Shown: piece by piece, positions 1-64,000 of the stretch
Layout: every line of letters starts with the position of its first letter
Position numbering within the stretch: the first letter of the stretch is position 1
Source of the DNA: Planctomycetota bacterium
GTDB lineage: Bacteria > Planctomycetota > MHYJ01 > JACQXL01 > JACQZI01
Direction of reading: 5' to 3'
Assembly (NCBI GenBank): GCA_016207825.1
Contig: JACQZI010000005.1
Location: 1,122 to 65,121, forward strand
DNA length: 64,000 bases
The notes under the pieces: generated by a model
Told to the model about the DNA's origin: nothing
What the model saw: only the letters and a program-made list of their open reading frames with translations
Database searches by the model: none
Made by a program: the position numbers and the translations under genes

Positions 1-176
1 CCCACCGGGGAACTTTCCCCGCCTTCCGTAGCTCTTTCCCCGCCCTCCGGGAAACACTCCCCGCCTTCCGCAGAACTTTTCCCGCCCTCCGGGAAACACT
101 CCCCGCCTTCCGCAGAACTTTTCCCGCCTTCCGGGAAACAGTTCCCGCCCTCCGGGGCGGATTTCCCGGGACCGGG
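1..176. repeat. Tandem array with a 21-bp unit and 42-bp super-period, at least 8 units, running to the window edge. On the minus strand the units alternate 'gtttcccggagggcgggaaaa' and 'gttctgcggaaggcggggagt'; the first contains the perfect palindrome TTCCCG-N5-CGGGAA. It lies immediately 3' of the paralog gene at 186..2522.
   Basis: Direct reading: ccccgccttccgcagaacttttcccgccctccgggaaacact repeats three times, with further partial copies. Confidence 0.8.
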
Positions 177-185
177 AGGAAGGGA

Positions 186-2522
186 TTAAGGCGGCACGCC
201 GATAGCCGTGGCGTTTTCGAATTCTAAATAAGAGCTATCCGCTATCTTCACCCCGGCGCGGGTGCCGCCGCTGATATCGCTCGCCAGTTTATACACGATG
301 TAATAGGTCTTGGGAGTGGTTGTTACCTGCCAGCGGTTCATGTTGAGGTAACACGTGCCGTTGGTAAAATTACCTTTGCTGATAAAAGTATCACCTGCGT
401 CCCAGAAGCCGTTAGTATTCGTATCGCACCAGACCTGGACTTCTATCTTACAGGGTGTATTAACGCCGGTAACACCTTTATCTATGCGGAAACGTCTCCA
501 GCGGGTAGTGCCAGCGCCTATTTGCATATTGAACTTGACATAACAAACAGATTGCCCCATTCTTACCGGAGTATTGCCGTTGGTAAGCATCGTCCATGCG
601 GCTGTGGTGACAAGACTGGCAGGGTCCTCGTTTACAGTAATTGTAATTGCCTTGGAATCAGATAGTGTTTTAGACGTGGCGGTAAAAGTGACCATATAAT
701 TCCCGGATTGCGTACCGGAAGGCGTCCAATTAAATATGCCGCTGGCCAGGTTTAACGTTGCCCCTGTCGGAGTTGCGGTCATAGTATACGTTATCGGGTC
801 ACCATCCGGGTCATTAGCAGAAAGCGTAAAGGTTAATAATTGTTTTTCATTTATGCTCTTGTTTCCCGGCGAGGTCAGAACCGGCGGCCTGTCAACTACA
901 TATCCCACATACCAATAGGCTAATTGCGGGGCAACCGTGGTATTAGAGGTGGACAAGTTCGCCCGGAGTTTTATACCGGTGATACTGGTGAATGTCGCCG
1001 GATAAGCAGATGAAAGATTAGTCCCAGAAGAAACATTAGCAACCAATAGTGAATTATTCGACGAGCTTAAGACATCCACGGTCAAGAGTGTGTTAGCCGG
1101 CACACTGATAGTATAAGTCAAAACGCCCCAGGAAGAGACCACGGACGGCGCAATGGCTGAACCCAGGTAACTACCCGGAGTAAGAAATGGCGCCGTTCCC
1201 ACCACAGCCTTCCAGGTAGTCAAGGCGCCGATTTGGACAGGCGAATAGCGGTCGGTATTTGTCCCATCGCCCAAACTACCCAAACCATTATACCCCCAAG
1301 CCCAGAGCGTGCCGTCGGTCTTGACGGCTAAGTTGTGCTGAGTTCCGCAGGCAACTTGTTTCCAAGTGGTAGCGACGCCGACCTGGACAGGCGAGGTGCG
1401 TTGGGTTGTCGTCCCATCACCTAATTGGCCAGAGTTATTCCATCCCCACGCCCAGAGCGTGCCGTCGGCCTTGACAGCTAAGGTGTGCGCAGCCCCGCAG
1501 GCAACCTTACTCCAGGTGGTCAATGCCCCGATTTGGACAGGCGAGGTTCTTTGAGTGTATGTCCCATCGCCCAATTGGCCATTGAAATTATAACCCCATG
1601 CCCAGAGCGTGCCATCCGTCTTGATTGCCATGGTGTAAACATTCCCGCAGGCAACCTGTTTCCAGGTCGTCCCGGCTACCTGGACCGGTGAAAGCCGCTG
1701 GGTAGTCGTCCCATCGCCTAATTGACCCTGTCCATTATAACCCCAAGCCCAGAGCGTTCCGTCAGTCTTTATTGCTACGGTATGATTACCTCCGCAAGCG
1801 ACCTGTTTCCAGGTCGTTCCGGCTATTTGGACCGGGGACGATCTATTAGTCTGTGTCCCGTCGCCTAATTGGCCATTCCAATTATAACCCCAAGCCCAGA
1901 GCGTGCCGTCGGTCTTGACGGCTAAGGTGAAAGCATTCCCACCGGCGACCTGTTTCCAAGTGGTGAGCGCCCCGACCTGGACGGGCGAGTTTCTTTGAAT
2001 GGTCGTCCCATCACCCAACTGGCCATTAGAATTAAAACCCCAAGCCCAGAGCGTACCGTCGGTCTTGATTGCCATGGTGTGCTGAGCCCCGCAGGCGACC
2101 TTACTCCAGGTGGTCAATGCTCCGATTTGAGTTGGCGTGTTTTTATCAAGATTGTAGAGATAAGCCCCATCTCCGTCGTATTGGGCTGTTCCGCCATGGC
2201 CAAGCTGTCCGTATTCACCATAGCCCCAAGACCAGAGCGTGCCGTCTGTCCGCGGGCAGAGGCTGTGGTAAGCGTTTGCTGCGAGGATAAAGGCGGGCGT
2301 CTCCTGGCTGGTGTCTGATGATAGTGTGACCTCGGCAGAGCCGGCAGTGGCAACAGTATTCGTAAATGTGCCGTCGGTAAAGACGGTTTCGGACCAGCTG
2401 TCGGCAGCCAAATCCCAAGCACCAAATCCCAAACTCCAAATAATTAATAATACACAAAATCCAAAATTCCCCCGACGTGCGCCAGGACTACACTTCGCTT
2501 CGCAAACTTTCGTGTTACGCAT
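186..2522 (-). CDS. Exported paralog 1: signal peptide and 'ADSWSETVF' leader, seven or more RCC1-like beta-propeller blades (WxWGxNxxGQLGDG), then the family's conserved C-terminal module.
   Basis: 778-aa ORF. RCC1 blade motifs are visible. The C-terminal 190 aa align with the ends of ORFs 18158, 20542, 44353, 48731, 50696 and 53061 (…RWRRFRIDKG…CPDSKIEVQVWCDTNTNGFWDTGDTFI…YLEFENATAIGVP). Confidence 0.65.
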   Translation of the reverse strand: MRNTKVCEAKCSPGARRGNFGFCVLLIIWSLGFGAWDLAADSWSETVFTDGTFTNTVATAGSAEVTLSSDTSQETPAFILAANAYHSLCPRTDGTLWSWGYGEYGQLGHGGTAQYDGDGAYLYNLDKNTPTQIGALTTWSKVACGAQHTMAIKTDGTLWAWGFNSNGQLGDGTTIQRNSPVQVGALTTWKQVAGGNAFTLAVKTDGTLWAWGYNWNGQLGDGTQTNRSSPVQIAGTTWKQVACGGNHTVAIKTDGTLWAWGYNGQGQLGDGTTTQRLSPVQVAGTTWKQVACGNVYTMAIKTDGTLWAWGYNFNGQLGDGTYTQRTSPVQIGALTTWSKVACGAAHTLAVKADGTLWAWGWNNSGQLGDGTTTQRTSPVQVGVATTWKQVACGTQHNLAVKTDGTLWAWGYNGLGSLGDGTNTDRYSPVQIGALTTWKAVVGTAPFLTPGSYLGSAIAPSVVSSWGVLTYTISVPANTLLTVDVLSSSNNSLLVANVSSGTNLSSAYPATFTSITGIKLRANLSTSNTTVAPQLAYWYVGYVVDRPPVLTSPGNKSINEKQLLTFTLSANDPDGDPITYTMTATPTGATLNLASGIFNWTPSGTQSGNYMVTFTATSKTLSDSKAITITVNEDPASLVTTAAWTMLTNGNTPVRMGQSVCYVKFNMQIGAGTTRWRRFRIDKGVTGVNTPCKIEVQVWCDTNTNGFWDAGDTFISKGNFTNGTCYLNMNRWQVTTTPKTYYIVYKLASDISGGTRAGVKIADSSYLEFENATAIGVPP

Positions 2523-2537
2523 AAATCACCTCCATTT

Positions 2538-2750
2538 TCATACGGCGGTTTTCTTCCAGTTCACTAAACAGCCATTTTTAAATAAATAATGTTCTTTGGA
2601 ATTAGTTTGCGGGAAGAGATAGATCCATTCTTCTGAAACAGGTTCAGAATCTTTCTTGGGTTTAAGCCATTTAGCCACGGGCTTGCCGCGTAATGCCATA
2701 ATATCATCAGTGGTCAGGGGAAGCATTTTGTTTAATGTTGTTTTATTCAT
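2538..2750 (-). CDS. Small conserved protein of 70 aa, family member 1. It shares the motifs LRGKPxAK…EEWxY…EHYxFxNxxLVxWKKTAV with ORF 43541 and lies between a sigma-54 promoter and a paralog gene.
   Basis: The ORF has a conserved paralog at 43541..43789 and a deletion remnant at 18017..18130. Confidence 0.5.
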   Translation of the reverse strand: MNKTTLNKMLPLTTDDIMALRGKPVAKWLKPKKDSEPVSEEWIYLFPQTNSKEHYLFKNGCLVNWKKTAV

Positions 2751-2865
2751 AACAGTTCTCCTTGTAAGTATATAAGTTGATACGATAATAAGTTTATAAG
2801 GAGCATAGCCTCGTATTAACTTATCACCTTATTTCATCACCTTATTTCTTATCAACTATAATGTA

Positions 2866-2883
2866 TAGCAAATATCGTGCCAA
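2866..2883 (-). promoter_or_regulatory. Sigma-54 (-24/-12) promoter TGGCACGATATTTGCTATA, driving 2750..2538 and 2522..186.
   Basis: Reverse complement of 2866-2883 is ttggcacgatatttgcta. GG and GC are 12 nt apart, matching the TGGCAC-N5-TTGCW consensus exactly. Three EBP genes lie nearby. Confidence 0.7.
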
Positions 2884-3007
2884 TAATTCGCAATAATGGA
2901 GGAGAACTATAAATTATTTAATGCCTTGTAAATAAAGGGGTTAGAAAGCGAAAACAAGTCAAATAAGAATGTTTTTTGTATAATGAGCGTGGTAAAAATT
3001 CACGCCG

Positions 3008-5035
3008 TTACCGTTTGGTAACATTAGAGATGGTTATCTTTAATTGTTTTATCTTTTTGGAAAGAGTTGAACGGTCGCTGTTAAGTTGACAAGCCGCTTT
3101 GGTGATATTTCCATTGTTCTTTTTAAGAACTTCTATAATAATACTCTTTTCTATTTCATTACGTAATTCTTTAAGAGGACTATCCGATTTGATAGCAGAT
3201 TGGTTCATATTAATGTAACTCCGGATTGGGTTAGATAGCATTGATTCTTCAATAACATTAACATCCGGATACAATGCGCAGATGCGTTTTATCTCGTTTT
3301 CTAGTTCGCGGATATTGCCGGGCCAGGGGTAGGCGGTGAAAAGCGCTAACGCGCTGGGGGATATGTCAGCCCCGACGTTCGTCGGGACTTCGCTTCGCTC
3401 CGGAATTTCCTTACGGGAAAGAGAGCATTTTCGTAAAAAATGCTGAGCGAGGATGGGAATGTCATCCCCGCGGTCGCGAAGAGGAGGAAGATTGATTATA
3501 ATAGTATTGATACGATAAAACAGGTCTTCCCTGAATAACTTCTGCTTAACCATCTGCTCAATAGTCTGATTAGAGGCAAAGACAAAGCGGGTATCAACCG
3601 GAATAGGTTTTTGTCCACCCACTCTCCAGAGAAGTTTTTCTTCCATAACCCTAAGTAATTTTTGTTGCATAGACGGAGACATATTAGAAATCTCGTCTAT
3701 GAAAAGCGTTCCGCCTGAAGCGAGTTCAATATAACCTTTTTTATCTTCTATAGCGCCGGTAAAAGCGCCTTTGGCATGGCCGAAAAGCGTACTTTCAACA
3801 AGCGTTTCGGGAAGCACCCCGCAATTGAACGGTAAATAGGATTTGTTTATACGCAGGCTATTATTATGTATGGCATTGGCAATAAGTTCTTTTCCGGTTC
3901 CTGTTTCTCCCTGGATTAAAACCGGCATATCCGTAGGAGAAATCTTTTCTATAAGATGATAAATTTCTTGCATTGAGGGGGAATTGCCGACAATGGTATA
4001 TTTATTAACCGAATTTTCGTAACGGTCATCAAGGGTTTGAACCAATATCTGCGGGATAAACCTGGATTCATGTTTGGTTTTACCCTGTAATTGTTGATAG
4101 AGCCTGTCAAATTCCCTGGTTTTTTCATACAGCCAAATCGTATCCAGTTTAGATAAAACAGGCTTTATCCTGTTTTCTATAGAGCTGGCTTTACGCGACA
4201 GCCCTTTAAGAGAATAGCATTTGCATAAAAGGAATCCGGCTTCACAGGCAAGGTTATTTAATTTCAAGCATAATGCTTCTTTCATTATGTCCGGCAAAAT
4301 CCGAAACGCGGAATCCAACTGGTTTTCCAAAAGGTCAATGGCAGCAAGATGTATTTTCGCTTCAAGGATGCCGCGCGGGAAATCCGCTTGCTCGCATGCT
4401 TTAAGGGATATCTGAAAAGACTGGCGTGCCTGGCGATAGTCTTTTATTGACATCAGATACTCGCCTTTAATGTGCATATAATCCATGAAGTATATCTCGC
4501 CGGACGGGGACAGCAGGGAAGGTGAAAGTTTTTGTTCAATAATTTGCCCTGCTTTCCCCAAATCGTTTTTATATAAATAACAATAAGCTAAATTAATCAG
4601 GGTCGAAACATACATTTCCTTATTCATTGGAAACGTGTAACTCGTGAGTTTTTGGCAGTATTGCTCTACTTTATGGAATTGGCTTAAAGCCTGATTGATA
4701 TGCATCATAACCAGGAAATTAAGCCCCATCTTAAACGAAGCATACGCGACGCGAACTTGTTCAAGATTATGTTTTGAAGCGGTTAAGTATGCTTTATAGA
4801 AAGCATCCAGCGAGCGGGCATATTCCGCAAGGCTAAAACAAGCAAATCCCAGATGGCAATATAAAAGGTGTTCTTCAAAAGGCGAATAAGAAAGGGAAGG
4901 GAGTTTCCTTAGCGCCTTTTCGCCCAAACGCTTGGCGTTATCCCAATCCTGTTTATCCAAGGCGGACCTAATTTGTTCCAGACAATCAGATAATGGTTTA
5001 GATTCTCTTCGTTCACTACGAGTGCGTTTTGGCAT
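3008..5035 (-). CDS. Sigma-54-dependent transcriptional activator (EBP) with an N-terminal TPR-like domain, a central AAA+ domain (GETGTGKE Walker A; GAFTGA) and a C-terminal Fis-type HTH. There is no receiver or GAF domain.
   Basis: Motifs are visible in the translation. The true start is probably the ATG (MPKRTRSE) at 5035, because the TTG of the ORF-track start lies inside the -35 box. Confidence 0.85.
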   Translation of the reverse strand: MPKRTRSERRESKPLSDCLEQIRSALDKQDWDNAKRLGEKALRKLPSLSYSPFEEHLLYCHLGFACFSLAEYARSLDAFYKAYLTASKHNLEQVRVAYASFKMGLNFLVMMHINQALSQFHKVEQYCQKLTSYTFPMNKEMYVSTLINLAYCYLYKNDLGKAGQIIEQKLSPSLLSPSGEIYFMDYMHIKGEYLMSIKDYRQARQSFQISLKACEQADFPRGILEAKIHLAAIDLLENQLDSAFRILPDIMKEALCLKLNNLACEAGFLLCKCYSLKGLSRKASSIENRIKPVLSKLDTIWLYEKTREFDRLYQQLQGKTKHESRFIPQILVQTLDDRYENSVNKYTIVGNSPSMQEIYHLIEKISPTDMPVLIQGETGTGKELIANAIHNNSLRINKSYLPFNCGVLPETLVESTLFGHAKGAFTGAIEDKKGYIELASGGTLFIDEISNMSPSMQQKLLRVMEEKLLWRVGGQKPIPVDTRFVFASNQTIEQMVKQKLFREDLFYRINTIIINLPPLRDRGDDIPILAQHFLRKCSLSRKEIPERSEVPTNVGADISPSALALFTAYPWPGNIRELENEIKRICALYPDVNVIEESMLSNPIRSYINMNQSAIKSDSPLKELRNEIEKSIIIEVLKKNNGNITKAACQLNSDRSTLSKKIKQLKITISNVTKR

Positions 5036-5042
5036 GGTTCCA

Positions 5043-5071
5043 TTTATACAAAAAGAAGGGGCGACTGTCAA
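5043..5071 (-). promoter_or_regulatory. Sigma-70-type promoter TTGACA-17-TATAAA, 7 nt upstream of the EBP ATG, giving a leaderless or near-leaderless transcript.
   Basis: Minus-strand reading: cTTGACAgtcgccccttctttttgTATAAAtggaaccATG. The same architecture occurs at the other two EBP genes. Confidence 0.55.
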
Positions 5072-5244
5072 GACCCGTTAGAGATTTTATTTAACTATTG
5101 TTTCTCATCAAAACAACTTTTAATAATAATGCTTCATTTTTCTCCTAAACCAAAACTCCAGCAAATTTCTAACGGGTCAAGTTCAAATTTAACAACCATA
5201 GGATTATATTGACGAAAACATTGCTTTTCTTATAATTAAACATA

Positions 5245-6564
5245 GTGAAATCTCAAAGGCTCATGACTGTCTACCGCGAGCGCGCCATACTGGTCGGAAC
5301 TATTTCTCCCCGACACTTTGGGCGGGACTCCACTTACGTTTCGCCTAAAGACCATCAGGAAGATGATCCGCTGGCCGAACTGGAGCAACTGGCTATTACA
5401 GCCGGCGCCATCGTTGTGGAAAAGATAACTCAGAAAAAGCAAAAGCCTGATGTCGCTTATTATATCGGCCGTGGCAAGGTCTCCGAACTAAAAGAATTAG
5501 CGGATAAAAACGATATCGATACAGTGATTTTTGATAACGACCTCTCGCCCGGACAGATACGTAACCTGGAAAACGAGCTGAAGATAAAAGTGCTTGACCG
5601 GACGGAACTTATCCTGGATATCTTCGTCACGCACGCCAGGAGTTTGCAGGCAAAACTGCAGGTGGAGCTTGCACAGCTTGAATACACGCTTCCCCGCTTA
5701 ACGCACCTGTGGTCACATCTTTCCAAGATTGAAGGAGGCGTCGGCATCGGTCAGAGGGGTCCGGGCGAAAAGCAGCTGGAAATGGACCGCCGCATCGCGC
5801 GCGACCGCATCACCAAGCTGAAACGGGAAATCGAGGATATCAACCAACACCACAAGCGCACCACGGAAAACCGCTCGTCTTATTTCAATATCGCCCTCTT
5901 AGGATACACCAACGCCGGCAAATCCGCCCTGATGAACGCCTTAACCGGCACGGATTGCCTGGTGGAAAATAAATTATTCTCCACTTTGGACACCAAAACC
6001 CAACTATGGAACCCGGCGAATCATTATAAAGTCCTTTTAAGCGATACGGTCGGTTTTATCCGCAATCTTCCACACCACCTGGTCGCCTCTTTTAACGCAA
6101 CTTTACAGGAAGTCATTGATGCGGATTTGCTCCTCCATATTGTGGATGTCTTTCAGCCGGGAATCGACCAGCGTATCCAGGCAGTTGATAAAGTATTGGA
6201 AGAACTCGGTTGCAGCCAGAAACCGCGACTCTTGGTATTCAATAAGATAGATAAAATAGACCCGCTTGAGATGCAGATAGTCAGCAAGGAATTCCCGGAT
6301 TCTGTTTTCATTTCGGCTAAAAATAAACAAGGGCTTGATGCACTCGCCGGAAGAATCGTGGAATTCATCGCCAAAGACGAAACACTATCGACATTCTCCG
6401 TTTCAGCCGGAGACGGCAAGTTCCTTTCTTATCTGGAAGAAATGGGCAATATCATTTCAAAAACGTACCGTGACGGAATGGTCCGGATAAAAATACGCCT
6501 GTCTCCGCATGCTAAGGCAAAAGTGATGGGTTATCTGGAAGCCAATAAAAACAAGGCTAAATAG
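5245..6564 (+). CDS. hflX: GTPase HflX
   Basis: G1 GYTNAGKS, G3 DTVGF and the HflX N-terminal domain are present. The start may be the ATG at 5263. Confidence 0.85.
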   Translation: MKSQRLMTVYRERAILVGTISPRHFGRDSTYVSPKDHQEDDPLAELEQLAITAGAIVVEKITQKKQKPDVAYYIGRGKVSELKELADKNDIDTVIFDNDLSPGQIRNLENELKIKVLDRTELILDIFVTHARSLQAKLQVELAQLEYTLPRLTHLWSHLSKIEGGVGIGQRGPGEKQLEMDRRIARDRITKLKREIEDINQHHKRTTENRSSYFNIALLGYTNAGKSALMNALTGTDCLVENKLFSTLDTKTQLWNPANHYKVLLSDTVGFIRNLPHHLVASFNATLQEVIDADLLLHIVDVFQPGIDQRIQAVDKVLEELGCSQKPRLLVFNKIDKIDPLEMQIVSKEFPDSVFISAKNKQGLDALAGRIVEFIAKDETLSTFSVSAGDGKFLSYLEEMGNIISKTYRDGMVRIKIRLSPHAKAKVMGYLEANKNKAK

Positions 6565-6582
6565 CCTGGCTTTTGGAAATGA

Positions 6583-7239
6583 TTACCGGTCGGTGTTTTC
6601 TGCCACCTGTCCCTGTTTCAGCTTTCTTCTCATTTCATCCCATGGAAAAAGCTTGCCAGGGCAATCTGTCTTGCCTTTATCAACGCTTGAATGACCTATG
6701 ATATTTTCTAAAGGAATATGGTAATCCCTCTGCAGCCTTTTCAGTAAATCATTCAACGCGCTCATTTGCGCCTTGGTCGGCTTGTCTTTCTCAAAATCTC
6801 CCACCAGGCAGATACCGATTGATTGCTCGTTCATGTTGGCGTCAAAGCAATGCAGCCCGGGAATCTTCCTAAACCAGCGCTCGCCCACCTCAACCTCGCC
6901 GTTCCCGGATTTGGTGCCGTTGCCGATGACGTAATGATAGGCCAACCCGTCCTTCATTTTCATTTCTTCCCTGTGGTAACGGTCAAATATCCTGGCATTG
7001 CCGCTTTTGGTCGAGCTGTGATGAATCACCACGTATTTCCAGGGAGAGGAACTTATTTGAGTTGACGTTACGGCCTCCGGTATTTCTATTTTCATCTGAC
7101 CTTCCGCGGTGGATTTCTTTTTACCGGTAAGTTCTTCAAATGAATCGTTGATGTTTTTATCCGTTGTGAAAAGATATGTAGCGACCAGGAGCGATACGAC
7201 CGCACCGATGCTGAGGATAAAATCAAATATCCTGACCAT
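6583..7239 (-). CDS. N-acetylmuramoyl-L-alanine amidase of the Amidase_2 / PGRP-like family, with an N-terminal TM anchor.
   Basis: Motifs YHYVIGNG, SIGICLVGDF and GHSSVDKGKTDCPG. Confidence 0.7.
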   Translation of the reverse strand: MVRIFDFILSIGAVVSLLVATYLFTTDKNINDSFEELTGKKKSTAEGQMKIEIPEAVTSTQISSSPWKYVVIHHSSTKSGNARIFDRYHREEMKMKDGLAYHYVIGNGTKSGNGEVEVGERWFRKIPGLHCFDANMNEQSIGICLVGDFEKDKPTKAQMSALNDLLKRLQRDYHIPLENIIGHSSVDKGKTDCPGKLFPWDEMRRKLKQGQVAENTDR

Positions 7240-7293
7240 ACGAATATCATATCGTCAAGACATGGGAAACATCTTTAATGATTTAAGAAATGC

Positions 7294-7704
7294 TTATAAC
7301 CAGTTTCGTATTTTTATTAAAGCGGCTTCATGAATTGTTTCTTCGGTAAGAATATTTTGGAGAATATTCCTAAGGTTGCTGTTCGAAGCCAACTTAACGC
7401 ATTTCTTATAAATCGAAATGGCTTTCTTTTCTGAAGCAAGATGGCTCCGGACGATTTCCGCCGGGGTTTTCATGCCTTCCGTAAATCCAAAGTCCCATTC
7501 AGCCGTTCCGCCCAACCGGCTGATTTCCAGCGAAACCAAATCAGCATGCCGGCTTTCCGCCTGCCCGAAATTGTGGAAAAGCTGGACCAGCCATGGATGT
7601 TTCGCGAAAGATGTGGCGTGCCTCGGATACAGGAAAATATCGCTGTATTCCATCCGCAAAGCCTTTTGCAGGTAGGTAACAAGTTTTTCCTTATTATCCG
7701 CCAT
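7294..7704 (-). CDS. Ferritin-like / rubrerythrin-like small protein
   Basis: Weak ferritin-like helical pattern with candidate E/H ligand residues. Low certainty. Confidence 0.35.
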   Translation of the reverse strand: MADNKEKLVTYLQKALRMEYSDIFLYPRHATSFAKHPWLVQLFHNFGQAESRHADLVSLEISRLGGTAEWDFGFTEGMKTPAEIVRSHLASEKKAISIYKKCVKLASNSNLRNILQNILTEETIHEAALIKIRNWL

Positions 7705-7707
7705 TTA

Positions 7708-7902
7708 TTATTGGATCTTAATCGCTTCAGCCGGGCATGATTCAGCTGCTTCCTTGCAGCAAGCTTCTGCGCTCGCCGGGACCGGATTAACCTTGACCTT
7801 GGCAATATCATCCGTTCCCATCTCAAAAACGTCAGGGCATGTTTCCACGCAAAGCCCGCAACTGGTGCATGCTTCTTTATCTACAATTGCTTTCATGTTC
7901 AT
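7708..7902 (-). CDS. 4Fe-4S ferredoxin
   Basis: CTSCGLCVETCP motif plus a second Cys cluster, in 64 aa. Confidence 0.8.
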   Translation of the reverse strand: MNMKAIVDKEACTSCGLCVETCPDVFEMGTDDIAKVKVNPVPASAEACCKEAAESCPAEAIKIQ

Positions 7903-8024
7903 TCTTCCTTTCTAAAATCTAATCAAATGCGTTAAAATTATATATTCCCTTAAATAAAGGGTCAAGGATTTTCACCACCCTATTTTTATAAATATCACAT
8001 CTGGAAATAGCCGATAATTACAAT

Positions 8025-8534
8025 ATGATTTACCTGCGTCTTCCCGGAATGCTGTTTATCATATTGTCCGTTATCGCGCCGGTATTGTATCTCAAATTCA
8101 GCGATTTGCACTTTTTCCAGCCTAAAGATTATCTGATGGTCGCGCTTACATTTGCCGGCTCCTTGACGTCCGGTATCTGCCTCTTGGTCCTGGCACAGTG
8201 GAAAAAGATGGCCCAGCCGATTCCCCCTCCACCTCCGTCTTCATATCCGCGGGTGGAATTCAAAAAGCCCGTGGTCCACAAAAAGGCATCCAGGCACAAT
8301 ATGAAACCGGCGACCGAAGCTGATTTTGTGGTTTTCTCAGATGATAACAAACCGGATTTCAATACCCTGATGGAGGATTTCAAGAATTATATTAAATTGG
8401 AAGCATGGGGAATGGCTCTAGCCAAGGCAAATGAAATACTGCATTATTATCCCGATAAGCCGGAAACCGCCAAGGTGCGCGCGAACCTTTCCTTCCTTAC
8501 CCAGCAGATAAAAAAAGAGTCACCGCAGGGATGA
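8025..8534 (+). CDS. Hypothetical membrane protein with a Pro-rich linker
   Basis: Two TM helices followed by PIPPPPPSS. Confidence 0.4.
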   Translation: MIYLRLPGMLFIILSVIAPVLYLKFSDLHFFQPKDYLMVALTFAGSLTSGICLLVLAQWKKMAQPIPPPPPSSYPRVEFKKPVVHKKASRHNMKPATEADFVVFSDDNKPDFNTLMEDFKNYIKLEAWGMALAKANEILHYYPDKPETAKVRANLSFLTQQIKKESPQG

Positions 8535-10673
8535 TTTCCTCATTATATCCTTTATCATCTCAGGCGTCAGCTTCAGTCTCTTAAGCTTTACGCCCTCATT
8601 CAATCTCAATGCCTGTTTGTAAGCCTCAAGCGCTGCCGGGATTTCATCAATCGCCTCAAGCGCTTTGCCAAGCCTATACATATATTCCGGCTTGGTCGGG
8701 TATAAAGAAACCGCATTACTGAAACATTCCGCGCTTTCCTTTAGCCTCTCATCTCGCCGGCGCATGAAAGAAACCTTTTGCGCGATATCCGATTCTGTTT
8801 TAATCCATTCCGCTAACATCTCCGCATCCTCCTGCAGAAACGTCCCTTTCATAAAATAAAGCGAGGCGGAAAACGGGCTTAGTTCTATTGCCTTATTAAT
8901 ATATCCATAAATAACTTTCTGCCATACGTCAAACCTTACTTTTTCCGGCTTATTAACCATATGTAAAAAAGGAGCCATTACTAGATTCGGCCTGATATCC
9001 CAAGTATTACTCTCCAACGCCATGGCTAACTTTTTTCCCGCTTCCACCCTGCCGGATATCAATTCTTCCTGGCTCATATCAATCATATAATCAACCAATA
9101 TCAACCTCGGCACAAGCCACAGGTTCACCAGAAAAACTATGGCAAGTGCGACTGCCAATACCGTTGCCTTAAGCACGAAACCGGTTTTGATGATATGCTC
9201 TTTACTTTTAAATACCAGCCCCACCAGCAATCCCCCGGCCAGCCAGATGCTCATGGAAAGCCCGGCCTCGGAGAAGTTAAAATCAACCAAACTATGCAAA
9301 AGGAATCCGCAAATCCCGGCAATCAATCCCGTAATGTAATAATTAGTGATGGGTATCCTATATATTAAAAGGAAAGAAACCAGCCAGATGATAAAGAATA
9401 CAGCCAACCCTATTTCCGGGATATCCGATATGGCAAAGACTCCCTGAAATGCCTGTGCCAATAAGAATGCAACGAACGCCCCTATGATAACGCCTACCAC
9501 CACACCTTTTCCCTCTCCCCCTCTGGGAGATGCCGGGAGAGGGGTATTTTCCTCTGTTTTAAGATTGTTTATCCCCTTAAACCCGCGGATAAGGATAATA
9601 AGCCAGATAGTGCAAAAAGTTATAATGCCGATAATTCCCAATTCGGAAAACACTTCCAATAAAACATTATGCGCCGTAGTCGTTTCCCCTGCCCAGACCG
9701 GCTTATACATCGTATAGGGGTCGGCGAAGTTGGACAGCCCCACCCCGGTCCATAAATTATTCTTAATCACCCCCCAGGCGCCTTGCCAGTAGCCGAACCG
9801 GGTTTGCATAGATTCGTTCCCCCAAAGTGCCCAGAATAATACCGCCAGCCCGATAATCACAACAGGCGGCACGATAAAACGCAACGGTTTATTGAATCGA
9901 TTCCACAACGCGATTGTAAACAATAAGATAATGCTTATGAGGGCCGCCACCCAGGCGCCTTTTGCGCCCGTTGAGTAAAGAATGAAGCTCATAAGGACAA
10001 GCAATAACCAATAACCAATTACCAATTTCCAATTACGTTTAAGAAACGAATAGATGGAACACGCTAAAAAAATCGGGATAACCAAAACGAGAAATCCACC
10101 CAAAGAGTTCTGGTAGATAAAAGTCCCGAAAGGCTCGTTGGCATTGACGCGTGACATGAATTCTTCCTCTAATTCCTGCGGGACACTCGTCCCTCCTGAG
10201 GAATTCGCAATAATCGTTTGTCTCATCTCCTCCAATCCCCAGAGATACTGGTAAAGGGCGAAACAAACTATCACCGCTCCGGTCGCCAGGAAAACACCGC
10301 TTATTAGACGAACAACTGACAACTGATAACTGACAACTCCCATTACGAGTTGTATGACCAGATAAAACAGCATTATATCGCCCAGCCAGATAAAAGCCGT
10401 GCCGAATGCCGCGAATTTGTATCCTGCCCATAAAGGCGAAAGGATAATCGTTATAGCCCAGACCAAAAGCAATCCGCCCAAGCCCAAAAGATTAATCAGC
10501 CTAAGCTCACCTGAAAACGCCTGATAAACCAGACGAATAAGAAAGGCAATAATGATAAAAGAAGTGATAAAGATATTCACTCCGGTTCCGGCAGTGCTCC
10601 CGCAGACCAGGAGTTTTAGGACTATGGCGCAGCTCAAAAGCCCCAAGACCAATAGATGAAAAATACGTGCCAT
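8520..10673 (-). CDS. Polytopic membrane protein of the O-antigen ligase (Wzy_C)-like family, with a C-terminal TPR domain.
   Basis: About 12 TM helices followed by a soluble TPR-like C-terminus. This architecture is common in O-antigen ligase family proteins. Confidence 0.45.
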   Translation of the reverse strand: MARIFHLLVLGLLSCAIVLKLLVCGSTAGTGVNIFITSFIIIAFLIRLVYQAFSGELRLINLLGLGGLLLVWAITIILSPLWAGYKFAAFGTAFIWLGDIMLFYLVIQLVMGVVSYQLSVVRLISGVFLATGAVIVCFALYQYLWGLEEMRQTIIANSSGGTSVPQELEEEFMSRVNANEPFGTFIYQNSLGGFLVLVIPIFLACSIYSFLKRNWKLVIGYWLLLVLMSFILYSTGAKGAWVAALISIILLFTIALWNRFNKPLRFIVPPVVIIGLAVLFWALWGNESMQTRFGYWQGAWGVIKNNLWTGVGLSNFADPYTMYKPVWAGETTTAHNVLLEVFSELGIIGIITFCTIWLIILIRGFKGINNLKTEENTPLPASPRGGEGKGVVVGVIIGAFVAFLLAQAFQGVFAISDIPEIGLAVFFIIWLVSFLLIYRIPITNYYITGLIAGICGFLLHSLVDFNFSEAGLSMSIWLAGGLLVGLVFKSKEHIIKTGFVLKATVLAVALAIVFLVNLWLVPRLILVDYMIDMSQEELISGRVEAGKKLAMALESNTWDIRPNLVMAPFLHMVNKPEKVRFDVWQKVIYGYINKAIELSPFSASLYFMKGTFLQEDAEMLAEWIKTESDIAQKVSFMRRRDERLKESAECFSNAVSLYPTKPEYMYRLGKALEAIDEIPAALEAYKQALRLNEGVKLKRLKLTPEMIKDIMRKSSLR

Positions 10674-10846
10674 GATGGCTATAGTATAGATATTTTCCCC
10701 CTGTCTTCAAGTAAAATACTTCACCGGCTGTTAAACGGCCCCAACAGAATACTTTTTAACCCATAACTAATTTAACTTTAAACTCCGGTAAATTATTGAC
10801 ATTTCCGCTAACAATGATATCTTACCGTAAAAAGATTGGATAAACC

Positions 10847-11500
10847 ATGGAAAGAATACCAACCAGACATGTTCTGCAAAACACCGTCGTACAGTGGATA
10901 GTTTCCATAGCTATTTACCTGGCGCTCGGCGGGTTTTTCATGTGGTATTACTCTGTGCGAGGCTACTCTTACGATTTATTTACAGTCAATAAAGGCATCG
11001 CCCTGGCGGCGCTTTTTTCGATATGCATTTCCATATCCCTGGGGCCTCTTTCCAGGTTTATCATTTTCATCGGCAAACTTTTACCCTACCGGCGCACCCT
11101 GGGAATGATTGGCGCATACATGGTTGTTGCGCATATAACGCTTTCGTTTTTCTTTCTCCCTGAAATATTTCCCCTGGAATGGTTCCTGGAACACTGGCCG
11201 ACTATCATCTTCTGCATCCCGGCCGTTTTACTGCTCCTGATGATTGCCCTGCTTTCCTATCCATCGGGATTTAAATGGCTGGTTAAAAAGAAATTACAGT
11301 TCTTTCCGAAATTCGTCTGGCTTGCACTGGGTTTTGCTTTAGGGCATATCCTCTTTTTAGGGAAAATACCTGATTGGATAGAATGGATTAAAACATTTTA
11401 CACTCCTTTGCCCCATGCTACCTTACCGGCAAGTATTTTTTGTATCATAGTGCTATTTTTGAAATTGCTCGATATCATATGGGGTAAACGAAACCATTAA
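10847..11500 (+). CDS. Ferric-reductase-like (MsrQ/FRD-type) transmembrane protein, a possible haem b carrier.
   Basis: Six TM helices with conserved His in TM helices (VAHITL, LGHILF). It is adjacent to the DOMON-domain operon. Confidence 0.4.
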   Translation: MERIPTRHVLQNTVVQWIVSIAIYLALGGFFMWYYSVRGYSYDLFTVNKGIALAALFSICISISLGPLSRFIIFIGKLLPYRRTLGMIGAYMVVAHITLSFFFLPEIFPLEWFLEHWPTIIFCIPAVLLLLMIALLSYPSGFKWLVKKKLQFFPKFVWLALGFALGHILFLGKIPDWIEWIKTFYTPLPHATLPASIFCIIVLFLKLLDIIWGKRNH

Positions 11501-11792
11501 AAAACGCCCCTGTTGTGTTTCAACTGTCTCATTTATCATAAAGCCTCATTTACTTTAAAAGAAACCGATTTTTCCAAACTTCAATATATCTCACTACCTA
11601 ATACCATATAATCATTGGTGTTATGATAAGGTAGGATTTAAATATCTGTCTCAATAACAATAATTTAAGCCAGAACAGTCTCATTAATAGCGATTAAATG
11701 ATACAGTTTTATCACATAATTTAACTATCGTCTTTTATTTAATGCCTTTATTTATAATGGGTTAGATACATCTACAGCATTTATACTCTTAT

Positions 11793-11808
11793 TGGCACGA
11801 TATTTGCT
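11793..11808 (+). promoter_or_regulatory. Sigma-54 promoter TGGCACGATATTTGCTATA upstream of the DOMON operon.
   Basis: The core is identical to those of the other three sigma-54 promoters. Confidence 0.65.
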
Positions 11809-11820
11809 ATATTATAGCTT

Positions 11821-13548
11821 ATGTTGCATACTAGAATGATAACACCCCTATCAAAGATAAATCTCTTTATCAAAGGAAGGGCAAACTGGTTTACAATAGC
11901 GCTCTTTTTTTTATTATTAAGCATCATCAGTTTTGGTATTAGCGGTTTTTGCAATAAATATGAAGGAAATGAAACCGAAGTCGGAAGCAGCGGGATAAGC
12001 CAGATTACTTCGCCTGCACCGCCCGGCGGAACGGTTGATATCCCGATTACCGCCACACTCTCGTGGGAAATTGTTCCCGGTGCAACTCATTATGCGGTTT
12101 ATTTCGGTTTAACTACGGACGGCTTGAGCCCGGTTACAAATACGATGTTGACTAATTATGAGCCGGGAATTCTTGAATATAACACTACTTATTACTGGCG
12201 GGTAGATCCTAATAACATTAATCAGGTTGTCATCGGACAATTGTGGTCTTTTACTACGATGGCTCAAGCAACAAATTCTCCGCCGCAGGCAAACACTCCC
12301 AATCCGGCAAATGGCGCCACTAATATTCCAGCTGCCTGCCAGCTTTCCTGGGCTGCGGCAACCGGGACGAATTCTTATACGATTTATTGCGGAACATCCT
12401 CTCCTCCTCCCTTAGTAACAACCTCCACAGTAACAGCTTATCATCCGGGTATTCTTGCCTACAACACCACCTATTACTGGCGGATAGATTCCAATAATAA
12501 CGCTGGGACCACCCAGGGAGTAGTATGGAGTTTTAAAACCAAAGCACCGCCGGTAAATCCGCCAGCTCAGGCAACAAATCCAACGCCGGCGAATGGCGCA
12601 ACGAATATTATTGCAAATACCCAACTATCATGGGCTATGGCCACCGATGCCACTTCTTATGACGTGTATTTCGGAACAGTTAACCCGCCGCCGCTCAAAA
12701 TAACCACCCTTGACACAACCTATAACCCGGGAACGCTTAATAATAATACCGCTTATTATTGGCGGGTAAATTCCAAGAATATCGTCGGAACCACCCAGGG
12801 AGCAGTATGGAACTTTACCACACGGGCACAAGAAACCGCTCCCAATCCGCCATCCGGATTAACGGCTACGGCATTATCATCTTCCCAGGTGGTCATCTCC
12901 TGGACCGATAATTCCGGCGATGAAACCGGCTTTATCGTGGAACGCAAAACCGGTCCCGCCGGCACATATGCGGTAATTACCACTCTGCCTGCAAATACCG
13001 GTGTGTACACGGATATCAGCGCAGCGCCCTTCACCACCTACTATTACCGGCTGGCGGCATGCAATGCCTCAGGAAATAGCGCTTATTCCAATGAAGCTTC
13101 TGCCGTCACTTTCAACCGGATTGCTTCCGGCACTATGGTCCTGCAGTGGAAAGCCGAAGGCGACAATCTCAGAATCAGGGTCAGCGCACCGGCTACCGGC
13201 TGGATCTCTGTCGGGTTTGACGCGACTAATAGGCATCAGGACGCAAATATCATCATAGGTTACATCAGTAACGGCAGGCTGTTTATCCAAGACGATTACG
13301 GCACAGGCTCCACCACCCACTCCTCCGATATTTCGCTGGGCGGGACCGATAACATCACGGAGAAAACCGGCGCCGAAGCCAACGGGACCACCGAACTGGT
13401 TTTTACGATTCCGCTTAATTCAGGCGATTCACGCGATAAACCGCTCGTTGTCGGCAATAGTTATAATGTAATACTGGGTTACGGCAACACGGATAATTTT
13501 ACCGGCATGCATGCGTTCGCTAGAACTATAAATATAAAGATTCAATGA
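11821..13548 (+). CDS. Exported protein with three Fn3-like repeats of about 90 aa (…ATxYxVYFGT…YYWRV), one canonical Fn3, and a C-terminal DOMON-like domain.
   Basis: The C-terminal 170 aa are paralogous to the C-termini of 13577 and 15147. The start codon is uncertain because the sigma-54 transcription start site abuts the ATG. Confidence 0.55.
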   Translation: MLHTRMITPLSKINLFIKGRANWFTIALFFLLLSIISFGISGFCNKYEGNETEVGSSGISQITSPAPPGGTVDIPITATLSWEIVPGATHYAVYFGLTTDGLSPVTNTMLTNYEPGILEYNTTYYWRVDPNNINQVVIGQLWSFTTMAQATNSPPQANTPNPANGATNIPAACQLSWAAATGTNSYTIYCGTSSPPPLVTTSTVTAYHPGILAYNTTYYWRIDSNNNAGTTQGVVWSFKTKAPPVNPPAQATNPTPANGATNIIANTQLSWAMATDATSYDVYFGTVNPPPLKITTLDTTYNPGTLNNNTAYYWRVNSKNIVGTTQGAVWNFTTRAQETAPNPPSGLTATALSSSQVVISWTDNSGDETGFIVERKTGPAGTYAVITTLPANTGVYTDISAAPFTTYYYRLAACNASGNSAYSNEASAVTFNRIASGTMVLQWKAEGDNLRIRVSAPATGWISVGFDATNRHQDANIIIGYISNGRLFIQDDYGTGSTTHSSDISLGGTDNITEKTGAEANGTTELVFTIPLNSGDSRDKPLVVGNSYNVILGYGNTDNFTGMHAFARTINIKIQ

Positions 13549-13576
13549 GCTTTTTTAAGCAGAAAGGATTCTCGGC

Positions 13577-14353
13577 ATGAAAAAGATATTAGTGGTTTTA
13601 GGCTTGCTGGCATTACTCGCCCAGTCCGTATCGGCAGATGAAGCAGAAAACGCGCCATCCGAATTAACGGCAACTTCCTTATCTTCTTCCGAGGTCGTTA
13701 TCTCTTGGTCGGATAATTCCTCTGATGAAACCGGCTTTGTCATCGAACGCAAAACTGCTGTCACCGGCACTTATGCGGCGATTGTCACAACGACCGCCAA
13801 TACGACCGTTTATACCGATACCGCGCTGTCATCATTCACCACGTATTATTACCGCCTCTCGGCAGTTAATGACACGGAAACGAGCGCCTATTCCAATGAG
13901 GTTCCTGCCGTTACATTCAACCGGACGACTGCCGGTGATATGGTTCTGCAGTGGAAAGCCGAAGGCAATAATCTCAGAATCAGGGTCAGCGCACCGACTG
14001 CCGGCTGGGTTGCAGTCGGTTTTAAAACTGCCGCGGGCAAAAAGGACGCTAATATCATCATGGGATACGTTAAAAAGAACGGGGTATTTATCGAGGATAA
14101 TTACGGCATAGGCGCCACGAACCACGCCGCCGATACTGCCGGGGGAGGAACCGATAACGTCACGGAGAAAACCGGCACCGAAGCCAAAGGGACCACCGAA
14201 CTGGTTTTCACTATCCCGCTCGATTCCGGCGATGACCGGGATAAAAAACTCGTCGTCGGCAATACCTACAATACGATGCTGGCTTACGGCAAAACGGATA
14301 ATTTTACCGGCATGCATACGTTTTTCAGGGTCATAAAGATAAAAATCCAATGA
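13577..14353 (+). CDS. Exported Fn3 plus DOMON-like domain protein
   Basis: Signal peptide; paralog of the C-terminal half of 11821. Confidence 0.6.
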   Translation: MKKILVVLGLLALLAQSVSADEAENAPSELTATSLSSSEVVISWSDNSSDETGFVIERKTAVTGTYAAIVTTTANTTVYTDTALSSFTTYYYRLSAVNDTETSAYSNEVPAVTFNRTTAGDMVLQWKAEGNNLRIRVSAPTAGWVAVGFKTAAGKKDANIIMGYVKKNGVFIEDNYGIGATNHAADTAGGGTDNVTEKTGTEAKGTTELVFTIPLDSGDDRDKKLVVGNTYNTMLAYGKTDNFTGMHTFFRVIKIKIQ

Positions 14354-15132
14354 TAAAAAAAATATTGCCTATCTTGCTCCTGGTTGGATTAATTATCCTG
14401 CCGGTCTTGGCGGATGAACCGGAAGAGGAGACGGAAGAAGAATCCCTGGAATATGTTTATTTTCCTTCAGAAATGATTAACCTGAAAATGCCCAACCAGC
14501 AGGAGCCGCATTCGCTGATTTTCATCATCACGCACCGCTTCTACGGTGAGTTAAACCATAACCCCATGGAAACCGCCAACCTCTTATTCGGCATTAAATA
14601 TATCGCTTCTCCCAAGGTGGAACTGGAAGCGCTCTACGGAATGAACCAGAATGAATACAGCATCGGCGCCGGTTATTATTTCCTGAACTCAGGGATTATA
14701 CACGGCCAATTCAATGCCACCCTTTTTGATTATAAGGACATTGCCTTTGAAGAAAGAAGCATCAATGCTTTTTACCAGCTCTCTATGGATACCAAGCCGC
14801 TTTTCAAGCATGTTACGCCGGTGGTTAATGCCGGTTATGACGGCTACTATGAAAGGTTCGGCTACGGCTTCGGCTTAAAAATAGCTTTCAATATCGCGAA
14901 CTCAACGGTAAAAAAAGTAAACATCATCAGCGAATATTATCCTATTACGGATCCCGAAGCAGGAATCACCCAGCCCAAGCCGGTCTCCTGTTTCGGCATC
15001 GGCATAGATACCTTCCGGCACAATTTTGTCCTCCAGGTGACTAACGGCAACGAAGCGGGTGTCAGGCGGCTTATGCTGGGCGCGCCTGACGACGAGCTTC
15101 ACTTCGGTTTTAATATACTCGTGAAATTCTGA
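14350..15132 (+). CDS. Putative outer-membrane beta-barrel protein
   Basis: Signal peptide, alternating amphipathic strands and a C-terminal …ILVKF. Confidence 0.45.
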   Translation: MIKKILPILLLVGLIILPVLADEPEEETEEESLEYVYFPSEMINLKMPNQQEPHSLIFIITHRFYGELNHNPMETANLLFGIKYIASPKVELEALYGMNQNEYSIGAGYYFLNSGIIHGQFNATLFDYKDIAFEERSINAFYQLSMDTKPLFKHVTPVVNAGYDGYYERFGYGFGLKIAFNIANSTVKKVNIISEYYPITDPEAGITQPKPVSCFGIGIDTFRHNFVLQVTNGNEAGVRRLMLGAPDDELHFGFNILVKF

Positions 15133-15146
15133 AAGGATGGCGTGGC

Positions 15147-15683
15147 ATGAAAAAAATAGTATTGGCTCTTTTCTGTCTGGCAATAATGGCAATCAATAAT
15201 GGTTTCAGTTGCAATACCCACGACGAACAGGTGTCATCCGGCTCTTCCGGCGCCGCCGTAGGACAGGTGACGGCCGCGGGTGTTACCATGAAGTGGTCTG
15301 TGGTGGGAACCGATTTATCCGTAACACTCAGCGCCCAGACTGCCGGCTGGGTCGCGGTCGGGTTTAACCCTACCAACAGGCACCAGGGCGCCAATATTAT
15401 CATCGGCTATGTCAGCGGAGGCGTGGCATTTATCGAGGACAACTTCGGCAACGGCCCTACCACCCATGTTACCGATGGAATCCAAAACGTTACGGAAAAA
15501 ACCGGGACCGAGGCCGGCGGCATTACCGAAATAAGTTTTAAAATACCGCTTAATTCCGGCGACGCCCAGGACCAGCCGCTGGTTGTTGGGACCAACTGCA
15601 CGATAATATTGGCTTACGGTCCGGCGGATAATTTCACCACCCAACACACCAGTATGGGGACTGCGCTTATCAGAATCCAATAA
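15147..15683 (+). CDS. Lipoprotein with a DOMON-like domain
   Basis: Lipobox GFSC; paralog of the 13577 C-terminus. Confidence 0.55.
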   Translation: MKKIVLALFCLAIMAINNGFSCNTHDEQVSSGSSGAAVGQVTAAGVTMKWSVVGTDLSVTLSAQTAGWVAVGFNPTNRHQGANIIIGYVSGGVAFIEDNFGNGPTTHVTDGIQNVTEKTGTEAGGITEISFKIPLNSGDAQDQPLVVGTNCTIILAYGPADNFTTQHTSMGTALIRIQ

Positions 15684-15710
15684 TCCAGGCGATGATTTCC
15701 CGTTTACTAC

Positions 15711-15738
15711 TTGACAATCACCCATTTTTTCTATATAA
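15711..15738 (+). promoter_or_regulatory. Sigma-70-type promoter (TTGACA…TATATAA) for the EBP gene, with a short leader.
   Basis: ttgacaatcacccattttttctatataaccaatatcATG. Confidence 0.5.
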
Positions 15739-15746
15739 CCAATATC

Positions 15747-17771
15747 ATGAAAACCGGAAAGCCTCTATCCGACCAGCCCGACAGCCTGCCTGCCGGAAAG
15801 GCAGGTCTGGCGGGTTACCTGGAACAAATCAAATCCGCCAATACCAAACAAAACTGGATTCAAGTAAAGCGCCTGGGGAAAATCGTTTTAAAAAACCTGC
15901 CTAATCTGGCTTATTCTCCATCCGAAGAATATCTTTTGTTTCGCCGGCTGGGTGTCGCCCATTATCATTTGGCGGAATATTCAAACTCCCTGGACTTTTT
16001 CTACAAAGCATTCCTGGCCGCCTTCAGGCATAAACTCAACCAAGCCGATATCGCCTGCGCGATTTTTATGATGGGAAGCAATTTTATCGCTATCAGGAAT
16101 ATACCGCAAGCCCTGGCTCATTTCCAGAAAGTGGAAGAATACTATAAAAAATACGGGGATAATAATCCTCCGATGGATAAAGATATCTATATTGATACGC
16201 TTTTAAGCCTGGCGTATTGTTATCTATATAAAAATGATACGGAAAAAGCACGTGAGATTATAGAAGAAAAACTTTCTGTTTACCGGCCGGACGCGTTTGA
16301 CGGAATCAGCTTTATAGATTACACCCACCTTAAAGGGGAATATCTGGCGGCAGCCGAAAAATACGCCGATGCCCGTAAATGTTTTGACGAATGTATCACG
16401 ATGGGAAAACAAATTAACTTCCCGGTAAGCATCCTCGAAGCAAAAATACACCTGGCCCTAATTGATATCATGGAAAGCGAAACAGATAGCGGCATCCAAA
16501 CCTTGCGCGCCGTAATGAAAGAAAGCCGGAAGTTAAAGCTAAACGACCTCTTCTGTGAATCAGGGCTCCTTTTAAGCAAATGTTACATCATTCAAGGTCT
16601 TCCCGATAAAGCCGTGCTTATCGAAAACAGGATTAAGCTTAATTTGTCCAAACTTGACACGGTTTGGCTCTATGAAAAAATGCGCGAGTTCGAAAAACTC
16701 TACCGCCAATTAACCACCGTATCGAAAGTCAAATCGCAAATCGCTCCCGAAATACTCGTTCGCACCCTTAATTCACGTTATGAAAAATCACCCCATAAAG
16801 AAATTGTCATAGGCGTCACTCCCTTAATGCAGGAAATCTGGCAACTGTTAGAAAAAATTGCTCCGACCGATTTGCCCGTTTTAATCCAGGGGGAAACCGG
16901 CACGGGAAAAGAACTCATCGCCCGCGCTATCCACCAAAACAGCCTGCGGGCATCCCGTTCCTGCCTCGGATTTAATTCCGGAGCGGTTGCCGAAACTCTT
17001 TTGGAAAGCACGCTTTTCGGCCATGCCAAAGGCGCTTTTACCGGCGCTATTGAAGAGAAAAAAGGCTATATTGAACTCGCCTCCGGCGGAACGCTTTTCG
17101 TGGATGAGATTGCCAATATGTCGCTTGGTATGCAGCAAAAACTTCTAAGGGTCATGGAAGAAAAACTTCTCTGGCGTGTCGGTGACTCAAAACCAATTCA
17201 GATAGATACCCGTTTTATCTTTGCCAGCAATCAGGATATTGAGCAGATGGTCAAGAACAAAACCTTCCGTGAAGACCTGTTCTATCGTATCAACGCCATT
17301 GTAATTAACCTTCCGCCTCTGCGCGAACGCGGGGATGACATTCCCTTGCTGATAAACCACTTCCTCTCCAAATATAAAACGCATGACGCCCAACGCATGA
17401 CGCAAGACTCACAACGCATAACGCCCGACGCACAACGCCTCCTCTCCTCCTACCCCTGGCCCGGCAATATCCGCGAACTGGAAAACGAGATAAAACGTAT
17501 CTGCGTATTATACCCAAATGCAAAAACCATCGAAGAACCAATACTCTCAGATTCAATCAGAAATTATAAAAAAACGCCCGAACCGTTTAAACAAATCTTG
17601 AACATGAAAGAAGCAACTGATGCCTTCCAAAGGAGCCTTATCATCGAAACGATTAGCCAATGCCAGGGCAATATGACCCAAGCCGCCCGCCAGCTCGGCT
17701 ATGCGCGCCAAAGCCTTTACGATAAAATGAAACAGCTTAAGATAACTCCGGAAACTGTCGTGAAAAAGTAA
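15747..17771 (+). CDS. Sigma-54-dependent activator (TPR-AAA+-HTH), paralog 2
   Basis: GETGTGKELIARAIH, GAFTGA and a C-terminal HTH. An (AQRxT)n low-complexity linker lies between the AAA+ and HTH domains. Confidence 0.85.
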   Translation: MKTGKPLSDQPDSLPAGKAGLAGYLEQIKSANTKQNWIQVKRLGKIVLKNLPNLAYSPSEEYLLFRRLGVAHYHLAEYSNSLDFFYKAFLAAFRHKLNQADIACAIFMMGSNFIAIRNIPQALAHFQKVEEYYKKYGDNNPPMDKDIYIDTLLSLAYCYLYKNDTEKAREIIEEKLSVYRPDAFDGISFIDYTHLKGEYLAAAEKYADARKCFDECITMGKQINFPVSILEAKIHLALIDIMESETDSGIQTLRAVMKESRKLKLNDLFCESGLLLSKCYIIQGLPDKAVLIENRIKLNLSKLDTVWLYEKMREFEKLYRQLTTVSKVKSQIAPEILVRTLNSRYEKSPHKEIVIGVTPLMQEIWQLLEKIAPTDLPVLIQGETGTGKELIARAIHQNSLRASRSCLGFNSGAVAETLLESTLFGHAKGAFTGAIEEKKGYIELASGGTLFVDEIANMSLGMQQKLLRVMEEKLLWRVGDSKPIQIDTRFIFASNQDIEQMVKNKTFREDLFYRINAIVINLPPLRERGDDIPLLINHFLSKYKTHDAQRMTQDSQRITPDAQRLLSSYPWPGNIRELENEIKRICVLYPNAKTIEEPILSDSIRNYKKTPEPFKQILNMKEATDAFQRSLIIETISQCQGNMTQAARQLGYARQSLYDKMKQLKITPETVVKK

Positions 17772-17896
17772 CACCTGTCAGATTTCCCTGACACCACCCG
17801 TCAAAACTAATTCATACTATATTTGCTCTTTCAGCCTAACTCCTTTATTCATATCAAATTAGGGCTTGTCGGTATTTCTCTGTTTTTAGGCATTTC

Positions 17897-17912
17897 TGGC
17901 ACGATATTTGCT
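17897..17912 (+). promoter_or_regulatory. Sigma-54 promoter TGGCACGATATTTGCTATA
   Basis: Identical to the promoter at 2866..2883 and marks the start of a roughly 400-bp inverted duplicate. Confidence 0.7.
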
Positions 17913-18016
17913 ATACATTATAGTTGATAAGAAATAAGGTGATAAGTTAATACGAGGCTATGCTCCTTATAAACTTATTATCGTATCAACTTATATACTT
18001 ACAAGGAGAACTGTTA

Positions 18017-18130
18017 TGAATAAAACAACATTAAACACCTGTCTCGGAAGAATGGATTTATCTCTTCCCGCAAACTAATTCTGAAGAGCATTATTTCTTT
18101 AAAAATGGCTGTTTAGTGAGCTGGAAGAAA
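18017..18130 (+). pseudogene. Deletion remnant of the small conserved protein gene. MNKTTLN joins out of frame to …EWIYLFPQTNSEEHYFFKNGCLVSWKKTAV.
   Basis: The DNA is nearly identical to 2750..2538 except for an internal deletion of about 100 bp. Confidence 0.6.
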
Positions 18131-18157
18131 ACCGCCGTATGAAAATGGAGGTGATTT

Positions 18158-20485
18158 ATGCGTAACACGAAAGTTTGCGAAGCGAAGTGCGAAACGACAG
18201 TGGAGTCCCGACCTAATCGGGGTAGTCCCGACGCACGTCGGGGGAATTTTGGATTTTGTGTATTATTAATTATTTGGAGCTTGGGTTTTGGTGCTTGGGA
18301 TTTGTGTGCGGACTCCTGGTCCCAGACCACCTTTACCGATGGGACATTTAATAGCACGATGAGCGCTACCAGTGGCAGCGATGTAAGTCTTTTTGTATCC
18401 ATTGATGCTGGTAATGGCACGGATGGTGCAATAACCGTTGCCGCGGCAAAAAATATTAATACGGATACCATTGCCGCCGGCAGGACTGTCGCCGATGGCT
18501 GGAACTCACGCGTTTCCGCCCTTACGGCAAATACAGCTACATTAGTAACCACACCTCCTGTTAATACTTTTGCAGTCGGTGACGAAGTTATTTTAATCAG
18601 TCTCAAAGGCATCTCTGCGGCTTATGGTAATGTTGGATTATATGAATTCCTTCGTGTCCAGTCAGTTGCTGGTAATATAATTACCTTTACCGCCAATAAA
18701 ATTAACTGGTACGGTGATGGCGCTAATGATACCAATGTCGGAACAAATCAAGTCGTGATGCTCCAGCGGGTGCCTAATTATACTGATGTAACGATTAATA
18801 TCGGCGGCTCACTTGCCTGTTCGGCTTTTGATGGGACAAAGGGAGGGATTCTTATCGTTAAAGCTACCGGAACAGTTACGGTAAATGCGCTGAATGGTAT
18901 AAATGCGAGTGACCGCGGATTTAGGGGCGGCGTTGGAGGCGGTTACTCCAGTCGTTCGGGTGGTGGTGAGTCATATAATGGCACGGGTGGTGCCGGTGGT
19001 GTAAATGGAGATGGATATAGTCCTCGTAGCGTTGGTTTAGCGGGTCAATCCGGCCAAGGTGGCGGTGGCGGCGCTGGTGCGTATGATAGTACTCTTGGTA
19101 CTGCAGCCGCTGGCGCGCTTGGTTCAGGTGGTGGTGCTGGCGGCGGCAGTGGTTACTACTCCAGTAACGATATTGGTGGTGGTGGCGGCGGCGGCGGTAA
19201 TGGAGGAACAGGCGGTGGCGGCGTGGGTGGCGGAGGTACGGCCGGGGCTGGTTCAGGAACTAACGGTGGTAATGGTAGTGCGGGGGTGGGTACCCGCTCT
19301 GCCGGTGGCGGCGGCGGCGGTGGGAACGATGGTCGGGCAGATTCTTCCGGGCTGGGTAATCGGGCATATATGGGTGGCGGTGGTGGTGCCGGTGGCGGCG
19401 GTTTTGAAGGTACGACATCTACCGCCGGACAACCCGGAGGCAATGGCGGAGGTATAATATTTATCTGTGCTAATAATATTAACGTTGCCTCAGGTGCATC
19501 TATTGCCGCAAATGGAGCAAACGGAGGAGCTGTCGGCACCTATGTAGGTGGTGGTGGCGGTGGGGCTGGTGGTTCTATAATTCTGAACTCAATCAGCGTG
19601 TCTAATTCAGGTTCCGTCACTGCTATTGGCGGTTCAGGAGGTTCCAATGCTCTTTCCGGCGGCGCGGGTGGTGGTGGTCGAACATATGCTCGGTATGTGG
19701 CTTTCAGCGGCACTGCACCAACCCCAAATTACTCAAGTGGAAATCCATCATCATATACTACTGCCGGCACCTATGTTTCATCGCTGATTAATTTGACTGG
19801 TCTTTCCTCTTGGGGTATTTTAACCTATACACGAACCGCTCCGGCAAATACCACCTTTACAGTTGACGTCTTAAAGGCCATAGATAATTCCATCCTGGTT
19901 TCTAACGTTGCTTCCGGCGTTAATCTTTCATCGGTTCTTCCATCGCCGTTATGCTATGCCATCAGGCTCCGGGCTAACTTTTCTACTTCAGATAATACCC
20001 AAACCCCGACCCTTTCTGACTGGGGAATAAACTACACAAGCGGCGGGACGACCATCACCACCACCAACTGGACGGATTTGGTTAACGGGCAATCCGTCCG
20101 GATGGGACAATCTATCGCCCACGTTAAATTTGAAATGAAAACATTTGATGGCACTGCCCGCTGGAGACGTTTCCGTATCGATAAAGGATTAAAAACATAC
20201 ACAAACCTTGCCTGCCCGGATTCTAAAATAGAAGTTCAGGTCTGGTGCGATACAAATGCCAATGGTTTCTGGGATACCGGCGATACGTTCATCGCTAAAG
20301 GCAATTTTACCAACGGCACGTGTTATCTCAATATGAAACAATGGCAGGTAACGACTACCACCAAGACTTATTATATCGTGTATAAATTAGCCAGTGATAT
20401 CAGCGGCGGCACCCGCGCCGGGGTGAAGATAGCGGATAGCAGCTATCTTGAATTTGAAAATGCCACTTGTATCGGAGTGCCATAA
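18158..20485 (+). CDS. Exported paralog 2: a leader identical to paralog 1 plus an 11-codon hairpin-element insertion, a Gly-rich central region (GGGxGG runs, probably beta-helix) and the conserved C-terminal module.
   Basis: The N-terminus MRNTKVCEAKC…RRGNFGFCVLLIIWSLGFGAWDL matches ORF 186..2522. The C-terminal 300 aa align with 48731, 50696 and 53061. Confidence 0.65.
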   Translation: MRNTKVCEAKCETTVESRPNRGSPDARRGNFGFCVLLIIWSLGFGAWDLCADSWSQTTFTDGTFNSTMSATSGSDVSLFVSIDAGNGTDGAITVAAAKNINTDTIAAGRTVADGWNSRVSALTANTATLVTTPPVNTFAVGDEVILISLKGISAAYGNVGLYEFLRVQSVAGNIITFTANKINWYGDGANDTNVGTNQVVMLQRVPNYTDVTINIGGSLACSAFDGTKGGILIVKATGTVTVNALNGINASDRGFRGGVGGGYSSRSGGGESYNGTGGAGGVNGDGYSPRSVGLAGQSGQGGGGGAGAYDSTLGTAAAGALGSGGGAGGGSGYYSSNDIGGGGGGGGNGGTGGGGVGGGGTAGAGSGTNGGNGSAGVGTRSAGGGGGGGNDGRADSSGLGNRAYMGGGGGAGGGGFEGTTSTAGQPGGNGGGIIFICANNINVASGASIAANGANGGAVGTYVGGGGGGAGGSIILNSISVSNSGSVTAIGGSGGSNALSGGAGGGGRTYARYVAFSGTAPTPNYSSGNPSSYTTAGTYVSSLINLTGLSSWGILTYTRTAPANTTFTVDVLKAIDNSILVSNVASGVNLSSVLPSPLCYAIRLRANFSTSDNTQTPTLSDWGINYTSGGTTITTTNWTDLVNGQSVRMGQSIAHVKFEMKTFDGTARWRRFRIDKGLKTYTNLACPDSKIEVQVWCDTNANGFWDTGDTFIAKGNFTNGTCYLNMKQWQVTTTTKTYYIVYKLASDISGGTRAGVKIADSSYLEFENATCIGVP

Positions 20486-20541
20486 GTTCTCCGCCAGAGG
20501 CAGGGCGCAGGATGTTACAAGGGATTATAGGAGGTTACAAG

Positions 20542-23004
20542 ATGTTACCGAAAACATGTATCTCATTAAATCCCCTCTTGAGAGGGGTCAGGGGTGTGTT
20601 ATCTTCTGTCTTTCTTCTCTCATCTCTCATCTTTCCCCTCTCTGTTTCTGCCGGTTCTTTCCCTAACTTTGACAACTCCGGCGGCGGCTCCTGGACTACC
20701 GGCTACTACCGTCCCATCTCCATCACCAATACCGCCGGCGCCCAGACCGATTATCAAGTTGCGGTAACTCCATTTGGCCCGGAATATGAAGAAAACAATG
20801 GGAATGTCACGTATAATGGGACATGGAATGTTTACAATAATGTAAATTGCAGCCGCGGTTCCCAAAAATGGTCAACCACAACGAACAACACCGCAACTTT
20901 TTCCTTTAATGGCACCGGTGTTACATGGGTTTCAACAAAGAACGCAGATTATGGTATTGCTAAAGTCTACATCGACGATGTCTATCAGCAAAACGTAGAC
21001 CTTTATAATTCAACGAATATATTCCAGCAAGCTGTTTATACTAAAGATGGGCTGGCAAATGGGTTTCACACAATTAAAGTGGAAGTAACCGGCACAAAAA
21101 ACGCTTCGTCTACTAATTATTATGTTACCATAGACGCGTTTGATACCGGCAACTTTATCAATAACTCCGGACTGGTCGGCTCGTGGCACTTCTCCGAAAA
21201 CTCCGGCACCGCCGCCGCCGATATGTCAGGCAATGGCAATAACGGAACGTTAACTAACAGTCCAATATGGGTAGACGGCAAGTTCGGAAATGCATTATCC
21301 TTTGATGGAGCGAATGATTATGTAAGCGTGTCGGATAATAATGCGTTAACATTTGGCAACGGGACAACCGATTCGCCTTTTTCAATAGAATTATGGGTAT
21401 ACCCTAATTCTGCGAGTGGTGCTGTTATAGCAAAAGCAACTGCTTCTAATGCCGGTGAATATTATATCACAACTGCCGGAGGAAATTTATATTTCAGGCT
21501 GGTAGATAATAGCGCCAGTGGTTATATAGGAATATATGCCGTGATTTCCCAAAATCGATGGACTCATATCACAGCAGCTTATGATGGCAACGGTATTTCC
21601 GGAATGAGATTATATTTTAATGGCGTCTTGCAGGCAACAACTGCGTCAAGTTCAGGCAGTTATACCGCAATGGAAAATCTTGCTACCAATCTTAAAATAG
21701 GCGAAAGAGAGAGTGGCAGTAACTATTTTAACGGTCTCATTGACGAAGTCCGCATCTATAACCGGGCGCTCACCGCCGCCGAAATCACCACCCGCTATAA
21801 CTACTACACCAACAAACTCACAGGCGATTATTCTGATATCCGCTTCGCCCTTAGTCCTCCCCCAAATTCCGGCAATGAACTTTCTTACTGGCAGGAGACT
21901 GATAACAAGTTCTGGCTGAAGATTCCCAACCTGCCCGCTGGCGATTCTTATATCTATATGTATTACGGCAACCTAAGCGCGGAAAATTCAAGCGACGAAA
22001 ACAATGTCTTCGGGTCGGCAACTTCTAACCTCGCCCTGGGTAAAACATATACTAAATCAGAAGCCCCCTCCGGCTCTTATCCGGATACAGGCAATGCTGA
22101 ATTTACCGACGGCCAGCCTGATGAAACATGGGCGGATTCTTTTGGTTATGGTAAACCAAGCACCAATTATTGGCTGGAAATCACCGTTGATTTAACTTAT
22201 TCCAAGCTGATAAAGAATCCGATTTTGTATACCGGCGGCGGAACTGGATATCGGGCGCATTATGTGGAAATCTACGGCAGTCCTGATAACACCGCTTTTT
22301 ACCTGATTGGTTCCGCAGGAAATTTGAATTTAGGCACCGCGGATATAGGAATTTCCCCACTGGACATAACGACCACTCCCCGTGTTTTCAGGTATGTTAA
22401 ATTTAAAATTAATAAAGAGTGCGGGACTTCAGTGCAGGCAACCGATTGGCTTTTTGTCGGAGAGGGAATTGTTAACGGCAAAAGCCGCCAGTATGTTTCC
22501 CCAGAACCGACAGTTTCCGCACCGGGTGCGGAAAGTTTTGCACTCGACAAATACATCCAGACCGCCAACTGGCAAAGCCTTGTTTCATCCGGAAAAAGCA
22601 TCGTCATGGGGCAATCTATTGCCCAAGTTTCCTTTACCGCCGTCTTTACCGGCACTGACTCGGCAGGCAAAACAGCTAAATGGAAAAAGCTCCGCATTGA
22701 TAAAGGCGTCGGCGCCTATGCCGGTAGCGCCTGCCCTGATTCCAAAATAGAAGTCCAAATCTGGATGGAGAATAATGGCAACGGCTTCTGGGATACCGGC
22801 GATACCTTTATCGCTAAAGGCAACTTCACCAACGGCACGTGCTATTTGAATATGAACCGGTTTCAGATAACAACTACTCAGAGAACATTTTATATTGTAT
22901 ACAAATTAGCCAATGATATAGGAGGGGGGCAAAGAGCGGGCGTTAAGATAGTTGATAGCAGTTACCTTGAATTTGAAAACGCTACGGCAATTGGAGTCCC
23001 GTAA
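20542..23004 (+). CDS. Exported paralog 3: 'PLLRGVRGVL' leader, a DUF2341-like N-terminal domain, a LamG/concanavalin-like domain and the conserved C-terminal module.
   Basis: GGAGG-7-ATG at 20542. LamG signature …FGNALSFDGANDYVSV…LYFNG…. The C-terminal 170 aa belong to the family. Confidence 0.6.
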   Translation: MLPKTCISLNPLLRGVRGVLSSVFLLSSLIFPLSVSAGSFPNFDNSGGGSWTTGYYRPISITNTAGAQTDYQVAVTPFGPEYEENNGNVTYNGTWNVYNNVNCSRGSQKWSTTTNNTATFSFNGTGVTWVSTKNADYGIAKVYIDDVYQQNVDLYNSTNIFQQAVYTKDGLANGFHTIKVEVTGTKNASSTNYYVTIDAFDTGNFINNSGLVGSWHFSENSGTAAADMSGNGNNGTLTNSPIWVDGKFGNALSFDGANDYVSVSDNNALTFGNGTTDSPFSIELWVYPNSASGAVIAKATASNAGEYYITTAGGNLYFRLVDNSASGYIGIYAVISQNRWTHITAAYDGNGISGMRLYFNGVLQATTASSSGSYTAMENLATNLKIGERESGSNYFNGLIDEVRIYNRALTAAEITTRYNYYTNKLTGDYSDIRFALSPPPNSGNELSYWQETDNKFWLKIPNLPAGDSYIYMYYGNLSAENSSDENNVFGSATSNLALGKTYTKSEAPSGSYPDTGNAEFTDGQPDETWADSFGYGKPSTNYWLEITVDLTYSKLIKNPILYTGGGTGYRAHYVEIYGSPDNTAFYLIGSAGNLNLGTADIGISPLDITTTPRVFRYVKFKINKECGTSVQATDWLFVGEGIVNGKSRQYVSPEPTVSAPGAESFALDKYIQTANWQSLVSSGKSIVMGQSIAQVSFTAVFTGTDSAGKTAKWKKLRIDKGVGAYAGSACPDSKIEVQIWMENNGNGFWDTGDTFIAKGNFTNGTCYLNMNRFQITTTQRTFYIVYKLANDIGGGQRAGVKIVDSSYLEFENATAIGVP

Positions 23005-23104
23005 CACGAAATCAGTGCGAAGCCTCCCCGACAGGGGGCGAAACTGAAATGCGGAAACACGAAAGATTAATATTCCGTGTTTTCGTGTAACAGAAAGGAG
23101 GTGC
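23005..23104 (+). promoter_or_regulatory. Conserved 100-bp leader, identical at 45703..45834. It contains three CACGAAA / TTTTCGTG complementary segments and the CCCCGACAGGGGG hairpin, and ends in AAAGGAGGTGCGTG.
   Basis: Identical copy after paralog 5. Alternative pairings suggest an attenuator- or riboswitch-like leader. Confidence 0.4.
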
Positions 23105-23421
23105 GTGTTCCCGCAAGGGTATAACCTGTGCCCTCAAGGGCAAAACTTGTGCTCTCAAGAGCAGAACTCGTACCCTCAAGAGCAGGACTTGTGCCCACAA
23201 GGGCAGAACCTGTGCCCGCAAGGGCAAAACCTGTGCTCTCAAGGGCAGAACTTGTGCCCGCAAAGGCAAAACCTGTGCCCGCAAGGGCAAAACCTGTGCT
23301 CTCAAGGGCAGAACTTGTGCCCGCAAAGGCAAAACCTGTGCCCGCAATGGCAAAACCTGTGCTCTCAAGGGCAGAACTTGTGCCCGCAAAGGCAAAACCT
23401 GTGCCCGCAAGGGCAGAACTC
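23105..23421 (+). repeat. Tandem array of about 15 copies of a 21-bp unit with 63-bp super-period: gtgcccgcaagggcaaaacct, gtgctctcaagggcagaactt and gtgcccgcaaaggcaaaacct. It contains the palindrome TGCCCGCAAGGGCA and is followed by the hairpin ccccgaaattcttcgggg.
   Basis: Direct reading. All three frames are open. Frame 1 would encode a Cys-containing heptad (NLCPQGQ)n from a GTG that follows the SD. Confidence 0.85.
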
Positions 23422-23480
23422 GTGCCCCGAAATTCTTCGGGGTACCCCCGATTATATCGGGGAGAAAAGGAGAATTGTTT

Positions 23481-24173
23481 ATGGCAATAATAAAAGGGAC
23501 TAACTATCTCCCGCAAAAGGACGATGATTTCTTCAATTTCCAGGGCAATTTGGTCAACGAGGTCGTAACCAACACGGCTTGGGGCATTATGCCTGCGGCG
23601 GTAACGGCGCTGGTCGCCCGCCGGGCTTCGTATGAGCCGCTCTATACCAAAAGCCAGAATAAAGGCAACCGGACTCAGGCAGACGTCTTAGCCCATCGCC
23701 AGATGCGCGAACTCTATGAAAAGGAAATCAGGGCATTCGTCAAGACCTGGTTGATGTTTAATCCAATGGTTATGGACCAGGACCGCCGCCGGATGCGACT
23801 GACCGTGCGCGATGTTGAACCGACCCCCAGGGGAAAAATCACTTCCTTCCCGATTATCGGGTTAATCGCCGTGGGCGGCGGTTCTATTGAAGTCCGTGCC
23901 CGCGTCACGACCGACCAGACCAGATCCAGTATGCATTCTTTAGCCGATGCCGTGGAAGTGAGATATACCCTTGTGCCAAAAGGCGAGATGCCGCCGGACG
24001 ACCCGGAATCCTGCCCTAAAAATCAGGTATCAAAAAAGGCGCGGTTTTCCATTGCTTGCGGGGTGAAAAATGCCGGAGACACTTTTTACGGGTTTTTCCG
24101 CTGGGTGAACCTGACCAACCCGCAAAACAACAGCGACTGGACGACCAAACCCGAAGGCGTGGTCATTGCGTAG
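23481..24173 (+). CDS. Hypothetical protein
   Basis: AAAGGAG-8-ATG. Preceded by a CCCGATTATATCGGGG hairpin. Confidence 0.5.
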   Translation: MAIIKGTNYLPQKDDDFFNFQGNLVNEVVTNTAWGIMPAAVTALVARRASYEPLYTKSQNKGNRTQADVLAHRQMRELYEKEIRAFVKTWLMFNPMVMDQDRRRMRLTVRDVEPTPRGKITSFPIIGLIAVGGGSIEVRARVTTDQTRSSMHSLADAVEVRYTLVPKGEMPPDDPESCPKNQVSKKARFSIACGVKNAGDTFYGFFRWVNLTNPQNNSDWTTKPEGVVIA

Positions 24174-24264
24174 CGAAGCGGAGTCCCGATTATTTCGGGG
24201 CGTGAGAAAAGATTTAACCACCCCGACGCTAAGTCGGGGTGGTGAGACGGAAAGGACAGGAAAA

Positions 24265-24492
24265 ATGTCCAAACCAAGCATAATCGGAATAAAATATGCG
24301 GCAATCGGGATTCTGGGCGCCTGCATTATTTTTGCCATAACAACGCTCCTCCTGAAAATCATCCCTTCTGCCTCTGTAGGTTTGGCATCTCTAACAGGGG
24401 GAGGAATAATATCAGCTATGGCGATAGCAATATCCCATAAAGATTATAAACGCGGGGGAAAAACAAATAAAGATAATGTGCATCAAGTTTAA
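24265..24492 (+). CDS. Small membrane protein (MSKPSIIGIKYAAIGILGA…), paralog of 25333.
   Basis: Two paralogous copies; hairpin elements lie in the 5' leader. Confidence 0.5.
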   Translation: MSKPSIIGIKYAAIGILGACIIFAITTLLLKIIPSASVGLASLTGGGIISAMAIAISHKDYKRGGKTNKDNVHQV

Positions 24493-25321
24493 TTTTGTTT
24501 TGATTTTAATACTATTCGCTGTAATTCTTTGCGCCGGCTGCTCCCCTGCGATTTTTTATGAAACCTCCAGCCTAATCAATTCAGAGTGGCTTATCAAAGA
24601 AACAGAGCACTTAACCATACATTATAAGCCTGATTCATACGCGCAAACCGATATCAAAAACGCTGTGGAATCCTATGAAAATAGCTACCAGGCGGCTAAA
24701 GATAAATTCCGTGAAATCGGATTCAGTGATGTAAAAAATAAAATCAACCTGTATTTGGTGGAAAAATTCAACTCGAAAGGAGCTGATAAGAATGGCAATA
24801 ACCCGATAAGCGGATGCGCCCTTATGGGGAAAAGAACCGTTTTCTACCAGTATTCTCAGGCGGTGCGAGATGACTCCGCTCATGAAATAATCCATCTGTT
24901 TCTCTATGATATTAACCCTAAAGCGCCGTATGGTTTCCAGGAAGGAATCTGCCGCTTTTATGAAACCAGGGCAATTCCCGATAAAAACGGCGAGCCGTAT
25001 TCTTGCAAGCCTTTTCGCCTTGCCAAGCTTGAACCGCCGGATGATTGGAAAGCGGCAAATATTTTTGTTAATAATTACACGTATGCTTCAGGGAACATCG
25101 CGGCCGCTTTTGTTTCATTTCTGATGGAGCGTTTAGGAGAAAGGGAGCTTTACGAGTTCTATCGTGCGCTTAACGGCAAAAAAAACTATAAGCAGCTTAT
25201 ACAGGCAAAGTTAAATATTGCCCCGGATGATATCAATAAATTGTTTGTTGAATACGGGGAAACGCTTGAAAACCCGCCTCAGATTTTCGGAGCCATCCAT
25301 GAAGAATGGAAAAATAAATGA
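24476..25321 (+). CDS. Lipoprotein with an HExxH (HEIIH) motif, a putative zinc metallopeptidase.
   Basis: Signal peptide with Cys lipobox (LCAGCS) and HEIIHLF. Confidence 0.45.
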   Translation: MCIKFNFVLILILFAVILCAGCSPAIFYETSSLINSEWLIKETEHLTIHYKPDSYAQTDIKNAVESYENSYQAAKDKFREIGFSDVKNKINLYLVEKFNSKGADKNGNNPISGCALMGKRTVFYQYSQAVRDDSAHEIIHLFLYDINPKAPYGFQEGICRFYETRAIPDKNGEPYSCKPFRLAKLEPPDDWKAANIFVNNYTYASGNIAAAFVSFLMERLGERELYEFYRALNGKKNYKQLIQAKLNIAPDDINKLFVEYGETLENPPQIFGAIHEEWKNK

Positions 25322-25332
25322 AAGGAGCGAAA

Positions 25333-25542
25333 ATGTCACCACCAAGCATAATCGGGATAAAATATGCGGCAATCGGGATTCTGGCCGCCTGCGTTGTTTT
25401 TATTATAGCGGCAAACCTCTTTAAAATCACCCCTTCCGTCGGCTTGGCGGCCGGAACGATGGGAGGAATGATGGCCGCGATGATGATACTAACCGCCCAT
25501 GAAGCGTATAAACGCGGAAAAAAAGAGGATAGCAAGAATTAA
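25333..25542 (+). CDS. Small membrane protein, paralog of 24265.
   Basis: MSPPSIIGIKYAAIGILAA…. Confidence 0.5.
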   Translation: MSPPSIIGIKYAAIGILAACVVFIIAANLFKITPSVGLAAGTMGGMMAAMMILTAHEAYKRGKKEDSKN

Positions 25543-25570
25543 ACTCTTATAATCATCGAAAGGAAGTATT

Positions 25571-25909
25571 ATGAAAAAACTGATTAAGATAAAATATCTC
25601 GGTATTTTATTAGGGATAGTCGTTATCACAGTGACGTTTATTGAAGCCGGGAATAATTCCTACAATCAATCCGTTGGGCAGGAGCTTAGAACCGCTATCA
25701 ACTCGCTGGGACCGCGTTTTGACGGAGTAAAAATCATTTATTCTAAAAGCGGCGGAATAATTGTTTCTCAAAATTGGCCGTCTGTTGTGACAGGCAAGGT
25801 TCCTGGTAAATCGGATATTGACGCTATTACGAATGCAGTAAGCCAGGTGTGTGCTAAGACAAAATATGAACGAAAAATAACAATCAACGTTGATATTGAA
25901 AATAAATGA
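25571..25909 (+). CDS. Hypothetical exported protein
   Basis: Signal peptide. Confidence 0.4.
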   Translation: MKKLIKIKYLGILLGIVVITVTFIEAGNNSYNQSVGQELRTAINSLGPRFDGVKIIYSKSGGIIVSQNWPSVVTGKVPGKSDIDAITNAVSQVCAKTKYERKITINVDIENK

Positions 25910-25996
25910 AAGGAAAGTATATGCGAAGTAAAACGCCTGCCCGTCCGTCAGGCGGGGAGTCCCGATTGAATGTATCGGGGAAAAACTGATAAAAAC

Positions 25997-27124
25997 ATGG
26001 TAAACGATTCATTCTCTGTTCAGGTGTATCCTTCCGGCCAAATCTACACGGCAAAAGAAAATCGTATCATTGGCGGCGACACTTTTTATTTGCGCACGGT
26101 TGTGATTAGAAACGACAGCGGTGAGGCGATTTCTATTATAGATGTAAAAATCTATTTATTATCAAGCGGAGTGGCGCGTGTTACAAACGAAATCAGCGGT
26201 AAAGTCCTTGAAACGATGTTGCAGGAAAGTTTTGATGGCATAAAACAATATTCCGGTTTCTGCCGGGGGTTTACTGACGTCAATACGGCATTATCAGTGA
26301 TAAAATTAGAGTATGGGGTTTTATTCAAAGAGCAGGATATCCAAACCCTTTCTAATACCGCAAACCTGCCGCCGGGGAAAATAGCCGTGTTGCATGGAAT
26401 CAGGGGGGATATCCCGTCAGAATTTAACATAGATTACCTGGATGTGGAAATTACGGCTAAAGACTCTAAAGGTAAACTAATTATTAAGAGAATTGGGTTG
26501 CCTCTTGTAAAATACCGGTGTAAAACAAAATTAACGTTTCCCTTTAAGGGGGTCTGGCAAGCCCAAACCCCTCACCGGTTCGGGCCGGTGCCGACAGAAT
26601 GCGCGGTTGATTTTGTCCAGATTGATAAGGAAGGGAACCTGTCTCCTAACCAAAGCAGTGAATTAAACAATTATTATGCCTTCGGAAAACCAATTCTTGC
26701 CCCAGCCGATGGAGTAATTGGAGATTGTTTTGACGATATGGCGGATAATCCGATTTATACCGACAGAATGCCTACTCCTGAAGAGTTGGATTATGCGGCA
26801 TTATTCAAAAAATATGGCTTAAAAACAGTTGGGGGAAATTACATAATAATCGACCACAACAACGGGGAATATTCATGCATCGGGCACTTAAAACATAAAT
26901 CATTGAAGGTAAAAAAGGGTGATTGTGTGCGTCAAGGGCAAACGGTAGCGGAATGCGGGAACAGCGGTGAATCGCCGATGCCTCATATACATTACCAACT
27001 GATGGATAAAGGTGATTTTTCAAATGCCCGCGGTTTGCCTGCGATATTCGAAGGAAGGATTCTTTTCCGTCCGGACAAAGGAGCCGTTTTGCCCAGAGAC
27101 GGGCAATATTGTATTAATGATTGA
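25997..27124 (+). CDS. M23 (LytM) family peptidase
   Basis: C-terminal motif GGNYIIIDHNNGEYSCIGHL…GNSGESPMPHIHYQL. Start taken at MVNDSF, immediately after a GTCCCGATT…ATCGGGG hairpin. Confidence 0.65.
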   Translation: MVNDSFSVQVYPSGQIYTAKENRIIGGDTFYLRTVVIRNDSGEAISIIDVKIYLLSSGVARVTNEISGKVLETMLQESFDGIKQYSGFCRGFTDVNTALSVIKLEYGVLFKEQDIQTLSNTANLPPGKIAVLHGIRGDIPSEFNIDYLDVEITAKDSKGKLIIKRIGLPLVKYRCKTKLTFPFKGVWQAQTPHRFGPVPTECAVDFVQIDKEGNLSPNQSSELNNYYAFGKPILAPADGVIGDCFDDMADNPIYTDRMPTPEELDYAALFKKYGLKTVGGNYIIIDHNNGEYSCIGHLKHKSLKVKKGDCVRQGQTVAECGNSGESPMPHIHYQLMDKGDFSNARGLPAIFEGRILFRPDKGAVLPRDGQYCIND

Positions 27125-27158
27125 GTATAAATTTTTTAATAAAAAGAAAGGAAAGTAT

Positions 27159-28427
27159 ATGAGAAAACTGATAATGGCTTGTTTAATGATTGGAATAATA
27201 GCGATTCCGTATTGGATTGCGGGAGAAGAAGAAAAAGAATCGCTGTTTGACGAACAGGCTGAACGGTTTAACGGATTGATTAGCCAGCTCGGCTCGGATG
27301 ACTTCGATACACGCCAAAAGGCGCAAGATGAATTAATCCAAATCGGCGAAAAGTTGATTGAAGAATATAAAAAAGTTAAGACTAAGAATGATAATGAAAA
27401 ACTAAAAGCTGAAAAATCTAAAATAAATGATTTTGCTGTCAGCATAAAAAAAACCTGCCAGAATAACGATCCGGAGATAAAAACCAGGGCGAATCAAATC
27501 AGGCGTCATTTTTATTATCAAAATATGCCGGAAATCGCTTTCATTTCCAATGAATCACGTAATTGTGTGATTAATTTGATAAAAATTGATGGGACGAACT
27601 GCCGGCAATTAAAAACAGAATACGGCAATAGCTATTGGCCGGACTGGAGCCCGGACGGCAAGAAGATTGTTTTTACCGCAGAGGTGCAGGGAAACTTTGA
27701 AATCAGGGTGATGGATGCTGACGGGAGAAACGAACGCAGATTAACACGTGATGAAAACAATTCATTATATCCTGTATGGAGCCCTGATGGGAAAAAGATT
27801 GCTTTCCGCAAGGATTCCAAGCAGGGCCGTATAATTTATATCATGGATGCCGACGGTAAAAGCCAGAAGCCTTTGACAGACGATGAAGATATTTTAAAAA
27901 CAATAAAACATATCGCAATAAACAGTGAAGAGATTAGCTGGTCTCCTGACGGCAAAAAAATCGCCTTTGTTTCGGGAATTGATGGTAATCCTGAAATTTA
28001 CACAATAACCACTGATGGAAAAACCCTACAGCGCCTGACTGAAAACCCGGCAGAGGATGTTAGTCCGGCCTGGAGTGCCGACGGCAAAAAGATAGTTTTT
28101 ACATCTAATCGGGATGGTGAAAATAAGATTTGTGTAATGCCTGCCTCGCCGCCCGCCTCGCCGAGCGAGAGCGAGGTTGGGGTAGGCGGGGATGTTAACG
28201 GTAAAGACCAAAGAATATTAACCCAAGGCTGTTCACCTGCTTGTTCTCCGGATGGCAAAAAAATAGCTTTTGTCCGCTCCCATACGATAGACTGTTCTGA
28301 TATCTATATAATGGATCTTGATGGTTCTAATGAGCATAGATTAACCAGCGGGCATGGGGGGCGAGGTTCGCCCTCTTGGAAACCGGGAGGGGTTTATGAA
28401 ATTTCTGAGCTGTTTAAAGAAAGGTAA
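27159..28427 (+). CDS. TolB-like PD40 beta-propeller protein with an N-terminal helical domain
   Basis: Repeated motif WSPDGKKI(A/V)F…DG…EIY(V/I)MDADG. SD aaaggaaag followed by ATG. Confidence 0.7.
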   Translation: MRKLIMACLMIGIIAIPYWIAGEEEKESLFDEQAERFNGLISQLGSDDFDTRQKAQDELIQIGEKLIEEYKKVKTKNDNEKLKAEKSKINDFAVSIKKTCQNNDPEIKTRANQIRRHFYYQNMPEIAFISNESRNCVINLIKIDGTNCRQLKTEYGNSYWPDWSPDGKKIVFTAEVQGNFEIRVMDADGRNERRLTRDENNSLYPVWSPDGKKIAFRKDSKQGRIIYIMDADGKSQKPLTDDEDILKTIKHIAINSEEISWSPDGKKIAFVSGIDGNPEIYTITTDGKTLQRLTENPAEDVSPAWSADGKKIVFTSNRDGENKICVMPASPPASPSESEVGVGGDVNGKDQRILTQGCSPACSPDGKKIAFVRSHTIDCSDIYIMDLDGSNEHRLTSGHGGRGSPSWKPGGVYEISELFKER

Positions 28428-28476
28428 CGAAGGAATTAAATGCCTGTTAAACAGTATTTTTAACAAAGGTATAAAT

Positions 28477-28683
28477 ATGGCCAATTTAGAAAATTGTCCC
28501 ATATGTGGGAATAAGATGGAAAAAGGATATCTAAATAGTCATTGGTGGCGGATTCGCTGGTCAATCAAAAAGATCTTTTGGATGTGGTCCGGAGAACCAT
28601 TAGGGAAAAGAGCTCTTTGGAGAGCGCCTACATTGGAAGCTGTTAGATGTAAAAATTGTAGAATAGGAATTTTTAATTATTAG
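28477..28683 (+). CDS. Small zinc-ribbon protein (CPICGN…CKNC)
   Basis: Two CxxC pairs. Confidence 0.4.
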   Translation: MANLENCPICGNKMEKGYLNSHWWRIRWSIKKIFWMWSGEPLGKRALWRAPTLEAVRCKNCRIGIFNY

Positions 28684-28913
28684 TACGAGTTACGCACACC
28701 CCGTCATTGCGAGGAGCGTAGCGACGAAGCAATCTCATATGCCCCTCATAAAACCGAGAGATTGCCACGGCGGACGGGCCGACGGGCAGGCTCGCTTCCT
28801 TCAGGACATCTATAATTACCTGCTTTTCCCAAGCCCCAACGCTTTACACACCGGGCATCCTGCGAGCGGAGCGTAGCAGGGTAAAAATATTTTACCAAAT
28901 TATCGGTTTTCCT

Positions 28914-28941
28914 TTGACAGTAAGTTTGGTAATGGTATAAT
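28914..28941 (+). promoter_or_regulatory. Near-consensus sigma-70 promoter TTGACA-16-TATAAT
   Basis: tTTGACAgtaagtttggtaatggTATAATact, 60 bp upstream of 29002. Confidence 0.6.
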
Positions 28942-29001
28942 ACTACAAAATAAAAATAACTATAACTATATTTTAAAAGGAGCCGGAATATAAAAAGACT
29001 G

Positions 29002-32000
29002 TTGAAACTAAGCGTAATAGGGTTGTTGTCAATGGTTATCTGCCTGGCTGGAAACGGTAAAATAGGGTTTGCTGAAGATGCCATCACCGGGTCTTCAGCC
29101 AGCAACGAAACCACTTCTCCCTCAAACGAGCTTGCCGGATTTTCCCAAGCCGTGCTTAAAGAGGAAATTACAAAGTCATCGGATAACCTGGAATCATCCA
29201 ATATCCAGCCTCCGTCATCAGGGCATAATACATTATATGTGACGGTTGGCTCAACAGGGACTGAAAGTTTCCAGGCAGGTGAGACTAAAAACATCTCACA
29301 TGTGATTACGTGGGACGAAGGCGACTTGTTCGGGTATTTTTGTATGGGTTATCTCAAGATAGTATTTGACCCGAATGTCGTGGAAATAGACCATGTCACA
29401 TCCGGGGTATTTTCTACTGGCTCATCGAGGAGAGGTCCCGGCTGGGTGATAGTTGACCCGTGGTTATGGTTTTCCGAGGATGATATTCCGCCCAGCGACC
29501 CGAACCGCTTGGCTTTCAGCATTACCTGGAAAGGCAAGCAGGCAGGCACGACCACATTTGCTTATAGTATTACAAATAGCAGTGGGACGATAATCAGGAA
29601 TTATTTCCTGACAGGGACAGTCCATAATATGCAGGCGGTTCCGGCGGTAGTCCAGTTCGCCCCGCAAATACAGCCGCCCGCCGCACCTGGTAATTTAGTA
29701 GCCACCGCTGTTTCTCCCCATCAAATAAACATTAGCTGGCAGGATAATTCGGATAATGAGCAAGGGTTTTATGTCGAACGTAAAATAGGTGAATCCGGTA
29801 CTTATACACAAATTATTGGGGTTAATTCTGATATAACTACTTACTCTGATACCGGTTTATCGGACGGCACGCTTTATTATTATCGGGTCAGGGCATACAA
29901 TCAGGCGGGTAACAGTGATTATTCTAATGAAGCCTCTGCGACCACTTTGCCGGAACTTCCCGCTGCTCCAACAAATTTAGCCGCCATTCCGTTTTCTCCT
30001 TCTGAGATTGACCTTACATGGTTAGATAATTCTAATAATGAAGATGGGTTTATAGTCGAGACAAAAACTAATCCCCAAGCGCCTTTTGAAATCTTTGCGG
30101 CAATCGGGCCAAACAACGGTTTCGGCACCACAATTACCTTTTTACACCTTCCTATTTCAGCAGAAACGACATATTATTACCGTGTCAGTGCATATAATCT
30201 AACTGGTCAAAGTAATTATTCCAATGAAGCCAATGCAATGACTTTCTTAAAATCGCCTTCGGATTTAGTCGCCGCCTCGGTTTCTTTCTCCCAGATAAAC
30301 CTTACCTGGCAGGACACTTCCAATTGCGAAGAAGGCGTAATTATTGAACGGAAAACGGGTATCTATGGTTCATTTGAACAGGTTGCCACGGTTACTTCAA
30401 ATGTTACTAATTACTCAAGCACAAACCTTCTCGATGGGACTCTTTATTTTTACCGCCTCAAGGCTTATAATAATCAGGGAGAAAGTTATTATTCTCAAGA
30501 AGCCAGCGCAATTACCAAGGCTATTAATATTGATAACTTAAGCGGTTTACTTAACCAATACTTTCAAGACGGGTCGATCAAGAATCAGGGTATCTATAAT
30601 TCTCTTCTGTCTAAACTCGATTCAGCGCAGGACTCTTTTAAAAACGGCAATCTTATTTCAATGGTCAACAAACTAAGTGCCTTTTGTAATGAAGTCAATG
30701 CACAAAAGGGAAAGCAGATTGGCAATGAAGCCGGACAGGTTTTAGAGGATGCCGCTAAAAAATTGTCGCAACCTATTGCATCCATTAAAGCAGGCGATGG
30801 GGTATCGCCTTTGCCACAATATTTTCAAGTCGGCAAGATTATAACATTTACCGGCATACCACCGGCAGGAGAAGGCACTTATGAATGGGAGATTATTCCT
30901 CCCAGCCAGGATGACGTTGAGATTCACGGTAATCGTACGGGCAAAATTGCTGGAGGTGTTAATCCAACCATTGGCGTCCACTTCAAAAAGCCAAGTACGG
31001 ACAAAGATGATACCGCCACGATAAAATTCAAATTCATACCAACCAAAGGTGAGACTAGCACCGTATATCAAATCGCCCCAGTAGTAGCTATAGATTTGGA
31101 CATACATAATGGATTATATGATTGGGTTACTACCGACCCAGATAAAAAAGATTGGACTGGGGGACAACTTCTTTCAGAAGATGAGGAAGATGATCTTAAA
31201 GGTGCCGTTACTGTGGCGAATAAGAACGATACGAATGGCGATGGAACAATGGATAGATGGCAGGATTCGGTTAAATATAAGGATGCTAAAGGCAGAAATG
31301 AAATAGATTTGATGCGGCTTGAACTACGTAAACCCGTGCCTGATTTAGGGGGAACCGTTAGCCTTAACGAAACTAACCGTAGCATCGCTGTGATTTGGAA
31401 ACAGTCCACTAAAGAAGAAAAGGAGAGACGACGTGTATTTAACACCTCTGACTTACCAATAACATTGTGGGTTGAGACAGTTGAACCAAGTACGAAATTA
31501 AGGGATATTAGTTTTACACTGGAATATCAAGGAGCAAATGATACTGTCAAAGCCACTGCCGTTTGGGTGATTCTGAATAGGGCTTATTATACCAGAGCTA
31601 CAAGTGGTGATGAGAACAAGATACCTGATTATCTTAATGATATTGACGAAAATTATCTTCGCAAGACAGACATTCAAAACAATCAAGCATCTGACAGTTC
31701 ATACTATGGTCTTGGCTCCTACACGGACGAAGACGGAAATACGCAGCTTGGCGGTAGAATTTTATTTGAATGGAATATTATTCCAAACGGGGAAGAATTG
31801 CGAAAATTAGGGGTGGTATTTGATGTTACTAGACAAGCTATGTGGCGTGCGTATGGAATCCAAAGCGGTAAGAGAATCTTAGAGCCTGTCGCTCCTCCAG
31901 ACAAATGGAAATTTCCCGAAAACCGAACTCCTGCAATGGATAATGAAACCCCAAATGATAATGGTCATCCAGAGGATGAAGACAATGAGCCAGAAAATTC

Positions 32001-32583
32001 AATGATATATTCTTCTGACAGACCAGGATATCCCAGTAGCTTGACGGGGATTGCTTTTGTTACATACCGCAGTTGGTTTAAGGAATTGGTTCGGATTCAG
32101 TTAAATAACACTCCTTTCAAACATGATAATGAAAAAATCCTTCAGGATGTTCAAGGGAGTCGAGCTTCAGCTAAAAAAGATTGGCATATAGTATTTTATA
32201 CTGTTAGAAATAGTGATGGTGAAATGGAGAGGGATACCGCACCTACAACTTGTTCTGTCCCAATAAAAACCGGAACCGGTAATGGAACATTTTCTACTGC
32301 GCTATCAACAAATGCCGTAACCGAAGGGTTTGCCGCAACTTATGATGCAACTAATCAGAAATGGACATTAACAGGCACGAACAGCCAGCCAGTTAGTGCT
32401 TCCCTTGCCAATGGAATCTGGACGCTTACTGTGCAAAATAAAATAACCGTAACCATAACTCAAGGGACCACTGCTTTTGCTAATGGAGATAGATTTACGT
32501 TTAGTGTCTTTAAAACATCTGCGCCAGATGGGAAAGGATATGACCTCGGTTTTGGTCCAATTGATGTTTTAGACATCCCATAA
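29002..32583 (+). CDS. Large exported cell-surface protein with four Fn3 domains
   Basis: Signal peptide (TTG start). Fn3 signature WxDNSxNExGFxVERK…YYYRVxAYN repeats four times. Confidence 0.65.
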   Translation: MKLSVIGLLSMVICLAGNGKIGFAEDAITGSSASNETTSPSNELAGFSQAVLKEEITKSSDNLESSNIQPPSSGHNTLYVTVGSTGTESFQAGETKNISHVITWDEGDLFGYFCMGYLKIVFDPNVVEIDHVTSGVFSTGSSRRGPGWVIVDPWLWFSEDDIPPSDPNRLAFSITWKGKQAGTTTFAYSITNSSGTIIRNYFLTGTVHNMQAVPAVVQFAPQIQPPAAPGNLVATAVSPHQINISWQDNSDNEQGFYVERKIGESGTYTQIIGVNSDITTYSDTGLSDGTLYYYRVRAYNQAGNSDYSNEASATTLPELPAAPTNLAAIPFSPSEIDLTWLDNSNNEDGFIVETKTNPQAPFEIFAAIGPNNGFGTTITFLHLPISAETTYYYRVSAYNLTGQSNYSNEANAMTFLKSPSDLVAASVSFSQINLTWQDTSNCEEGVIIERKTGIYGSFEQVATVTSNVTNYSSTNLLDGTLYFYRLKAYNNQGESYYSQEASAITKAINIDNLSGLLNQYFQDGSIKNQGIYNSLLSKLDSAQDSFKNGNLISMVNKLSAFCNEVNAQKGKQIGNEAGQVLEDAAKKLSQPIASIKAGDGVSPLPQYFQVGKIITFTGIPPAGEGTYEWEIIPPSQDDVEIHGNRTGKIAGGVNPTIGVHFKKPSTDKDDTATIKFKFIPTKGETSTVYQIAPVVAIDLDIHNGLYDWVTTDPDKKDWTGGQLLSEDEEDDLKGAVTVANKNDTNGDGTMDRWQDSVKYKDAKGRNEIDLMRLELRKPVPDLGGTVSLNETNRSIAVIWKQSTKEEKERRRVFNTSDLPITLWVETVEPSTKLRDISFTLEYQGANDTVKATAVWVILNRAYYTRATSGDENKIPDYLNDIDENYLRKTDIQNNQASDSSYYGLGSYTDEDGNTQLGGRILFEWNIIPNGEELRKLGVVFDVTRQAMWRAYGIQSGKRILEPVAPPDKWKFPENRTPAMDNETPNDNGHPEDEDNEPENSMIYSSDRPGYPSSLTGIAFVTYRSWFKELVRIQLNNTPFKHDNEKILQDVQGSRASAKKDWHIVFYTVRNSDGEMERDTAPTTCSVPIKTGTGNGTFSTALSTNAVTEGFAATYDATNQKWTLTGTNSQPVSASLANGIWTLTVQNKITVTITQGTTAFANGDRFTFSVFKTSAPDGKGYDLGFGPIDVLDIP

Positions 32584-32602
32584 TCAAAGGAGATGTTTCG
32601 TT

Positions 32603-33250
32603 ATGAGAATAACTTGCAATTTAATACTAATAGGTATGCTAAGTTTTTTATGTGGTTGTATGCAACGTGAAAATGAAATCGATATAAACGAAAAAGGCAA
32701 AAGGGAAAATATATACATTACTGATAGGACGGAATGGGAAATCAGTGCGGAAAAACACTTAGCGGAATCCGACAAATTAACTGATATTTTTATCGCCATT
32801 GCGGAAGCAAAAGATAAACCTAAACCCACAGAAATAAGCGGAGACTTGCGCGCCCGTATCGGGCTTGAGAACAGGAGATTATTGGCAATAATATTATTAG
32901 GTGAGTTAGAGACAAAAAAGGCAATCCAATTCCTTGTAGATAGTATTACATTGAATCTTGAACCAGCCTTTAATGGCGAGGAAGGAATGATTAAACGACA
33001 CCCTTGTTCTTATGTATTAAGAAAGTCAGGCTGGAAAGTTATTCCTTTTATTCTAAAGGCATTGGAACAAGCCAAAACCGATAAAGAGATGAATTATTTA
33101 TATGGGGTTTTAAAAAGTATTCTCGGTATAAGACTATCACGAGCTGTCATCCAAAGTGAAATAGAAACGTTTAAGGATGATAAGGATAAAGCGACTTATA
33201 TCAATAACCTCAACCAGATAAAACAGTATTTAGAAAAGCCGGATAAATAA
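32603..33250 (+). CDS. Lipoprotein
   Basis: Lipobox LSFLCGC. Confidence 0.5.
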   Translation: MRITCNLILIGMLSFLCGCMQRENEIDINEKGKRENIYITDRTEWEISAEKHLAESDKLTDIFIAIAEAKDKPKPTEISGDLRARIGLENRRLLAIILLGELETKKAIQFLVDSITLNLEPAFNGEEGMIKRHPCSYVLRKSGWKVIPFILKALEQAKTDKEMNYLYGVLKSILGIRLSRAVIQSEIETFKDDKDKATYINNLNQIKQYLEKPDK

Positions 33251-33360
33251 AAATCAGCGTTATAATCCCCTTGCAATAAAGGAGTTGTATCGGTGGGAAG
33301 TGATAGTATGCAAGAGGCATCTCTAAATGCTATAATAGCAGCAAAAAAAGGAGGTGCTTT

Positions 33361-36300
33361 ATGGGTATATCACAAGCGGGAATAAATTGCTTTGTTGGAA
33401 TTGACCAACATAAACATTACTCACAGGTGGCGGTTAAAGATAAGGAAGGAACTGTCCCGAAATTACCGCCGAAATTACCGATCACTGAACTGCAAATGAA
33501 AGCCGAAGCCGGTGACGCAAAGGCACAATATAGATTAGGACGGCTCTATTATGACGGCAAGGGCGTTGACAAGGATGAAAAGAAGGCAATAACATTTTTT
33601 AAGTTAGCAGCTAAACAGGGACATAAAAAATCTATATCTATGCTTAAAGCATTAGGCGAGTCCATTCCGGCGGTAGTCCAGTTCGCCCCGCAAATACAGC
33701 CGCCCGCCGCACCTGGTAATTTAGTAGCCACCGCTGTTTCTCCCCATCAAATAGACCTTAGCTGGACGGATAATTCTGATAATGAACAAGGGTTTATAGT
33801 TGAAAGCAAAACCAGTTGTTATGATCCGTTTGTGCAAATCGCTACGGTAGGCCCGAATAATATCAATTATTCGCATACAGGGCTTTTGCCGGGAACGGTT
33901 CATTATTATCGCGTTTGTGCCTATAACCAAGCTGGTAACAGTAATTATTCTAATAAAGCCGCTGCCGTTACCTTTGCTGATATCCCTGTTGTAGGACAAA
34001 CGATAGATTTACTGAACAATTACAATACTCAAGGTGCTTTTAAAAATCCTGGAATCTACAATTCATTGCTTACCAAGCTAAACACAGCACAGAGTTATAT
34101 CAGTCAGGGAAATTATCAAGCCGCTCTGGAACAACTCAATGCTTTATTAAACGCAATCAAAGCACAAACCGGTAAAGGAGTTACTGTAGAGGTGGCTGAA
34201 GGTTTAGCCCAATCCGTTAATACCTTAGCGGATTATCTCTCATTACGCTCTGGTCTGCCGGTAAGTTTTAAGTTATATCTCTATGGATACCCCTGTGAAA
34301 ACGAAACTGTTATTGACCTGCCTGACGGCAATACGGTTCGGACGAAAATGTCCGGTGACCTTACTGTAGGACTTGCCCCAACTGGGAATCCCGATATTCT
34401 TTCAATAACTATTAATGAAGCGAGTTATACAGGGACGGCATTTACTGTAAATGGCGTAGATTTCGGCGAATCTTATATTTCGCATGACCCGAATAATCTT
34501 TCACAGGGGACTCTTAATTGCCGAACCGGAGAAATTGTTATAACAGAGAAAGTATTAATAAAAAGCGCGTATCTTGAATCTATAGGTAGGTCGCCCCTGC
34601 CGTTTCAATCTGTAGCAAAAGGCACTTTTTATCCGTTTGGTTTAAGAAACGGTGTTATTCAGACGGTAAGTCAGGGTGTTTTTTCGCAGACAGGCACTCC
34701 TTTAGACGGTGCGCAATACAGCACTACTTCCCGCAAACAGGCTAAGAAACCGAAAACCAAAATAGTAGTCGTACCCTTTCAATATGTTGAAACAGAGACC
34801 CCAAGACAAGTATTGGTTAAACTTGTAACAGACGAACCGGTTGAGGAAGAGGTTACTGAAACCCCTTCAATAACCATAATGAGAGATGATGTAAAATCAG
34901 GTAATGCTATTGTTACGAGTCCACCGCTAACTTTTATAATACCAGTTGGTCAAACAGAAAGCGACACTAAAGCAGTAATACTTGACGGCACAAAAGTTAG
35001 CAAGCAAGAAGACGATGTTACTTTGATAGTAGGTTTTGCCGAGGAACGATTTAGCGTGATTGACTTACAGGCAACTTTTAATACACCCATTAAACCGGAT
35101 TTTGTATGTGTAGATGGTTTAGGAAGCTATACTATAAATTTATTGGGACCACAAGGGACAAAAGGGGAACTTATTAACGAGATAAAAATAACACCTGATA
35201 CTAATGCCAAAGTCCTTCCTATGAAATTTTATACTTTTGCCGTAAATGATTCTCTAACACTACGGATTTACGGAAAAAATCCAAGTACAGACTTAAACAA
35301 AACAAATTTTACGGCTACTGCTCAGATAAGCGATGTTACTATTAATCTGGAAATGACGTTTACGGTTATTAAATTAGAAAAAATAGAGTTGGTGAGCGGT
35401 GCAACTATGGTTGCTGATGGAACAGCTACCCCTGCCGATACTGATATTTGCGCGGCAATAAAAGAAACAGGAGATGTTTTATTAAAAGCAGTTATTAAGC
35501 CAGCCTCTGTCGAACCTTTGCTTCCTCCTGATGCTATAATCTGGAAAGGCGGCGAAGGTGTATCAGGAAATCAATTACAAAGAAAGGTTTCCAAATCAAC
35601 TTGGGTAAAAAATACAGTAACCGCCACGCTATATGGAACTAATCGCACTGTTACGATGCTTGCTTATATCATCGGGGCGGAACCAACAGATTTCAGCCCG
35701 AGGAATGGTACCGGCGGAACGCATTTTAGTGATAATAATGCAGCTTGGTTTGTAAGTACAGGAGTCTTTGGTCCTAACTCAACAACTGGAAGTTATGCAA
35801 GTCGTTGTGAGATAGAATTTACTGTCAAACCTGATATTTTAATTACAGACGGCAATGCAAATCTTTTTGATAAAACTCAAATTCAATGGGATGTTAGCCG
35901 AAATAAAAGGGTTAAGGTTTGGCGAAAGACGGCCGGAACATGGTCGGTGATAGATGACCGTTCTTCCAGTTGGCCAACAAATGATACGGTAGATACCGAT
36001 GAGGATAACAATCCGTGGGATGGAAACGGTCATTTATATGGTAATGACGAACCATCTTGGGCAGGTAGCGGACAAGGTATTGTTGATAAGATGAATATGC
36101 GCGAATGGGTGCGGGTTGGTCTTGGTGGTGTCTCTGGCAGAGATGGAGTACGCTGTTCAGATTATTACCTCTGGCATGTCTTCCGTTCAATAAAATTGAA
36201 TGGGATTTGGTCTGCAGATAATACTTACGGAAACGAGATTGCTCTGGGTAATATCTTCTGGGGAGCAATTCCTATTGCAGGAGTGGAAATTACAACTGCT

Positions 36301-36579
36301 TCATTGCCAGATGGAAAAGTAGGGCAAGTATATAGTCAAACGCTGTCAAGTAGTGGCGGCACGGCTCCGATTATCTGGAGTCTGGATATAGGAACACTTC
36401 CGCCAGGTTTAATCCTGAATGCTTCCGGTGGAATAAGCGGGACACCAACCTTGGCAGGGACATTTACCTTTGATGTAGAAGCACAGGATTCTTCACCAGC
36501 ATTGCCGTCACCACCTGCCCTATCAGGGCAAGGACCGTCAGCAGATATTCAAACTCTTACTATAAAAATAAAGAAATAG
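33361..36579 (+). CDS. Large surface protein with a Sel1 repeat, an Fn3 domain and a C-terminal dystroglycan/cadherin-like 'putative Ig' domain
   Basis: KAQYRLGRLYYDGKGV (Sel1); an Fn3 block identical to part of ORF 29002; a C-terminal …GGTAPIIWSL…LPPGL.LNASGGISGTPT… domain. Confidence 0.6.
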   Translation: MGISQAGINCFVGIDQHKHYSQVAVKDKEGTVPKLPPKLPITELQMKAEAGDAKAQYRLGRLYYDGKGVDKDEKKAITFFKLAAKQGHKKSISMLKALGESIPAVVQFAPQIQPPAAPGNLVATAVSPHQIDLSWTDNSDNEQGFIVESKTSCYDPFVQIATVGPNNINYSHTGLLPGTVHYYRVCAYNQAGNSNYSNKAAAVTFADIPVVGQTIDLLNNYNTQGAFKNPGIYNSLLTKLNTAQSYISQGNYQAALEQLNALLNAIKAQTGKGVTVEVAEGLAQSVNTLADYLSLRSGLPVSFKLYLYGYPCENETVIDLPDGNTVRTKMSGDLTVGLAPTGNPDILSITINEASYTGTAFTVNGVDFGESYISHDPNNLSQGTLNCRTGEIVITEKVLIKSAYLESIGRSPLPFQSVAKGTFYPFGLRNGVIQTVSQGVFSQTGTPLDGAQYSTTSRKQAKKPKTKIVVVPFQYVETETPRQVLVKLVTDEPVEEEVTETPSITIMRDDVKSGNAIVTSPPLTFIIPVGQTESDTKAVILDGTKVSKQEDDVTLIVGFAEERFSVIDLQATFNTPIKPDFVCVDGLGSYTINLLGPQGTKGELINEIKITPDTNAKVLPMKFYTFAVNDSLTLRIYGKNPSTDLNKTNFTATAQISDVTINLEMTFTVIKLEKIELVSGATMVADGTATPADTDICAAIKETGDVLLKAVIKPASVEPLLPPDAIIWKGGEGVSGNQLQRKVSKSTWVKNTVTATLYGTNRTVTMLAYIIGAEPTDFSPRNGTGGTHFSDNNAAWFVSTGVFGPNSTTGSYASRCEIEFTVKPDILITDGNANLFDKTQIQWDVSRNKRVKVWRKTAGTWSVIDDRSSSWPTNDTVDTDEDNNPWDGNGHLYGNDEPSWAGSGQGIVDKMNMREWVRVGLGGVSGRDGVRCSDYYLWHVFRSIKLNGIWSADNTYGNEIALGNIFWGAIPIAGVEITTASLPDGKVGQVYSQTLSSSGGTAPIIWSLDIGTLPPGLILNASGGISGTPTLAGTFTFDVEAQDSSPALPSPPALSGQGPSADIQTLTIKIKK

Positions 36580-36590
36580 GGGGTTTTATT

Positions 36591-37202
36591 ATGATTAAGA
36601 AATTGTTGTTAATCGGTTTATTGATGAGTTCGTTGTTGATAATAGCATTATATGCTGAAGAGATGAAACTAACCATTGTAGCTGGTTTATTAAGCGAGGA
36701 TGTATTAGAACGAGGAACAACTTATAATAAGATACTTGACCAAAGGAAGAATACTATTAATGAACTCGTTTCTATCATTAATCAACCTAATATTGATAAA
36801 TCTTCTGAATCGAATTCATTCTATTATGCTATTGAATTATTAAAGATATCAAGAGCAAAAGAAGCAGTGAACGCCCTCTCTAACCATTTGATGTATGTAT
36901 ATGACTATCTAAGAACAGACGAGACACTTCCATCTGAATATTATTATGTGGTCGCGGTTGCGCTGGTGGAAATAGGCAACCAATCTATTGAATCAATGCT
37001 TGCCAAAATCCAGAAGGGCGACTCGGAAGAAGAACGAAACTTAGCCGCATGGGTAATAATGCAGATTGATGGTAAAGAACAGGCTTTAAATAGAATGGAT
37101 ATAATGATAAATAAAGGTGGCGAAAGCAAAGAAAGATTTGAATCAGCCAAGAAATACATAGAAAATTATAAACCGACCTCTGGACGTCCAAAAAAGAAAT
37201 AA
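36591..37202 (+). CDS. Hypothetical exported protein
   Basis: Signal peptide. Confidence 0.4.
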   Translation: MIKKLLLIGLLMSSLLIIALYAEEMKLTIVAGLLSEDVLERGTTYNKILDQRKNTINELVSIINQPNIDKSSESNSFYYAIELLKISRAKEAVNALSNHLMYVYDYLRTDETLPSEYYYVVAVALVEIGNQSIESMLAKIQKGDSEEERNLAAWVIMQIDGKEQALNRMDIMINKGGESKERFESAKKYIENYKPTSGRPKKK

Positions 37203-37466
37203 TAGACGAAATAAAAGCATACTGGGAGCAAACCGAAGGTGAAACTCCTGAAAAGTAAAAATCGGCGTTCTAATCCGCTCGTGATTAAGGAGTTATATCG
37301 GCAGGAAGTGGCCTGCGAGTAAAGAGTGATGGGAAATAAATCCTCAAAATACAGAGAAGCTGATTAAGCCATTAGGCTCAGACGATTTTGAAACACGGGA
37401 AAATGCGTTACATCATCCAGGTTAATATGTATACGCTCTTTGCCGTTATCCTTAATCAGGGCTAAA

Positions 37467-37745
37467 TCACCTGCTTTTCCCAAGCCCCAACGCTTTAAGG
37501 GTTTTCAGGTTAATGCCCCGTCCCTTACAGCAATCCGCCAGCTTGCCGTTAATCGCAACCGCGGGCACGGATTTGACGCCGTATTTTTTTGCCTTGGTGC
37601 GGCAGATATTGGTCTTGCAACCTTTATTAAGGTCGTAAACCTTGACCTCGCAGGAATCGCAGGCAATCGCTTTTACCTGCTTTACCGCTTCTTTACACAC
37701 CGGGCATCCGGCTGTAAAAACCTCTATCAATCTTTTCTCCGCCAT
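37467..37745 (-). CDS. Thioredoxin-fold protein (Thioredoxin_3 / redox-active disulfide protein 2-like) with CPVC and additional Cys pairs
   Basis: FTAGCPVCK…KYGVKSVPAVAINGK pattern. Last gene of the merR operon. Confidence 0.55.
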   Translation of the reverse strand: MAEKRLIEVFTAGCPVCKEAVKQVKAIACDSCEVKVYDLNKGCKTNICRTKAKKYGVKSVPAVAINGKLADCCKGRGINLKTLKALGLGKSR

Positions 37746-37748
37746 ACG

Positions 37749-38198
37749 TCACTTCCTTTCTTCAGGGGTGTTATTTAGCGTAATCCGGCAGCAGTCCCCT
37801 TCGACTGCCGGCAGATTTTCCGGTTGTCTGATAATGCGCTTTGGCATAATATTCCAGATGCTGGCGATAATCAACACTGCCGCGCCGGCATACAATATTA
37901 CGCCCGATATAAATAAGAACTTGCCGCCCAACATTACGAGCGATGCGGCTAACCCCAGCCAGAACGGCCCGTATCCGCGGCGCTGTCTTGCCCTGAATAA
38001 AAACGAGAGCAAAGTAATCCCGATTAATAAGCCAACCGCCGCCAACAAATAATTATCGTTTAGCAAGAAGCTCAGACCGAGCGACGATAACAGCCCCGCG
38101 TAAAGGGGCCAGCAGCACGGTCAGGTCACCTTGGGAAGAAAGACTGCGATAACCGCCGGGATTGACCATAAGGCGCGAATCCATTTATTTTGTTTCAT
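37749..38198 (-). CDS. MerT-like membrane protein interrupted by an in-frame TGA: MKQNKWIRALWSIPAVIAVFLPKVT-[TGA]-PCCWPLYAGLLSSLGLSFLL…GDCC…. It is either a selenocysteine/readthrough gene or a pseudogene.
   Basis: The ATG at 38198 overlaps the merR stop (ATGA) and has a GGAGA RBS. The vicinal CC pair lies in TM1, as in MerT, directly after the TGA. The ORF track shows only the post-TGA part (37749..38066). Confidence 0.45.
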
Positions 38199-38626
38199 AT
38201 CCGATTCTCCTTTGATAATGTTTTTATCACCGAACATCCGGCGAGAATTCCTTTGCGCGGACAGGTCTTGATTAAACCCTTTAACGACTTGCGCAACTTA
38301 CGCAGGCTGGTAATTTTCTCTTCAATCTCCGTGATTTTAAGAGCCACTGATTTATAGACGTCACGGCAGGTTCCCTTTTTGCCGTCTATCAAGTCGAGCA
38401 ATTGTTTGATTTCCCTGAGGGCAAAGCCGAATTGCTGGGCGTGCTTAATAAAATCGATTCGCTGGATTATTTCCGGAGAAAACAGCCGGTAGCCCTTGCT
38501 GAAAAGCTGGTAAGCGGATAGCTTCCTGGGCGGCGCGGGGATAAAGCCGATGCGTTCGTAATAGCGGATGGTGGAAACTTTCACTCCGGATTTTTTAGCC
38601 GCCTGCCCGATGGTTAATTCTTTCAT
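38195..38626 (-). CDS. MerR-family metal-responsive regulator
   Basis: N-terminal HTH IGQAAKKSGVKVSTIRYYE. Three Cys (GTC…TCP…AGC) at MerR-like spacing. Confidence 0.75.
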   Translation of the reverse strand: MKELTIGQAAKKSGVKVSTIRYYERIGFIPAPPRKLSAYQLFSKGYRLFSPEIIQRIDFIKHAQQFGFALREIKQLLDLIDGKKGTCRDVYKSVALKITEIEEKITSLRKLRKSLKGLIKTCPRKGILAGCSVIKTLSKENRI

Positions 38627-38632
38627 GGTAAT

Positions 38633-38664
38633 ATTATACTCCCTGCACTTGGGTATAGAGTCAA
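38633..38664 (-). promoter_or_regulatory. TTGACT-20-TATAAT promoter with a dyad (TATAC…GTATA) in the over-long spacer, the MerR-type architecture. The merR mRNA is leaderless.
   Basis: Minus strand: cTTGACTctatacccaagtgcagggagTATAATattaccATG. Confidence 0.55.
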
Positions 38665-38839
38665 GTTTTTTACGGTTAAATTTTAGTTAAATACTTGAGT
38701 TTGGCAAATTTTGAGTAGAAGGCGGAAAAACCACATAAATAAGAGTTAAATGCCCCTATGTCTCCCTAGACCCTCCCCGACCCCGAAAACATTCGGGGTT
38801 GGGGTCGGACACTCAGGGCATCGGGACGGGGTGGAGCCT

Positions 38840-39640
38840 TTACTTTTTCTCTTTGAGTTCCTGGGCTTGTTTTTTGACCAGTCTCATTTCTTCGGGGTCA
38901 AAAGATTCCCAGGCGGTTCCCAGAATCGCCGGATACTCCTTCTCGATTGCCTTGGCCACATAATTTAATAAAACGGCATAATAGGGAGCCACGTTGCCTT
39001 TGATTGAATCTTCGTCCCGAAGAATTACGTTATAAGGCACTTCGGTGTTAGGAATCTCCAGGCTCTTAGACCACATCAGCTCGCGGGTCAGGGGTTCCCG
39101 CAATTCCAGATTGATTTTCCCGCTCAGCACGAACTTTCCGGTCATGTCTGAACCCTTGCCGCCGCCCAACTTGGATTCGATTTTGACCGATTTGGATTCA
39201 TAGTCCTGCGCGTCGAGGGAAAGTTCTGTCGTGGAGATAAGAATCAGGTCACTGCCTTTTTTATCCGGAAAGGGAATCTTGTCATAAGAAGCAAATGGGC
39301 CGCGGACGCTAAAGCCTTTGGCCGTCAGGAGGCTCAGAAAGCCCGGTTCCAGCTCATCGCCTAAGGATTTAAATTGTTGATGGGGAAACCAAGTCTCGAT
39401 GTCTTTAGAGAGAAGCCAGGTAATGCCGGGAAGGGCTTTGACTTTAACATCAGCACTGCCTAACAGCAACGTTACGCCCGCGGAATCCGGCTCGGCCTGG
39501 GCAGGCGGGGTATAGCTAAAAGCCGGGGTATAGGCCTCGACCTTTGGTTCTTGCTGTTTTTCCGACGGACTCATGTTACAGCCCAGAAACATGCCGGATA
39601 AAAGAGCCGCGGCCAAAACTACCAGGCATATTCTTGTCAT
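38840..39640 (-). CDS. Lipoprotein, hypothetical
   Basis: MTRICLVVLAAALLSGMFLGC lipobox. Confidence 0.5.
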   Translation of the reverse strand: MTRICLVVLAAALLSGMFLGCNMSPSEKQQEPKVEAYTPAFSYTPPAQAEPDSAGVTLLLGSADVKVKALPGITWLLSKDIETWFPHQQFKSLGDELEPGFLSLLTAKGFSVRGPFASYDKIPFPDKKGSDLILISTTELSLDAQDYESKSVKIESKLGGGKGSDMTGKFVLSGKINLELREPLTRELMWSKSLEIPNTEVPYNVILRDEDSIKGNVAPYYAVLLNYVAKAIEKEYPAILGTAWESFDPEEMRLVKKQAQELKEKK

Positions 39641-39946
39641 CTTATTCTCCTTATTTTCTACGGTGGCACAAACCTTTATTCCCACAGTAGAATATCAGAA
39701 TTATCAGGAATGTCAATCTATTTATTCTGCCTCGTTTTTTTTTGTTATCCAGTTTGACTTTAGCCGTGTTTTATGATATAAATAATATTTTGTAAGCTGA
39801 TTAAGCGGATTGAACCGGTTTGGTTTGTGTATCAGAAAAATCAGATAAATTGGCTTAATCTGCCTCTACCTATTTATTAAATCAGGCGTCCCCGAATCAC
39901 GCAAAGCGGGATGAAAGGGACTTACTTTATTAATCTCTTATGGAAA

Positions 39947-40111
39947 ACGAGAACTGTTTCGCCATTCCAAAGTTAAGTATTAAATCAAAGGCGAACGTGC
40001 TCATTATACCATTGATAGCAGTATGTTAAACGAGCGCTGCTTCGCCATTCCAAAGTTAAGTATTAAATCAAAGGCGAACGTGCTCGTTATACCAATTATA
40101 GCAGTATGTTA
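39947..40111 (+). repeat. Tandem duplication, 2 copies and the start of a third, of an 82-83-bp unit that includes the dinB start codon. It creates two 28-29-codon upstream ORFs whose TAA stop overlaps the next ATG (ATGTTAA).
   Basis: aacgag…ttcgccattccaaagttaagtattaaatcaaaggcgaacgtgctc…agcagtatgtta repeated. Confidence 0.8.
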
Positions 40112-41299
40112 AACGAGCGCTATATCGTCCACGTTGATATGGATGCGTTTTTCGCCGCTATCGAACAGCGGGATAATCCGTCCTTGCGCGGGAAACCGGT
40201 TATTGTAGGTTCCGATCCTAAAGGGGGCAAAGGCCGTGGCGTAGTCTCCACATGCTCATACGAGGCGCGCAAGTTCGGAATCCATTCCGCCATGCCTATC
40301 TCGGAAGCCTATCGCAGGTGCCCCACCGCCATCTTTCTCCCCGTTGATATGGAAAAATACTCGCGCGTCTCAGGCGAGATATTCAAACTGCTCTATGAAT
40401 TCACTCCGGTCATCGAACCCGTCAGCATTGACGAGGCGTTTCTGGATATCACGGAAAGCTATAAAATCTTTGGAACGCCGCTCAAGACCTGTGCATTAAT
40501 CAAGGAACGCATCAAAAAGGAAACGGGATTGACTGCATCGCTCGGGATGGCGCCGGTCAAGATGGTTGCCAAGATTGCCTCCGACCTAAAAAAGCCCGAT
40601 GGCTTTGTCGAAGTGAAAGCGGGCAAGGTGCGCGAGTTCCTGAACCCACTGCCTATCAGAAAACTCTGGGGATTGGGGGAAAAGAGTGAAATCATTTTTA
40701 ACCGAATGGGGATTAAAACCATCGGCCAACTCGCCCGGATGGATGAAGAGAAATTAGTTGAGATACTCGGAGAAAACGGGCGGCATCTGCTCTCCCTCTC
40801 TAAAGGAATCGACCCGCGGGAAGTCGTGACCGAATATGAAACCAAATCCGTCAGCAAGGAATTCACCTTTGATGTTGATACGCTGGATAAGAAAAAGATA
40901 GAAGCGACCCTGATGCTCTTGTGCGAGGGGGTCTCGGCTAATCTGCGCGCGGAGGGATTAAAAGGCCGGACCATCACCCTGAAAATCCGGCTGGAAGGCT
41001 TTGAAACTTACACGCGGGCGGCAACTATAACTGAGCCGACGAACTTCGAGGACGTGATTTACCAGGAAATAAAAACGCTCTATAATAAGTTTGAGACACG
41101 AGGGAAAAGGATTCGGCTTTTGGGGGTGAAGGTTTCGCACTTCGGCGAGGTGGGAATACAAACGAACCTCTTCGAAAAGCCCGACCGGAAAAAGGAAGAA
41201 CTCCACAAGGCGCTTGACGCCATCAAGAAGAAGTTCGGCGATGACGCCATCCACCGCGCCACGGTAATAAAAAATAAAGACGAGTCACAAACCAGTTGA
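40106..41299 (+). CDS. dinB: DNA polymerase IV
   Basis: MLNERYIVHVDMDAFFAAIEQRDNPSLRGKPVIVG and later Y-family motifs. Confidence 0.9.
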   Translation: MLNERYIVHVDMDAFFAAIEQRDNPSLRGKPVIVGSDPKGGKGRGVVSTCSYEARKFGIHSAMPISEAYRRCPTAIFLPVDMEKYSRVSGEIFKLLYEFTPVIEPVSIDEAFLDITESYKIFGTPLKTCALIKERIKKETGLTASLGMAPVKMVAKIASDLKKPDGFVEVKAGKVREFLNPLPIRKLWGLGEKSEIIFNRMGIKTIGQLARMDEEKLVEILGENGRHLLSLSKGIDPREVVTEYETKSVSKEFTFDVDTLDKKKIEATLMLLCEGVSANLRAEGLKGRTITLKIRLEGFETYTRAATITEPTNFEDVIYQEIKTLYNKFETRGKRIRLLGVKVSHFGEVGIQTNLFEKPDRKKEELHKALDAIKKKFGDDAIHRATVIKNKDESQTS

Positions 41300-41332
41300 C
41301 AGGCAAAGGTATATTTATTATATTATACCAGT

Positions 41333-43360
41333 ATGAAAGATAAGCAATTATCAGAATACCTCGAAAAGATTAGTTCATTCGGGGGAAAAAGCAACTGGCA
41401 AAAAGTAAGGCATCTCGGGGAGACGGCCGTAAAAAAGCTGGCGACACTCCATTACACACCCCAAGAAGAATTTACGCTCTACCGCCAGATGGGACTGGCT
41501 TATTATAATCTGGTGGAATATCCCCGTTCGGTTGATATTTTCTACAAGGCCTATCTGGTAGCCTCGCGCAATTCATTCCCGCCAATACAAGTAGCTTATG
41601 CCCATTACAGCTTAGGGCTTGGTTTTCTTGTAATGCACCACATCAAGCAATCTTTAGCGCAATTACTGAAGGTGGAACAATATTACCAAAAATATGGCGA
41701 TGCGACCCCGCCGATGAACCGGAATAAGTATTATTTCTCACTTATCTATATCGCTCTTTGCCATCTCTATAATAATGAAATAGACAAAGCACGGGAGGTA
41801 ATCGAACAGAAACTTGCCGGCCCGATGGAAACAGAATCGAACGGCATTATTTTAAATAGTTATCATCACCTGAAAGGCGAATATGCCTACGCCATAAAAG
41901 ATTATGTCGCATCCCGCAAGGCTTTCAACGAATGCGTTAAAATCAGCGAGGAGTTCAAATTCCCGCGCGGCATCCTGGAAGCAAAGGTGCATATAGTCAC
42001 CCTTGATATCCTGGAAGGACATTTGGATTCTGCCGTCCGGCTGGCAACCAGTATCTTTCAAGACGCCCGCCGGATAAAATATAACGAACTCGTTTGCGAA
42101 GCCGGATTGCTTTTAAGTAAATGTTATTCCCTCTTCCGCCAGCCGAACAAGGCGCAGGCAATCGAAAAACGTATCAAACCGCTTTTACGGAAACTGGACA
42201 TCATCTGGTTTTATGAAAAAACCCGGGAGTTTGAACTGCTCTATCAACAAATGGAAACAAGCGTCAATTTACCGCAGGCAATGCATCCCGATACTGCGAG
42301 CCGGGAGACGTGGCTGACCCGGACAAAACCACTGCCGGAAGTGCTTGCCCAGGCGATTAACCACTGTTCCGCGCAAATGCCTTATAAAAGTGTGATTATC
42401 GGTAATGCACCGCCGATGCGGGAGGTTTGCCAGTTGATTAATCGGATTGGCCCGACCGACCTGCCCGTTTTAATCCAGGGGGAAACCGGGACGGGCAAGG
42501 AACTTGTGGCCCACGCGGTTCACCACCTCCATAATCTGCGTTCATCCAAACCGTTATTAGCTTTTAATTGCGGGGCTTTCCCGGAGACCCTGATTGAAAG
42601 CGAACTCTTCGGGCATACCAAAGGCGCCTTTACGGGGGCAAGCGAGAAAAAGAAAGGCTATATTGAACTGGCGTCCGGGGGATCGCTTTTTATGGATGAG
42701 GTCGCCAATATGTCTTCATCAATGCAACAGAAACTATTGCGGGTCCTGGAAGAAAAACAAGTTTGGCCGCTGGGGGCGGAAAAAGCGATTCCTATCAATA
42801 CCCGCTTTATTTTTGCTTCCAACCGAAACCTTGACAACTTAGTCCGCCAGAAACTTTTCCGGGAAGACTTGTTCTACCGGATTAATACAATTGTCATTAC
42901 TCTTCCATCCCTGCGTGACCGCAAGGACGATATCCCTTTGCTAATCCAGCACTTCCTTGCTAAATATTCTCCTAAAGACGCACGACACAGTGCGCAGCCT
43001 CCCGTAGGGATAACGCAGGACGCACAACGCCTCCTCACCACCTATTCCTGGCCAGGAAATGTAAGAGAACTGGAAAATGAGGCCAAAAAGATTTGCGTGC
43101 TGTATCCTGATGCCAAATTAATCAAAGACGATATGCTTTCCGATGCTATCCGGGCTTGCAAACCAACCAGTGAATATTTATCAAACAACAGATTAACCTT
43201 AAAAGAACAGAGGGCAGACTGGGAACGGAATACCATCAAAGAAACCATAAAAAAATGCTCCGGCAATATCACCAAAACCGCCTCCCGGTTAGGATTAGAC
43301 CGTTCCGGCTTATACAAAAAAATGCGGGAATTAAACATCCCGTTCAAAGATGTAGACTAA
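41333..43360 (+). CDS. Sigma-54-dependent activator (TPR-AAA+-HTH), paralog 3
   Basis: GETGTGKELVAHAVH, GAFTGA, HTH. A TTGACA promoter lies about 35 bp upstream. Confidence 0.85.
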   Translation: MKDKQLSEYLEKISSFGGKSNWQKVRHLGETAVKKLATLHYTPQEEFTLYRQMGLAYYNLVEYPRSVDIFYKAYLVASRNSFPPIQVAYAHYSLGLGFLVMHHIKQSLAQLLKVEQYYQKYGDATPPMNRNKYYFSLIYIALCHLYNNEIDKAREVIEQKLAGPMETESNGIILNSYHHLKGEYAYAIKDYVASRKAFNECVKISEEFKFPRGILEAKVHIVTLDILEGHLDSAVRLATSIFQDARRIKYNELVCEAGLLLSKCYSLFRQPNKAQAIEKRIKPLLRKLDIIWFYEKTREFELLYQQMETSVNLPQAMHPDTASRETWLTRTKPLPEVLAQAINHCSAQMPYKSVIIGNAPPMREVCQLINRIGPTDLPVLIQGETGTGKELVAHAVHHLHNLRSSKPLLAFNCGAFPETLIESELFGHTKGAFTGASEKKKGYIELASGGSLFMDEVANMSSSMQQKLLRVLEEKQVWPLGAEKAIPINTRFIFASNRNLDNLVRQKLFREDLFYRINTIVITLPSLRDRKDDIPLLIQHFLAKYSPKDARHSAQPPVGITQDAQRLLTTYSWPGNVRELENEAKKICVLYPDAKLIKDDMLSDAIRACKPTSEYLSNNRLTLKEQRADWERNTIKETIKKCSGNITKTASRLGLDRSGLYKKMRELNIPFKDVD

Positions 43361-43487
43361 ACCCCTCTGGTGTAGACTTTTTTCCACACTTTAATCAAAT
43401 CCATTTTATCGCAGGCGGCTATCCATCCACAACCTCTTTATTTTAAGCAGTTAGAAACTCGGTGCTTTTAGCTAAAACAGCCTTCTT

Positions 43488-43503
43488 TGGCACGTTATTT
43501 GCT
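43488..43503 (+). promoter_or_regulatory. Sigma-54 promoter TGGCACGTTATTTGCTATA
   Basis: Same core as the other three. Confidence 0.65.
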
Positions 43504-43540
43504 ATATATAATGTATATATCAATAACGAAAGGATAGCAT

Positions 43541-43789
43541 ATGAATAACAACAAAGCGAATAAATCGGGATTAGCTTGCCCCCCGCTCAGCACGGATGAT
43601 CTCGTTGTGTTGCGCGGCAAACCAATGGCAAAAATAATCCAACCTATTAATAACCATCCTCATCCTGCAAAGGACTCGTTCCCGTCTACAACAGAAGAAT
43701 GGGTTTACATATCTATCAGGGATAATTCTAATGAACATTATTTCTTTGAAAATCAACAGCTTGTTGGATGGAAGAAAACAGCGGTATGA
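43541..43789 (+). CDS. Small conserved protein of 82 aa, family member 2
   Basis: LRGKPMAK…EEWVY…EHYFFENQQLVGWKKTAV. Confidence 0.5.
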   Translation: MNNNKANKSGLACPPLSTDDLVVLRGKPMAKIIQPINNHPHPAKDSFPSTTEEWVYISIRDNSNEHYFFENQQLVGWKKTAV

Positions 43790-43857
43790 AAGTATGCATT
43801 AATATGCCAGGGAGACGAAAGCCCGCCGAAGGCGGGTCCGTCTCTGGCGGAAAAGGA

Positions 43858-44337
43858 ATGAATATGAAGGCAAAAACAAAATTAGGGCTAAGCATCCTTG
43901 GGGTTTTGGGATTGGTGTCAGCGGCGCTTATTGGTTTTACTAACCACACCGCTAAATATGAAATAAAACCGCAGGCTGGCGACAAAATAGAATATAGATG
44001 CCGTCCCTTGGCCGTAGGGCAAGGGGCTGAAGCTAAATTAAGCCGCGTAATCGTTTATCAATGCGGGCTTCCGCTTAGCCGGGCTTGTGAAGTTTCTAAC
44101 GGCGTTATCACCCTGCCGGTTGGCGATGAACGGATACTTTCCATTAACGGATATGATGCCCTTGGAAATCCGGTTGAGACCGAAGGTTCTACCTGGGATA
44201 TTAACCGGGTTGAATGTCTGTCATGTTGTTCGCAATGTAATAAGCAATTAAGCATAAAAGGCATAAACCCCGGGACAGCAAATATCACGTTAAGATGCGG
44301 AGGAATAACCGTTCCGGTAAAAGTCGTGGTGCAGTAA
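43858..44337 (+). CDS. Exported Cys-rich protein with a bacterial Ig-like fold
   Basis: Signal peptide; C-terminal ITLRCGGITVPVKVVV. Confidence 0.45.
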   Translation: MNMKAKTKLGLSILGVLGLVSAALIGFTNHTAKYEIKPQAGDKIEYRCRPLAVGQGAEAKLSRVIVYQCGLPLSRACEVSNGVITLPVGDERILSINGYDALGNPVETEGSTWDINRVECLSCCSQCNKQLSIKGINPGTANITLRCGGITVPVKVVVQ

Positions 44338-44352
44338 CAAAAGGAGCTGTTT

Positions 44353-45702
44353 ATGGGTAAATTAACCATTGGTGTTCTTGTCATCGTCTTTATCATCTCT
44401 GGCTCTCTCCACGCCGAAACGTTTATTGAAAACTTTTCGACCACCACCAACAAAGACGCCGGCAACACTACGGCTAACTGGGATACCGCAACCGGTCTTT
44501 TAAAACTTCCGGGAAGCGGTGCGACATCCGAAAAACCTTTAAGCACGAATACATTCCCTACTTCATCCCTTGCCGCTGTTTATGAAATAGGTTGGCGATT
44601 TATCCCTCAAGTCAATGGTCAAATCACCGCCTTAGGCAGATATGATGATGCGTCTCATAATAATACTATTATTACGTTGTGGAACGATTCGGGCGGACAA
44701 CTGGCCCAGGTAACGGTGGTAAACAGCGCCGGATGGTCATGGGCGGCCTTAGGTACACCGGTCAATGTAACGGCCGGCACTGCTTACCGGGTAAGCCTTT
44801 GGTGTTCGACTGGCTATAAATACGGCGCATGGGCTCAACCACAAATCAGAGGAAATATCCAAATAACCTCATATTGTTATCTTGTGAATACCCATGCGTA
44901 TCCTAACCTTACGGGGACAGGCTATATGTACGGAGTCCCTGATATAGAATTCACTGTTGGTGGCGGTTACCAAACACCTAAAACCGGACAATCTACAAAA
45001 ATCAATACAACCTTCGATACCATTCAGGCGGTTAACCTGTCCGTTTCAGGTACTCTGCCGGCGAATACCGCCATTACTTATGAAATCACCGCCAACGCCG
45101 GGACAAACTGGTATCAAATCACGCCGACCGCGCAAGGGAATGAATTTATTATTCCTCAAGTCGGCAGGGGAAACGACCTTAGGTGGCGCGCGAATTTATC
45201 TACTGCTAATACCAACGTTACGCCGTCCTTGGACCAATTAATAATCACTTATTATACAGGCAGCGCTTTAGTCACCACCACCAACTGGACGGGTTTGGTT
45301 AATACGAATCCGATTAAAATGGGTCAATCAATTGCTTATATCAAGTTTGATGCCAAAACCGATTCAGGAACCGCATGTTGGAAGCGTTTTCGTGTTGATA
45401 AAGGGCTGAAAACATACACAAACTCTGCCTGCCCGGATAATAAGATTGAAGTCCAGGTTTGGTGTGATACAAATACCAACGGCTTCTGGGATACCGGCGA
45501 TACGTTTATCGCCAAAGGTAATTTTACTAACGGCACTTGTTACCTCAATATGAACCGCTGGCAGGTAACGACCACCTCTAAAACATATTACATCGTGTAT
45601 AAGCTTGCTAATGATATTGGAGGTGGTCAACGTGCCGGGGTAAGCGTGAAAGATAGTAGTTATCTTGAGTTCGAGAATGCTACATGTGTAGGTGTTCCGT
45701 AA
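44353..45702 (+). CDS. Exported paralog 4: signal peptide, a DUF4082-like domain (GWRFIPQVNGQITALGRYDD…) and the conserved C-terminal module
   Basis: The C-terminal 190 aa belong to the family (…YLEFENATCVGVP*). Confidence 0.6.
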   Translation: MGKLTIGVLVIVFIISGSLHAETFIENFSTTTNKDAGNTTANWDTATGLLKLPGSGATSEKPLSTNTFPTSSLAAVYEIGWRFIPQVNGQITALGRYDDASHNNTIITLWNDSGGQLAQVTVVNSAGWSWAALGTPVNVTAGTAYRVSLWCSTGYKYGAWAQPQIRGNIQITSYCYLVNTHAYPNLTGTGYMYGVPDIEFTVGGGYQTPKTGQSTKINTTFDTIQAVNLSVSGTLPANTAITYEITANAGTNWYQITPTAQGNEFIIPQVGRGNDLRWRANLSTANTNVTPSLDQLIITYYTGSALVTTTNWTGLVNTNPIKMGQSIAYIKFDAKTDSGTACWKRFRVDKGLKTYTNSACPDNKIEVQVWCDTNTNGFWDTGDTFIAKGNFTNGTCYLNMNRWQVTTTSKTYYIVYKLANDIGGGQRAGVSVKDSSYLEFENATCVGVP

Positions 45703-45823
45703 CACGAAATCAGTGCGAAGCCTCCCCGACAGGGGGCGAAACTGAAATGCGGAAACACGAAAGATTAATATTCCGTGTTTTCGTGAATTCTTTTCGTGTT
45801 TTCGTGTAACAGAAAGGAGGTGC

Positions 45824-47086
45824 GTGTTCTCGCAAGGGTATAACCTGTGCCCTCAAGGGCAAAACTTGTGCTCTCAAGAGCAGAACTCGTACCCTCAAGA
45901 GCAGGACTTGTGCCCACAAGGGCAGAACCTGTGCCCGCAATGGCAAAACCTGTGCTCTCAAGGGCAGAACTTGTGCCCGCAAAGGCAAAACCTGTGCCCG
46001 CAAGGGCAGAACTCGTGCCCCGAAATTCTTCGGGGTACCCCCGACCGTAAAAAACTGCTGGAAAACAAAGATTCTAACCAACCCGCATGCTGTCTCTTGG
46101 CTCCGATAATCAAGCCGTTTAGCGATACTTTGAAGGAAGCGTGCAAAAATAAAAACCAGGTGATTAAAGACCGGGCCAATCAAGTTCGCTTGAGCCTTTT
46201 GGCTTCGGTTAAATCAAAAATCATTTACATTTCCGGCAGTGCCTTACATATAAAGGATATAATAGGCAACGATTCCCCGATAATCAATTTTAACGATATA
46301 ACAGATTTGCCATCTATCTGTTCGAAATGCAATATCGCGGTCAATCAGGCTGGAGATAAAATCCTGTTTGTCGGCTATGACCGGGAAAAGAACAGGGATA
46401 TTTATAAGCTGGATATAACAGAGAAAAAATGTTATCGGCTTACAGAAGATACGGCAGATGATTTTGCCCCTTCTTGGAGTCCGGACGGAACTAAAATCAC
46501 ATTTACTTCAACTCGGGATGGCAATGATGAAATATATGTAATGGATGCGGACGGAAAAAATCAAAAGCGTCTTACGGAAAATAAAACTAATGATAGCATG
46601 CCTGTCTGGAGGCCGGATGGCACATTCATTGCTTTTATTTCCGACCGTGATGGAACAAACACCATTTACACGATGAATCCTGACGGGACAAACCAGCAGA
46701 AAGTTCTTAGCCTTAAAGCGGATAATATTTCCGCTCTCGGAATGCATCCGGATGGGACTAAAATCGCATTTGCCTCCAACCGGAGCGGAAAATATGAAAT
46801 ATACACAGCCGGAGGAATGGGCGATGAAATAACACAGATAACCAAATGTCCGGAAGAGTTTGAATTCGTCGGCAGTCCAATCTGGAGTCCGGACGTCACG
46901 CAAATCGCGTTTGCCGCAAAGGTAAAAGGGCAACATGAGATTTATATAATGCCTGCCCGTCCGTCAGGCGGGAATGTGGACGGCTCAAATATGCGCAATA
47001 TAAGCAATAATCCAGAAGCTGACGATCTTTCGCCCGCTTGGATTCCATCCGATTTAAAAAAGCTTTCTATCTTATTTTCAGAATGA
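45824..47086 (+). CDS. TolB-like PD40 beta-propeller protein whose only available N-terminus is the in-frame translation of the 21-bp array, a Cys heptad (NLCPQGQ)n.
   Basis: No ATG, GTG or TTG with an RBS lies between the array and the first PD40 blade. The paralog 27159 has a normal signal peptide instead. Confidence 0.45.
   Translation: MFSQGYNLCPQGQNLCSQEQNSYPQEQDLCPQGQNLCPQWQNLCSQGQNLCPQRQNLCPQGQNSCPEILRGTPDRKKLLENKDSNQPACCLLAPIIKPFSDTLKEACKNKNQVIKDRANQVRLSLLASVKSKIIYISGSALHIKDIIGNDSPIINFNDITDLPSICSKCNIAVNQAGDKILFVGYDREKNRDIYKLDITEKKCYRLTEDTADDFAPSWSPDGTKITFTSTRDGNDEIYVMDADGKNQKRLTENKTNDSMPVWRPDGTFIAFISDRDGTNTIYTMNPDGTNQQKVLSLKADNISALGMHPDGTKIAFASNRSGKYEIYTAGGMGDEITQITKCPEEFEFVGSPIWSPDVTQIAFAAKVKGQHEIYIMPARPSGGNVDGSNMRNISNNPEADDLSPAWIPSDLKKLSILFSE
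45835..46014 (+). repeat. Second copy of the 21-bp tandem array, about 8.5 units, preceded by the same 100-bp leader (45703..45834, with an extra 21-bp duplication) and followed by the same ccccgaaattcttcgggg hairpin.
   Basis: Identical to units of the 23105..23421 array. The copy number differs between the two arrays (15 versus 8.5). Confidence 0.85.
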
Positions 47087-48714
47087 TTAATAAACTAAAA
47101 CGTTTTATTGACTCTATCGAAAACACCAAGCTTGGTTTCGGCTGGTGGATAATTACTTTTTCATGCATCATTCTGGTCCGAAATTTCCTCGAAGGGATTT
47201 TGGAGATTGATAAAACCATCGGGTTTATAGATGACCCCTATGCATCTATAATGAGGTTTTTTAGCCACTATCCCCTTTTCTATCTTAGCCAGTTTTTCAT
47301 CCTGGTAATCCTGCTCCGGTTGCTTACAAAGGAGCGGATAGAAAAGATATCCAAAACAGTCATAGTATTCTGGATTATCACCTGGTTTCCGCCTGTTTTC
47401 GACTTCTTTTTCTCCGGAGGCAAGGGGGAAAACGCCGTATACTTTTTCACGGTCAATGAAGTCTGGAATTTCTTTATTAACTGCGCCAATCCGCTGGTAA
47501 GTTTTCCCAAAAACGCACCCCCGGGCATCCGGATAGAGTTTGTGTTGGTTAGTTTATTAGCCATTATCTATGTTTTTACCAAGACTAAAAAACTGATTAA
47601 ATCAATTGCCGGTGCGATTCTATTCTATTTGTCTTTTACCGTTTACGCCGCTGGTTTCCTGGCTATATTGGCGCATATATGGAATGCAATTTTTCCGCAA
47701 CTTCCTCCGCTTAATACCGGAACGCCTTTTGAGAAAATATATAACGACAGCCCCAGTTTGATAATCAGGTCAGACCAAAGGGTCTCTTTAATTTTCCTGC
47801 TCGTTATAATGGTTGCGATATTTATCTGGTATTTCTTGTATGACCGCAATAAGTGCCTGGCGCTTTTAAAGAATATAAGGCTAACCAGATGCATTCACTT
47901 CTGCGGGTTAGTCCTTGGAGGAATACTATTAGGCTATCTTGCGGAAAGAAATAATTTACTTGGAGTATTTAGCAACCCGATAGACTATCTTGCCTGCATA
48001 GGGCTATGCCTGGCAATCTTTTTTGCCATCCAGTCTTTGATAGTCGTGAATGATATCTTTGACATTGAAAGCGACCGTATCTCCAATCCAAACCGGCCGT
48101 TAACACAGGGAATTATTCCATTGGATGAATATAAAACTATTGGATTGGTTTATTTCCTGTTAATGGGTTATTTTGCGGCTAATATTTCATATCTTTCTCT
48201 GGTAATCACCCTTTTCTTTAGCGCTTTATACCTGATTTATTCTATTCCGCCTTTCAGGTTAAAACGTATTTTCCCGTTTAATATGATGGTGATAGGAATA
48301 AACTCTTTGGTGGCGATGCTATTGGGTTATGCTTTGTTGGGAGGCTCAAAAACGGTAGAGAAATTTCCTAAGGAGCTTATGATACTGGTCCCGCTAAGTT
48401 TTTCCCTCGCGGCTAATATTATTACCATTAAAGATGTTAAAGCTGATAAGCAAGCAGGAGTAATCACCCTGCCGGTTTTGTTAGGGGAAAAGATAGGGAG
48501 GATAATTATTGCTTTTTTGGTTTTAGCGGCTTATCTGGCTGTTCCGTTAATTTTAGGCATACCTCAATTATGGCTGGCTTCTATCCTGTTTGGAATACTG
48601 GCTGGCTTCTGGATTTTAAGAAAGAAATGGCAGGAAACGCCGTTTTTTATCAGTTATTTTATTTATTTAGCAATCGTATTCTATGCGATTGGCATGAGCA
48701 GTAAATATATTTAA
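47084..48714 (+). CDS. Membrane protein with a C-terminal UbiA-family prenyltransferase domain
   Basis: VVNDIFDIESDRISNPNRPLTQG (NDxxDxxxD) and a second Asp-rich region. At least 12 TM helices. Confidence 0.6.
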
Positions 48715-48730
48715 GTAAAAGGAGGAAATT

Positions 48731-50596
48731 ATGGGAAAGAAATGGATAATAGGAAATTCCCCTCTATCAAGAGGGGTTAGGGGTGTGTTATTTCTCTGTG
48801 TTCTTTGTGCCTTTGTGGTGCCGTCTTTGGCGAGCCTCGCCCCGATGGGCGGGAATCTCTACGCCGATAGCTGGTCACAAACCACCTTCCCGGCCGGGAC
48901 GGGTGTTTTTACCAGCACCCAACCGGCTAACGGAAATGCCGATGCTACACTATCCAATGCTTTTAACGTGGATTCCGGAACAGGTGCGGATGGCGCGTTT
49001 GATTCTTCCACATATAACGGAAGTTCTATTGCCGGTATTTCCGGAACCGCTCCTAATATAACTATAAATACCAGCAATGCAACTAAACTGGGCACGTATA
49101 ACTTCACCACATTTACCATTGCCGCAGGGCATACGGTTACAGCTAATGGAACTAACTTTTTAATTATTAAAGCAACCGGAAATGTAACGATTAGCGGGAC
49201 TTTAAATGGCAGCGGCAGTAATGGACAAGATGGTTCCACTACCGGACAAGCGGCAGGCGGTGGCGGCGGCGGCGCAGTGAAAATATTGTCCGCCGGAAAT
49301 ATTACCATAAATGCCGGTGGATTTATTCTGGCTAATGGGGGAAACGGAGGAAATGTTGATAATAACTACCCCAATACTCCAGGCGGGCCTGGTGGTCCGG
49401 GTGGTGGCACCGGCGGCGCGGGATGTGGCTACGGCGGAGTATCAGGCGGCAGACCAGGAACTGGATCCGGTCCCGGTGGCGGTGGCTGGACTGCTGGCGG
49501 TGGCGGCGGCGGTTATGGTGGCGCTGGAGGAGTTGGTGGCGGCTCGGCAGGAGTTACTTATGGAGCGGCTGATTTAGCCACCTTATACGGAGGCAGCGGC
49601 GGCGGCGGCGGATGCACAGGTAACGGAGGCGGAGGCGGCGGCAGTGGCGGAAGCATCTTCTTAACCTCTGGTAATGTAACTATTTCAGGTTTTGTCAGGG
49701 CAAATGGCGGTAATGGCGTGGCTTCTACTAACGGAGGAGGAGGCGGCGGAAGAATCAGAGTGGAATCGCCCACGATTACCGGTTTAGCCAATTGCACTGC
49801 CAACGGCGGTACCGGGGTCCCTAACAACGGCGCGGCTGGCACCATTTCATCTTCTACAGGAGGAGGCGGTTATGCGGCTTCAGGAACTTATCTTTCCCCG
49901 CTAATTAATCCTTCCGGACTTGTTTCCTGGGGTGCATTGACATATACTAAAAACACACCTGCCAATACAACGCTTACTATCGATGTTCTGAAAGCTGATG
50001 ATAATTCTGTTTTATCTAGTAACGTTACTTCCGGCACCAATTTATCATCCCTTATTCCAGCGTATACATTTATTAAACTTAGAGCTAATTTTTCATCTAC
50101 AAATCCTTCCAACACTTCAACACTTTCAGATTGGGGAATAAATTATACGGGTGGAGGCACAACTGTAACCACCTCAAACTGGACGGATTTGACTCAAGGG
50201 AAAGCCGTTCAAATGGGACAATCAACCGCTTATGTGAAATTTACCATGAAAACCGAATCCGGGACGACCCGCTGGAAACGTTTTCGCATTGATAAAGGAT
50301 TAAAAACATATACAAATATCGCCGCGCCGGACAGTAAAATAGAAATCCAGGTTTGGTGTGAAACTAGTGGCAATGGATTCTGGGATTCCGGAGATACGCT
50401 TATCAGTAAAGGCAACTTTGTTAACGGCACGTGCTGGCTTAATATGAAACGCTGGGAGATAACAACAACGCCTAAAACTTATTATATTGTATATAAACTC
50501 AAAGACGATATCGGTGGCGGACAACGTGCTGGAGTAAAAATAACTAATTCAAGTTATTTAGAGTTTGAAAATGCTACTTGCGTCGGCGTTCCTTAG
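48731..50596 (+). CDS. Exported paralog 5: 'PLSRGVRGVL' plus 'ADSWSQTTFP' leader, a Gly-rich centre and the conserved C-terminal module
   Basis: Family alignment. Confidence 0.65.
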   Translation: MGKKWIIGNSPLSRGVRGVLFLCVLCAFVVPSLASLAPMGGNLYADSWSQTTFPAGTGVFTSTQPANGNADATLSNAFNVDSGTGADGAFDSSTYNGSSIAGISGTAPNITINTSNATKLGTYNFTTFTIAAGHTVTANGTNFLIIKATGNVTISGTLNGSGSNGQDGSTTGQAAGGGGGGAVKILSAGNITINAGGFILANGGNGGNVDNNYPNTPGGPGGPGGGTGGAGCGYGGVSGGRPGTGSGPGGGGWTAGGGGGGYGGAGGVGGGSAGVTYGAADLATLYGGSGGGGGCTGNGGGGGGSGGSIFLTSGNVTISGFVRANGGNGVASTNGGGGGGRIRVESPTITGLANCTANGGTGVPNNGAAGTISSSTGGGGYAASGTYLSPLINPSGLVSWGALTYTKNTPANTTLTIDVLKADDNSVLSSNVTSGTNLSSLIPAYTFIKLRANFSSTNPSNTSTLSDWGINYTGGGTTVTTSNWTDLTQGKAVQMGQSTAYVKFTMKTESGTTRWKRFRIDKGLKTYTNIAAPDSKIEIQVWCETSGNGFWDSGDTLISKGNFVNGTCWLNMKRWEITTTPKTYYIVYKLKDDIGGGQRAGVKITNSSYLEFENATCVGVP

Positions 50597-50695
50597 AAAC
50601 GGCTACAACAAATATTATTTCTTTAAGAATGAATACTTAGTAATGCGAAAAAAAAACGCTTATGAAATTATACACCTATAAAAATGGAGATTTTT

Positions 50696-52984
50696 ATGCG
50701 CCACATGAAAGTTTGTAACTTTGGATTTTGGGGATTGATAATTATTTGGAGTTTAGCAATTGTAAATTGTGATTTGGGTGCCGATACCTGGCTGCAAACG
50801 ACTTTTCCGCCCGAGACAGGAACGTTCAATAACACCTCGCCGGCTAACTCTGATAATGATATAATTCTTACCAGTTCAGTTGCGATTAATGTTGGTACCG
50901 GTTCTGATGGTGCAATAACCGTTGCCGCGGCAAAAAATATTAATACGGATACCATTGCCGCCGGCAGGACTGTCGCCGATGGCTGGAACTCACGCGTTTC
51001 CGCCCTTACGGCAAATACAGCGACTCTTGTAGATGCACCACCGGCTAATACTTTTAACGTGGGGGATGAGGTTATTCTAATATCACTTAAAGGGATATCC
51101 ACTGCTTCTTCTAATGTCGGACTCTATGAATTTCTCCGCGTTCAATCGGTCGCAGGGAATATCCTAACTTTTACGACCAATAAGGTCAATTGGTATGGGG
51201 ATGGAGCTAACGATACCAATGTTGGAACGAATCAAAAAGTAATGGTCCAGCGTGTTCCGAATTATACAGATGTAACGATTAATTCAGGCGGATCGCTCAC
51301 TTGTAATGCTTTTAATGGAACGAAAGGCGGAATTCTGGCATTTCGCGCTAAAGGAACCGTGACAGTTAATGTTTCCAATGGAATTAGTGCTACTGGAAAA
51401 GGATTTGTAGGAGGCACCGGCGTCGCTTATACCGCAAATGCCGGAGGCGGCGAATCCTATAACGGAACCGGCGGAATAGGCGGCCCTTATAACGGCGGAG
51501 GAAGCCCCGGCCAGGGCGGCGGCGGCGGCGGCGGCGATAATAACGGCTCTGTTTTTGCTGGAGGCGGTGGAGCGCTTGGTTCCGGTGGCGGTGGCGGCGG
51601 CGGGGCAGGAGCAGGCGGCGGTTATATTGCCAGAGGAGGAGGCGGCGGAGGCGGCGGACACGGGAATAACAGTTTCGGAATGGGCGGCGCTGGCATTAAC
51701 TCGGGAGGAAACGGGACAACAACATCAGGAGGCGCCGGCGCAATCGCGGCAAGGTCAGGCTCCAGCGATAACGGCGGCGGAGCGGGCGGCGGCGGTTATG
51801 ACGGCAGGGCGGATTCTTCCGGACTCAATACACGGGCGTATATGGGCGGCGGCGGCGGCGCAGGCGGCGGCGCGACTAACTTAAATAATTTAGGCGACGC
51901 CAAAACAGGCGCTAACGGAGGAATCGGAGGCGGCATCATTATTATTTATGCATCCTTCATTAATATTACAACGGGAGCTTCTATGACCGCCAATGGCAAC
52001 AACGGCGCGAATGGTGCAAGCGGCACATATGGACGAGGAGGAGGCGGCGGGGGCGGTGCCGGAGGTTCTATTATAATATTAGCAACTCAAATAATCAACT
52101 CAGGCAACATTACTGCTGATAAAGGGAACGGAGGAACAACGACGGATGGATACACCGGCGGTGCCGGCGGCAATGGCAGAATCTACGCACGCTATGTTTC
52201 TTTCAGCGGTAATAATCCTACCCCGAATTACTATAGCCTTGCAATACCTTATATTACGCCTGGTAGTTATATTTCCCCGGCGCTTATTCCAACTGGCGTT
52301 TCTTATTGGGGTGTCTTAAAATATTCGGTAACATCACCCACTAATACCGCCTTAACCGTGGATGTAATCAGCTCATCTAACAATTCATTATTAGTTGCAA
52401 ATGTGCCTTTTGGAACAGACCTTAAAGCCGCTTACCCTGCGACATTTGTAAATATTACGGGAATAAAACTTAGGGCGAATTTCTCTGCCGCAGATACAAC
52501 CAAAACCCCGTCTTTGTCTTACTGGCAGCTGGAATACGCCACGGGCACTGCAGTCACCACCACTAACTGGACGGATTTGCTTAATGGGAAATCAATTCAA
52601 ATGGGGCAATCAATCGCTCATGTTAAATTCAATATGAAAACCGAGGCAGGAATAACCAAATGGCGCCGTTTTCGGGTTGATAAAGGAGTAAAAACATATA
52701 CCAATATCGCCTGCCCGGATAGCAAAATAGAAGTCCAGATCTGGTGTGAAAATACCGGTAACGGATTCTGGGACATTGGCGATACGTTTATCTCTAAAGG
52801 CATCTTCGGCAATGGAATATGCTATCTTAATATGAAAGGCTGGGAGGTAACAACGACATCAAAAACATATTATATTGTCTATAAGCTATCAGGGGATGTC
52901 GGCGGAGGACAGCGTGCCGGCGTTAAAATAACAGATAGCAGTTATCTAGAATTCGAAAACGCAACTTGCGTCGGCGTTCCTTAG
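50696..52984 (+). CDS. Exported paralog 6: Gly-rich centre; contains a 116-bp tract identical to paralog 2
   Basis: GGAG-6-ATG (MRHMKVC) aligns with MRNTKVC of paralogs 1 and 2. Confidence 0.65.
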   Translation: MRHMKVCNFGFWGLIIIWSLAIVNCDLGADTWLQTTFPPETGTFNNTSPANSDNDIILTSSVAINVGTGSDGAITVAAAKNINTDTIAAGRTVADGWNSRVSALTANTATLVDAPPANTFNVGDEVILISLKGISTASSNVGLYEFLRVQSVAGNILTFTTNKVNWYGDGANDTNVGTNQKVMVQRVPNYTDVTINSGGSLTCNAFNGTKGGILAFRAKGTVTVNVSNGISATGKGFVGGTGVAYTANAGGGESYNGTGGIGGPYNGGGSPGQGGGGGGGDNNGSVFAGGGGALGSGGGGGGGAGAGGGYIARGGGGGGGGHGNNSFGMGGAGINSGGNGTTTSGGAGAIAARSGSSDNGGGAGGGGYDGRADSSGLNTRAYMGGGGGAGGGATNLNNLGDAKTGANGGIGGGIIIIYASFINITTGASMTANGNNGANGASGTYGRGGGGGGGAGGSIIILATQIINSGNITADKGNGGTTTDGYTGGAGGNGRIYARYVSFSGNNPTPNYYSLAIPYITPGSYISPALIPTGVSYWGVLKYSVTSPTNTALTVDVISSSNNSLLVANVPFGTDLKAAYPATFVNITGIKLRANFSAADTTKTPSLSYWQLEYATGTAVTTTNWTDLLNGKSIQMGQSIAHVKFNMKTEAGITKWRRFRVDKGVKTYTNIACPDSKIEVQIWCENTGNGFWDIGDTFISKGIFGNGICYLNMKGWEVTTTSKTYYIVYKLSGDVGGGQRAGVKITDSSYLEFENATCVGVP

Positions 52985-53060
52985 TGTAATAATTATCGCC
53001 GAAGTCCCGCCCCATGGCGTCGGGGTATAGGGGTGCCGTAATAACACATAAGAATTAATC

Positions 53061-55343
53061 ATGAGAATAAGTAATTGGAAATTGATTGTGGGCACGTTCT
53101 TTTTCCTTTGTGTTTTTGTAATTAATCATCTTCATGCCGATACCTGGTCGCAAACAACTTTCCCGATAGGGACAGGAGTATTTAGCGATACCTCTCCGGC
53201 TGATTTTGACAATGATGTAAAACTAATCGGCACTCTTGTAATTGATGCCGGTAACGGTGCAGATGGACCTTGGACTATTTCCACATCTGTTAATATTAAT
53301 GTGAATACCAATGGAAATGGTGGACGGACCGCACCTGATGGTATTAACTGGCAGGTCAATCAGAATGTTGTTTCAGGACAGGCTGTTATATCATCAGGAA
53401 TAGCCGTTCCTACCGGATTTGCCGTCGGTGATGAGATTATTATAATTAACCTCAAAGGCGCTTCCGGAAATTATGCTAATGTCGGCTTATATGAATTCAA
53501 ACGAATTTCTGTAGTTGCCGCTAATTCAATTACTGTCACTTCTAACTTGACTAATTCTTATGATGGAACAACCCAAAAAATAATGGTCCAGCGAATTCCT
53601 AACTACACTAATGTAACAATTGATACAGGAGGTTCTTTGACCTGCAATGCATGGAATGGAACTCTTGGTGGCGTCCTCGCTTTTAGGGCAAACGGGACAG
53701 TAACAGTTAATGTGGCTAATGGAATTAATGCTAATGGTAAAGGGTTTACCGGGGGCACAGGCACAACATATGATGCTAATGCCGGTGGAGGAGAATCTTA
53801 TAACGGTGCAGCCGGCAGCGGAGGAAAAGGCAATCCCGTATCTGTAGGAAATAGCGGACAGGGTGGTGGTGGTGGCGCAGGTGATACTAACTCTGATGCG
53901 ACCCAGCGTGCCGGAGGAACCGGTACAATCGGTTCCGGAGGCGGCGGGGCCGGCGCTTGCTGGACTAACAGTAACTTCAGCAGCTTTGCTGGAGGAGGAG
54001 GTGGTGGTGGACATGGTTCTGCTGGAGGAGGAGGCAGCAGCGGCTCTGCTAACGGACAAACACCAACCGGTTCTCAGGGAGGTAGTGGCTTAAACAATGG
54101 TGGCGCATCAGGTAGCACCAGTGGCGGGGCCGCACAATATGGCGGCGGCGGTGGTGGTGGCGGTTATGACGGCAGAGCAGATTCTTCCGGCCTTAATACA
54201 CGGGCGTATATGGGCGGAGGCGGCGGTGCCGGCGGCGCGGTATGTAATACGAATTACGGTACTTCAAGAAATGGAGCTTCGGGCGGTTCAGGCGCAGGTA
54301 TTATTTTTATCAGCGCTAATACGCTTAACACCGCTTCAGGGGCATCTATTACCGCCAACGGAGCTAATGGGTCTTCTGCGTCTACTGCAACAGGTTCATT
54401 TCCGGGTGCCGGAGGTGGCGGCGCCGGAGGCTCTATTATCTTATATGCAATGACGGTAAACAATAGTGGTAATATCATAGCTAATGGAGGCACTGGAGGA
54501 ACGGTACAATATGCCGGCGGCAATGGCGGCGGAGGAAGAACATTTGCTGCGTATAATTCTTTTAATGGGGCTGCGCCTACGCCTAATTATTCAAGCGGGA
54601 CACTGCTAATGGGATACTCTTCATCCGGCACATACATTTCTCCTTTAATTAATCCAACCGGACTTGTTTCTTGGGGGGTCTTAACTTATACTAAAAATAC
54701 ACCTGCCGATACAACTTTTACCGTTGATGTCTTAAAAGCAGAAGATAATTCTGTATTAGTTGCCAATGTCGCTTCGGGGACTAATTTGGCATCTGTTATT
54801 CTTAACTATACTCTTATTAAACTCCGGGCAAATTTAGCTACTTCGAATCCGATAGCAACTTCCACGCTTTCAGATTGGGGAATAATTTATACAGGAGGAG
54901 GCACAACTGTTACAACTACAAACTGGTCAGATTTGCTTAACGGAAAATCAGTTCAAATGGGCCAATCAATAGCTCACGTAAAATTTGAGATGAAAACTCT
55001 GTCAGGAACAGCGCGCTGGAAAAGATTTAGAATTGACAAGGGATTGAAAACATATACAAATATTGCTTGTTCTGATTCTAAAATAGAGACACAGGTGTGG
55101 TGCGAAAATAATAATAATGGTTTTTGGGATATCGGCGATACGTTTATCAGTAAAGGTAATTTTACCAATGGTACCGTGTATCTCAATATGAACCGCTGGG
55201 AGGTAACGACAATACCTAAAACGTATTATATTGTATATAAACTCAAAAATGATATCGGCGGCGGACAACGTGCCGGCGTTAAAATAACCGATAGCAGTTA
55301 TCTTGAGTTCGAGAACGCCATGTGTGTTGGAGTACCACCATAA
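53061..55343 (+). CDS. Exported paralog 7: Gly-rich centre and the conserved C-terminal module
   Basis: Family alignment. Confidence 0.65.
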   Translation: MRISNWKLIVGTFFFLCVFVINHLHADTWSQTTFPIGTGVFSDTSPADFDNDVKLIGTLVIDAGNGADGPWTISTSVNINVNTNGNGGRTAPDGINWQVNQNVVSGQAVISSGIAVPTGFAVGDEIIIINLKGASGNYANVGLYEFKRISVVAANSITVTSNLTNSYDGTTQKIMVQRIPNYTNVTIDTGGSLTCNAWNGTLGGVLAFRANGTVTVNVANGINANGKGFTGGTGTTYDANAGGGESYNGAAGSGGKGNPVSVGNSGQGGGGGAGDTNSDATQRAGGTGTIGSGGGGAGACWTNSNFSSFAGGGGGGGHGSAGGGGSSGSANGQTPTGSQGGSGLNNGGASGSTSGGAAQYGGGGGGGGYDGRADSSGLNTRAYMGGGGGAGGAVCNTNYGTSRNGASGGSGAGIIFISANTLNTASGASITANGANGSSASTATGSFPGAGGGGAGGSIILYAMTVNNSGNIIANGGTGGTVQYAGGNGGGGRTFAAYNSFNGAAPTPNYSSGTLLMGYSSSGTYISPLINPTGLVSWGVLTYTKNTPADTTFTVDVLKAEDNSVLVANVASGTNLASVILNYTLIKLRANLATSNPIATSTLSDWGIIYTGGGTTVTTTNWSDLLNGKSVQMGQSIAHVKFEMKTLSGTARWKRFRIDKGLKTYTNIACSDSKIETQVWCENNNNGFWDIGDTFISKGNFTNGTVYLNMNRWEVTTIPKTYYIVYKLKNDIGGGQRAGVKITDSSYLEFENAMCVGVPP

Positions 55344-55395
55344 GGATGTTAGAATTTTCCGCCAGAGGCGGACTCGCCTTCGGCGGGGAGAATGC

Positions 55396-55428
55396 TACGT
55401 GCATAGGAGTTCCTTAATAATCTAAAAA
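55396..55428 (+). pseudogene. 33-bp orphan 3' fragment of a paralog gene (…ENATCIGVP*)
   Basis: gag aat gct acg tgc ata gga gtt cct taa matches the family's terminal codons. Confidence 0.55.
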
Positions 55429-55544
55429 GTTAGCTATTAATACCTGCCCCCGCAATGAAGCAAGGCATCCTCTACCCCTTCGGTCAAGGGAAGCTGTGCA
55501 CAGGGAAAAAGTAATCCTTCAAATCCGCGTAGCAAAGCTCTGCG

Positions 55545-55585
55545 TCCAAAATAAAAAAGGGCGTCCCGATTTCTCAGAACGCCCC
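55545..55585 (-). terminator. Rho-independent terminator of pnp (GGGCGTTCTGAGAAATCGGGACGCCC followed by TTTTTTATTTT on the minus strand)
   Basis: GC stem plus a U-tract directly 3' of the pnp stop. Confidence 0.8.
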
Positions 55586-55630
55586 TTCATAACATACTAA
55601 CAACTAATAACTGTCCTCTGACAACTTCCT

Positions 55631-57811
55631 CTACCTGCGCCTATCGCCACTAAACCGATTATTTTGCCTGGGAGGACGGGGCCTTTCCTGCTGCATCCCT
55701 TCCGGAACCGGTGGCTCGCTCGCCGGGTCAACAGCTTGCTTGCGGCTGAGCTTAATCTTGCCCTGGTCGTCTATACCGATGCACTTGACCGGGATAATAT
55801 CGCCCATCTTGACGACATCGGTGACGCTCCCGACATAGCGGTTGGAAAGCTCGGAGATATGGACCAACCCTTCCTGGCCGACCAGTATCTCGACAAACGC
55901 ACCGAAGTCCTTGATGGAAACGACTTTGCCCTGGTAGATTTTGCCGATTTCGGCTTCTTCCACGATACCTTCCACCTGTTTCTTGGCGGCATCAAGAGAG
56001 GCGGCGTCCTTACCGTAAATGATAACCTCTCCGGTATCTTCTATTTCAATCTTGACGCCTGTTTCTTCCTGGATTCTGCGGATGGTCTTGCCGCCGCCGC
56101 CGATAACCGCGCCGATTTTATCCGGCTTAATCATCAAGCGGACAACGCGCGGTGCATAAGCAGAAATATCCGTCCTGGGCGCGGCAAGCGCCTGCGCCAT
56201 CTTTCCCAAAATATGGAGACGGCCTTCTTTTGCCTGCGCCAGTGCTTTCTTCATGATGTCCATAGAAAGGCCGCCCACCTTTATATCCATCTGGAAACCG
56301 GTAATCCCGTTGGCGGTGCCGGCGACTTTGAAATCCATATCGCCGTATTTATCTTCGCTTCCGAGAATATCGGAAAGTATGCTGATATCGTTCCCTTCCT
56401 TAACGAGTCCCATGGCGATTCCGGCAACCGGGGACTTAATCGGCACACCCGCGTCCATCAGGGAAAGCGTCGCGCCGCAAACCGTTGCCATGGATGAGGA
56501 GCCGTTTGATTCCAGGATATCGGAAACCACCCGGATGGTATACGGGAATTTCTCAAAGTCCGGCAGCATCGGTTCCACCGCCCTTTCGGCTAAGTGGCCG
56601 TGCCCTATTTCACGCCTGCCGGGCCCGCGCAGAGGTTTCACCTCTCCCACCGAAAACGGCGGGAAATTATAGTGGAGCATAAAACGCTTGACGTATTCAT
56701 CGGCCAGCCCGTCTATAATCTGCTCGTCATCGGCTGTACCGAGCGTTGCCACGACCAATGCCTGCGTCTCGCCGCGGGTAAAGAGCGCCGAGCCGTGCGT
56801 CCGGGGCAGTATCCCCAAATCGCAGGTAATCGGGCGTATTTCCGTCAGGCTTCTGCCGTCCATCCGTTTGCCGCTGGTAATCAGCTCGCGGACTATTTCC
56901 TCTTCAATCTTGGTGAATGCCGCCTTGATGAGCTTGGTCTGCTTTTGGGCATCGGCTTCGGGAAGACTCGCGCAATAAGTTTCAATCTGCTTCTTTTTTA
57001 TCTCGGAAACGGCGTCATGCCGCTCGTGCTTGCCTTTTATCTGGATTTTGGTTTTTAATTCGTCATGGATTTCCTTCTTCATCTTTTCATAAAGCGCCTT
57101 ATCGAATTCCGGCGGAGTCACTTCCATCTTCTTCTTATCGGTCTTCAACTGTTTCTGGAGAGCGACCAGTTCCTTAACGGCTTTATGGCCGAACTCGATT
57201 GCTTCCAGCAAGGCTTCCTCGGATTCCTCCTTGGCGCCGCCTTCGACCATGAGGACCGCGTCCGCCGTGCCGGCGATGACGATATCCATCGTGCTTTCTT
57301 TCATTTCCGATATTTCCGGGTTGAGGGTGAGCGTCCCGTTGAGCTTGCCGACTTTTACCGCGCCGATAGGCCCGTTAAAAGGAATGCCGGAAAGCACCAG
57401 ACACGCCGAGGCGCCGTTGATTGCCAGGATATCCGGGTCGAAATTGCCTTCTGCGGAAAGAACCATGGACATCAGCTGTATTTCGTTCTGGAATCCTTCC
57501 GGGAAAAGCGGCCTTAAGGGGCGGTCAATCAACCGCATGGTTAAGATTTCCTCCGTGGTCGGCCTGCCTTCGCGCTTAAAGAAGCCGCCCGGAATCTTTC
57601 CGGCGGCGGAGGTCTTTTCGCGGTAGTCCACGGTCAAGGGGACCATAGCATCGTCCCACTGGGATTCTCTGGCTTCACCGGCAACCACGGTCGTTAAGAC
57701 GACCGAATCGCCGTAGGAGACGAGAGCCGCTCCGTCTGCCTGTTTTGCCATCACACCTGTCTGGATGGTGAACTGGCGCCTGCCTAATTGCAGTGTCACT
57801 TCCTGTTTCAT
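55631..57811 (-). CDS. pnp: Polynucleotide phosphorylase
   Basis: Two RNase PH domains, KH and S1 domains, 726 aa. Confidence 0.95.
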   Translation of the reverse strand: MKQEVTLQLGRRQFTIQTGVMAKQADGAALVSYGDSVVLTTVVAGEARESQWDDAMVPLTVDYREKTSAAGKIPGGFFKREGRPTTEEILTMRLIDRPLRPLFPEGFQNEIQLMSMVLSAEGNFDPDILAINGASACLVLSGIPFNGPIGAVKVGKLNGTLTLNPEISEMKESTMDIVIAGTADAVLMVEGGAKEESEEALLEAIEFGHKAVKELVALQKQLKTDKKKMEVTPPEFDKALYEKMKKEIHDELKTKIQIKGKHERHDAVSEIKKKQIETYCASLPEADAQKQTKLIKAAFTKIEEEIVRELITSGKRMDGRSLTEIRPITCDLGILPRTHGSALFTRGETQALVVATLGTADDEQIIDGLADEYVKRFMLHYNFPPFSVGEVKPLRGPGRREIGHGHLAERAVEPMLPDFEKFPYTIRVVSDILESNGSSSMATVCGATLSLMDAGVPIKSPVAGIAMGLVKEGNDISILSDILGSEDKYGDMDFKVAGTANGITGFQMDIKVGGLSMDIMKKALAQAKEGRLHILGKMAQALAAPRTDISAYAPRVVRLMIKPDKIGAVIGGGGKTIRRIQEETGVKIEIEDTGEVIIYGKDAASLDAAKKQVEGIVEEAEIGKIYQGKVVSIKDFGAFVEILVGQEGLVHISELSNRYVGSVTDVVKMGDIIPVKCIGIDDQGKIKLSRKQAVDPASEPPVPEGMQQERPRPPRQNNRFSGDRRR

Positions 57812-58152
57812 GATTAAACTCCTTTAGCGGGAGTGTCGTGAACCTGATTTTCCGGACGGGAAAGTATGAAGGTTAAGGAAAAGGTAGGTACTACATTAAT
57901 TTTTTATTAATCACCATCCCCGAATCCCGCAGGGGTGAGTGGGATAGGCGCCACACTTCCGCCATCCTCTCAACCCGCAGGGCTGAACGGCATAGGCACA
58001 TCAATATTGTACCTACCTCGCCCTAATAACCTTCTTCATTACTTCCCGCTTCCGCGGTTCTGTTTAAACTCCCTACTTTATTATTATCCCGATACACAGT
58101 ATTCGGGAATATTATTGTTTATGTATAAACGGACTTCTTAAAACGAGCCGTG

Positions 58153-58422
58153 TTATTTACGAATGCCGAGCTTCTTGATAATTTCCTGGTATTTGGATGG
58201 CTGGTGTTTGGCAAGATATTTAAGAAGGGCTGAACGGTGTCCGACCATCATAAGCAAGCCCCTACGGGAATTGGTATCCTTGGGGTGGCGCTTAAAATGT
58301 TCGGTTAATTCGGCTATCCGCTCGGTTAAGAGCGCGATTTGGACCTGTGACGAACCGGTATCTTTCTTATGCACCTGGTGCGCCTTAATAACCCCTGTCT
58401 TTTTTTCTGCTACTAATGCCAT
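58153..58422 (-). CDS. rpsO: 30S ribosomal protein S15
   Basis: 89 aa; …[18 protein letters not shown]…. Confidence 0.95.
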
Positions 58423-58744
58423 ATCATTTATTATTAATTTATTAACTCTTATAGGATAACATTTAATAGGAAATTGTCAAGAAATAATCACACCTCTACA
58501 ATATAATCAATCAGGTGTCCCCGAATCCCGCAAGGCGGGAGAAGTGGGATGTTTACCTTAATAACTTTTTAGTATCAATGACGTCCCCGCCTCCGGAACG
58601 CAACCGAAGGTCCCCGACAGGGGGTGATGTCCCGACCGGCTGTGTCGGGATACAATCCATAATAAAGCATAATCAAGCGTTCCCGAAATGTAACGAAGTG
58701 GTAGTGAAACGTGACGCCATTTTCCGCCCTGATTTTTGGATAGG

Positions 58745-59036
58745 AAGAGCCTACTATCTTTATAATGGAGGGGTACCTTACTATGATGCCATATTTAGCT
58801 TAATTATAATAGATAGCTACCTTACTATGTTGCCATACTTAGCTCTATTATAATGGATAGACACCTTACTATGATACCACGCCTATTTTAATTATAGTGG
58901 AATGGGGCCTTACTTTGATGCCATACTTATTTTAATTATAATGGATGGCTACCTTACTATATTGCCACACTTAGCTTAATTATAATGGATAGGTACCTTA
59001 CTGTGATGCCATACTTGCAATATTTATAATGAAGGG
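58745..59036. repeat. Tandem repeat of about 6.5 units with a period of about 44 bp (taccttactatgatgccatacttagcttaattataatggatagc). Each unit carries a TATAAT-like box.
   Basis: CCTTACT recurs at 58777, 58821, 58864, 58910, 58953 and 58996. The units are contiguous and degenerate with no spacers, so this is not a CRISPR array. Confidence 0.8.
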
Positions 59037-59230
59037 AGAGTTAGGTAGGAGGGGGGTAGGGGTATGGGGGTAGGCTGAAACACGCTTATATTGAGATGCA
59101 AACGCATATATTCGTTTTCAGGAAAATTGGGGATGAGGCGTATTACCGCAAAAGAAGCCAAGGCGAAATCGCCCAGCTAACCATAGACATCTTCCTGAAC
59201 GGGTTGAGGCCGAGGAAATAGCTTTTACTA

Positions 59231-59470
59231 TCAGAAAACTACCCACATCACGCCGAGGCATATTACAAACCATATTAAGATAGCATGCTTAAAATATTTC
59301 CTTGGGGACCGATCCTGTTTATATAAAAGACGTTTAGTCGGGTCATTACTCCCCCATCTCCACATCCAATCAGGAAGAGCCCTTTCCTTTTTCATATCGA
59401 TAAAACAAACAGCTATCCCTATCAGAAAGATAAATCCGGTAACTATTAATTTGATTTCTATAGGCATCAT
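59231..59470 (-). CDS. Small membrane protein
   Basis: Two TM helices. Confidence 0.35.
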   Translation of the reverse strand: MMPIEIKLIVTGFIFLIGIAVCFIDMKKERALPDWMWRWGSNDPTKRLLYKQDRSPRKYFKHAILIWFVICLGVMWVVF

Positions 59471-59507
59471 ATCAATTATTTCAGGGACAATTCAGAGGAC
59501 GTTTTGT

Positions 59508-60347
59508 TTACAGACCCAGTTCCATCCCCTCAGCCGTGGCGAAGCAGTCCAATGATGATTTCTTGTTTTTGATGATACGACGGCAATCCGAGACAAAGCC
59601 GTCAATCGCTTCGTCTTCCCTTTCCTGGTTATGGTGGAATAAGCCGAACTTTTTCACCTTAGCTTCCAACGCCAGCCGTAAAGCGTCCGTATAAACGCTA
59701 TGCCCCCAGGTCTTGGTCCGGGCGTATTCCTCTGCCGTGAATTCGGCATCGTGGATAAGCAAATCCACACCCGCACACGCCTTGACGTAATCCGCGTATT
59801 CTAATCCCCCCGGATGCTTATATGTAAGCTCGTTATCCGTTATGAAGATAAAGCTTTTCCCATCTTCGGTAAACTTATAACCCATGCCCTGGTCAGGATG
59901 GCTCAATAAAATCGGTGAAACAGAGATAGAATCAATCTTAAATGTTTCAGTACAAATGCCGTGATAGGTAATATCCGCCTTGACTTCGCTGTAATTCACC
60001 GGGAAGTTCGGATGCACCATGGTGCCGGAAATTATATTCTTGACGGAATCCTGGGCAAATGGGCAGCCGAACATATCTATTTTAGTCTGCTTCATGTGAA
60101 TGGGCTTAAAGAAAGGGAATCCGAGGATATGGTCCCAGTGCGCGTGGGTGAAGACCAGCGAATATTCAAACCGCTTTTCGCTAATAAGTTTGTTGCCGAG
60201 CTTCCGGATGCCCGAACCGGCGTCAACAATGATTATGTAATCGTTTTTCGTCCGTATTTCCAGGCAGGTGGTGCTCCCGCCGTATTTCAGGTATTCTTTG
60301 CCCGAAACCGGAATCGAGCCGCGGCTTCCCCAACAGCGAATTAACAT
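59508..60347 (-). CDS. MBL-fold metallo-hydrolase
   Basis: THAHWDHILGFP motif. Confidence 0.7.
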   Translation of the reverse strand: MLIRCWGSRGSIPVSGKEYLKYGGSTTCLEIRTKNDYIIIVDAGSGIRKLGNKLISEKRFEYSLVFTHAHWDHILGFPFFKPIHMKQTKIDMFGCPFAQDSVKNIISGTMVHPNFPVNYSEVKADITYHGICTETFKIDSISVSPILLSHPDQGMGYKFTEDGKSFIFITDNELTYKHPGGLEYADYVKACAGVDLLIHDAEFTAEEYARTKTWGHSVYTDALRLALEAKVKKFGLFHHNQEREDEAIDGFVSDCRRIIKNKKSSLDCFATAEGMELGL

Positions 60348-60518
60348 TTAAGCGAGTATAATAAAAATATTGGCGTATTTCAAATAAATGCGGTTATTAT
60401 TGGCGAGCGCTGTCCTCGTCCTTATAATAGATGTATGGGATTAAAGGCGGGCACTGTCTCGCACTTCTATTATAAATATTAGATTAGTAGCGAGCGTGCC
60501 TGACTTACCGATTAAGAT

Positions 60519-61085
60519 TTATGTCAGTCTGGCATACTGCTTCACGCCGATTTCGTAGAGGTCGTTGCCTTTGGTATCGTTGATGACGATAAGCGGGAAA
60601 TCTTCCACTTCGAGCCTGCGGACTGCTTCCGGTCCCAAATCATCGTAGGCGATGAGGTCGGCTTTCTTGATATGCTGGCTTAAAAGAGCGGCCGCGCCGC
60701 CGACCGCCGCGAAGTATATTGCCTTGTATTTCTTAATCGCCTCTATCACTTCAGGAGAGCGCTTGCCTTTACCTATCATGCCTTTCAATCCGTCCTCCAT
60801 AAGGAGCGGGGAATAGGCGTCCATCCGGTAGGAAGTGGTCGGGCCGGCCGAGCCGATAACCTGTCCTGGCTTGGCGGGAGTGGGACCGACGTAGTATACA
60901 ACGCTTCCTTTCAGGTCGAAAGGCAGTTTCGGGACGCGCTTTTCCTTGCCGGCGAGGATGATTTCGTCGTAGATGCGCTTGTGGGCGGCATCGCGCGAGG
61001 TATAGATTACGCCGGAAAGGGTGATTTTATCTCCGGCGGATAAGCTATTAACCACGGCATCGGTAAGCGGTGTGGTTATTTTCAT
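60519..61085 (-). CDS. Fe-S hydro-lyase (class I fumarate/tartrate dehydratase) beta subunit
   Basis: 188 aa typical of the FumA C-terminal / TtdB family. No alpha subunit is adjacent. Confidence 0.65.
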   Translation of the reverse strand: MKITTPLTDAVVNSLSAGDKITLSGVIYTSRDAAHKRIYDEIILAGKEKRVPKLPFDLKGSVVYYVGPTPAKPGQVIGSAGPTTSYRMDAYSPLLMEDGLKGMIGKGKRSPEVIEAIKKYKAIYFAAVGGAAALLSQHIKKADLIAYDDLGPEAVRRLEVEDFPLIVINDTKGNDLYEIGVKQYARLT

Positions 61086-61356
61086 ATATCAATATGGATT
61101 TTACTCCCCCGCTGATTTGCCGTCAAGAAAAATATATTGCCATCCCCTACCTGAAGGTTGGGATTCCCTATTAATCGGGTATCCCCGAAACATAGTGGAG
61201 CGGGACAAAGGCACTAAGGCACAAAAAAAAGAATCTAATTCTTAATTATATTTTTAGTGTCTTGGTGTCTTAGTGGCAAGAATTCTATAAGAAAAATAAA
61301 TTGACATACGCAAATAAACAATATATTCTATCACTTTAATTGATGCAAATTAGAAT

Positions 61357-61432
61357 GGGGGTGTAGCTCAGCTGGGAGAGCGTGTGAATGGCATTCACAA
61401 GGCCAGGGGTTCAATTCCCCTCACCTCCACCA
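61357..61432 (+). tRNA. tRNA-Ala (anticodon GGC) with encoded CCA
   Basis: Cloverleaf can be folded by eye. G3:U70 in the acceptor stem, anticodon loop ATGGCAT, TΨC arm GGTTCAATTCC. Confidence 0.9.
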
Positions 61433-61508
61433 AATACTGTTAAAGGTTACAGGTTACGAGTTATAAGTTAATTCAACCTGCAACTTAAAACCTATAACTT
61501 GTAACGCC

Positions 61509-62879
61509 ATGTTAATAGACACACACGCCCATCTTGATTTTCCGGACTTCGATAAAGACCGCGATGACGTCATCCAGCACGCCAAGGAAGCCAATATCGG
61601 CTATATTATAAATATCGGAACCTCCATCGAATCCAGCCGTAAGGTAATAGCGCTTGCCGAACAATACGAAAACCTTTACGCGGCGGTGGGAATCCATCCG
61701 CACGAGGCACAAACCGTTAAAGAGGCTGATTATATCGAACTGGAAAAATTAGCCGCCAATCCCAAAGTGGTTGCCATAGGCGAAATCGGGCTCGATTTCT
61801 ACAAGGATAAAAGCCCACGCGATAAGCAGAAAGAGATTTTTACAAGGCAACTCCGAATTGCTAAGAAGGTTGCCAAACCCGTGGTCATCCATTCGAGGGA
61901 AGCTCACAATGAGACTTTAGAAATAATCAGAGCCGAGTTGGGGGAAAAGGCCAAAGGCGTAGCGCACTGCTTTTCCGGCTCCACGGAAACGGCAAGGGAA
62001 TTCCTTGATTTAGGATTTTACATCTCGATTGCCGGGCCGGTGACATACCCGAACGCGGAGAAACTGCGCGCCGTGACCAAGACCATACCGGTCGAAAAGC
62101 TGCTTCTGGAAACGGATTGCCCGTTCCTCGCCCCGCAGTCCAGGCGCGGATTGCGCAACGAACCGGCTTATATCGTCCACGCCCTTGAGGAATTCTCCAG
62201 AATCTACGGACTCTCCAAGGACGATATCGGGAGAATCACCACCCTTAACGCCATGGAATTATTCAAGCTCGCACCTTTGAGCGAAAAGAGCAAGATTGCT
62301 TATAATATCAGGAACTCGCTTTACCTTAATATTACCAACCGGTGCACCTCCAGCTGTATCTTCTGCGTGACCAAATTCACCAACTATGTAAAGGGACATA
62401 ATTTGCGGCTGGAAACGGAGCCAAGCGTAAAGGAAATAATCGACGCCATCGGCGATTCATCCAAATACAAGGAAGTGGTCTTCTGCGGATATGGCGAACC
62501 GACCATGCGGCTTGATGTGATAAAAGAAATCGCCAAGTACCTTAAGAAGAAAAACACCTATATACGCCTGAATACCAATGGGCACGGCAACCTGATTAAT
62601 AACCGCTCGATTGGGTCGGAGCTAAAAGGTCTGATTGACGCCATGTCCATAAGCCTCAATGCGGTTACTCCGGAGCAGTATGTAAAAATCTGCCATCCCA
62701 AATTCGGTGCGGAAACTTTCTATAAGGTGCTGGAATTCATCAGGGAAGCCAAGCAATACATCCCAAGGATTGAAGTCACCTGCGTATCCCACCCGGATGT
62801 GGATGTCCAGAAATGCCGCCAGATTGCCGGAGAGCTGGGAGTGGATTTCCGCGGAAGGATTTATAACGAAGTCGGATAG
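61509..62879 (+). CDS. TatD-family hydrolase fused to a radical SAM domain (CxxxCxxC = CTSSCIFC)
   Basis: N-terminal IDTHAHLDF…GEIGLD… (TatD) and a C-terminal radical SAM domain. The two are usually separate adjacent genes (TatD-associated radical SAM). Confidence 0.7.
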   Translation: MLIDTHAHLDFPDFDKDRDDVIQHAKEANIGYIINIGTSIESSRKVIALAEQYENLYAAVGIHPHEAQTVKEADYIELEKLAANPKVVAIGEIGLDFYKDKSPRDKQKEIFTRQLRIAKKVAKPVVIHSREAHNETLEIIRAELGEKAKGVAHCFSGSTETAREFLDLGFYISIAGPVTYPNAEKLRAVTKTIPVEKLLLETDCPFLAPQSRRGLRNEPAYIVHALEEFSRIYGLSKDDIGRITTLNAMELFKLAPLSEKSKIAYNIRNSLYLNITNRCTSSCIFCVTKFTNYVKGHNLRLETEPSVKEIIDAIGDSSKYKEVVFCGYGEPTMRLDVIKEIAKYLKKKNTYIRLNTNGHGNLINNRSIGSELKGLIDAMSISLNAVTPEQYVKICHPKFGAETFYKVLEFIREAKQYIPRIEVTCVSHPDVDVQKCRQIAGELGVDFRGRIYNEVG

Positions 62880-63075
62880 AAGATAGTTGTCAGCATATAG
62901 TTATTAGTCTCAATTCTTTTATACCCTGTTTTTAATTGACCCTCTGCTTTAATTTATGCATTATTAAGTGTAATCTGTACACGGATTAAGCAGATTTTAC
63001 GGATTATTTCTTTTCCCTTAAGAGATAAAACCCATCTGCTTAATCCGCTAAATCGGTGTACTAAATTTACAGTCA

Positions 63076-63645
63076 ATGGCTGGAGATGCACACATAGAAC
63101 TGATGATGCGCGTGAAGAACGGCGACAAATCCGCCTTCGAAGAGTTGTATCATCTATACAGCCAGCCTTTGGGCAATTTCTTCTACCGGATGAGTGGAAG
63201 CAAATCCATTGCCGAGGATTGCTTGCAGGAAGTCTTCTACAGGATATGGCTCTACCGGGAAAATTACCAGCCACAGGCCAAGGTCATAACCTACCTCTTC
63301 CACATAGCCAAAAACTACTGGATTAACGAGGGCAAAAAGCTCAGGCGCGTCATCCCTTTCACCACATTTGCGGGAAGCAGGGATGAAAACTCCGCGCCGG
63401 ATTTCCCCGGAGACAAGACAGCGCCGGATGAGGAGGCAATGTCCAACGAAGTAAAAGATTCCATAAAGGAGGCGCTCAGGAAGCTCTCCGAAAAAGAGCG
63501 GATAGTCGTGGTGATGAGCATGTACCAGAAACTCCCATATTCCGAAATCGCGGAAATACTCGGCATCGCCGAGATAACGGTGAAAACCCGCATGACCAAG
63601 GCTCTGGAGAGATTGAAGAAACCACTCGGCAAATATTTACAATAA
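63076..63645 (+). CDS. ECF-type RNA polymerase sigma factor
   Basis: Regions 2 and 4 (…IAEILGIAEITVKTRMTKALERLKK). Confidence 0.8.
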   Translation: MAGDAHIELMMRVKNGDKSAFEELYHLYSQPLGNFFYRMSGSKSIAEDCLQEVFYRIWLYRENYQPQAKVITYLFHIAKNYWINEGKKLRRVIPFTTFAGSRDENSAPDFPGDKTAPDEEAMSNEVKDSIKEALRKLSEKERIVVVMSMYQKLPYSEIAEILGIAEITVKTRMTKALERLKKPLGKYLQ

Positions 63646-63689
63646 TATATTTGATTCTGTCAGATAATTCCGATATATATAAATAACTT

Positions 63690-64000
63690 ATGAAATGGTC
63701 ACAGGCGTTTATTCCAACCCTTAAAGAAGACCCCTCGGATGCGGAAACCATAAGCCACAAGCTGATGGTCCGCGCGGGGCTCGTCCGTAAGCTGGCCGCT
63801 GGGACATACACCTACCTGCCTTTAGGGCAGAAGGTTTTAAACAAGGTCATAAATATTGTCCGCGAGGAAATAGACCGGGCAGGCGCGCAGGAGCTCCTTA
63901 TGCCGGCGATTCATCCCGTTGAACTCTGGGAGAAAACAGGACGACTGGCGCTTTTCGGCGATATCATCTATAAGGTAAAAGACCGGACGGATAAGATAAG
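63690..64000 (+). CDS. proS: Prolyl-tRNA synthetase, N-terminal part, truncated by the window end
   Basis: [53 protein letters not shown]…. Confidence 0.85.

What the first reader, a model, noticed from the sequence alone, without database searches (positions are those of the whole stretch)
23005..23480. Conserved module after paralog genes: 100-bp leader with alternative CACGAAA/TTTCGTG pairings, a strong RBS with GTG, about 15 x 21-bp units, then a terminal hairpin
The same module, in a shorter copy of 8.5 units, follows paralog 4 at 45703-46045. Units alternate between gtgcccgcaagggcaaaacct, whose core TGCCC-GCAA-GGGCA is a perfect palindrome, gtgctctcaagggcagaactt and gtgcccgcaaaggcaaaacct (63-bp super-period). 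The leader contains CACGAAA three times plus one TTTTCGTG, permitting mutually exclusive hairpins as in an attenuator or riboswitch. It ends AAAGGAGGtgcGTG. From that GTG the array reads in frame as a Cys heptad peptide (NLCPQGQ NLCSQGQ NLCPQRQ…) of about 130 aa. Another frame gives an AKP-rich basic heptad (PVPARAK…). The array is therefore either a regulatory DNA/RNA element with variable copy number or a genuinely translated heptad-repeat peptide or N-terminal extension.
Basis: seen in the sequence. Interest (0 to 1): 0.8.

Follow-up and report, generated by a model that had tools for sequence, protein, structure and literature searches.

The report
Non-coding 21-nt hairpin-repeat gene leader
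The 21-base repeats are not a translated cysteine peptide but a conserved, untranslated array of small hairpins, preceded by an unusually long ribosome-binding sequence, that sits in front of one large uncharacterised gene family in uncultivated Planctomycetes; no such element turned up in the databases and literature searched here.

Summary
The sequence features are real: 15.3 x 21 bp at 23105-23427, a nearly identical 9-unit copy at 45824-46020, and a third array cut by the window edge at 1-153 (minus strand). The interpretation needs correcting.

The module belongs to the downstream gene 23481-24173, not to the upstream paralogs. That gene encodes a 230-aa protein (3-helix bundle + FN3) from a family with 1055 cluster representatives at E<=1e-10.

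In all 13 independent loci examined, the family gene is preceded within 20-90 nt by a tandem array with a period of exactly 21 nt (3-15 units). The unit sequence differs between loci. Eleven of them also carry a conserved upstream motif, (A)GAAAGGAGGTGAT, complementary to 10-14 nt of the 16S rRNA 3' tail.

Two homologous arrays have stop codons in all three forward frames. Two others have one open frame but no start codon. Translation is therefore not a conserved property.

Most units share one design: a 7-nt linker N-A-A-[C/G]-Y-Y-G, then a 5-bp stem with a 4-nt loop. The stems covary strongly (85.6% paired against 49% in shuffles; all 5 pairs show two-sided changes).

Best reading: a cis-acting structured leader RNA, combining 30S docking with a multivalent hairpin platform. 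A type-III-antitoxin-like RNP or a dsDNA binding array remain possible. Rfam has no match.

The parts
23005..23091 (+). Proximal leader: two stable hairpins (about 23012-23047 and 23049-23087, the second a 13-bp stem formed by ACACGAAA / TTTCGTGT). It starts immediately after the stop codon of the upstream paralog.
   Evidence: RNA fold (z = -7.4 for the whole module). 100% identical to 45703-45789. The CACGAA/TTCGTG motifs are not conserved in most homologous leaders.
23092..23103 (+). Extended Shine-Dalgarno motif AGAAAGGAGGTG, complementary to 12 nt of the 16S rRNA 3' tail (5'-...CACCUCCUUUCU-3'). This is the most conserved piece of the element.
   Evidence: Motif (A)GAAAGGAGGTGAT(T)TG found 8-150 nt upstream of the array in 11 of 12 loci with enough upstream sequence. 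AAGGAGGTG occurs 3 times in the window against 0.36 expected. Complementarity to the 16S tail rests on established knowledge of the conserved 16S 3' end; no 16S gene was available for these genomes.
23101..23415 (+). Array of 15 x 21-nt modules. Unit 0 is 23101-21; 14 regular units run from 23122. Each is a 7-nt linker (A/G)AAC(C/T)(T/C)G plus the hairpin TGCCC-NCAA-GGGCA.
   Evidence: TRF. Register and pairing (87% of stem positions paired). Same 7+5+4+5 design in L002, L004, L006, L007, L009, L011, L021 and L022. Covariation.
23416..23462 (+). Terminal degenerate unit merging into a 10-bp hairpin (23422-23445, GUGCCCCGAA-AUUC-UUCGGGGUAC), followed by a second 7-bp hairpin (23446-23462). No U-tract follows.
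   Evidence: No terminator-like site found.
23465..23483 (+). The downstream gene's own ribosome-binding site (AAAAGGAGA) and its ATG at 23481.
   Evidence: Equivalent RBS + ATG lies 20-86 nt after the array in every locus.
23481..24173 (+). Cargo gene: 230-aa protein (= P0001, NCBI MAG Planctomycetes bacterium HY811_00725), an N-terminal antiparallel 3-helix bundle plus a C-terminal FN3 domain. It belongs to a large uncharacterised family.
45703..46044 (+). Copy 2 of the module without the cargo gene: leader 45703-45810 (with a 21-bp insertion), extended SD 45811-45822, 9 units 45820-46008, terminal hairpin 46015-46038. Identity to copy 1 ends at 46044, inside the second hairpin, where a 5'-truncated PD40 gene begins.
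   Evidence: Alignment.
1..153 (-). Third 21-nt array, cut by the window edge. Its units are GGARGGC + GGGAA-NNGT-TTCCC, the same 7+5+4+5 design with a different linker. It follows the RCC1-repeat paralog 186-2522(-). No extended SD is visible.
   Evidence: (83% paired).

Best explanation
The module is the untranslated leader (5' UTR or intercistronic RNA) of the gene that follows it, a member of a large family of ~225-aa proteins (3-helix bundle + FN3).

Its conserved anatomy is:
1. A stable hairpin.
2. An extended Shine-Dalgarno sequence able to pair with 10-14 nt of the 16S rRNA 3' tail. It is often followed by a mini-ORF of a few codons.
3. 3-15 tandem 21-nt modules. Each is a conserved single-stranded 7-nt linker (N-A-A-S-Y-Y-G in the main class) plus a 5-bp/4-nt-loop hairpin. 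The hairpin's sequence is free but its pairing is maintained.
4. The gene's own ordinary RBS and ATG.

Proposed mechanism (inferred, not shown):
- A 30S subunit or ribosome docks on the extended SD without productive translation of the array. This shields the 5' part of the mRNA, as STAB-SD does in Bacillus.
- The regularly spaced linker-plus-hairpin modules form a multivalent platform for a trans-acting factor, either an RNA-binding protein or an RNase that recognises the conserved linker.
- Together these set the stability and/or translation of the downstream cistron.
- Copy number changes in 21-nt steps by slippage or recombination.

Copy 2 in the window is a recent partial duplicate that lost the cargo gene and truncated a PD40 gene.
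For: Shown:
- Constant linkage to the downstream gene. 13 of 13 independent family loci have a period-21 array 20-90 nt upstream of the start codon, across protein identities down to ~22%.
- Period exactly 21 in 15 arrays, despite unrelated unit sequences.
- A shared 7+5+4+5 unit design with a conserved linker: A3 invariant, A2 and G7 at least 90%.
- Stem covariation: 85.6% paired vs 49.0 +/- 3.2% in shuffles (0/500). All 5 pairs show two-sided changes. Covariation score 0.885 vs 0.26. Slid controls give 37-52%.
- Different stems coexist within one array with pairing kept. Examples: L011 TAGGT/ACCTA and TAGCG/CGCTA; L006; L022. This fits selection on structure rather than on a sequence-specific duplex site.
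- The extended SD is conserved in 11 of 12 leaders on the strand of the gene.
- In L013-L018 the element lies between cistrons of a MotA/ExbB...ExbD operon, so it is expected to be transcribed.
- No intrinsic terminator between array and gene in the window, L006 or L007.
- The sense-strand fold of the whole module has z = -7.4, against -4.2 for the antisense strand.
- Not translated as a rule.

Precedent for a non-initiating SD as a 5' stabiliser: STAB-SD with RNase J1 (PMC4113751). An RNase Y gene is seen in this lineage (L007).
Against: - There are no expression data. Transcription of the array, 30S binding and any effect on the downstream gene are all inferred.
- The G.U versus A.C count in stems does not single out the sense strand (12 vs 8). 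Unit hairpins are equally stable on both strands. The pairing constraint alone therefore cannot distinguish RNA from DNA.
- No promoter could be placed.
- A pure barrier or stabiliser role does not explain the strict 21-nt period or the conserved linker. The trans factor is unidentified.
- The encoded protein has no recognisable nucleic-acid-binding fold.
- Some arrays (L001, L005, L013, L024, window 1-153) use other linkers or weaker hairpins.
- L024 and the window 1-153 array show no extended SD in the sequence available.
Confidence: 0.55

Rival explanations
1. Type-III-toxin-antitoxin-like ribonucleoprotein. The repeat RNA is transcribed from upstream of the protein gene and cut at the conserved linker into 21-nt hairpin units. 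These units bind and neutralise or assemble with a protein partner: the FN3 protein, the tail-fibre-like protein that usually follows it, or a host protein.
For: - The gene order matches type III TA loci: tandem repeat array, then a palindromic hairpin, then a protein gene (PMC3401426).
- The arrays are locus-specific in sequence, and two paralogous loci of one genome carry different arrays (L004 vs L006, both GCA_043801445.1).
- The family is multi-copy and sits in varied contexts, sometimes near integrases or transposases (L009, L021).
- A short A-rich motif conserved inside every unit could be a cleavage site.
Against: - The protein is a 3-helix bundle + FN3, not a ToxN/AbiQ/CptN-type endoribonuclease. 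It has no PADLOC hit.
- Units are 21 nt in 3-15 copies, against 31-62 nt in 1.9-5.6 copies for the known families.
- No terminator-like site lies between array and gene.
- The extended SD has no counterpart in type III systems.
- The conserved part is the linker, which is shared by many loci. That argues against strictly cognate recognition.
Confidence: 0.15
2. Double-stranded DNA element: an iteron-, operator- or centromere-like array of dyad-symmetric protein-binding sites spaced two helical turns apart (21 bp). It would control transcription of the downstream gene or act in DNA transactions.
For: - The period of 21 bp equals 2 x 10.5 bp.
- Each unit contains a 5-4-5 inverted repeat.
- There is no strand bias in G.U vs A.C mismatches or in hairpin stability.
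- The arrays lie directly upstream of a gene and differ between loci, as iterons and parC sites do.
- Sigma-54 activator genes lie nearby in the window and in L011.
Against: - Within one array, different stems coexist with complementarity kept. A sequence-specific dimeric binder would not tolerate that.
- The conserved part is the asymmetric linker, not the dyad.
- The element sits between cistrons of an operon in L013.
- The adjacent conserved motif is a perfect 16S-tail complement on the coding strand. A DNA model does not explain this.
- No Rep-, ParR- or HTH-like fold is found in the adjacent protein.
- A sigma-54 -24/-12-like match (TGGCA-N7-TGC) exists only in the window's units, read from the sequence.
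Confidence: 0.15
3. Selectively neutral or selfish repeat: a minisatellite or BOX/REP-like mosaic element that happens to lie in this intergenic region and spreads by recombination.
For: - Copy-number variation in whole units.
- Copy 2 in the window is a recent duplicate with sharp boundaries and no cargo gene, and it disrupts a PD40 gene.
- The tripartite layout (leader, n repeats, terminal hairpin) recalls pneumococcal BOX elements (own knowledge).
Against: - Position, period, orientation, linker motif and stem pairing are conserved over protein divergence down to ~22-45% identity.
- The arrays are not dispersed. In ~150 kb of fetched loci, period-21 arrays occur almost only in front of the family gene.
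- The array is identical in six independent samples of one locus (L013-L018), so it is not hypermutable.
Confidence: 0.07
4. One reading: the array is translated from the GTG at 23105 into a Cys-rich heptad-repeat peptide (NLCPQGQ)n. In copy 2 this would be an N-terminal extension of the PD40 protein.
For: - In the window the frame set by GTG 23105 is open for 132 codons after a strong SD.
- L001, L002 and L004 also have a start codon in frame with an open array frame.
- Several variable positions are synonymous in that frame.
Against: - No homologue in 5.8 billion proteins.
- L011 and L006 are closed in all three frames. L009 and L005 have no start codon. L005, L006, L007, L009 and L013 have SD-proximal starts that hit a stop after 2-18 codons.
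- The heptads have unrelated compositions (NLCPQGQ, FFPDRAD, GTPSNSG, TTRSEVD).
- The GTG lies only 3 nt after GGAGG, and the GTGAT of the motif is explained by 16S complementarity.
- The 'synonymous' sites are the sites that vary in untranslatable arrays too.
Confidence: 0.03

Closest known systems
ToxI / type III toxin-antitoxin antitoxin arrays (toxIN, cptIN, tenpIN)
   Same: A tandem array of short direct repeats that forms structured RNA. It lies immediately upstream of, and in the same orientation as, a protein gene, with a palindromic hairpin in between. Array sequences are specific to each locus (PMC3401426).
   Different: - Units are 21 nt in 3-15 copies, against 31-62 nt in about 2-5.6 copies.
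- Units are simple 5-bp hairpins plus a linker, not pseudoknots.
- No terminator-like U-tract is present.
- The downstream protein is a 3-helix bundle + FN3, not a ToxN-like endoRNase.
- An extended SD precedes the array.
- No toxicity or processing has been shown.
STAB-SD 5' mRNA stabiliser of Bacillus thuringiensis cry3A (Agaisse & Lereclus 1996; Mathy et al. 2007, as reviewed in PMC4113751)
   Same: A Shine-Dalgarno-like sequence (GAAAGGAGG) perfectly complementary to the 16S 3' end. It lies in the 5' UTR more than 100 nt upstream of the real start codon and is not used to start the downstream ORF.
   Different: - Here the complementarity is longer (10-14 nt).
- It is often followed by a mini-ORF.
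- It is always coupled to a hairpin-repeat array.
- The lineage is Planctomycetota, where RNase J-dependent decay has not been examined here.
- A stabilising effect has not been tested.
Multi-site protein-binding leader or sponge RNAs (TRAP-binding (G/U)AG repeats of the trp leader; CsrB/RsmZ hairpin arrays)
   Same: Many regularly repeated short single-stranded motifs, presented between or on hairpins, could give multivalent binding of one factor (own knowledge).
   Different: - The motif is N-A-A-S-Y-Y-G rather than GAG/UAG or GGA.
- The period is a strict 21 nt.
- No binding protein has been identified.
BOX elements of Streptococcus pneumoniae / REP-BIME elements of enterobacteria
   Same: A modular intergenic structure of head, variable number of tandem hairpin-forming units, and tail. 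They lie next to gene ends and vary in copy number (own knowledge).
   Different: Those elements are dispersed at over 100 unrelated intergenic sites with one conserved sequence per genome. Here each array has its own sequence and is tied to one gene family.
Plasmid iterons / type II partition centromeres (parC, about 20-bp tandem repeats)
   Same: Direct repeats spaced about two helical turns apart, 4-12 copies, upstream of an operon, with sequences specific to each replicon (own knowledge).
   Different: - The loci are chromosomal and, in one case, intercistronic.
- Stems vary within a single array.
- The neighbouring protein has no Rep- or ParR-type fold.
- A conserved 16S-complementary motif lies alongside.

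Membership tests
Type III toxin-antitoxin system | Tandem array of nucleotide repeats directly upstream of the protein gene, same orientation | tested here: met
   array 20-90 nt upstream in 13 of 13 loci.
Type III toxin-antitoxin system | Toxin is a ToxN/AbiQ/CptN/TenpN-type endoribonuclease (Kid/MazF-like fold) | tested here: not met
Type III toxin-antitoxin system | Rho-independent terminator between repeats and toxin gene | tested here: not met
   Hairpins are present in some loci but carry no U-tract. The scan finds no terminator-like site in the window, L006 or L007. The scan is a simple consensus, so a weak or atypical terminator cannot be excluded.
Type III toxin-antitoxin system | Repeat unit 31-62 nt, about 2-5.6 copies, processed by the toxin into single units | tested here: not met
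   Units are 21 nt in 3-15 copies, against the ranges given in PMC3401426. Processing cannot be tested with these tools.
STAB-SD-type 5' mRNA stabiliser | SD-like sequence complementary to the 16S rRNA 3' end, located in the untranslated leader far from the start codon of the gene | tested here: met
   (A)GAAAGGAGGTGAT lies 226-384 nt upstream of the ATG in 11 of 12 leaders. The 16S tail sequence is taken from general knowledge; no 16S gene is present in the data.
STAB-SD-type 5' mRNA stabiliser | Binds 30S without directing translation of the gene, and increases mRNA half-life by blocking 5'-3' decay | not testable with these tools
   Needs toeprinting and mRNA half-life assays. The only available fact is that SD-proximal ORFs are 2-18 codons long or absent in 7 loci.
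Translated repeat peptide / RiPP-like precursor | Open reading frame with start codon conserved across homologous loci; peptide-level conservation | tested here: not met
   no homologues; L011 and L006 closed in all frames; L009 and L005 without a start codon.
CRISPR array | Repeats separated by unique spacers; cas genes nearby | tested here: not met
   Units are head-to-tail with no spacers. No cas domains were found among the neighbours scanned.
Iteron / centromere-like dsDNA repeat array | Near-identical direct repeats bound sequence-specifically by an adjacent Rep/ParR/ParB-type DNA-binding protein | tested here: inconclusive
   The period of 21 bp and the dyads fit. However, stems differ within arrays with compensation, and the adjacent protein has no DNA-binding fold. 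DNA binding by another factor was not tested.
Any Rfam family (release 15) | Covariance-model match at gathering threshold | tested here: not met
   Window and 12 loci: no hit in the elements. In E-value mode only chance-level miRNA and engA hits well below their gathering scores.
BOX/REP-like dispersed intergenic mosaic element | Many dispersed copies of one consensus at unrelated intergenic sites of a genome | tested here: not met
   The leader and 21-mer occur only at the two modules in 64 kb. Arrays in other loci each have their own sequence and one fixed neighbour. The rest of the 201-kb contig could not be scanned.

The most novel reading that the evidence does not exclude
The arrays define a previously unrecognised class of bacterial RNA element: a strict 21-nt 'linker + hairpin' repeat RNA with an rRNA-tail-complementary head. 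It would be processed or coated as a multivalent ribonucleoprotein and be functionally coupled to a family of more than 1000 FN3/fibre cassettes in Planctomycetota. Possible roles are an RNA antitoxin-like or assembly/scaffold RNA for a phage-tail-fibre-like surface structure, or a 30S-sequestering regulatory RNA. In either case it would be more than a passive leader.
Probability: 0.2. Interest if true: 0.85.

Novelty: new variant of a known kind. Interest (0 to 1): 0.6.

Why it matters
If the reading is right, a gene family with over a thousand 50%-identity clusters in uncultivated Planctomycetota (Brocadiia-related MAGs and many groundwater or sediment metagenomes) carries an obligatory, highly stereotyped non-coding element. 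That element is absent from Rfam and has no homologue found by the searches run here.

It has several features of wider interest:
- It combines an rRNA-tail-complementary 'super-SD', previously known mainly from Firmicutes mRNA stabilisers, with a repeat RNA architecture otherwise known from type III toxin-antitoxin systems.
- It offers a clean natural example of concerted evolution, in which hairpin sequence drifts freely while period, linker and pairing are held.
- It is a warning for annotation. Gene callers already call spurious 50-170-aa 'proteins' on these arrays, for example the 52-54-aa genes in L004 and L015-L018.

The element is easily testable, since short synthetic arrays and reporter fusions would suffice.

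Tried and rejected
- **Peptide homology search.** The 132-aa ORF gave nothing.
- **Exact look-ups of window proteins.** These failed with DNA references. The genome was later identified through P0001.
- **Leader motif scan.** TTTCGTGTAACAGAAA(N)GGAGG gave 0 hits in viral and metagenome contigs. That leader 3' part is shared only with L001.
- **Paralog C-terminal domain as anchor.** It found only L001-L003. It also proved to be the wrong anchor, because the domain lies upstream of the array in only 3 loci.
- **Sigma-54 promoter or enhancer idea.** GGCA-N7-TGC at unit junctions is present only in the window's own units, so I dropped it.
- **DGR connection.** Avd-TR-RT lies next to the array in L001 and L002 but is absent from all other loci (vs 46-56).
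- **Rep/ParR/iteron and ToxN ideas for the 230-aa protein.** Fold searches give only FN3 and generic 3-helix bundles.
- **Ribosomal protein S15 lead.** The PDB profile search gave E = 0.19; hhalign then gave probability 0.2%, so I rejected it.
- **Strand assignment.** G.U vs A.C counts (12 vs 8) and sense/antisense hairpin energies were both inconclusive.
- **Loop-linker pseudoknot pairing.** Checked by eye. It is not consistent across arrays.
- **Promoter and terminator scans.** Searches found nothing above shuffles.
- **tblastn of the protein in phage and plasmid collections.** No match.
- **Literature searches** for 21-bp or stem-loop tandem repeats in Planctomycetes or Brocadia. No papers found.
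- **afdb50 fold library.** Unavailable.
Full report
**1. What is in the window**

Tandem Repeats Finder reports a 21-bp array at 23106-23427 (15.3 copies) with a 63-bp super-period (4.9 copies, 90% matches). It reports a second array at 45833-46020 (9.0 copies).

The consensus 21-mer with up to 3 mismatches matches 15 times, only in these two places. Dinucleotide shuffles give none. The first 61 nt of the leader occur exactly twice with no mismatch.

A pairwise alignment shows the two modules are virtually identical from the stop codon of the upstream gene (CCG TAA) to GGGGTACCCCCGA. The exceptions are a 21-bp insertion in the copy-2 leader, a 126-bp (six-unit) length difference and two substitutions. 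The coding sequence just upstream is only about 78% identical.

The leader ends in AGAAAGGAGGTG-C-GTG (23092-23107). The GTG frame is open for 132 codons, (NLCPQGQ)n. A 10-bp hairpin (23422-23445) and a 7-bp hairpin (23446-23462) close the module.

- CACGAAA occurs twice rather than three times in copy 1.
- The 'palindrome' is a 5-bp inverted repeat around a 4-nt non-palindromic centre.
- A third 21-bp array was overlooked. It lies on the minus strand at 1-153, after the RCC1-repeat paralog 186-2522, and is cut by the window edge.

**2. The module belongs to the gene downstream, not to the paralogs upstream**

Seven genes in the window share a ~115-aa C-terminal domain. Only three of them are followed by an array.

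Searching public genomes and metagenomes with that domain found two good relatives. These are L001, a Candidatus Brocadiia MAG, and L002. Both had a 21-bp array after the paralog, but with completely different units: TTCCCCGATAGGGCGGATTTC and GGGAACTCCCTCTAACCCAGG. Both were followed by a homologue of the window gene 23481-24173.

A profile of that 230-aa protein retrieved 291 homologues. One of them is the window's own protein: P0001, NCBI MAG 'Planctomycetes bacterium' HY811_00725, on a 201,771-bp contig. An exhaustive profile search counts 3095 cluster representatives at E<=1e-3 and 1055 at E<=1e-10, nearly all 220-245 aa.

I fetched the contigs of nine further homologues. In every locus with upstream sequence (L004, L005, L006, L007, L009, L011/L012, L013-L018, L021, L022/L023, L024/L025), a tandem array of period exactly 21 lies 20-86 nt before the start codon. 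Copy numbers run from 3 to 11, and the unit sequence is again different each time.

The upstream neighbours are unrelated. They include RCC1/fn3, CHAT, abhydrolase, bPH, a response regulator, a C1 peptidase, and a MotA/ExbB operon. The paralog C-terminal domain is upstream only in the window, L001 and L002. The constant partner is therefore the downstream gene.

Copy 2 in the window lacks that gene. Identity to copy 1 stops inside the second terminal hairpin. What follows is a PD40 beta-propeller gene that lacks the signal peptide and the first ~95 residues of its paralog at 27160-28427. Copy 2 is thus a recent partial duplicate, and the in-frame fusion is a scar.

**3. It is not a translated heptad peptide**

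- The 132-aa product has no homologue among 5.8 billion proteins.
- A frame-by-frame test of eleven arrays shows L011 and L006 have stop codons in all three forward frames.
- L009 and L005 have a single open frame with no ATG/GTG/TTG before or in the first unit.
- In L005, L006, L007, L009 and L013 the start codons next to the SD run into a stop after 2-18 codons.
- Over the eleven arrays the mean number of open forward frames is 1.45. That is no more than the roughly 2.1 I estimate for stop-free 7-codon units in random sequence, so open frames are not enriched.
- The deduced heptads are unrelated (NLCPQGQ, FFPDRAD, GTPSNSG, TTRSEVD, ITRSVNA).
- The variable positions that look synonymous in the window's GTG frame are CTG/TTG, CCN and CAA/CAG. 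They fall on linker positions 1, 5 and 6 and on loop position 1, the same positions that vary in arrays that cannot be translated.

**4. What is conserved**

(a) *An extended Shine-Dalgarno motif.* (A)GAAAGGAGGTGAT(T)TG lies 8-150 nt upstream of the array in 11 of 12 leaders. It is degenerate in L021 (GGATG). It is not visible in the short upstream sequence of L024 or at the window 1-153 array.
- By established knowledge of the conserved 16S rRNA 3' end (5'-GAUCACCUCCUUUCU-3'), this motif is a 10-14-nt perfect complement. The window has 12 nt.
- No 16S gene was available to check this directly.
- The GTG in GGAGGTG is part of this complementarity rather than a usable start codon.
- In several loci a TTG or GTG 4 nt further on opens a mini-ORF that ends at a conserved ACCGTAG/A: Met-Arg-Pro-stop in L006 and L007, Met-Lys-Pro-stop in L013.
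- A stable hairpin usually lies just 5' of the motif. In L007 and L004 the predicted fold pairs the SD with a downstream UUUCCUU stretch.

(b) *A common unit design.* In the window, L002, L004, L006, L007, L009, L011, L021 and L022 each 21-nt unit has three parts: a 7-nt linker N-A-A-[C/G]-Y-Y-G, a 5-bp stem, and a 4-nt loop.
- In an ungapped alignment of 32 distinct units, linker position 3 is an invariant A, and positions 2 (A) and 7 (G) are at least 90% conserved.
- The stems are different sequences (TGCCC/GGGCA, GGGGG/CCCTC, TAGGT/ACCTA, TAGCG/CGCTA, GGAGT/GCTCT, AGTTG/CAACC and others), but they stay complementary.
- 85.6% of cells pair, against 49.0 +/- 3.2% in shuffles (0 of 500 reach the observed value).
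- All five pairs show changes on both sides, in 64 cells against 27.9 expected.
- The covariation score is 0.885 against 0.26. Slid controls give 37-52%.
- Different stems coexist in one array (L011, L006, L022), with pairing preserved.
- Related proteins carry related stems. L009, L011 and L021 are 72-80% identical and share stem types. The arrays therefore descend with the gene and drift by compensatory change and unit turnover.
- Other arrays (L013/L024 with linker CCGGCTTGA; L001; L005; window 1-153 with linker GGARGGC) keep the 21-nt period but use other linkers.

(c) *The gene's own ordinary RBS and ATG* follow the array.

**5. RNA or DNA?**

The pairing constraint by itself does not decide. 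Among mismatched stem positions there are 12 G.U (sense) against 8 A.C, which would be G.U on the antisense strand. Single-unit hairpin energies are the same on both strands.

Several arguments favour sense RNA:
- The 16S-complementary motif is always on the coding strand.
- In L013-L018 the element lies between cistrons of a MotA/ExbB - ExbD operon.
- No terminator-like site separates array and gene.
- Stem heterogeneity with compensation inside one array fits selection on structure rather than on a duplex recognition sequence.
- The whole-module fold is more exceptional on the sense strand (z = -7.4 against -4.2).

I put RNA at roughly 3:1 over dsDNA.

**6. The associated proteins**

The 230-aa protein is predicted with high confidence (pLDDT 90.6) as an antiparallel 3-helix bundle (residues 14-104) followed by an FN3 domain (120-230).
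- They return generic helical bundles for the N-terminal domain modelled alone.
- There is no hit in Pfam, NCBIfam, PHROGs or PADLOC.
- There is no hit in phage or plasmid collections.
- A marginal S15 hit was rejected by hhalign.

In eight loci the gene is followed by a conserved protein with 10-residue repeats resembling phage tail fibres. The window lacks it. Nothing in these folds indicates nucleic-acid binding or nuclease activity.

**7. Mechanism**

What is shown:
- A conserved, untranslated, structured element.
- Obligatory linkage to one gene family.
- An rRNA-complementary head.
- A strictly periodic linker-hairpin body with copy-number variation: 15 vs 9 units within the window, and 11.3 vs 10.3 between two samples of one locus. 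It is nevertheless stable, being identical in six samples of another locus.

What is inferred:
- The extended SD docks a 30S subunit or ribosome without productive translation. This protects or marks the 5' part of the mRNA, as STAB-SD does against RNase J1 (PMC4113751). An RNase Y gene is present in this lineage.
- The evenly spaced conserved linkers between hairpins offer multiple sites to a trans-acting factor that controls the stability or translation of the downstream cistron.

The strict period follows from the unit geometry (7+5+4+5), not from codons.

Rivals:
- A type-III-antitoxin-like processed RNA. The architecture matches, but protein fold, unit size and terminator do not.
- A dsDNA binding array.
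- A neutral or selfish repeat.
- The peptide model.

**8. Novelty**

Rfam 15 has no match at gathering thresholds in the window or in 12 loci. It gives only chance-level hits in E-value mode. Literature searches found nothing on such repeats in Planctomycetes.

The element combines features of known kinds: a non-initiating SD stabiliser, and a tandem-repeat structured RNA upstream of a protein gene. It fails the defining tests of each family, so I file it as a new variant of a known kind. There is a real chance, about 0.2, that it is a functionally new RNP class.

**9. Limits**

- There are no expression data.
- Only 13 independent loci out of more than 1000 family members were inspected.
- The 16S tail sequence is assumed from general knowledge.
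- The left-hand array is cut by the window edge.
- The rest of the 201-kb source contig could not be read.

Noticed in passing
window 17378-17438 (inside CDS 15711-17771, +); also L013 3611-3651: A 2.9 x 21-bp in-frame repeat (THDAQRM TQDSQRI TPDAQRL) sits inside a sigma-54 activator gene, between the AAA+ and HTH parts. A similar 2 x 21-bp repeat lies inside a CDS in L013. Period-21 duplications therefore also occur in coding DNA of these genomes.
   Followed up: no
window 58760-59031: An AT-rich non-coding tandem repeat: 6.2 x 44 bp with a 132-bp super-period. It is followed by a G-rich stretch (GGTAGGAGGGGGGTAGGGGTATGGGGGTAGG). Function unknown.
   Followed up: no
window 39945-40121: Two copies of an 83-bp repeat (93% identical) that overlap the start of the dinB-like (impB/mucB) gene 40106-41299.
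   Followed up: no
L001 143-2553 and L002 6-2469: A complete diversity-generating retroelement (VR-bearing gene end, Avd-like four-helix-bundle gene, TR, reverse transcriptase) lies immediately upstream of the paralog + array + FN3 gene in both loci. It is not present at the other loci.
   Followed up: partly
window 55388-55414; L001 about 3417-3451; L002 3441-3773: Orphan remnants of the paralog C-terminal domain (ENATCIGVP*, DNTEVSNDNF*, and a 110-aa fragment) lie just downstream of intact paralogs. This suggests repeated recombination or cassette replacement at these 3' ends.
   Followed up: partly
window 23005-23088 and 45703-45808; L001 3451-3486; L002 2471-2489; L004 4701-4734; L005 6210-6270: Clusters of short CACGAA(N) / TTCGTG repeats that form hairpins occur right after stop codons in several loci. 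They look like a separate, lineage-typical 3'-end motif rather than part of the 21-nt element.
   Followed up: partly
window 45824-47086: A PD40 beta-propeller ORF lacks the signal peptide and ~95 N-terminal residues of its paralog 27160-28427 and has no RBS of its own. It is probably a pseudogene, or an accidental fusion created by insertion of module copy 2.
   Followed up: yes
L001 4568-5485, L004 4829-5710, L005 5006-6202, L006 4780-5571, L009 4774-5622, L022 3295-4014, L024 1259-2401: A conserved protein beginning M-x-L-x-P-N-E-V-K-T-E-H-I, with 10-residue GAVTxxKIxD repeats (PHROG tail-fibre hits), follows the FN3 gene in most loci. Together they form a two-gene cassette. The window copy lacks it.
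   Followed up: partly
L004 3037-3525 and 3599-3757; L015-L018 3779-3943: Gene callers have annotated ORFs on repeat DNA: a 162-aa 'gene' made of 45/90-bp repeats upstream of the L004 leader, and 52-54-aa 'genes' lying on the leader or on the 21-nt arrays themselves. These are probably spurious.
   Followed up: no
L013-L020: One family member sits inside a TPR - MotA/ExbB - 251-aa - [array] - FN3 - ExbD - ExbD - secretin-like operon. In the window the upstream paralog carries DUF2341, a MotA/ExbB-associated domain. This hints at a link with a Ton/Tol-like export or motor system.
   Followed up: no

Follow-up and report, generated by a model that had tools for sequence, protein, structure and literature searches.

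The pneumococcal BOX element is organised as boxA-boxB(n)-boxC with a boxB unit of about 45 bp, and the enterobacterial REP sequence is about 35 bp long and forms BIME arrays. In the window analysed here (the whole stretch of 64,000 nucleotides of Planctomycetota DNA), a repeat element of similar layout follows two genes of sigma-54 operons, and one of its two copies is joined to a beta-propeller gene. As in BOX and REP/BIME, a unique 5' module is followed by a variable number of tandem dyad units (15 and 9 in the two copies) and by a hairpin-bearing 3' module. The element likewise lies between genes at the 3' ends of operons, occurs as near-identical copies in diverged surroundings and is associated with a local rearrangement. 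It differs from both systems by its unit of 21 bp with a 5-bp stem, instead of about 45 bp (boxB) or about 35 bp (REP), by the absence of terminal inverted repeats and of a RAYT or transposase gene in the window, and by the observation of two copies with no similarity to Rfam or to the DNA collections searched.

The adjoining gene is best compared with TolB and other PD40 (WD40-like, PF07676) proteins, with which it shares a C-terminal beta-propeller built of PD40 repeats. Unlike TolB, neither the fusion ORF nor its paralog in the window gave a TolB_N hit at E <= 0.01, and a Sec signal peptide is absent by hydropathy from the ORF, whereas its own paralog carries an N-terminal signal anchor. 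Furthermore, the locus does not belong to a tol-pal (tolQRA-tolB-pal) cluster, its neighbours being a DUF4082 surface protein, a UbiA prenyltransferase and paralogous surface proteins. Missing from the window copy are the N-terminal helical region and signal anchor that occur in the paralog and, presumably as regards the anchor, in the allele carried by contig L001 of the same strain. We consider, with a probability of about 0.6, that this ORF represents an allele of a PD40 beta-propeller gene truncated at its 5' end, and not an evolved repeat-propeller protein. Most likely, the locus is either a truncated allele or an assembly join rather than a new kind of protein. The features on which this analysis relies are as follows.

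22999..23462, plus strand: repeat element copy 1, comprising a leader, a 15-unit array (23105..23419), hairpin 1 (23422..23445) and hairpin 2 (23446..23462)
27159..28427, plus strand: intact propeller paralog (422 aa, MBI4833337) with an N-terminal signal anchor and a helical region
44353..45702, plus strand: gene of a DUF4082 protein (449 aa, MBI4833350), upstream of copy 2 and last gene of a sigma-54 operon
45697..46044, plus strand: intergenic repeat element copy 2 (348 bp)
45703..45823, plus strand: structured leader of copy 2, with direct and inverted ACACGAAA/TTTCGTGT motifs and the hairpin CCUCCCCGACAGGGGG
45824..46012, plus strand: array of nine 21-bp units, consensus CTGTGCCCGCAAGGGCARAAC, dyad TGCCC-N4-GGGCA; predicted array peptide LCPQGQNLCSQEQNSYPQEQDLCPQGQN
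46015..46038, plus strand: terminal hairpin 1, GTGCCCCGAA-ATTC-TTCGGGGTAC, with a 10-bp stem and no U-tract
46039..46044, plus strand: remnant of the 5' arm of hairpin 2, CCCCGA
45824..47086, plus strand: fusion ORF, 420 aa, GTG start
46030..46060, plus strand: window junction sequence, GGGGTACCCCCGA joined to CCGTAAAAAACTG
spanning 46044/46045, plus strand: junction peptide predicted from the fusion ORF, GTPDRKKLLENK
46045..47086, plus strand: putative 5'-truncated PD40 beta-propeller gene, beginning at about codon 71 of the ancestral gene
47083..48714, plus strand: gene of a UbiA-family prenyltransferase, whose ATG overlaps the propeller TGA (ATGA)
L001 100..130: junction sequence of contig L001, CTTCTTGAAACCTG joined to CCGTAAAAAACTG

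Alignment of copy 2 with copy 1 (22999..23451) revealed 326 identical bases out of 327 aligned (99.7%). The copies also differ by two indels, one of 21 bp in the leader and one of 126 bp (6 units) in the array, both multiples of 21 bp. The coding DNA flanking the two copies is about 69-74% identical, and the downstream flanks are unrelated. The high identity starts sharply at a CCGTAA shared by the upstream genes (22999/45697), such that the stop codon TAA of the DUF4082 gene (45700-45702), whose operon is preceded by the sigma-54 promoter TGGCACGTTATTTGCT at 43488, is the first part of the near-identical sequence. At both loci the element begins exactly at the stop codon of the upstream sigma-54 operon gene, indicating that it is a 3'-end or intergenic element and not a 5' cassette. 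At the other end, the last base common to both copies is A46044 (A23451 in copy 1). Copy 2 is thus cut within hairpin 2, which copy 1 keeps whole (CCCCGATTATATCGGGG, 23446..23462), and a cut at this position points to a deletion or a join rather than to the insertion of a whole unit. As reported in the initial annotation, the array frame of copy 1 terminates (23105..23503), ending 23 nt inside the next gene, and this separate gene has its own AAAGGAGAA-N7-ATG at 23481.

A third array, with 21/42-bp units of a different sequence, lies at 1..172 on the minus strand and extends beyond the edge of the window; it directly follows the stop codon of another member of the family (186..2522, minus strand). 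A 21-bp array is not the rule after the conserved C-terminal domain of this family: in L063, L064 and four paralogs in the window, this domain is followed by the next gene or by simple hairpins. A DGR-like link between the two C-terminal coding copies was also rejected, as by inspection they show ordinary paralog divergence that is not adenine-specific. The 21-bp periodicity within the activator gene at 17378..17438 was discarded as well, since it involves no insertion relative to the paralogs.

In the frame of GTG 45824 the array reads (L)CPQGQN, and the locus had been proposed to encode a genuine Cys-heptad protein. Our results do not sustain this proposal. The array peptide found no match at E <= 0.01 among 5.8 billion proteins, and the three forward frames of the array gave codon log-likelihoods of -0.05, -0.01 and -0.08, compared to 0.19-0.32 for real genes. 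In both copies, array and tail can be read in all three forward frames without meeting a stop codon, and, judging by its protein numbering, PGAP predicted no gene on the copy 1 array.

The element has a marked potential for secondary structure. Across the array units, 89% of cells pair in the TGCCC/GGGCA stem, and folding of the whole element gave z = -6.3 on the plus strand and -4.3 on the minus strand. Covariation in the array stem was limited to one pair changed on both sides, which also occurred in 286 of 500 shuffles, and the score was below the shuffled mean. At gathering thresholds, Rfam reported only a tRNA at 61357, and an E-value search of the element returned chance-level miRNA and engA matches far below gathering scores. 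No intrinsic terminator was detected in 45500..46500, where the hairpins lack U-tracts. A role of the array as tandem sigma-54 promoters or as sites for an enhancer-binding protein was also unsupported: the real promoters (TGGCACGATATTTGCT) are located upstream of the operons, and the TGCCC-N4-GGGCA dyad is absent outside the arrays, promoter-upstream regions included. In our reading, the element does not code for protein, is specific to this lineage and belongs to the 3' ends or intergenic regions of sigma-54 operons. The leader contains a 12-nt and an 8-nt match to the starts of the genes at 18158 and 2522 (minus strand), with a BLAST E-value of 0.33. As a lead for further work, the leader may be a relic of the 5' end of a paralog.

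The initial annotation offered two alternatives, a pseudogene or a mobile 5' module that captures genes. A pseudogene or truncated allele fits best. The mobile module is not supported: the ends of the element are not inverted repeats of each other, and no transposase or recombinase is encoded in the window. CCGTAA is present on both sides of copy 2 (45697-45702 and 46045-46050), as a target-site duplication might be, but is missing from the right side of copy 1, which shows no such duplication. The element occurs twice in the 64 kb and was not found in GTDB genomes, JGI metagenomes, IMG/VR, plasmids or phages. More specifically, the array pattern gave no hit in genome_contigs and a single chance match inside an ilvC gene in the JGI metagenomes, neither array nor leader matched IMG/VR, and BLAST against plasmids and phages was negative.

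From GTG 45824 the frame passes through nine repeat units, which make up its opening 63 codons, and enters the PD40 propeller without a stop codon, in agreement with the continuous frame first described. TRF delineated the array at 45833..46020 (period 21, 9.0 copies), and PF07676 repeats were recognised in three stretches of the ORF (E = 3.5e-33). PGAP places the start of this gene (MBI4833351) at an arbitrary TTG within the array. The leader ends with AAAGGAGGTG (45813-45822), a full complement of the anti-Shine-Dalgarno sequence located 1 nt before GTG 45824; the match spans 9 nt, and its AGGAGG core lies 3 nt before the GTG. The claim that no start codon with a ribosome binding site lies between the array and the first blade held: no in-frame ATG was found downstream of the array, and of the six in-frame TTG or GTG codons present there (46097, 46130, 46160, 46190, 46199 and 46307), none has a Shine-Dalgarno match of at least 4 nt within the 20 nt upstream.

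The N-terminus of the ORF also lacks a recognisable signal anchor. Using Kyte-Doolittle hydropathy over a 15-residue window to judge signal anchors, we obtained a maximum of 1.19 in the first 110 residues, with no hydrophobic segment, versus 2.45 at residues 4-18 of the paralog 27159..28427, whose N-terminus is MRKLIMACLMIGIIAIPYWIA. Scans for start codons, Shine-Dalgarno matches and hydropathy thus disclosed no overlooked downstream start with a signal peptide. Continuity between the array and the propeller carries no information, because the array and its tail are open in all three forward frames; any ORF joined downstream would therefore extend back through the array. The sole coincidence is that the propeller frame is the one that holds the Shine-Dalgarno sequence and GTG, a 1-in-3 chance.

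The paralogy of 27159..28427 and its normal signal anchor, both noted at the outset, were supported by alignment and hydropathy. The two proteins share 32% identity (E = 5e-43), and the homology begins no earlier than residue 96 of the ORF, corresponding to residue 89 of the paralog. The paralog matches PF07676 with E = 6.8e-47, and its N-terminal region consists of the signal anchor and a helical HEAT-like segment. The closest database relatives of the ORF are annotated as PD40, DUF5050 or 'Tol biopolymer transport system component', the best non-self match being 43-46% identical over about 68% of the query. Downstream, the UbiA gene is the operon partner of the propeller gene, since its start codon overlaps the propeller stop codon.

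The UbiA protein served as the query by which contigs of the same strain were retrieved. Exact-protein look-ups yielded contigs only with UbiA and with the 281-aa and 189-aa proteins; those with the 420-aa ORF, the copy 1 ORF, P0001, the 449-aa and 230-aa proteins and P0125 returned none. Contigs L004, L005 and L006 are 99.9-100% identical to the window and hence belong to one strain, and over more than 10 kb a single 3-nt gap is the only difference between the MAG and the Logan contigs. Contigs L001 and L002 (SRR12113406 and SRR12113402) are 100% identical to 46045..48785 over 2741 and 2739 nt, respectively, and diverge completely from the window to the left of 46045. There, they contain normal coding sequence (…LISQLGDDDIQVQETAQKELVKYGKALLETC followed by RKK…): their additional 115 and 85 nt are in frame with the propeller gene and align to residues 33-70 of the paralog 27159..28427 (LISQLGDDD… vs LISQLGSDD…). 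The additional 115 nt of L001 occur nowhere in the 64-kb window. As this sequence aligns to paralog residues 33-70, 46044/46045 is by sequence comparison the breakpoint, with a putative loss of about 70 codons that include the start codon and the presumed signal anchor.

The window thus does not contain the native 5' end of the gene, whose place is taken by the element, as had been suspected; in L001 and L002 the ancestral coding sequence continues up to 46044/46045. An orthologue with a displaced N-terminus had been suggested as a check. The search through UbiA provided none, its best match being 39% identical, in a Cloacimonadota MAG, with no synteny; the displaced N-terminal coding DNA came instead from L001 and L002. 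On every side, the same-strain contigs terminate 85-135 nt before reaching the element. Repeated 31-mers within the window do not account for these breaks, suggesting that something hard to assemble also lies between L005 and L001. The intact allele probably carries the element too.

A hairpin-associated deletion could account for the truncated allele. The intact allele would carry the element just upstream of the gene start, as at locus 1, and a deletion of about 0.2-0.25 kb would have removed the rest of hairpin 2, the ribosome binding site, the start codon, the signal anchor and about 70 codons. The remnant would then read back via the stop-free array to the GTG located 1 nt after AAAGGAGGTG. 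Recent copying or gene conversion may keep the two element copies almost identical, and the hairpins and repeats may favour slippage and deletion. As its product would lack an export signal, the locus is most likely a pseudogene in effect, or else a structural variant of low frequency. Some observations weigh against this scenario. L001 and L002 stop short of the 5' end of the intact allele, so that the element in that allele and the length of the deletion are inferred. Slippage deletions often show microhomology, and the junction 46044/46045 has none. Against a pseudogene, the perfect Shine-Dalgarno sequence and GTG in the propeller frame could drive translation of the fusion. Moreover, the sequence 46045..47086 is an intact ORF of normal codon usage (score 0.27) that has kept its ATGA overlap with UbiA; therefore, loss of function is only inferred.

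A less probable but serious contender is an artefact of assembly or scaffolding, in which two contigs ending near the hairpin array, itself hard to sequence, were joined gaplessly, or a chimeric or polymerase-jump read was incorporated. The true genome would in that case carry the intact gene, and no fusion would exist in cells. Independent assemblies of two same-strain runs show the intact and not the fused junction, and since all same-strain Logan contigs break close to the element, coverage there is evidently poor. The lack of microhomology is also compatible with an artefact, and the junction falls in a hairpin, where polymerases jump in vitro. If the MAG comes from BioProject PRJNA640378, which is a guess from accession and run numbers, the run and locus-tag identifiers being absent from the supplements of the paper, the pipeline was MEGAHIT with IDBA-UD scaffolding. 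However, scaffolders normally insert Ns and the window contains none, while De Bruijn assemblers need real junction k-mers and the two sides share no k-mer. A genuine variant in the source sample of the MAG is equally possible. We find it improbable that locus 2 originally lacked the element and that the leader, array and hairpin of locus 1 were transferred to it by recombination, which was anchored in the conserved C-terminal coding part of the upstream paralogs and ended with illegitimate rejoining inside the propeller gene, a model close to the initially proposed module that replaces a 5' end. The identity that begins at CCGTAA and stops at the breakpoint, the 99.7% identity of the elements against about 70% for their flanks, and the absence of an array after related genes of the upstream family from another metagenome all agree with it. 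Conversely, the MAG and the Logan contigs are separated by no more than that 3-nt gap, so that a transfer of such recent date would be expected to yield identical copies; yet copy 2 departs from copy 1 at one SNP, by 21 bp duplicated in its leader and by the loss of 126 bp from its array. Homologous recombination would also be poorly served by an anchor of 70% identity, and contigs L005 and L001 of SRR12113406 remained unjoined across what would be, without the element, about 350 nt of unique DNA.

It is very unlikely that the fusion is functional, with the Shine-Dalgarno sequence and GTG starting a cytoplasmic Cys/Gln/Asn-rich heptad domain on the propeller, or with translation kept for coupling to UbiA. 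The perfect anti-Shine-Dalgarno complement before a GTG in the propeller frame, the intact ORF and the retained ATGA speak for such a role, and base pairing of the leader with the start region, possible through inverted repeat I6, would permit regulated initiation. Nevertheless, the spacing between the Shine-Dalgarno sequence and the start is only 1-3 nt, the repeat peptide has neither homologues nor a coding signature, and by inspection the variable sites of the units show no excess of synonymous changes. In addition, a normally exported fold would be made without a signal peptide, and the intact allele dominates in two samples.

Returning to the truncated allele that we favour, the breakpoint next to an array, in the arm of a hairpin, with loss of start codon and signal peptide, is shared with ordinary 5'-truncated pseudogenes, as is an ORF apparently rescued by upstream open sequence. 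Unlike in those, the upstream open sequence has a perfect Shine-Dalgarno sequence and an in-frame GTG, and the flanks of the coexisting truncated and intact alleles are 100% identical, which implies that the event is either very recent or artefactual.

These results bear on annotation, as stop-free tandem repeats let gene callers stretch a truncated gene into a plausible "fusion protein". MBI4833351, with its start at a TTG in the array, is such a case in the NCBI annotation, and it would be wrong to describe the ORF as a novel domain architecture. There is only a slim chance that the element is an active recombinogenic cassette which, with its own ribosome binding site, GTG and stop-free heptad array, yields translatable N-terminal fusions. 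If so, it would provide a bacterial route to repeat-domain chimeras, for example a Cys/Gln-rich heptad tail on a beta-propeller, and the polymorphism at this locus would be such an event caught in the act. Neither the polymorphism nor the element answers a standing question as is. A structural polymorphism at a hairpin-array element within one groundwater-type Planctomycetota population is of modest interest, and an intergenic element without relatives in the collections searched that closes sigma-54-driven surface-protein operons offers a modest lead on how repeats reshape neighbouring genes.

The open reading frame at 45824–47086 runs without a stop from nine units of a 21-bp repeat into a PD40 propeller, as the initial annotation had observed, and this observation is confirmed; its interpretation is only partly supported. 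The features involved are as follows.

45824–47086 (+), fusion ORF, 420 aa, called from a GTG start
45697–46044 (+), element copy 2, 348 bp, left partner at the breakpoint
45824–46012 (+), 21-bp array of copy 2, nine units, codons 1–63 of the fusion ORF
46015–46038 (+), hairpin after this array, 10-bp stem, followed by CCCCGA
23105–23419 (+), array of copy 1, 15 units
23446–23462 (+), second hairpin CCCCGATTATATCGGGG, complete in copy 1, directly after the first
23481–24173 (+), gene after copy 1, with its own AAAGGAGAA-N7-ATG
1–172 (-), third array, 21/42-bp period, different sequence (CCGGARGGCGGGRAAWGTTYC), downstream of gene 186–2522 (-)

TRF placed the array of copy 2 at 45833–46020 (period 21, 9.0 copies). 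Propeller coding sequence begins at 46045 (PF07676, E = 3.5e-33) and ends in a stop codon that shares bases with the start of a UbiA-family prenyltransferase gene (ATGA). The intact paralog at 27159–28427 (+) is 32% identical (E = 5e-43), with homology confined to ORF residue 96 onward (paralog residue 89), and carries an N-terminal hydrophobic signal anchor that the fusion ORF lacks. No in-frame ATG was found between the array and the first propeller blade, and none of the six TTG/GTG codons in the propeller frame (46097, 46130, 46160, 46190, 46199 and 46307) has a Shine-Dalgarno match. The NCBI gene MBI4833351 (392 aa) begins at a TTG within the array. The protein belongs with PD40 propellers and differs from TolB proper, as it has no TolB_N domain, its locus has no tol-pal context and the window allele has no signal peptide.

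A look-up with the UbiA protein retrieved the Logan contigs L001 and L002, each assembled from its own run (SRR12113406 and SRR12113402, respectively; the runs are independent), which are 100.000% identical to 46045–48785 over 2741 and 2739 nt. Left of 46045, both lack the array and carry in-frame coding sequence instead (115 and 85 nt), so that 46044|46045 is a breakpoint. Translation across this point reads QNDKIQSLISQLGDDDIQVQETAQKELVKYGKALLETC|RKKLLENK…, and the extra stretch aligns with paralog residues 33–70 (QAERFNGLISQLGSDDFDTRQKAQDELIQIGEKLIEEYKK); the 115 nt of L001 were not found anywhere in the window. Three further contigs (L004, L005 and L006) matched other parts of the window at 99.9–100%, indicating that all these contigs come from one strain. 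Judging from these sequences, an intact propeller allele is present in the same population, and the window allele has lost its RBS, its start codon and about 70 codons. The signal anchor was probably lost as well, as the paralog carries one. Close orthologues of the propeller-UbiA locus are absent from the collections searched (best UbiA match 39% identical and not syntenic; best propeller match besides the gene itself, 43–46%), so none could show the displaced N-terminus.

All three forward frames are stop-free across array and tail in both copies; hence any downstream ORF must extend back through the array. The sole coincidence is that the propeller shares the frame of the GTG after AAAGGAGGTG, a 1-in-3 chance, and the GTG at 45824 sits 1 nt past a 9-nt anti-SD match, an unfavourable spacing. 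Continuity of the open frame into the propeller thus has little meaning. In copy 1, as first described, the array frame ends (at 23503) and a separate gene starts with its own RBS. A search of 5.8 billion proteins with the copy 1 ORF (132 aa) gave no hit at E ≤ 0.01, and NCBI left this array unannotated. Codon log-likelihoods were -0.05, -0.01 and -0.08 for the three forward array frames, 0.19–0.32 for seventeen real window genes and 0.27 for the propeller remnant. The array is most likely non-coding, and we found no evidence for the suggested Cys-heptad domain fused to the propeller.

The dyad TGCCC-N4-GGGCA is present in every unit, with pairing in 89% of cells, but covariation was no better than in shuffled controls (286/500 shuffles do as well); an RNA hairpin role is therefore no more than a possibility. 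An Rfam search of the element gave no match. The dyad occurs nowhere in the window outside the arrays, and a role for the array as activator-binding sites or promoters found no support.

Copy 2 matches 22999–23451 of copy 1 at 326/327 aligned bases, with two indels of 21 bp (leader) and 126 bp (six array units). Length differences are all multiples of 21 bp, even outside the array; the extra 21 nt of the copy 2 leader (45777–45797, …TTTTCGTGAATTCTTTTCGTG…) lengthen the leader hairpin. Paralogous coding DNA beside the copies is only ~69–74% identical, and on the downstream side the flanks, at 27% identity, show no relationship. At both loci high identity starts exactly at CCG-TAA, where the last gene of a sigma-54-dependent operon stops. 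The element consists of a structured leader with inverted motifs ACACGAAA/TTTCGTGT (MFE z = -3.2), the array, and a hairpin, GTGCCCCGAA-ATTC-TTCGGGGTAC. Copy 2 retains only the first six bases of the second hairpin before the junction, showing that it was cut within the hairpin arm.

The leader segment TGCGGAAACACG (23050–23061) can pair with an inverted copy at 23069–23085 or with CGTGTTCCCGCA (23104–23115), which holds the GTG start and first repeat unit; alternative structures around SD and start codon are possible. The first ~24 nt of the element (CGTAACACGAAA…TGCGAAG; 22999–23026 and 45697–45724) resemble codons 2–9 of two paralog genes (ATG CGT AAC ACG AAA GTT TGC GAA G; 18160–18186 and 2520–2494 (-)), and the 5' regions of these genes likewise hold CCCGA…TCGGG hairpins. 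Possibly the leader is derived from the 5' end of such a paralog; the BLAST E-value is only 0.33. CCGTAA occurs at the left edge of copy 2 (45697–45702) and just past the right breakpoint (46045–46050), and is absent from the right side of copy 1; the pair may reflect chance, recombination or target duplication.

The two alleles have 100% identical right flanks, and the window allele, without the gene's 5' end, is joined to a truncated element copy. In SRR12113406, L005 (ending at 45567) and L001 (which reaches 115 nt to the left of the breakpoint) fail to join, and at locus 1 L004 starts at 23543, 92 nt past the end of the common element. These contig ends and the start of L002 each leave 85–135 nt uncovered before the element. 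As the window has no repeated 31-mer that accounts for the breaks, short reads probably cover the surroundings of the hairpin array poorly. Because contigs break this way at both loci, we infer that the intact allele also bears the element just upstream of the propeller gene. Paralog length implies a start codon ~100–130 nt beyond the L001 end, and a deletion of ~0.2–0.25 kb from the second hairpin to codon ~70 would then generate the window allele.

We prefer this in vivo deletion as the origin of the window allele. Possibly, a zero-gap join or polymerase jump in MAG assembly made the junction instead; the window contains no Ns. Copying of the element from locus 1 to locus 2, its right end being joined illegitimately, would also produce an array-propeller junction, but is disfavoured because the copies differ by a SNP and two indels, whereas a single 3-nt gap is the only difference between MAG and Logan contigs over >10 kb. 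With the 5' end lost at 46044|46045, the gene resembles an allele of pseudogene type, one of the two alternatives initially proposed. Of the other, displacement of the 5' end holds, but nothing indicated a mobile gene-capturing module.

Neither the array nor the leader pattern occurred in GTDB genomes, IMG/VR, plasmids or phages; a lone JGI metagenome match to the array pattern, inside ilvC, was due to chance. In relatives of the conserved C-terminal domain of the upstream DUF4082 protein from another metagenome, the next gene follows directly with no array, as it does after four window paralogs. As in BOX or REP/BIME-type elements, a unique 5' module, several short dyad units and a hairpin 3' module lie intergenically at operon ends. 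Of the features that define such elements, terminal inverted repeats and a nearby transposase are absent here; a target duplication is not consistent between the two copies, the only ones known.

The third array begins ~30 nt past the TAA of gene 186–2522, which encodes an RCC1-repeat/He_PIG protein with the family's conserved C-terminal domain; it is in frame with this gene behind a single stop and extends past the window edge. It contains dyads (e.g. TTTCCCG-N5-CGGGAAA) and has a fold z-score of only -1.7. Elsewhere, a 44-bp AT-rich unit (TTATAATGGATAGGTACCTTACTATGATGCCATACTTAGCTTAA; 132-bp higher-order period) is repeated in tandem 6.2 times at 58760–59031, in the intergenic region between a PNPase gene (55631–57811 (-)) and a metallo-beta-lactamase-fold gene (59508–60347 (-)). 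Two 83-bp units, 93% identical, at 39945–40121 lie directly upstream of a DinB/Pol IV-family gene (40106–41299) and extend into its 5' end.

The two element-bearing operons have sigma-54 promoters TGGCACGATATTTGCT (17897) and TGGCACGTTATTTGCT (43488) and one enhancer-binding-protein gene each. Four such near-identical promoters (2867–2882 (-), 11793–11808, 17897–17912 and 43488–43503) and three paralogous activator genes near them (3008–5071 (-), 15711–17771 and 41333–43360) occur in the window, in a repeated order of activator, promoter, secreted LamG/DUF4082/RCC1 protein and array. The secreted proteins share a ~150-aa C-terminal domain, 70–77% identical among seven paralogs. In two paralogous genes for surface proteins, tandem 14-bp repeats (ATTTGGTGCTTGGG, ~2.5 copies; 18272–18309 and 2408–2441) fall where a signal peptide is predicted. 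A weak 21-bp periodicity at 17378–17438 in an activator gene (THDAQRM TQDSQRI TPDAQRL) is not an insertion, the linker being of equal length in two aligned paralogs.

The phenomenon is an ordinary one, possibly produced by assembly: stop-free repeats lengthen the ORF of a truncated gene, here a propeller gene that adjoins a lineage-specific repeat element.
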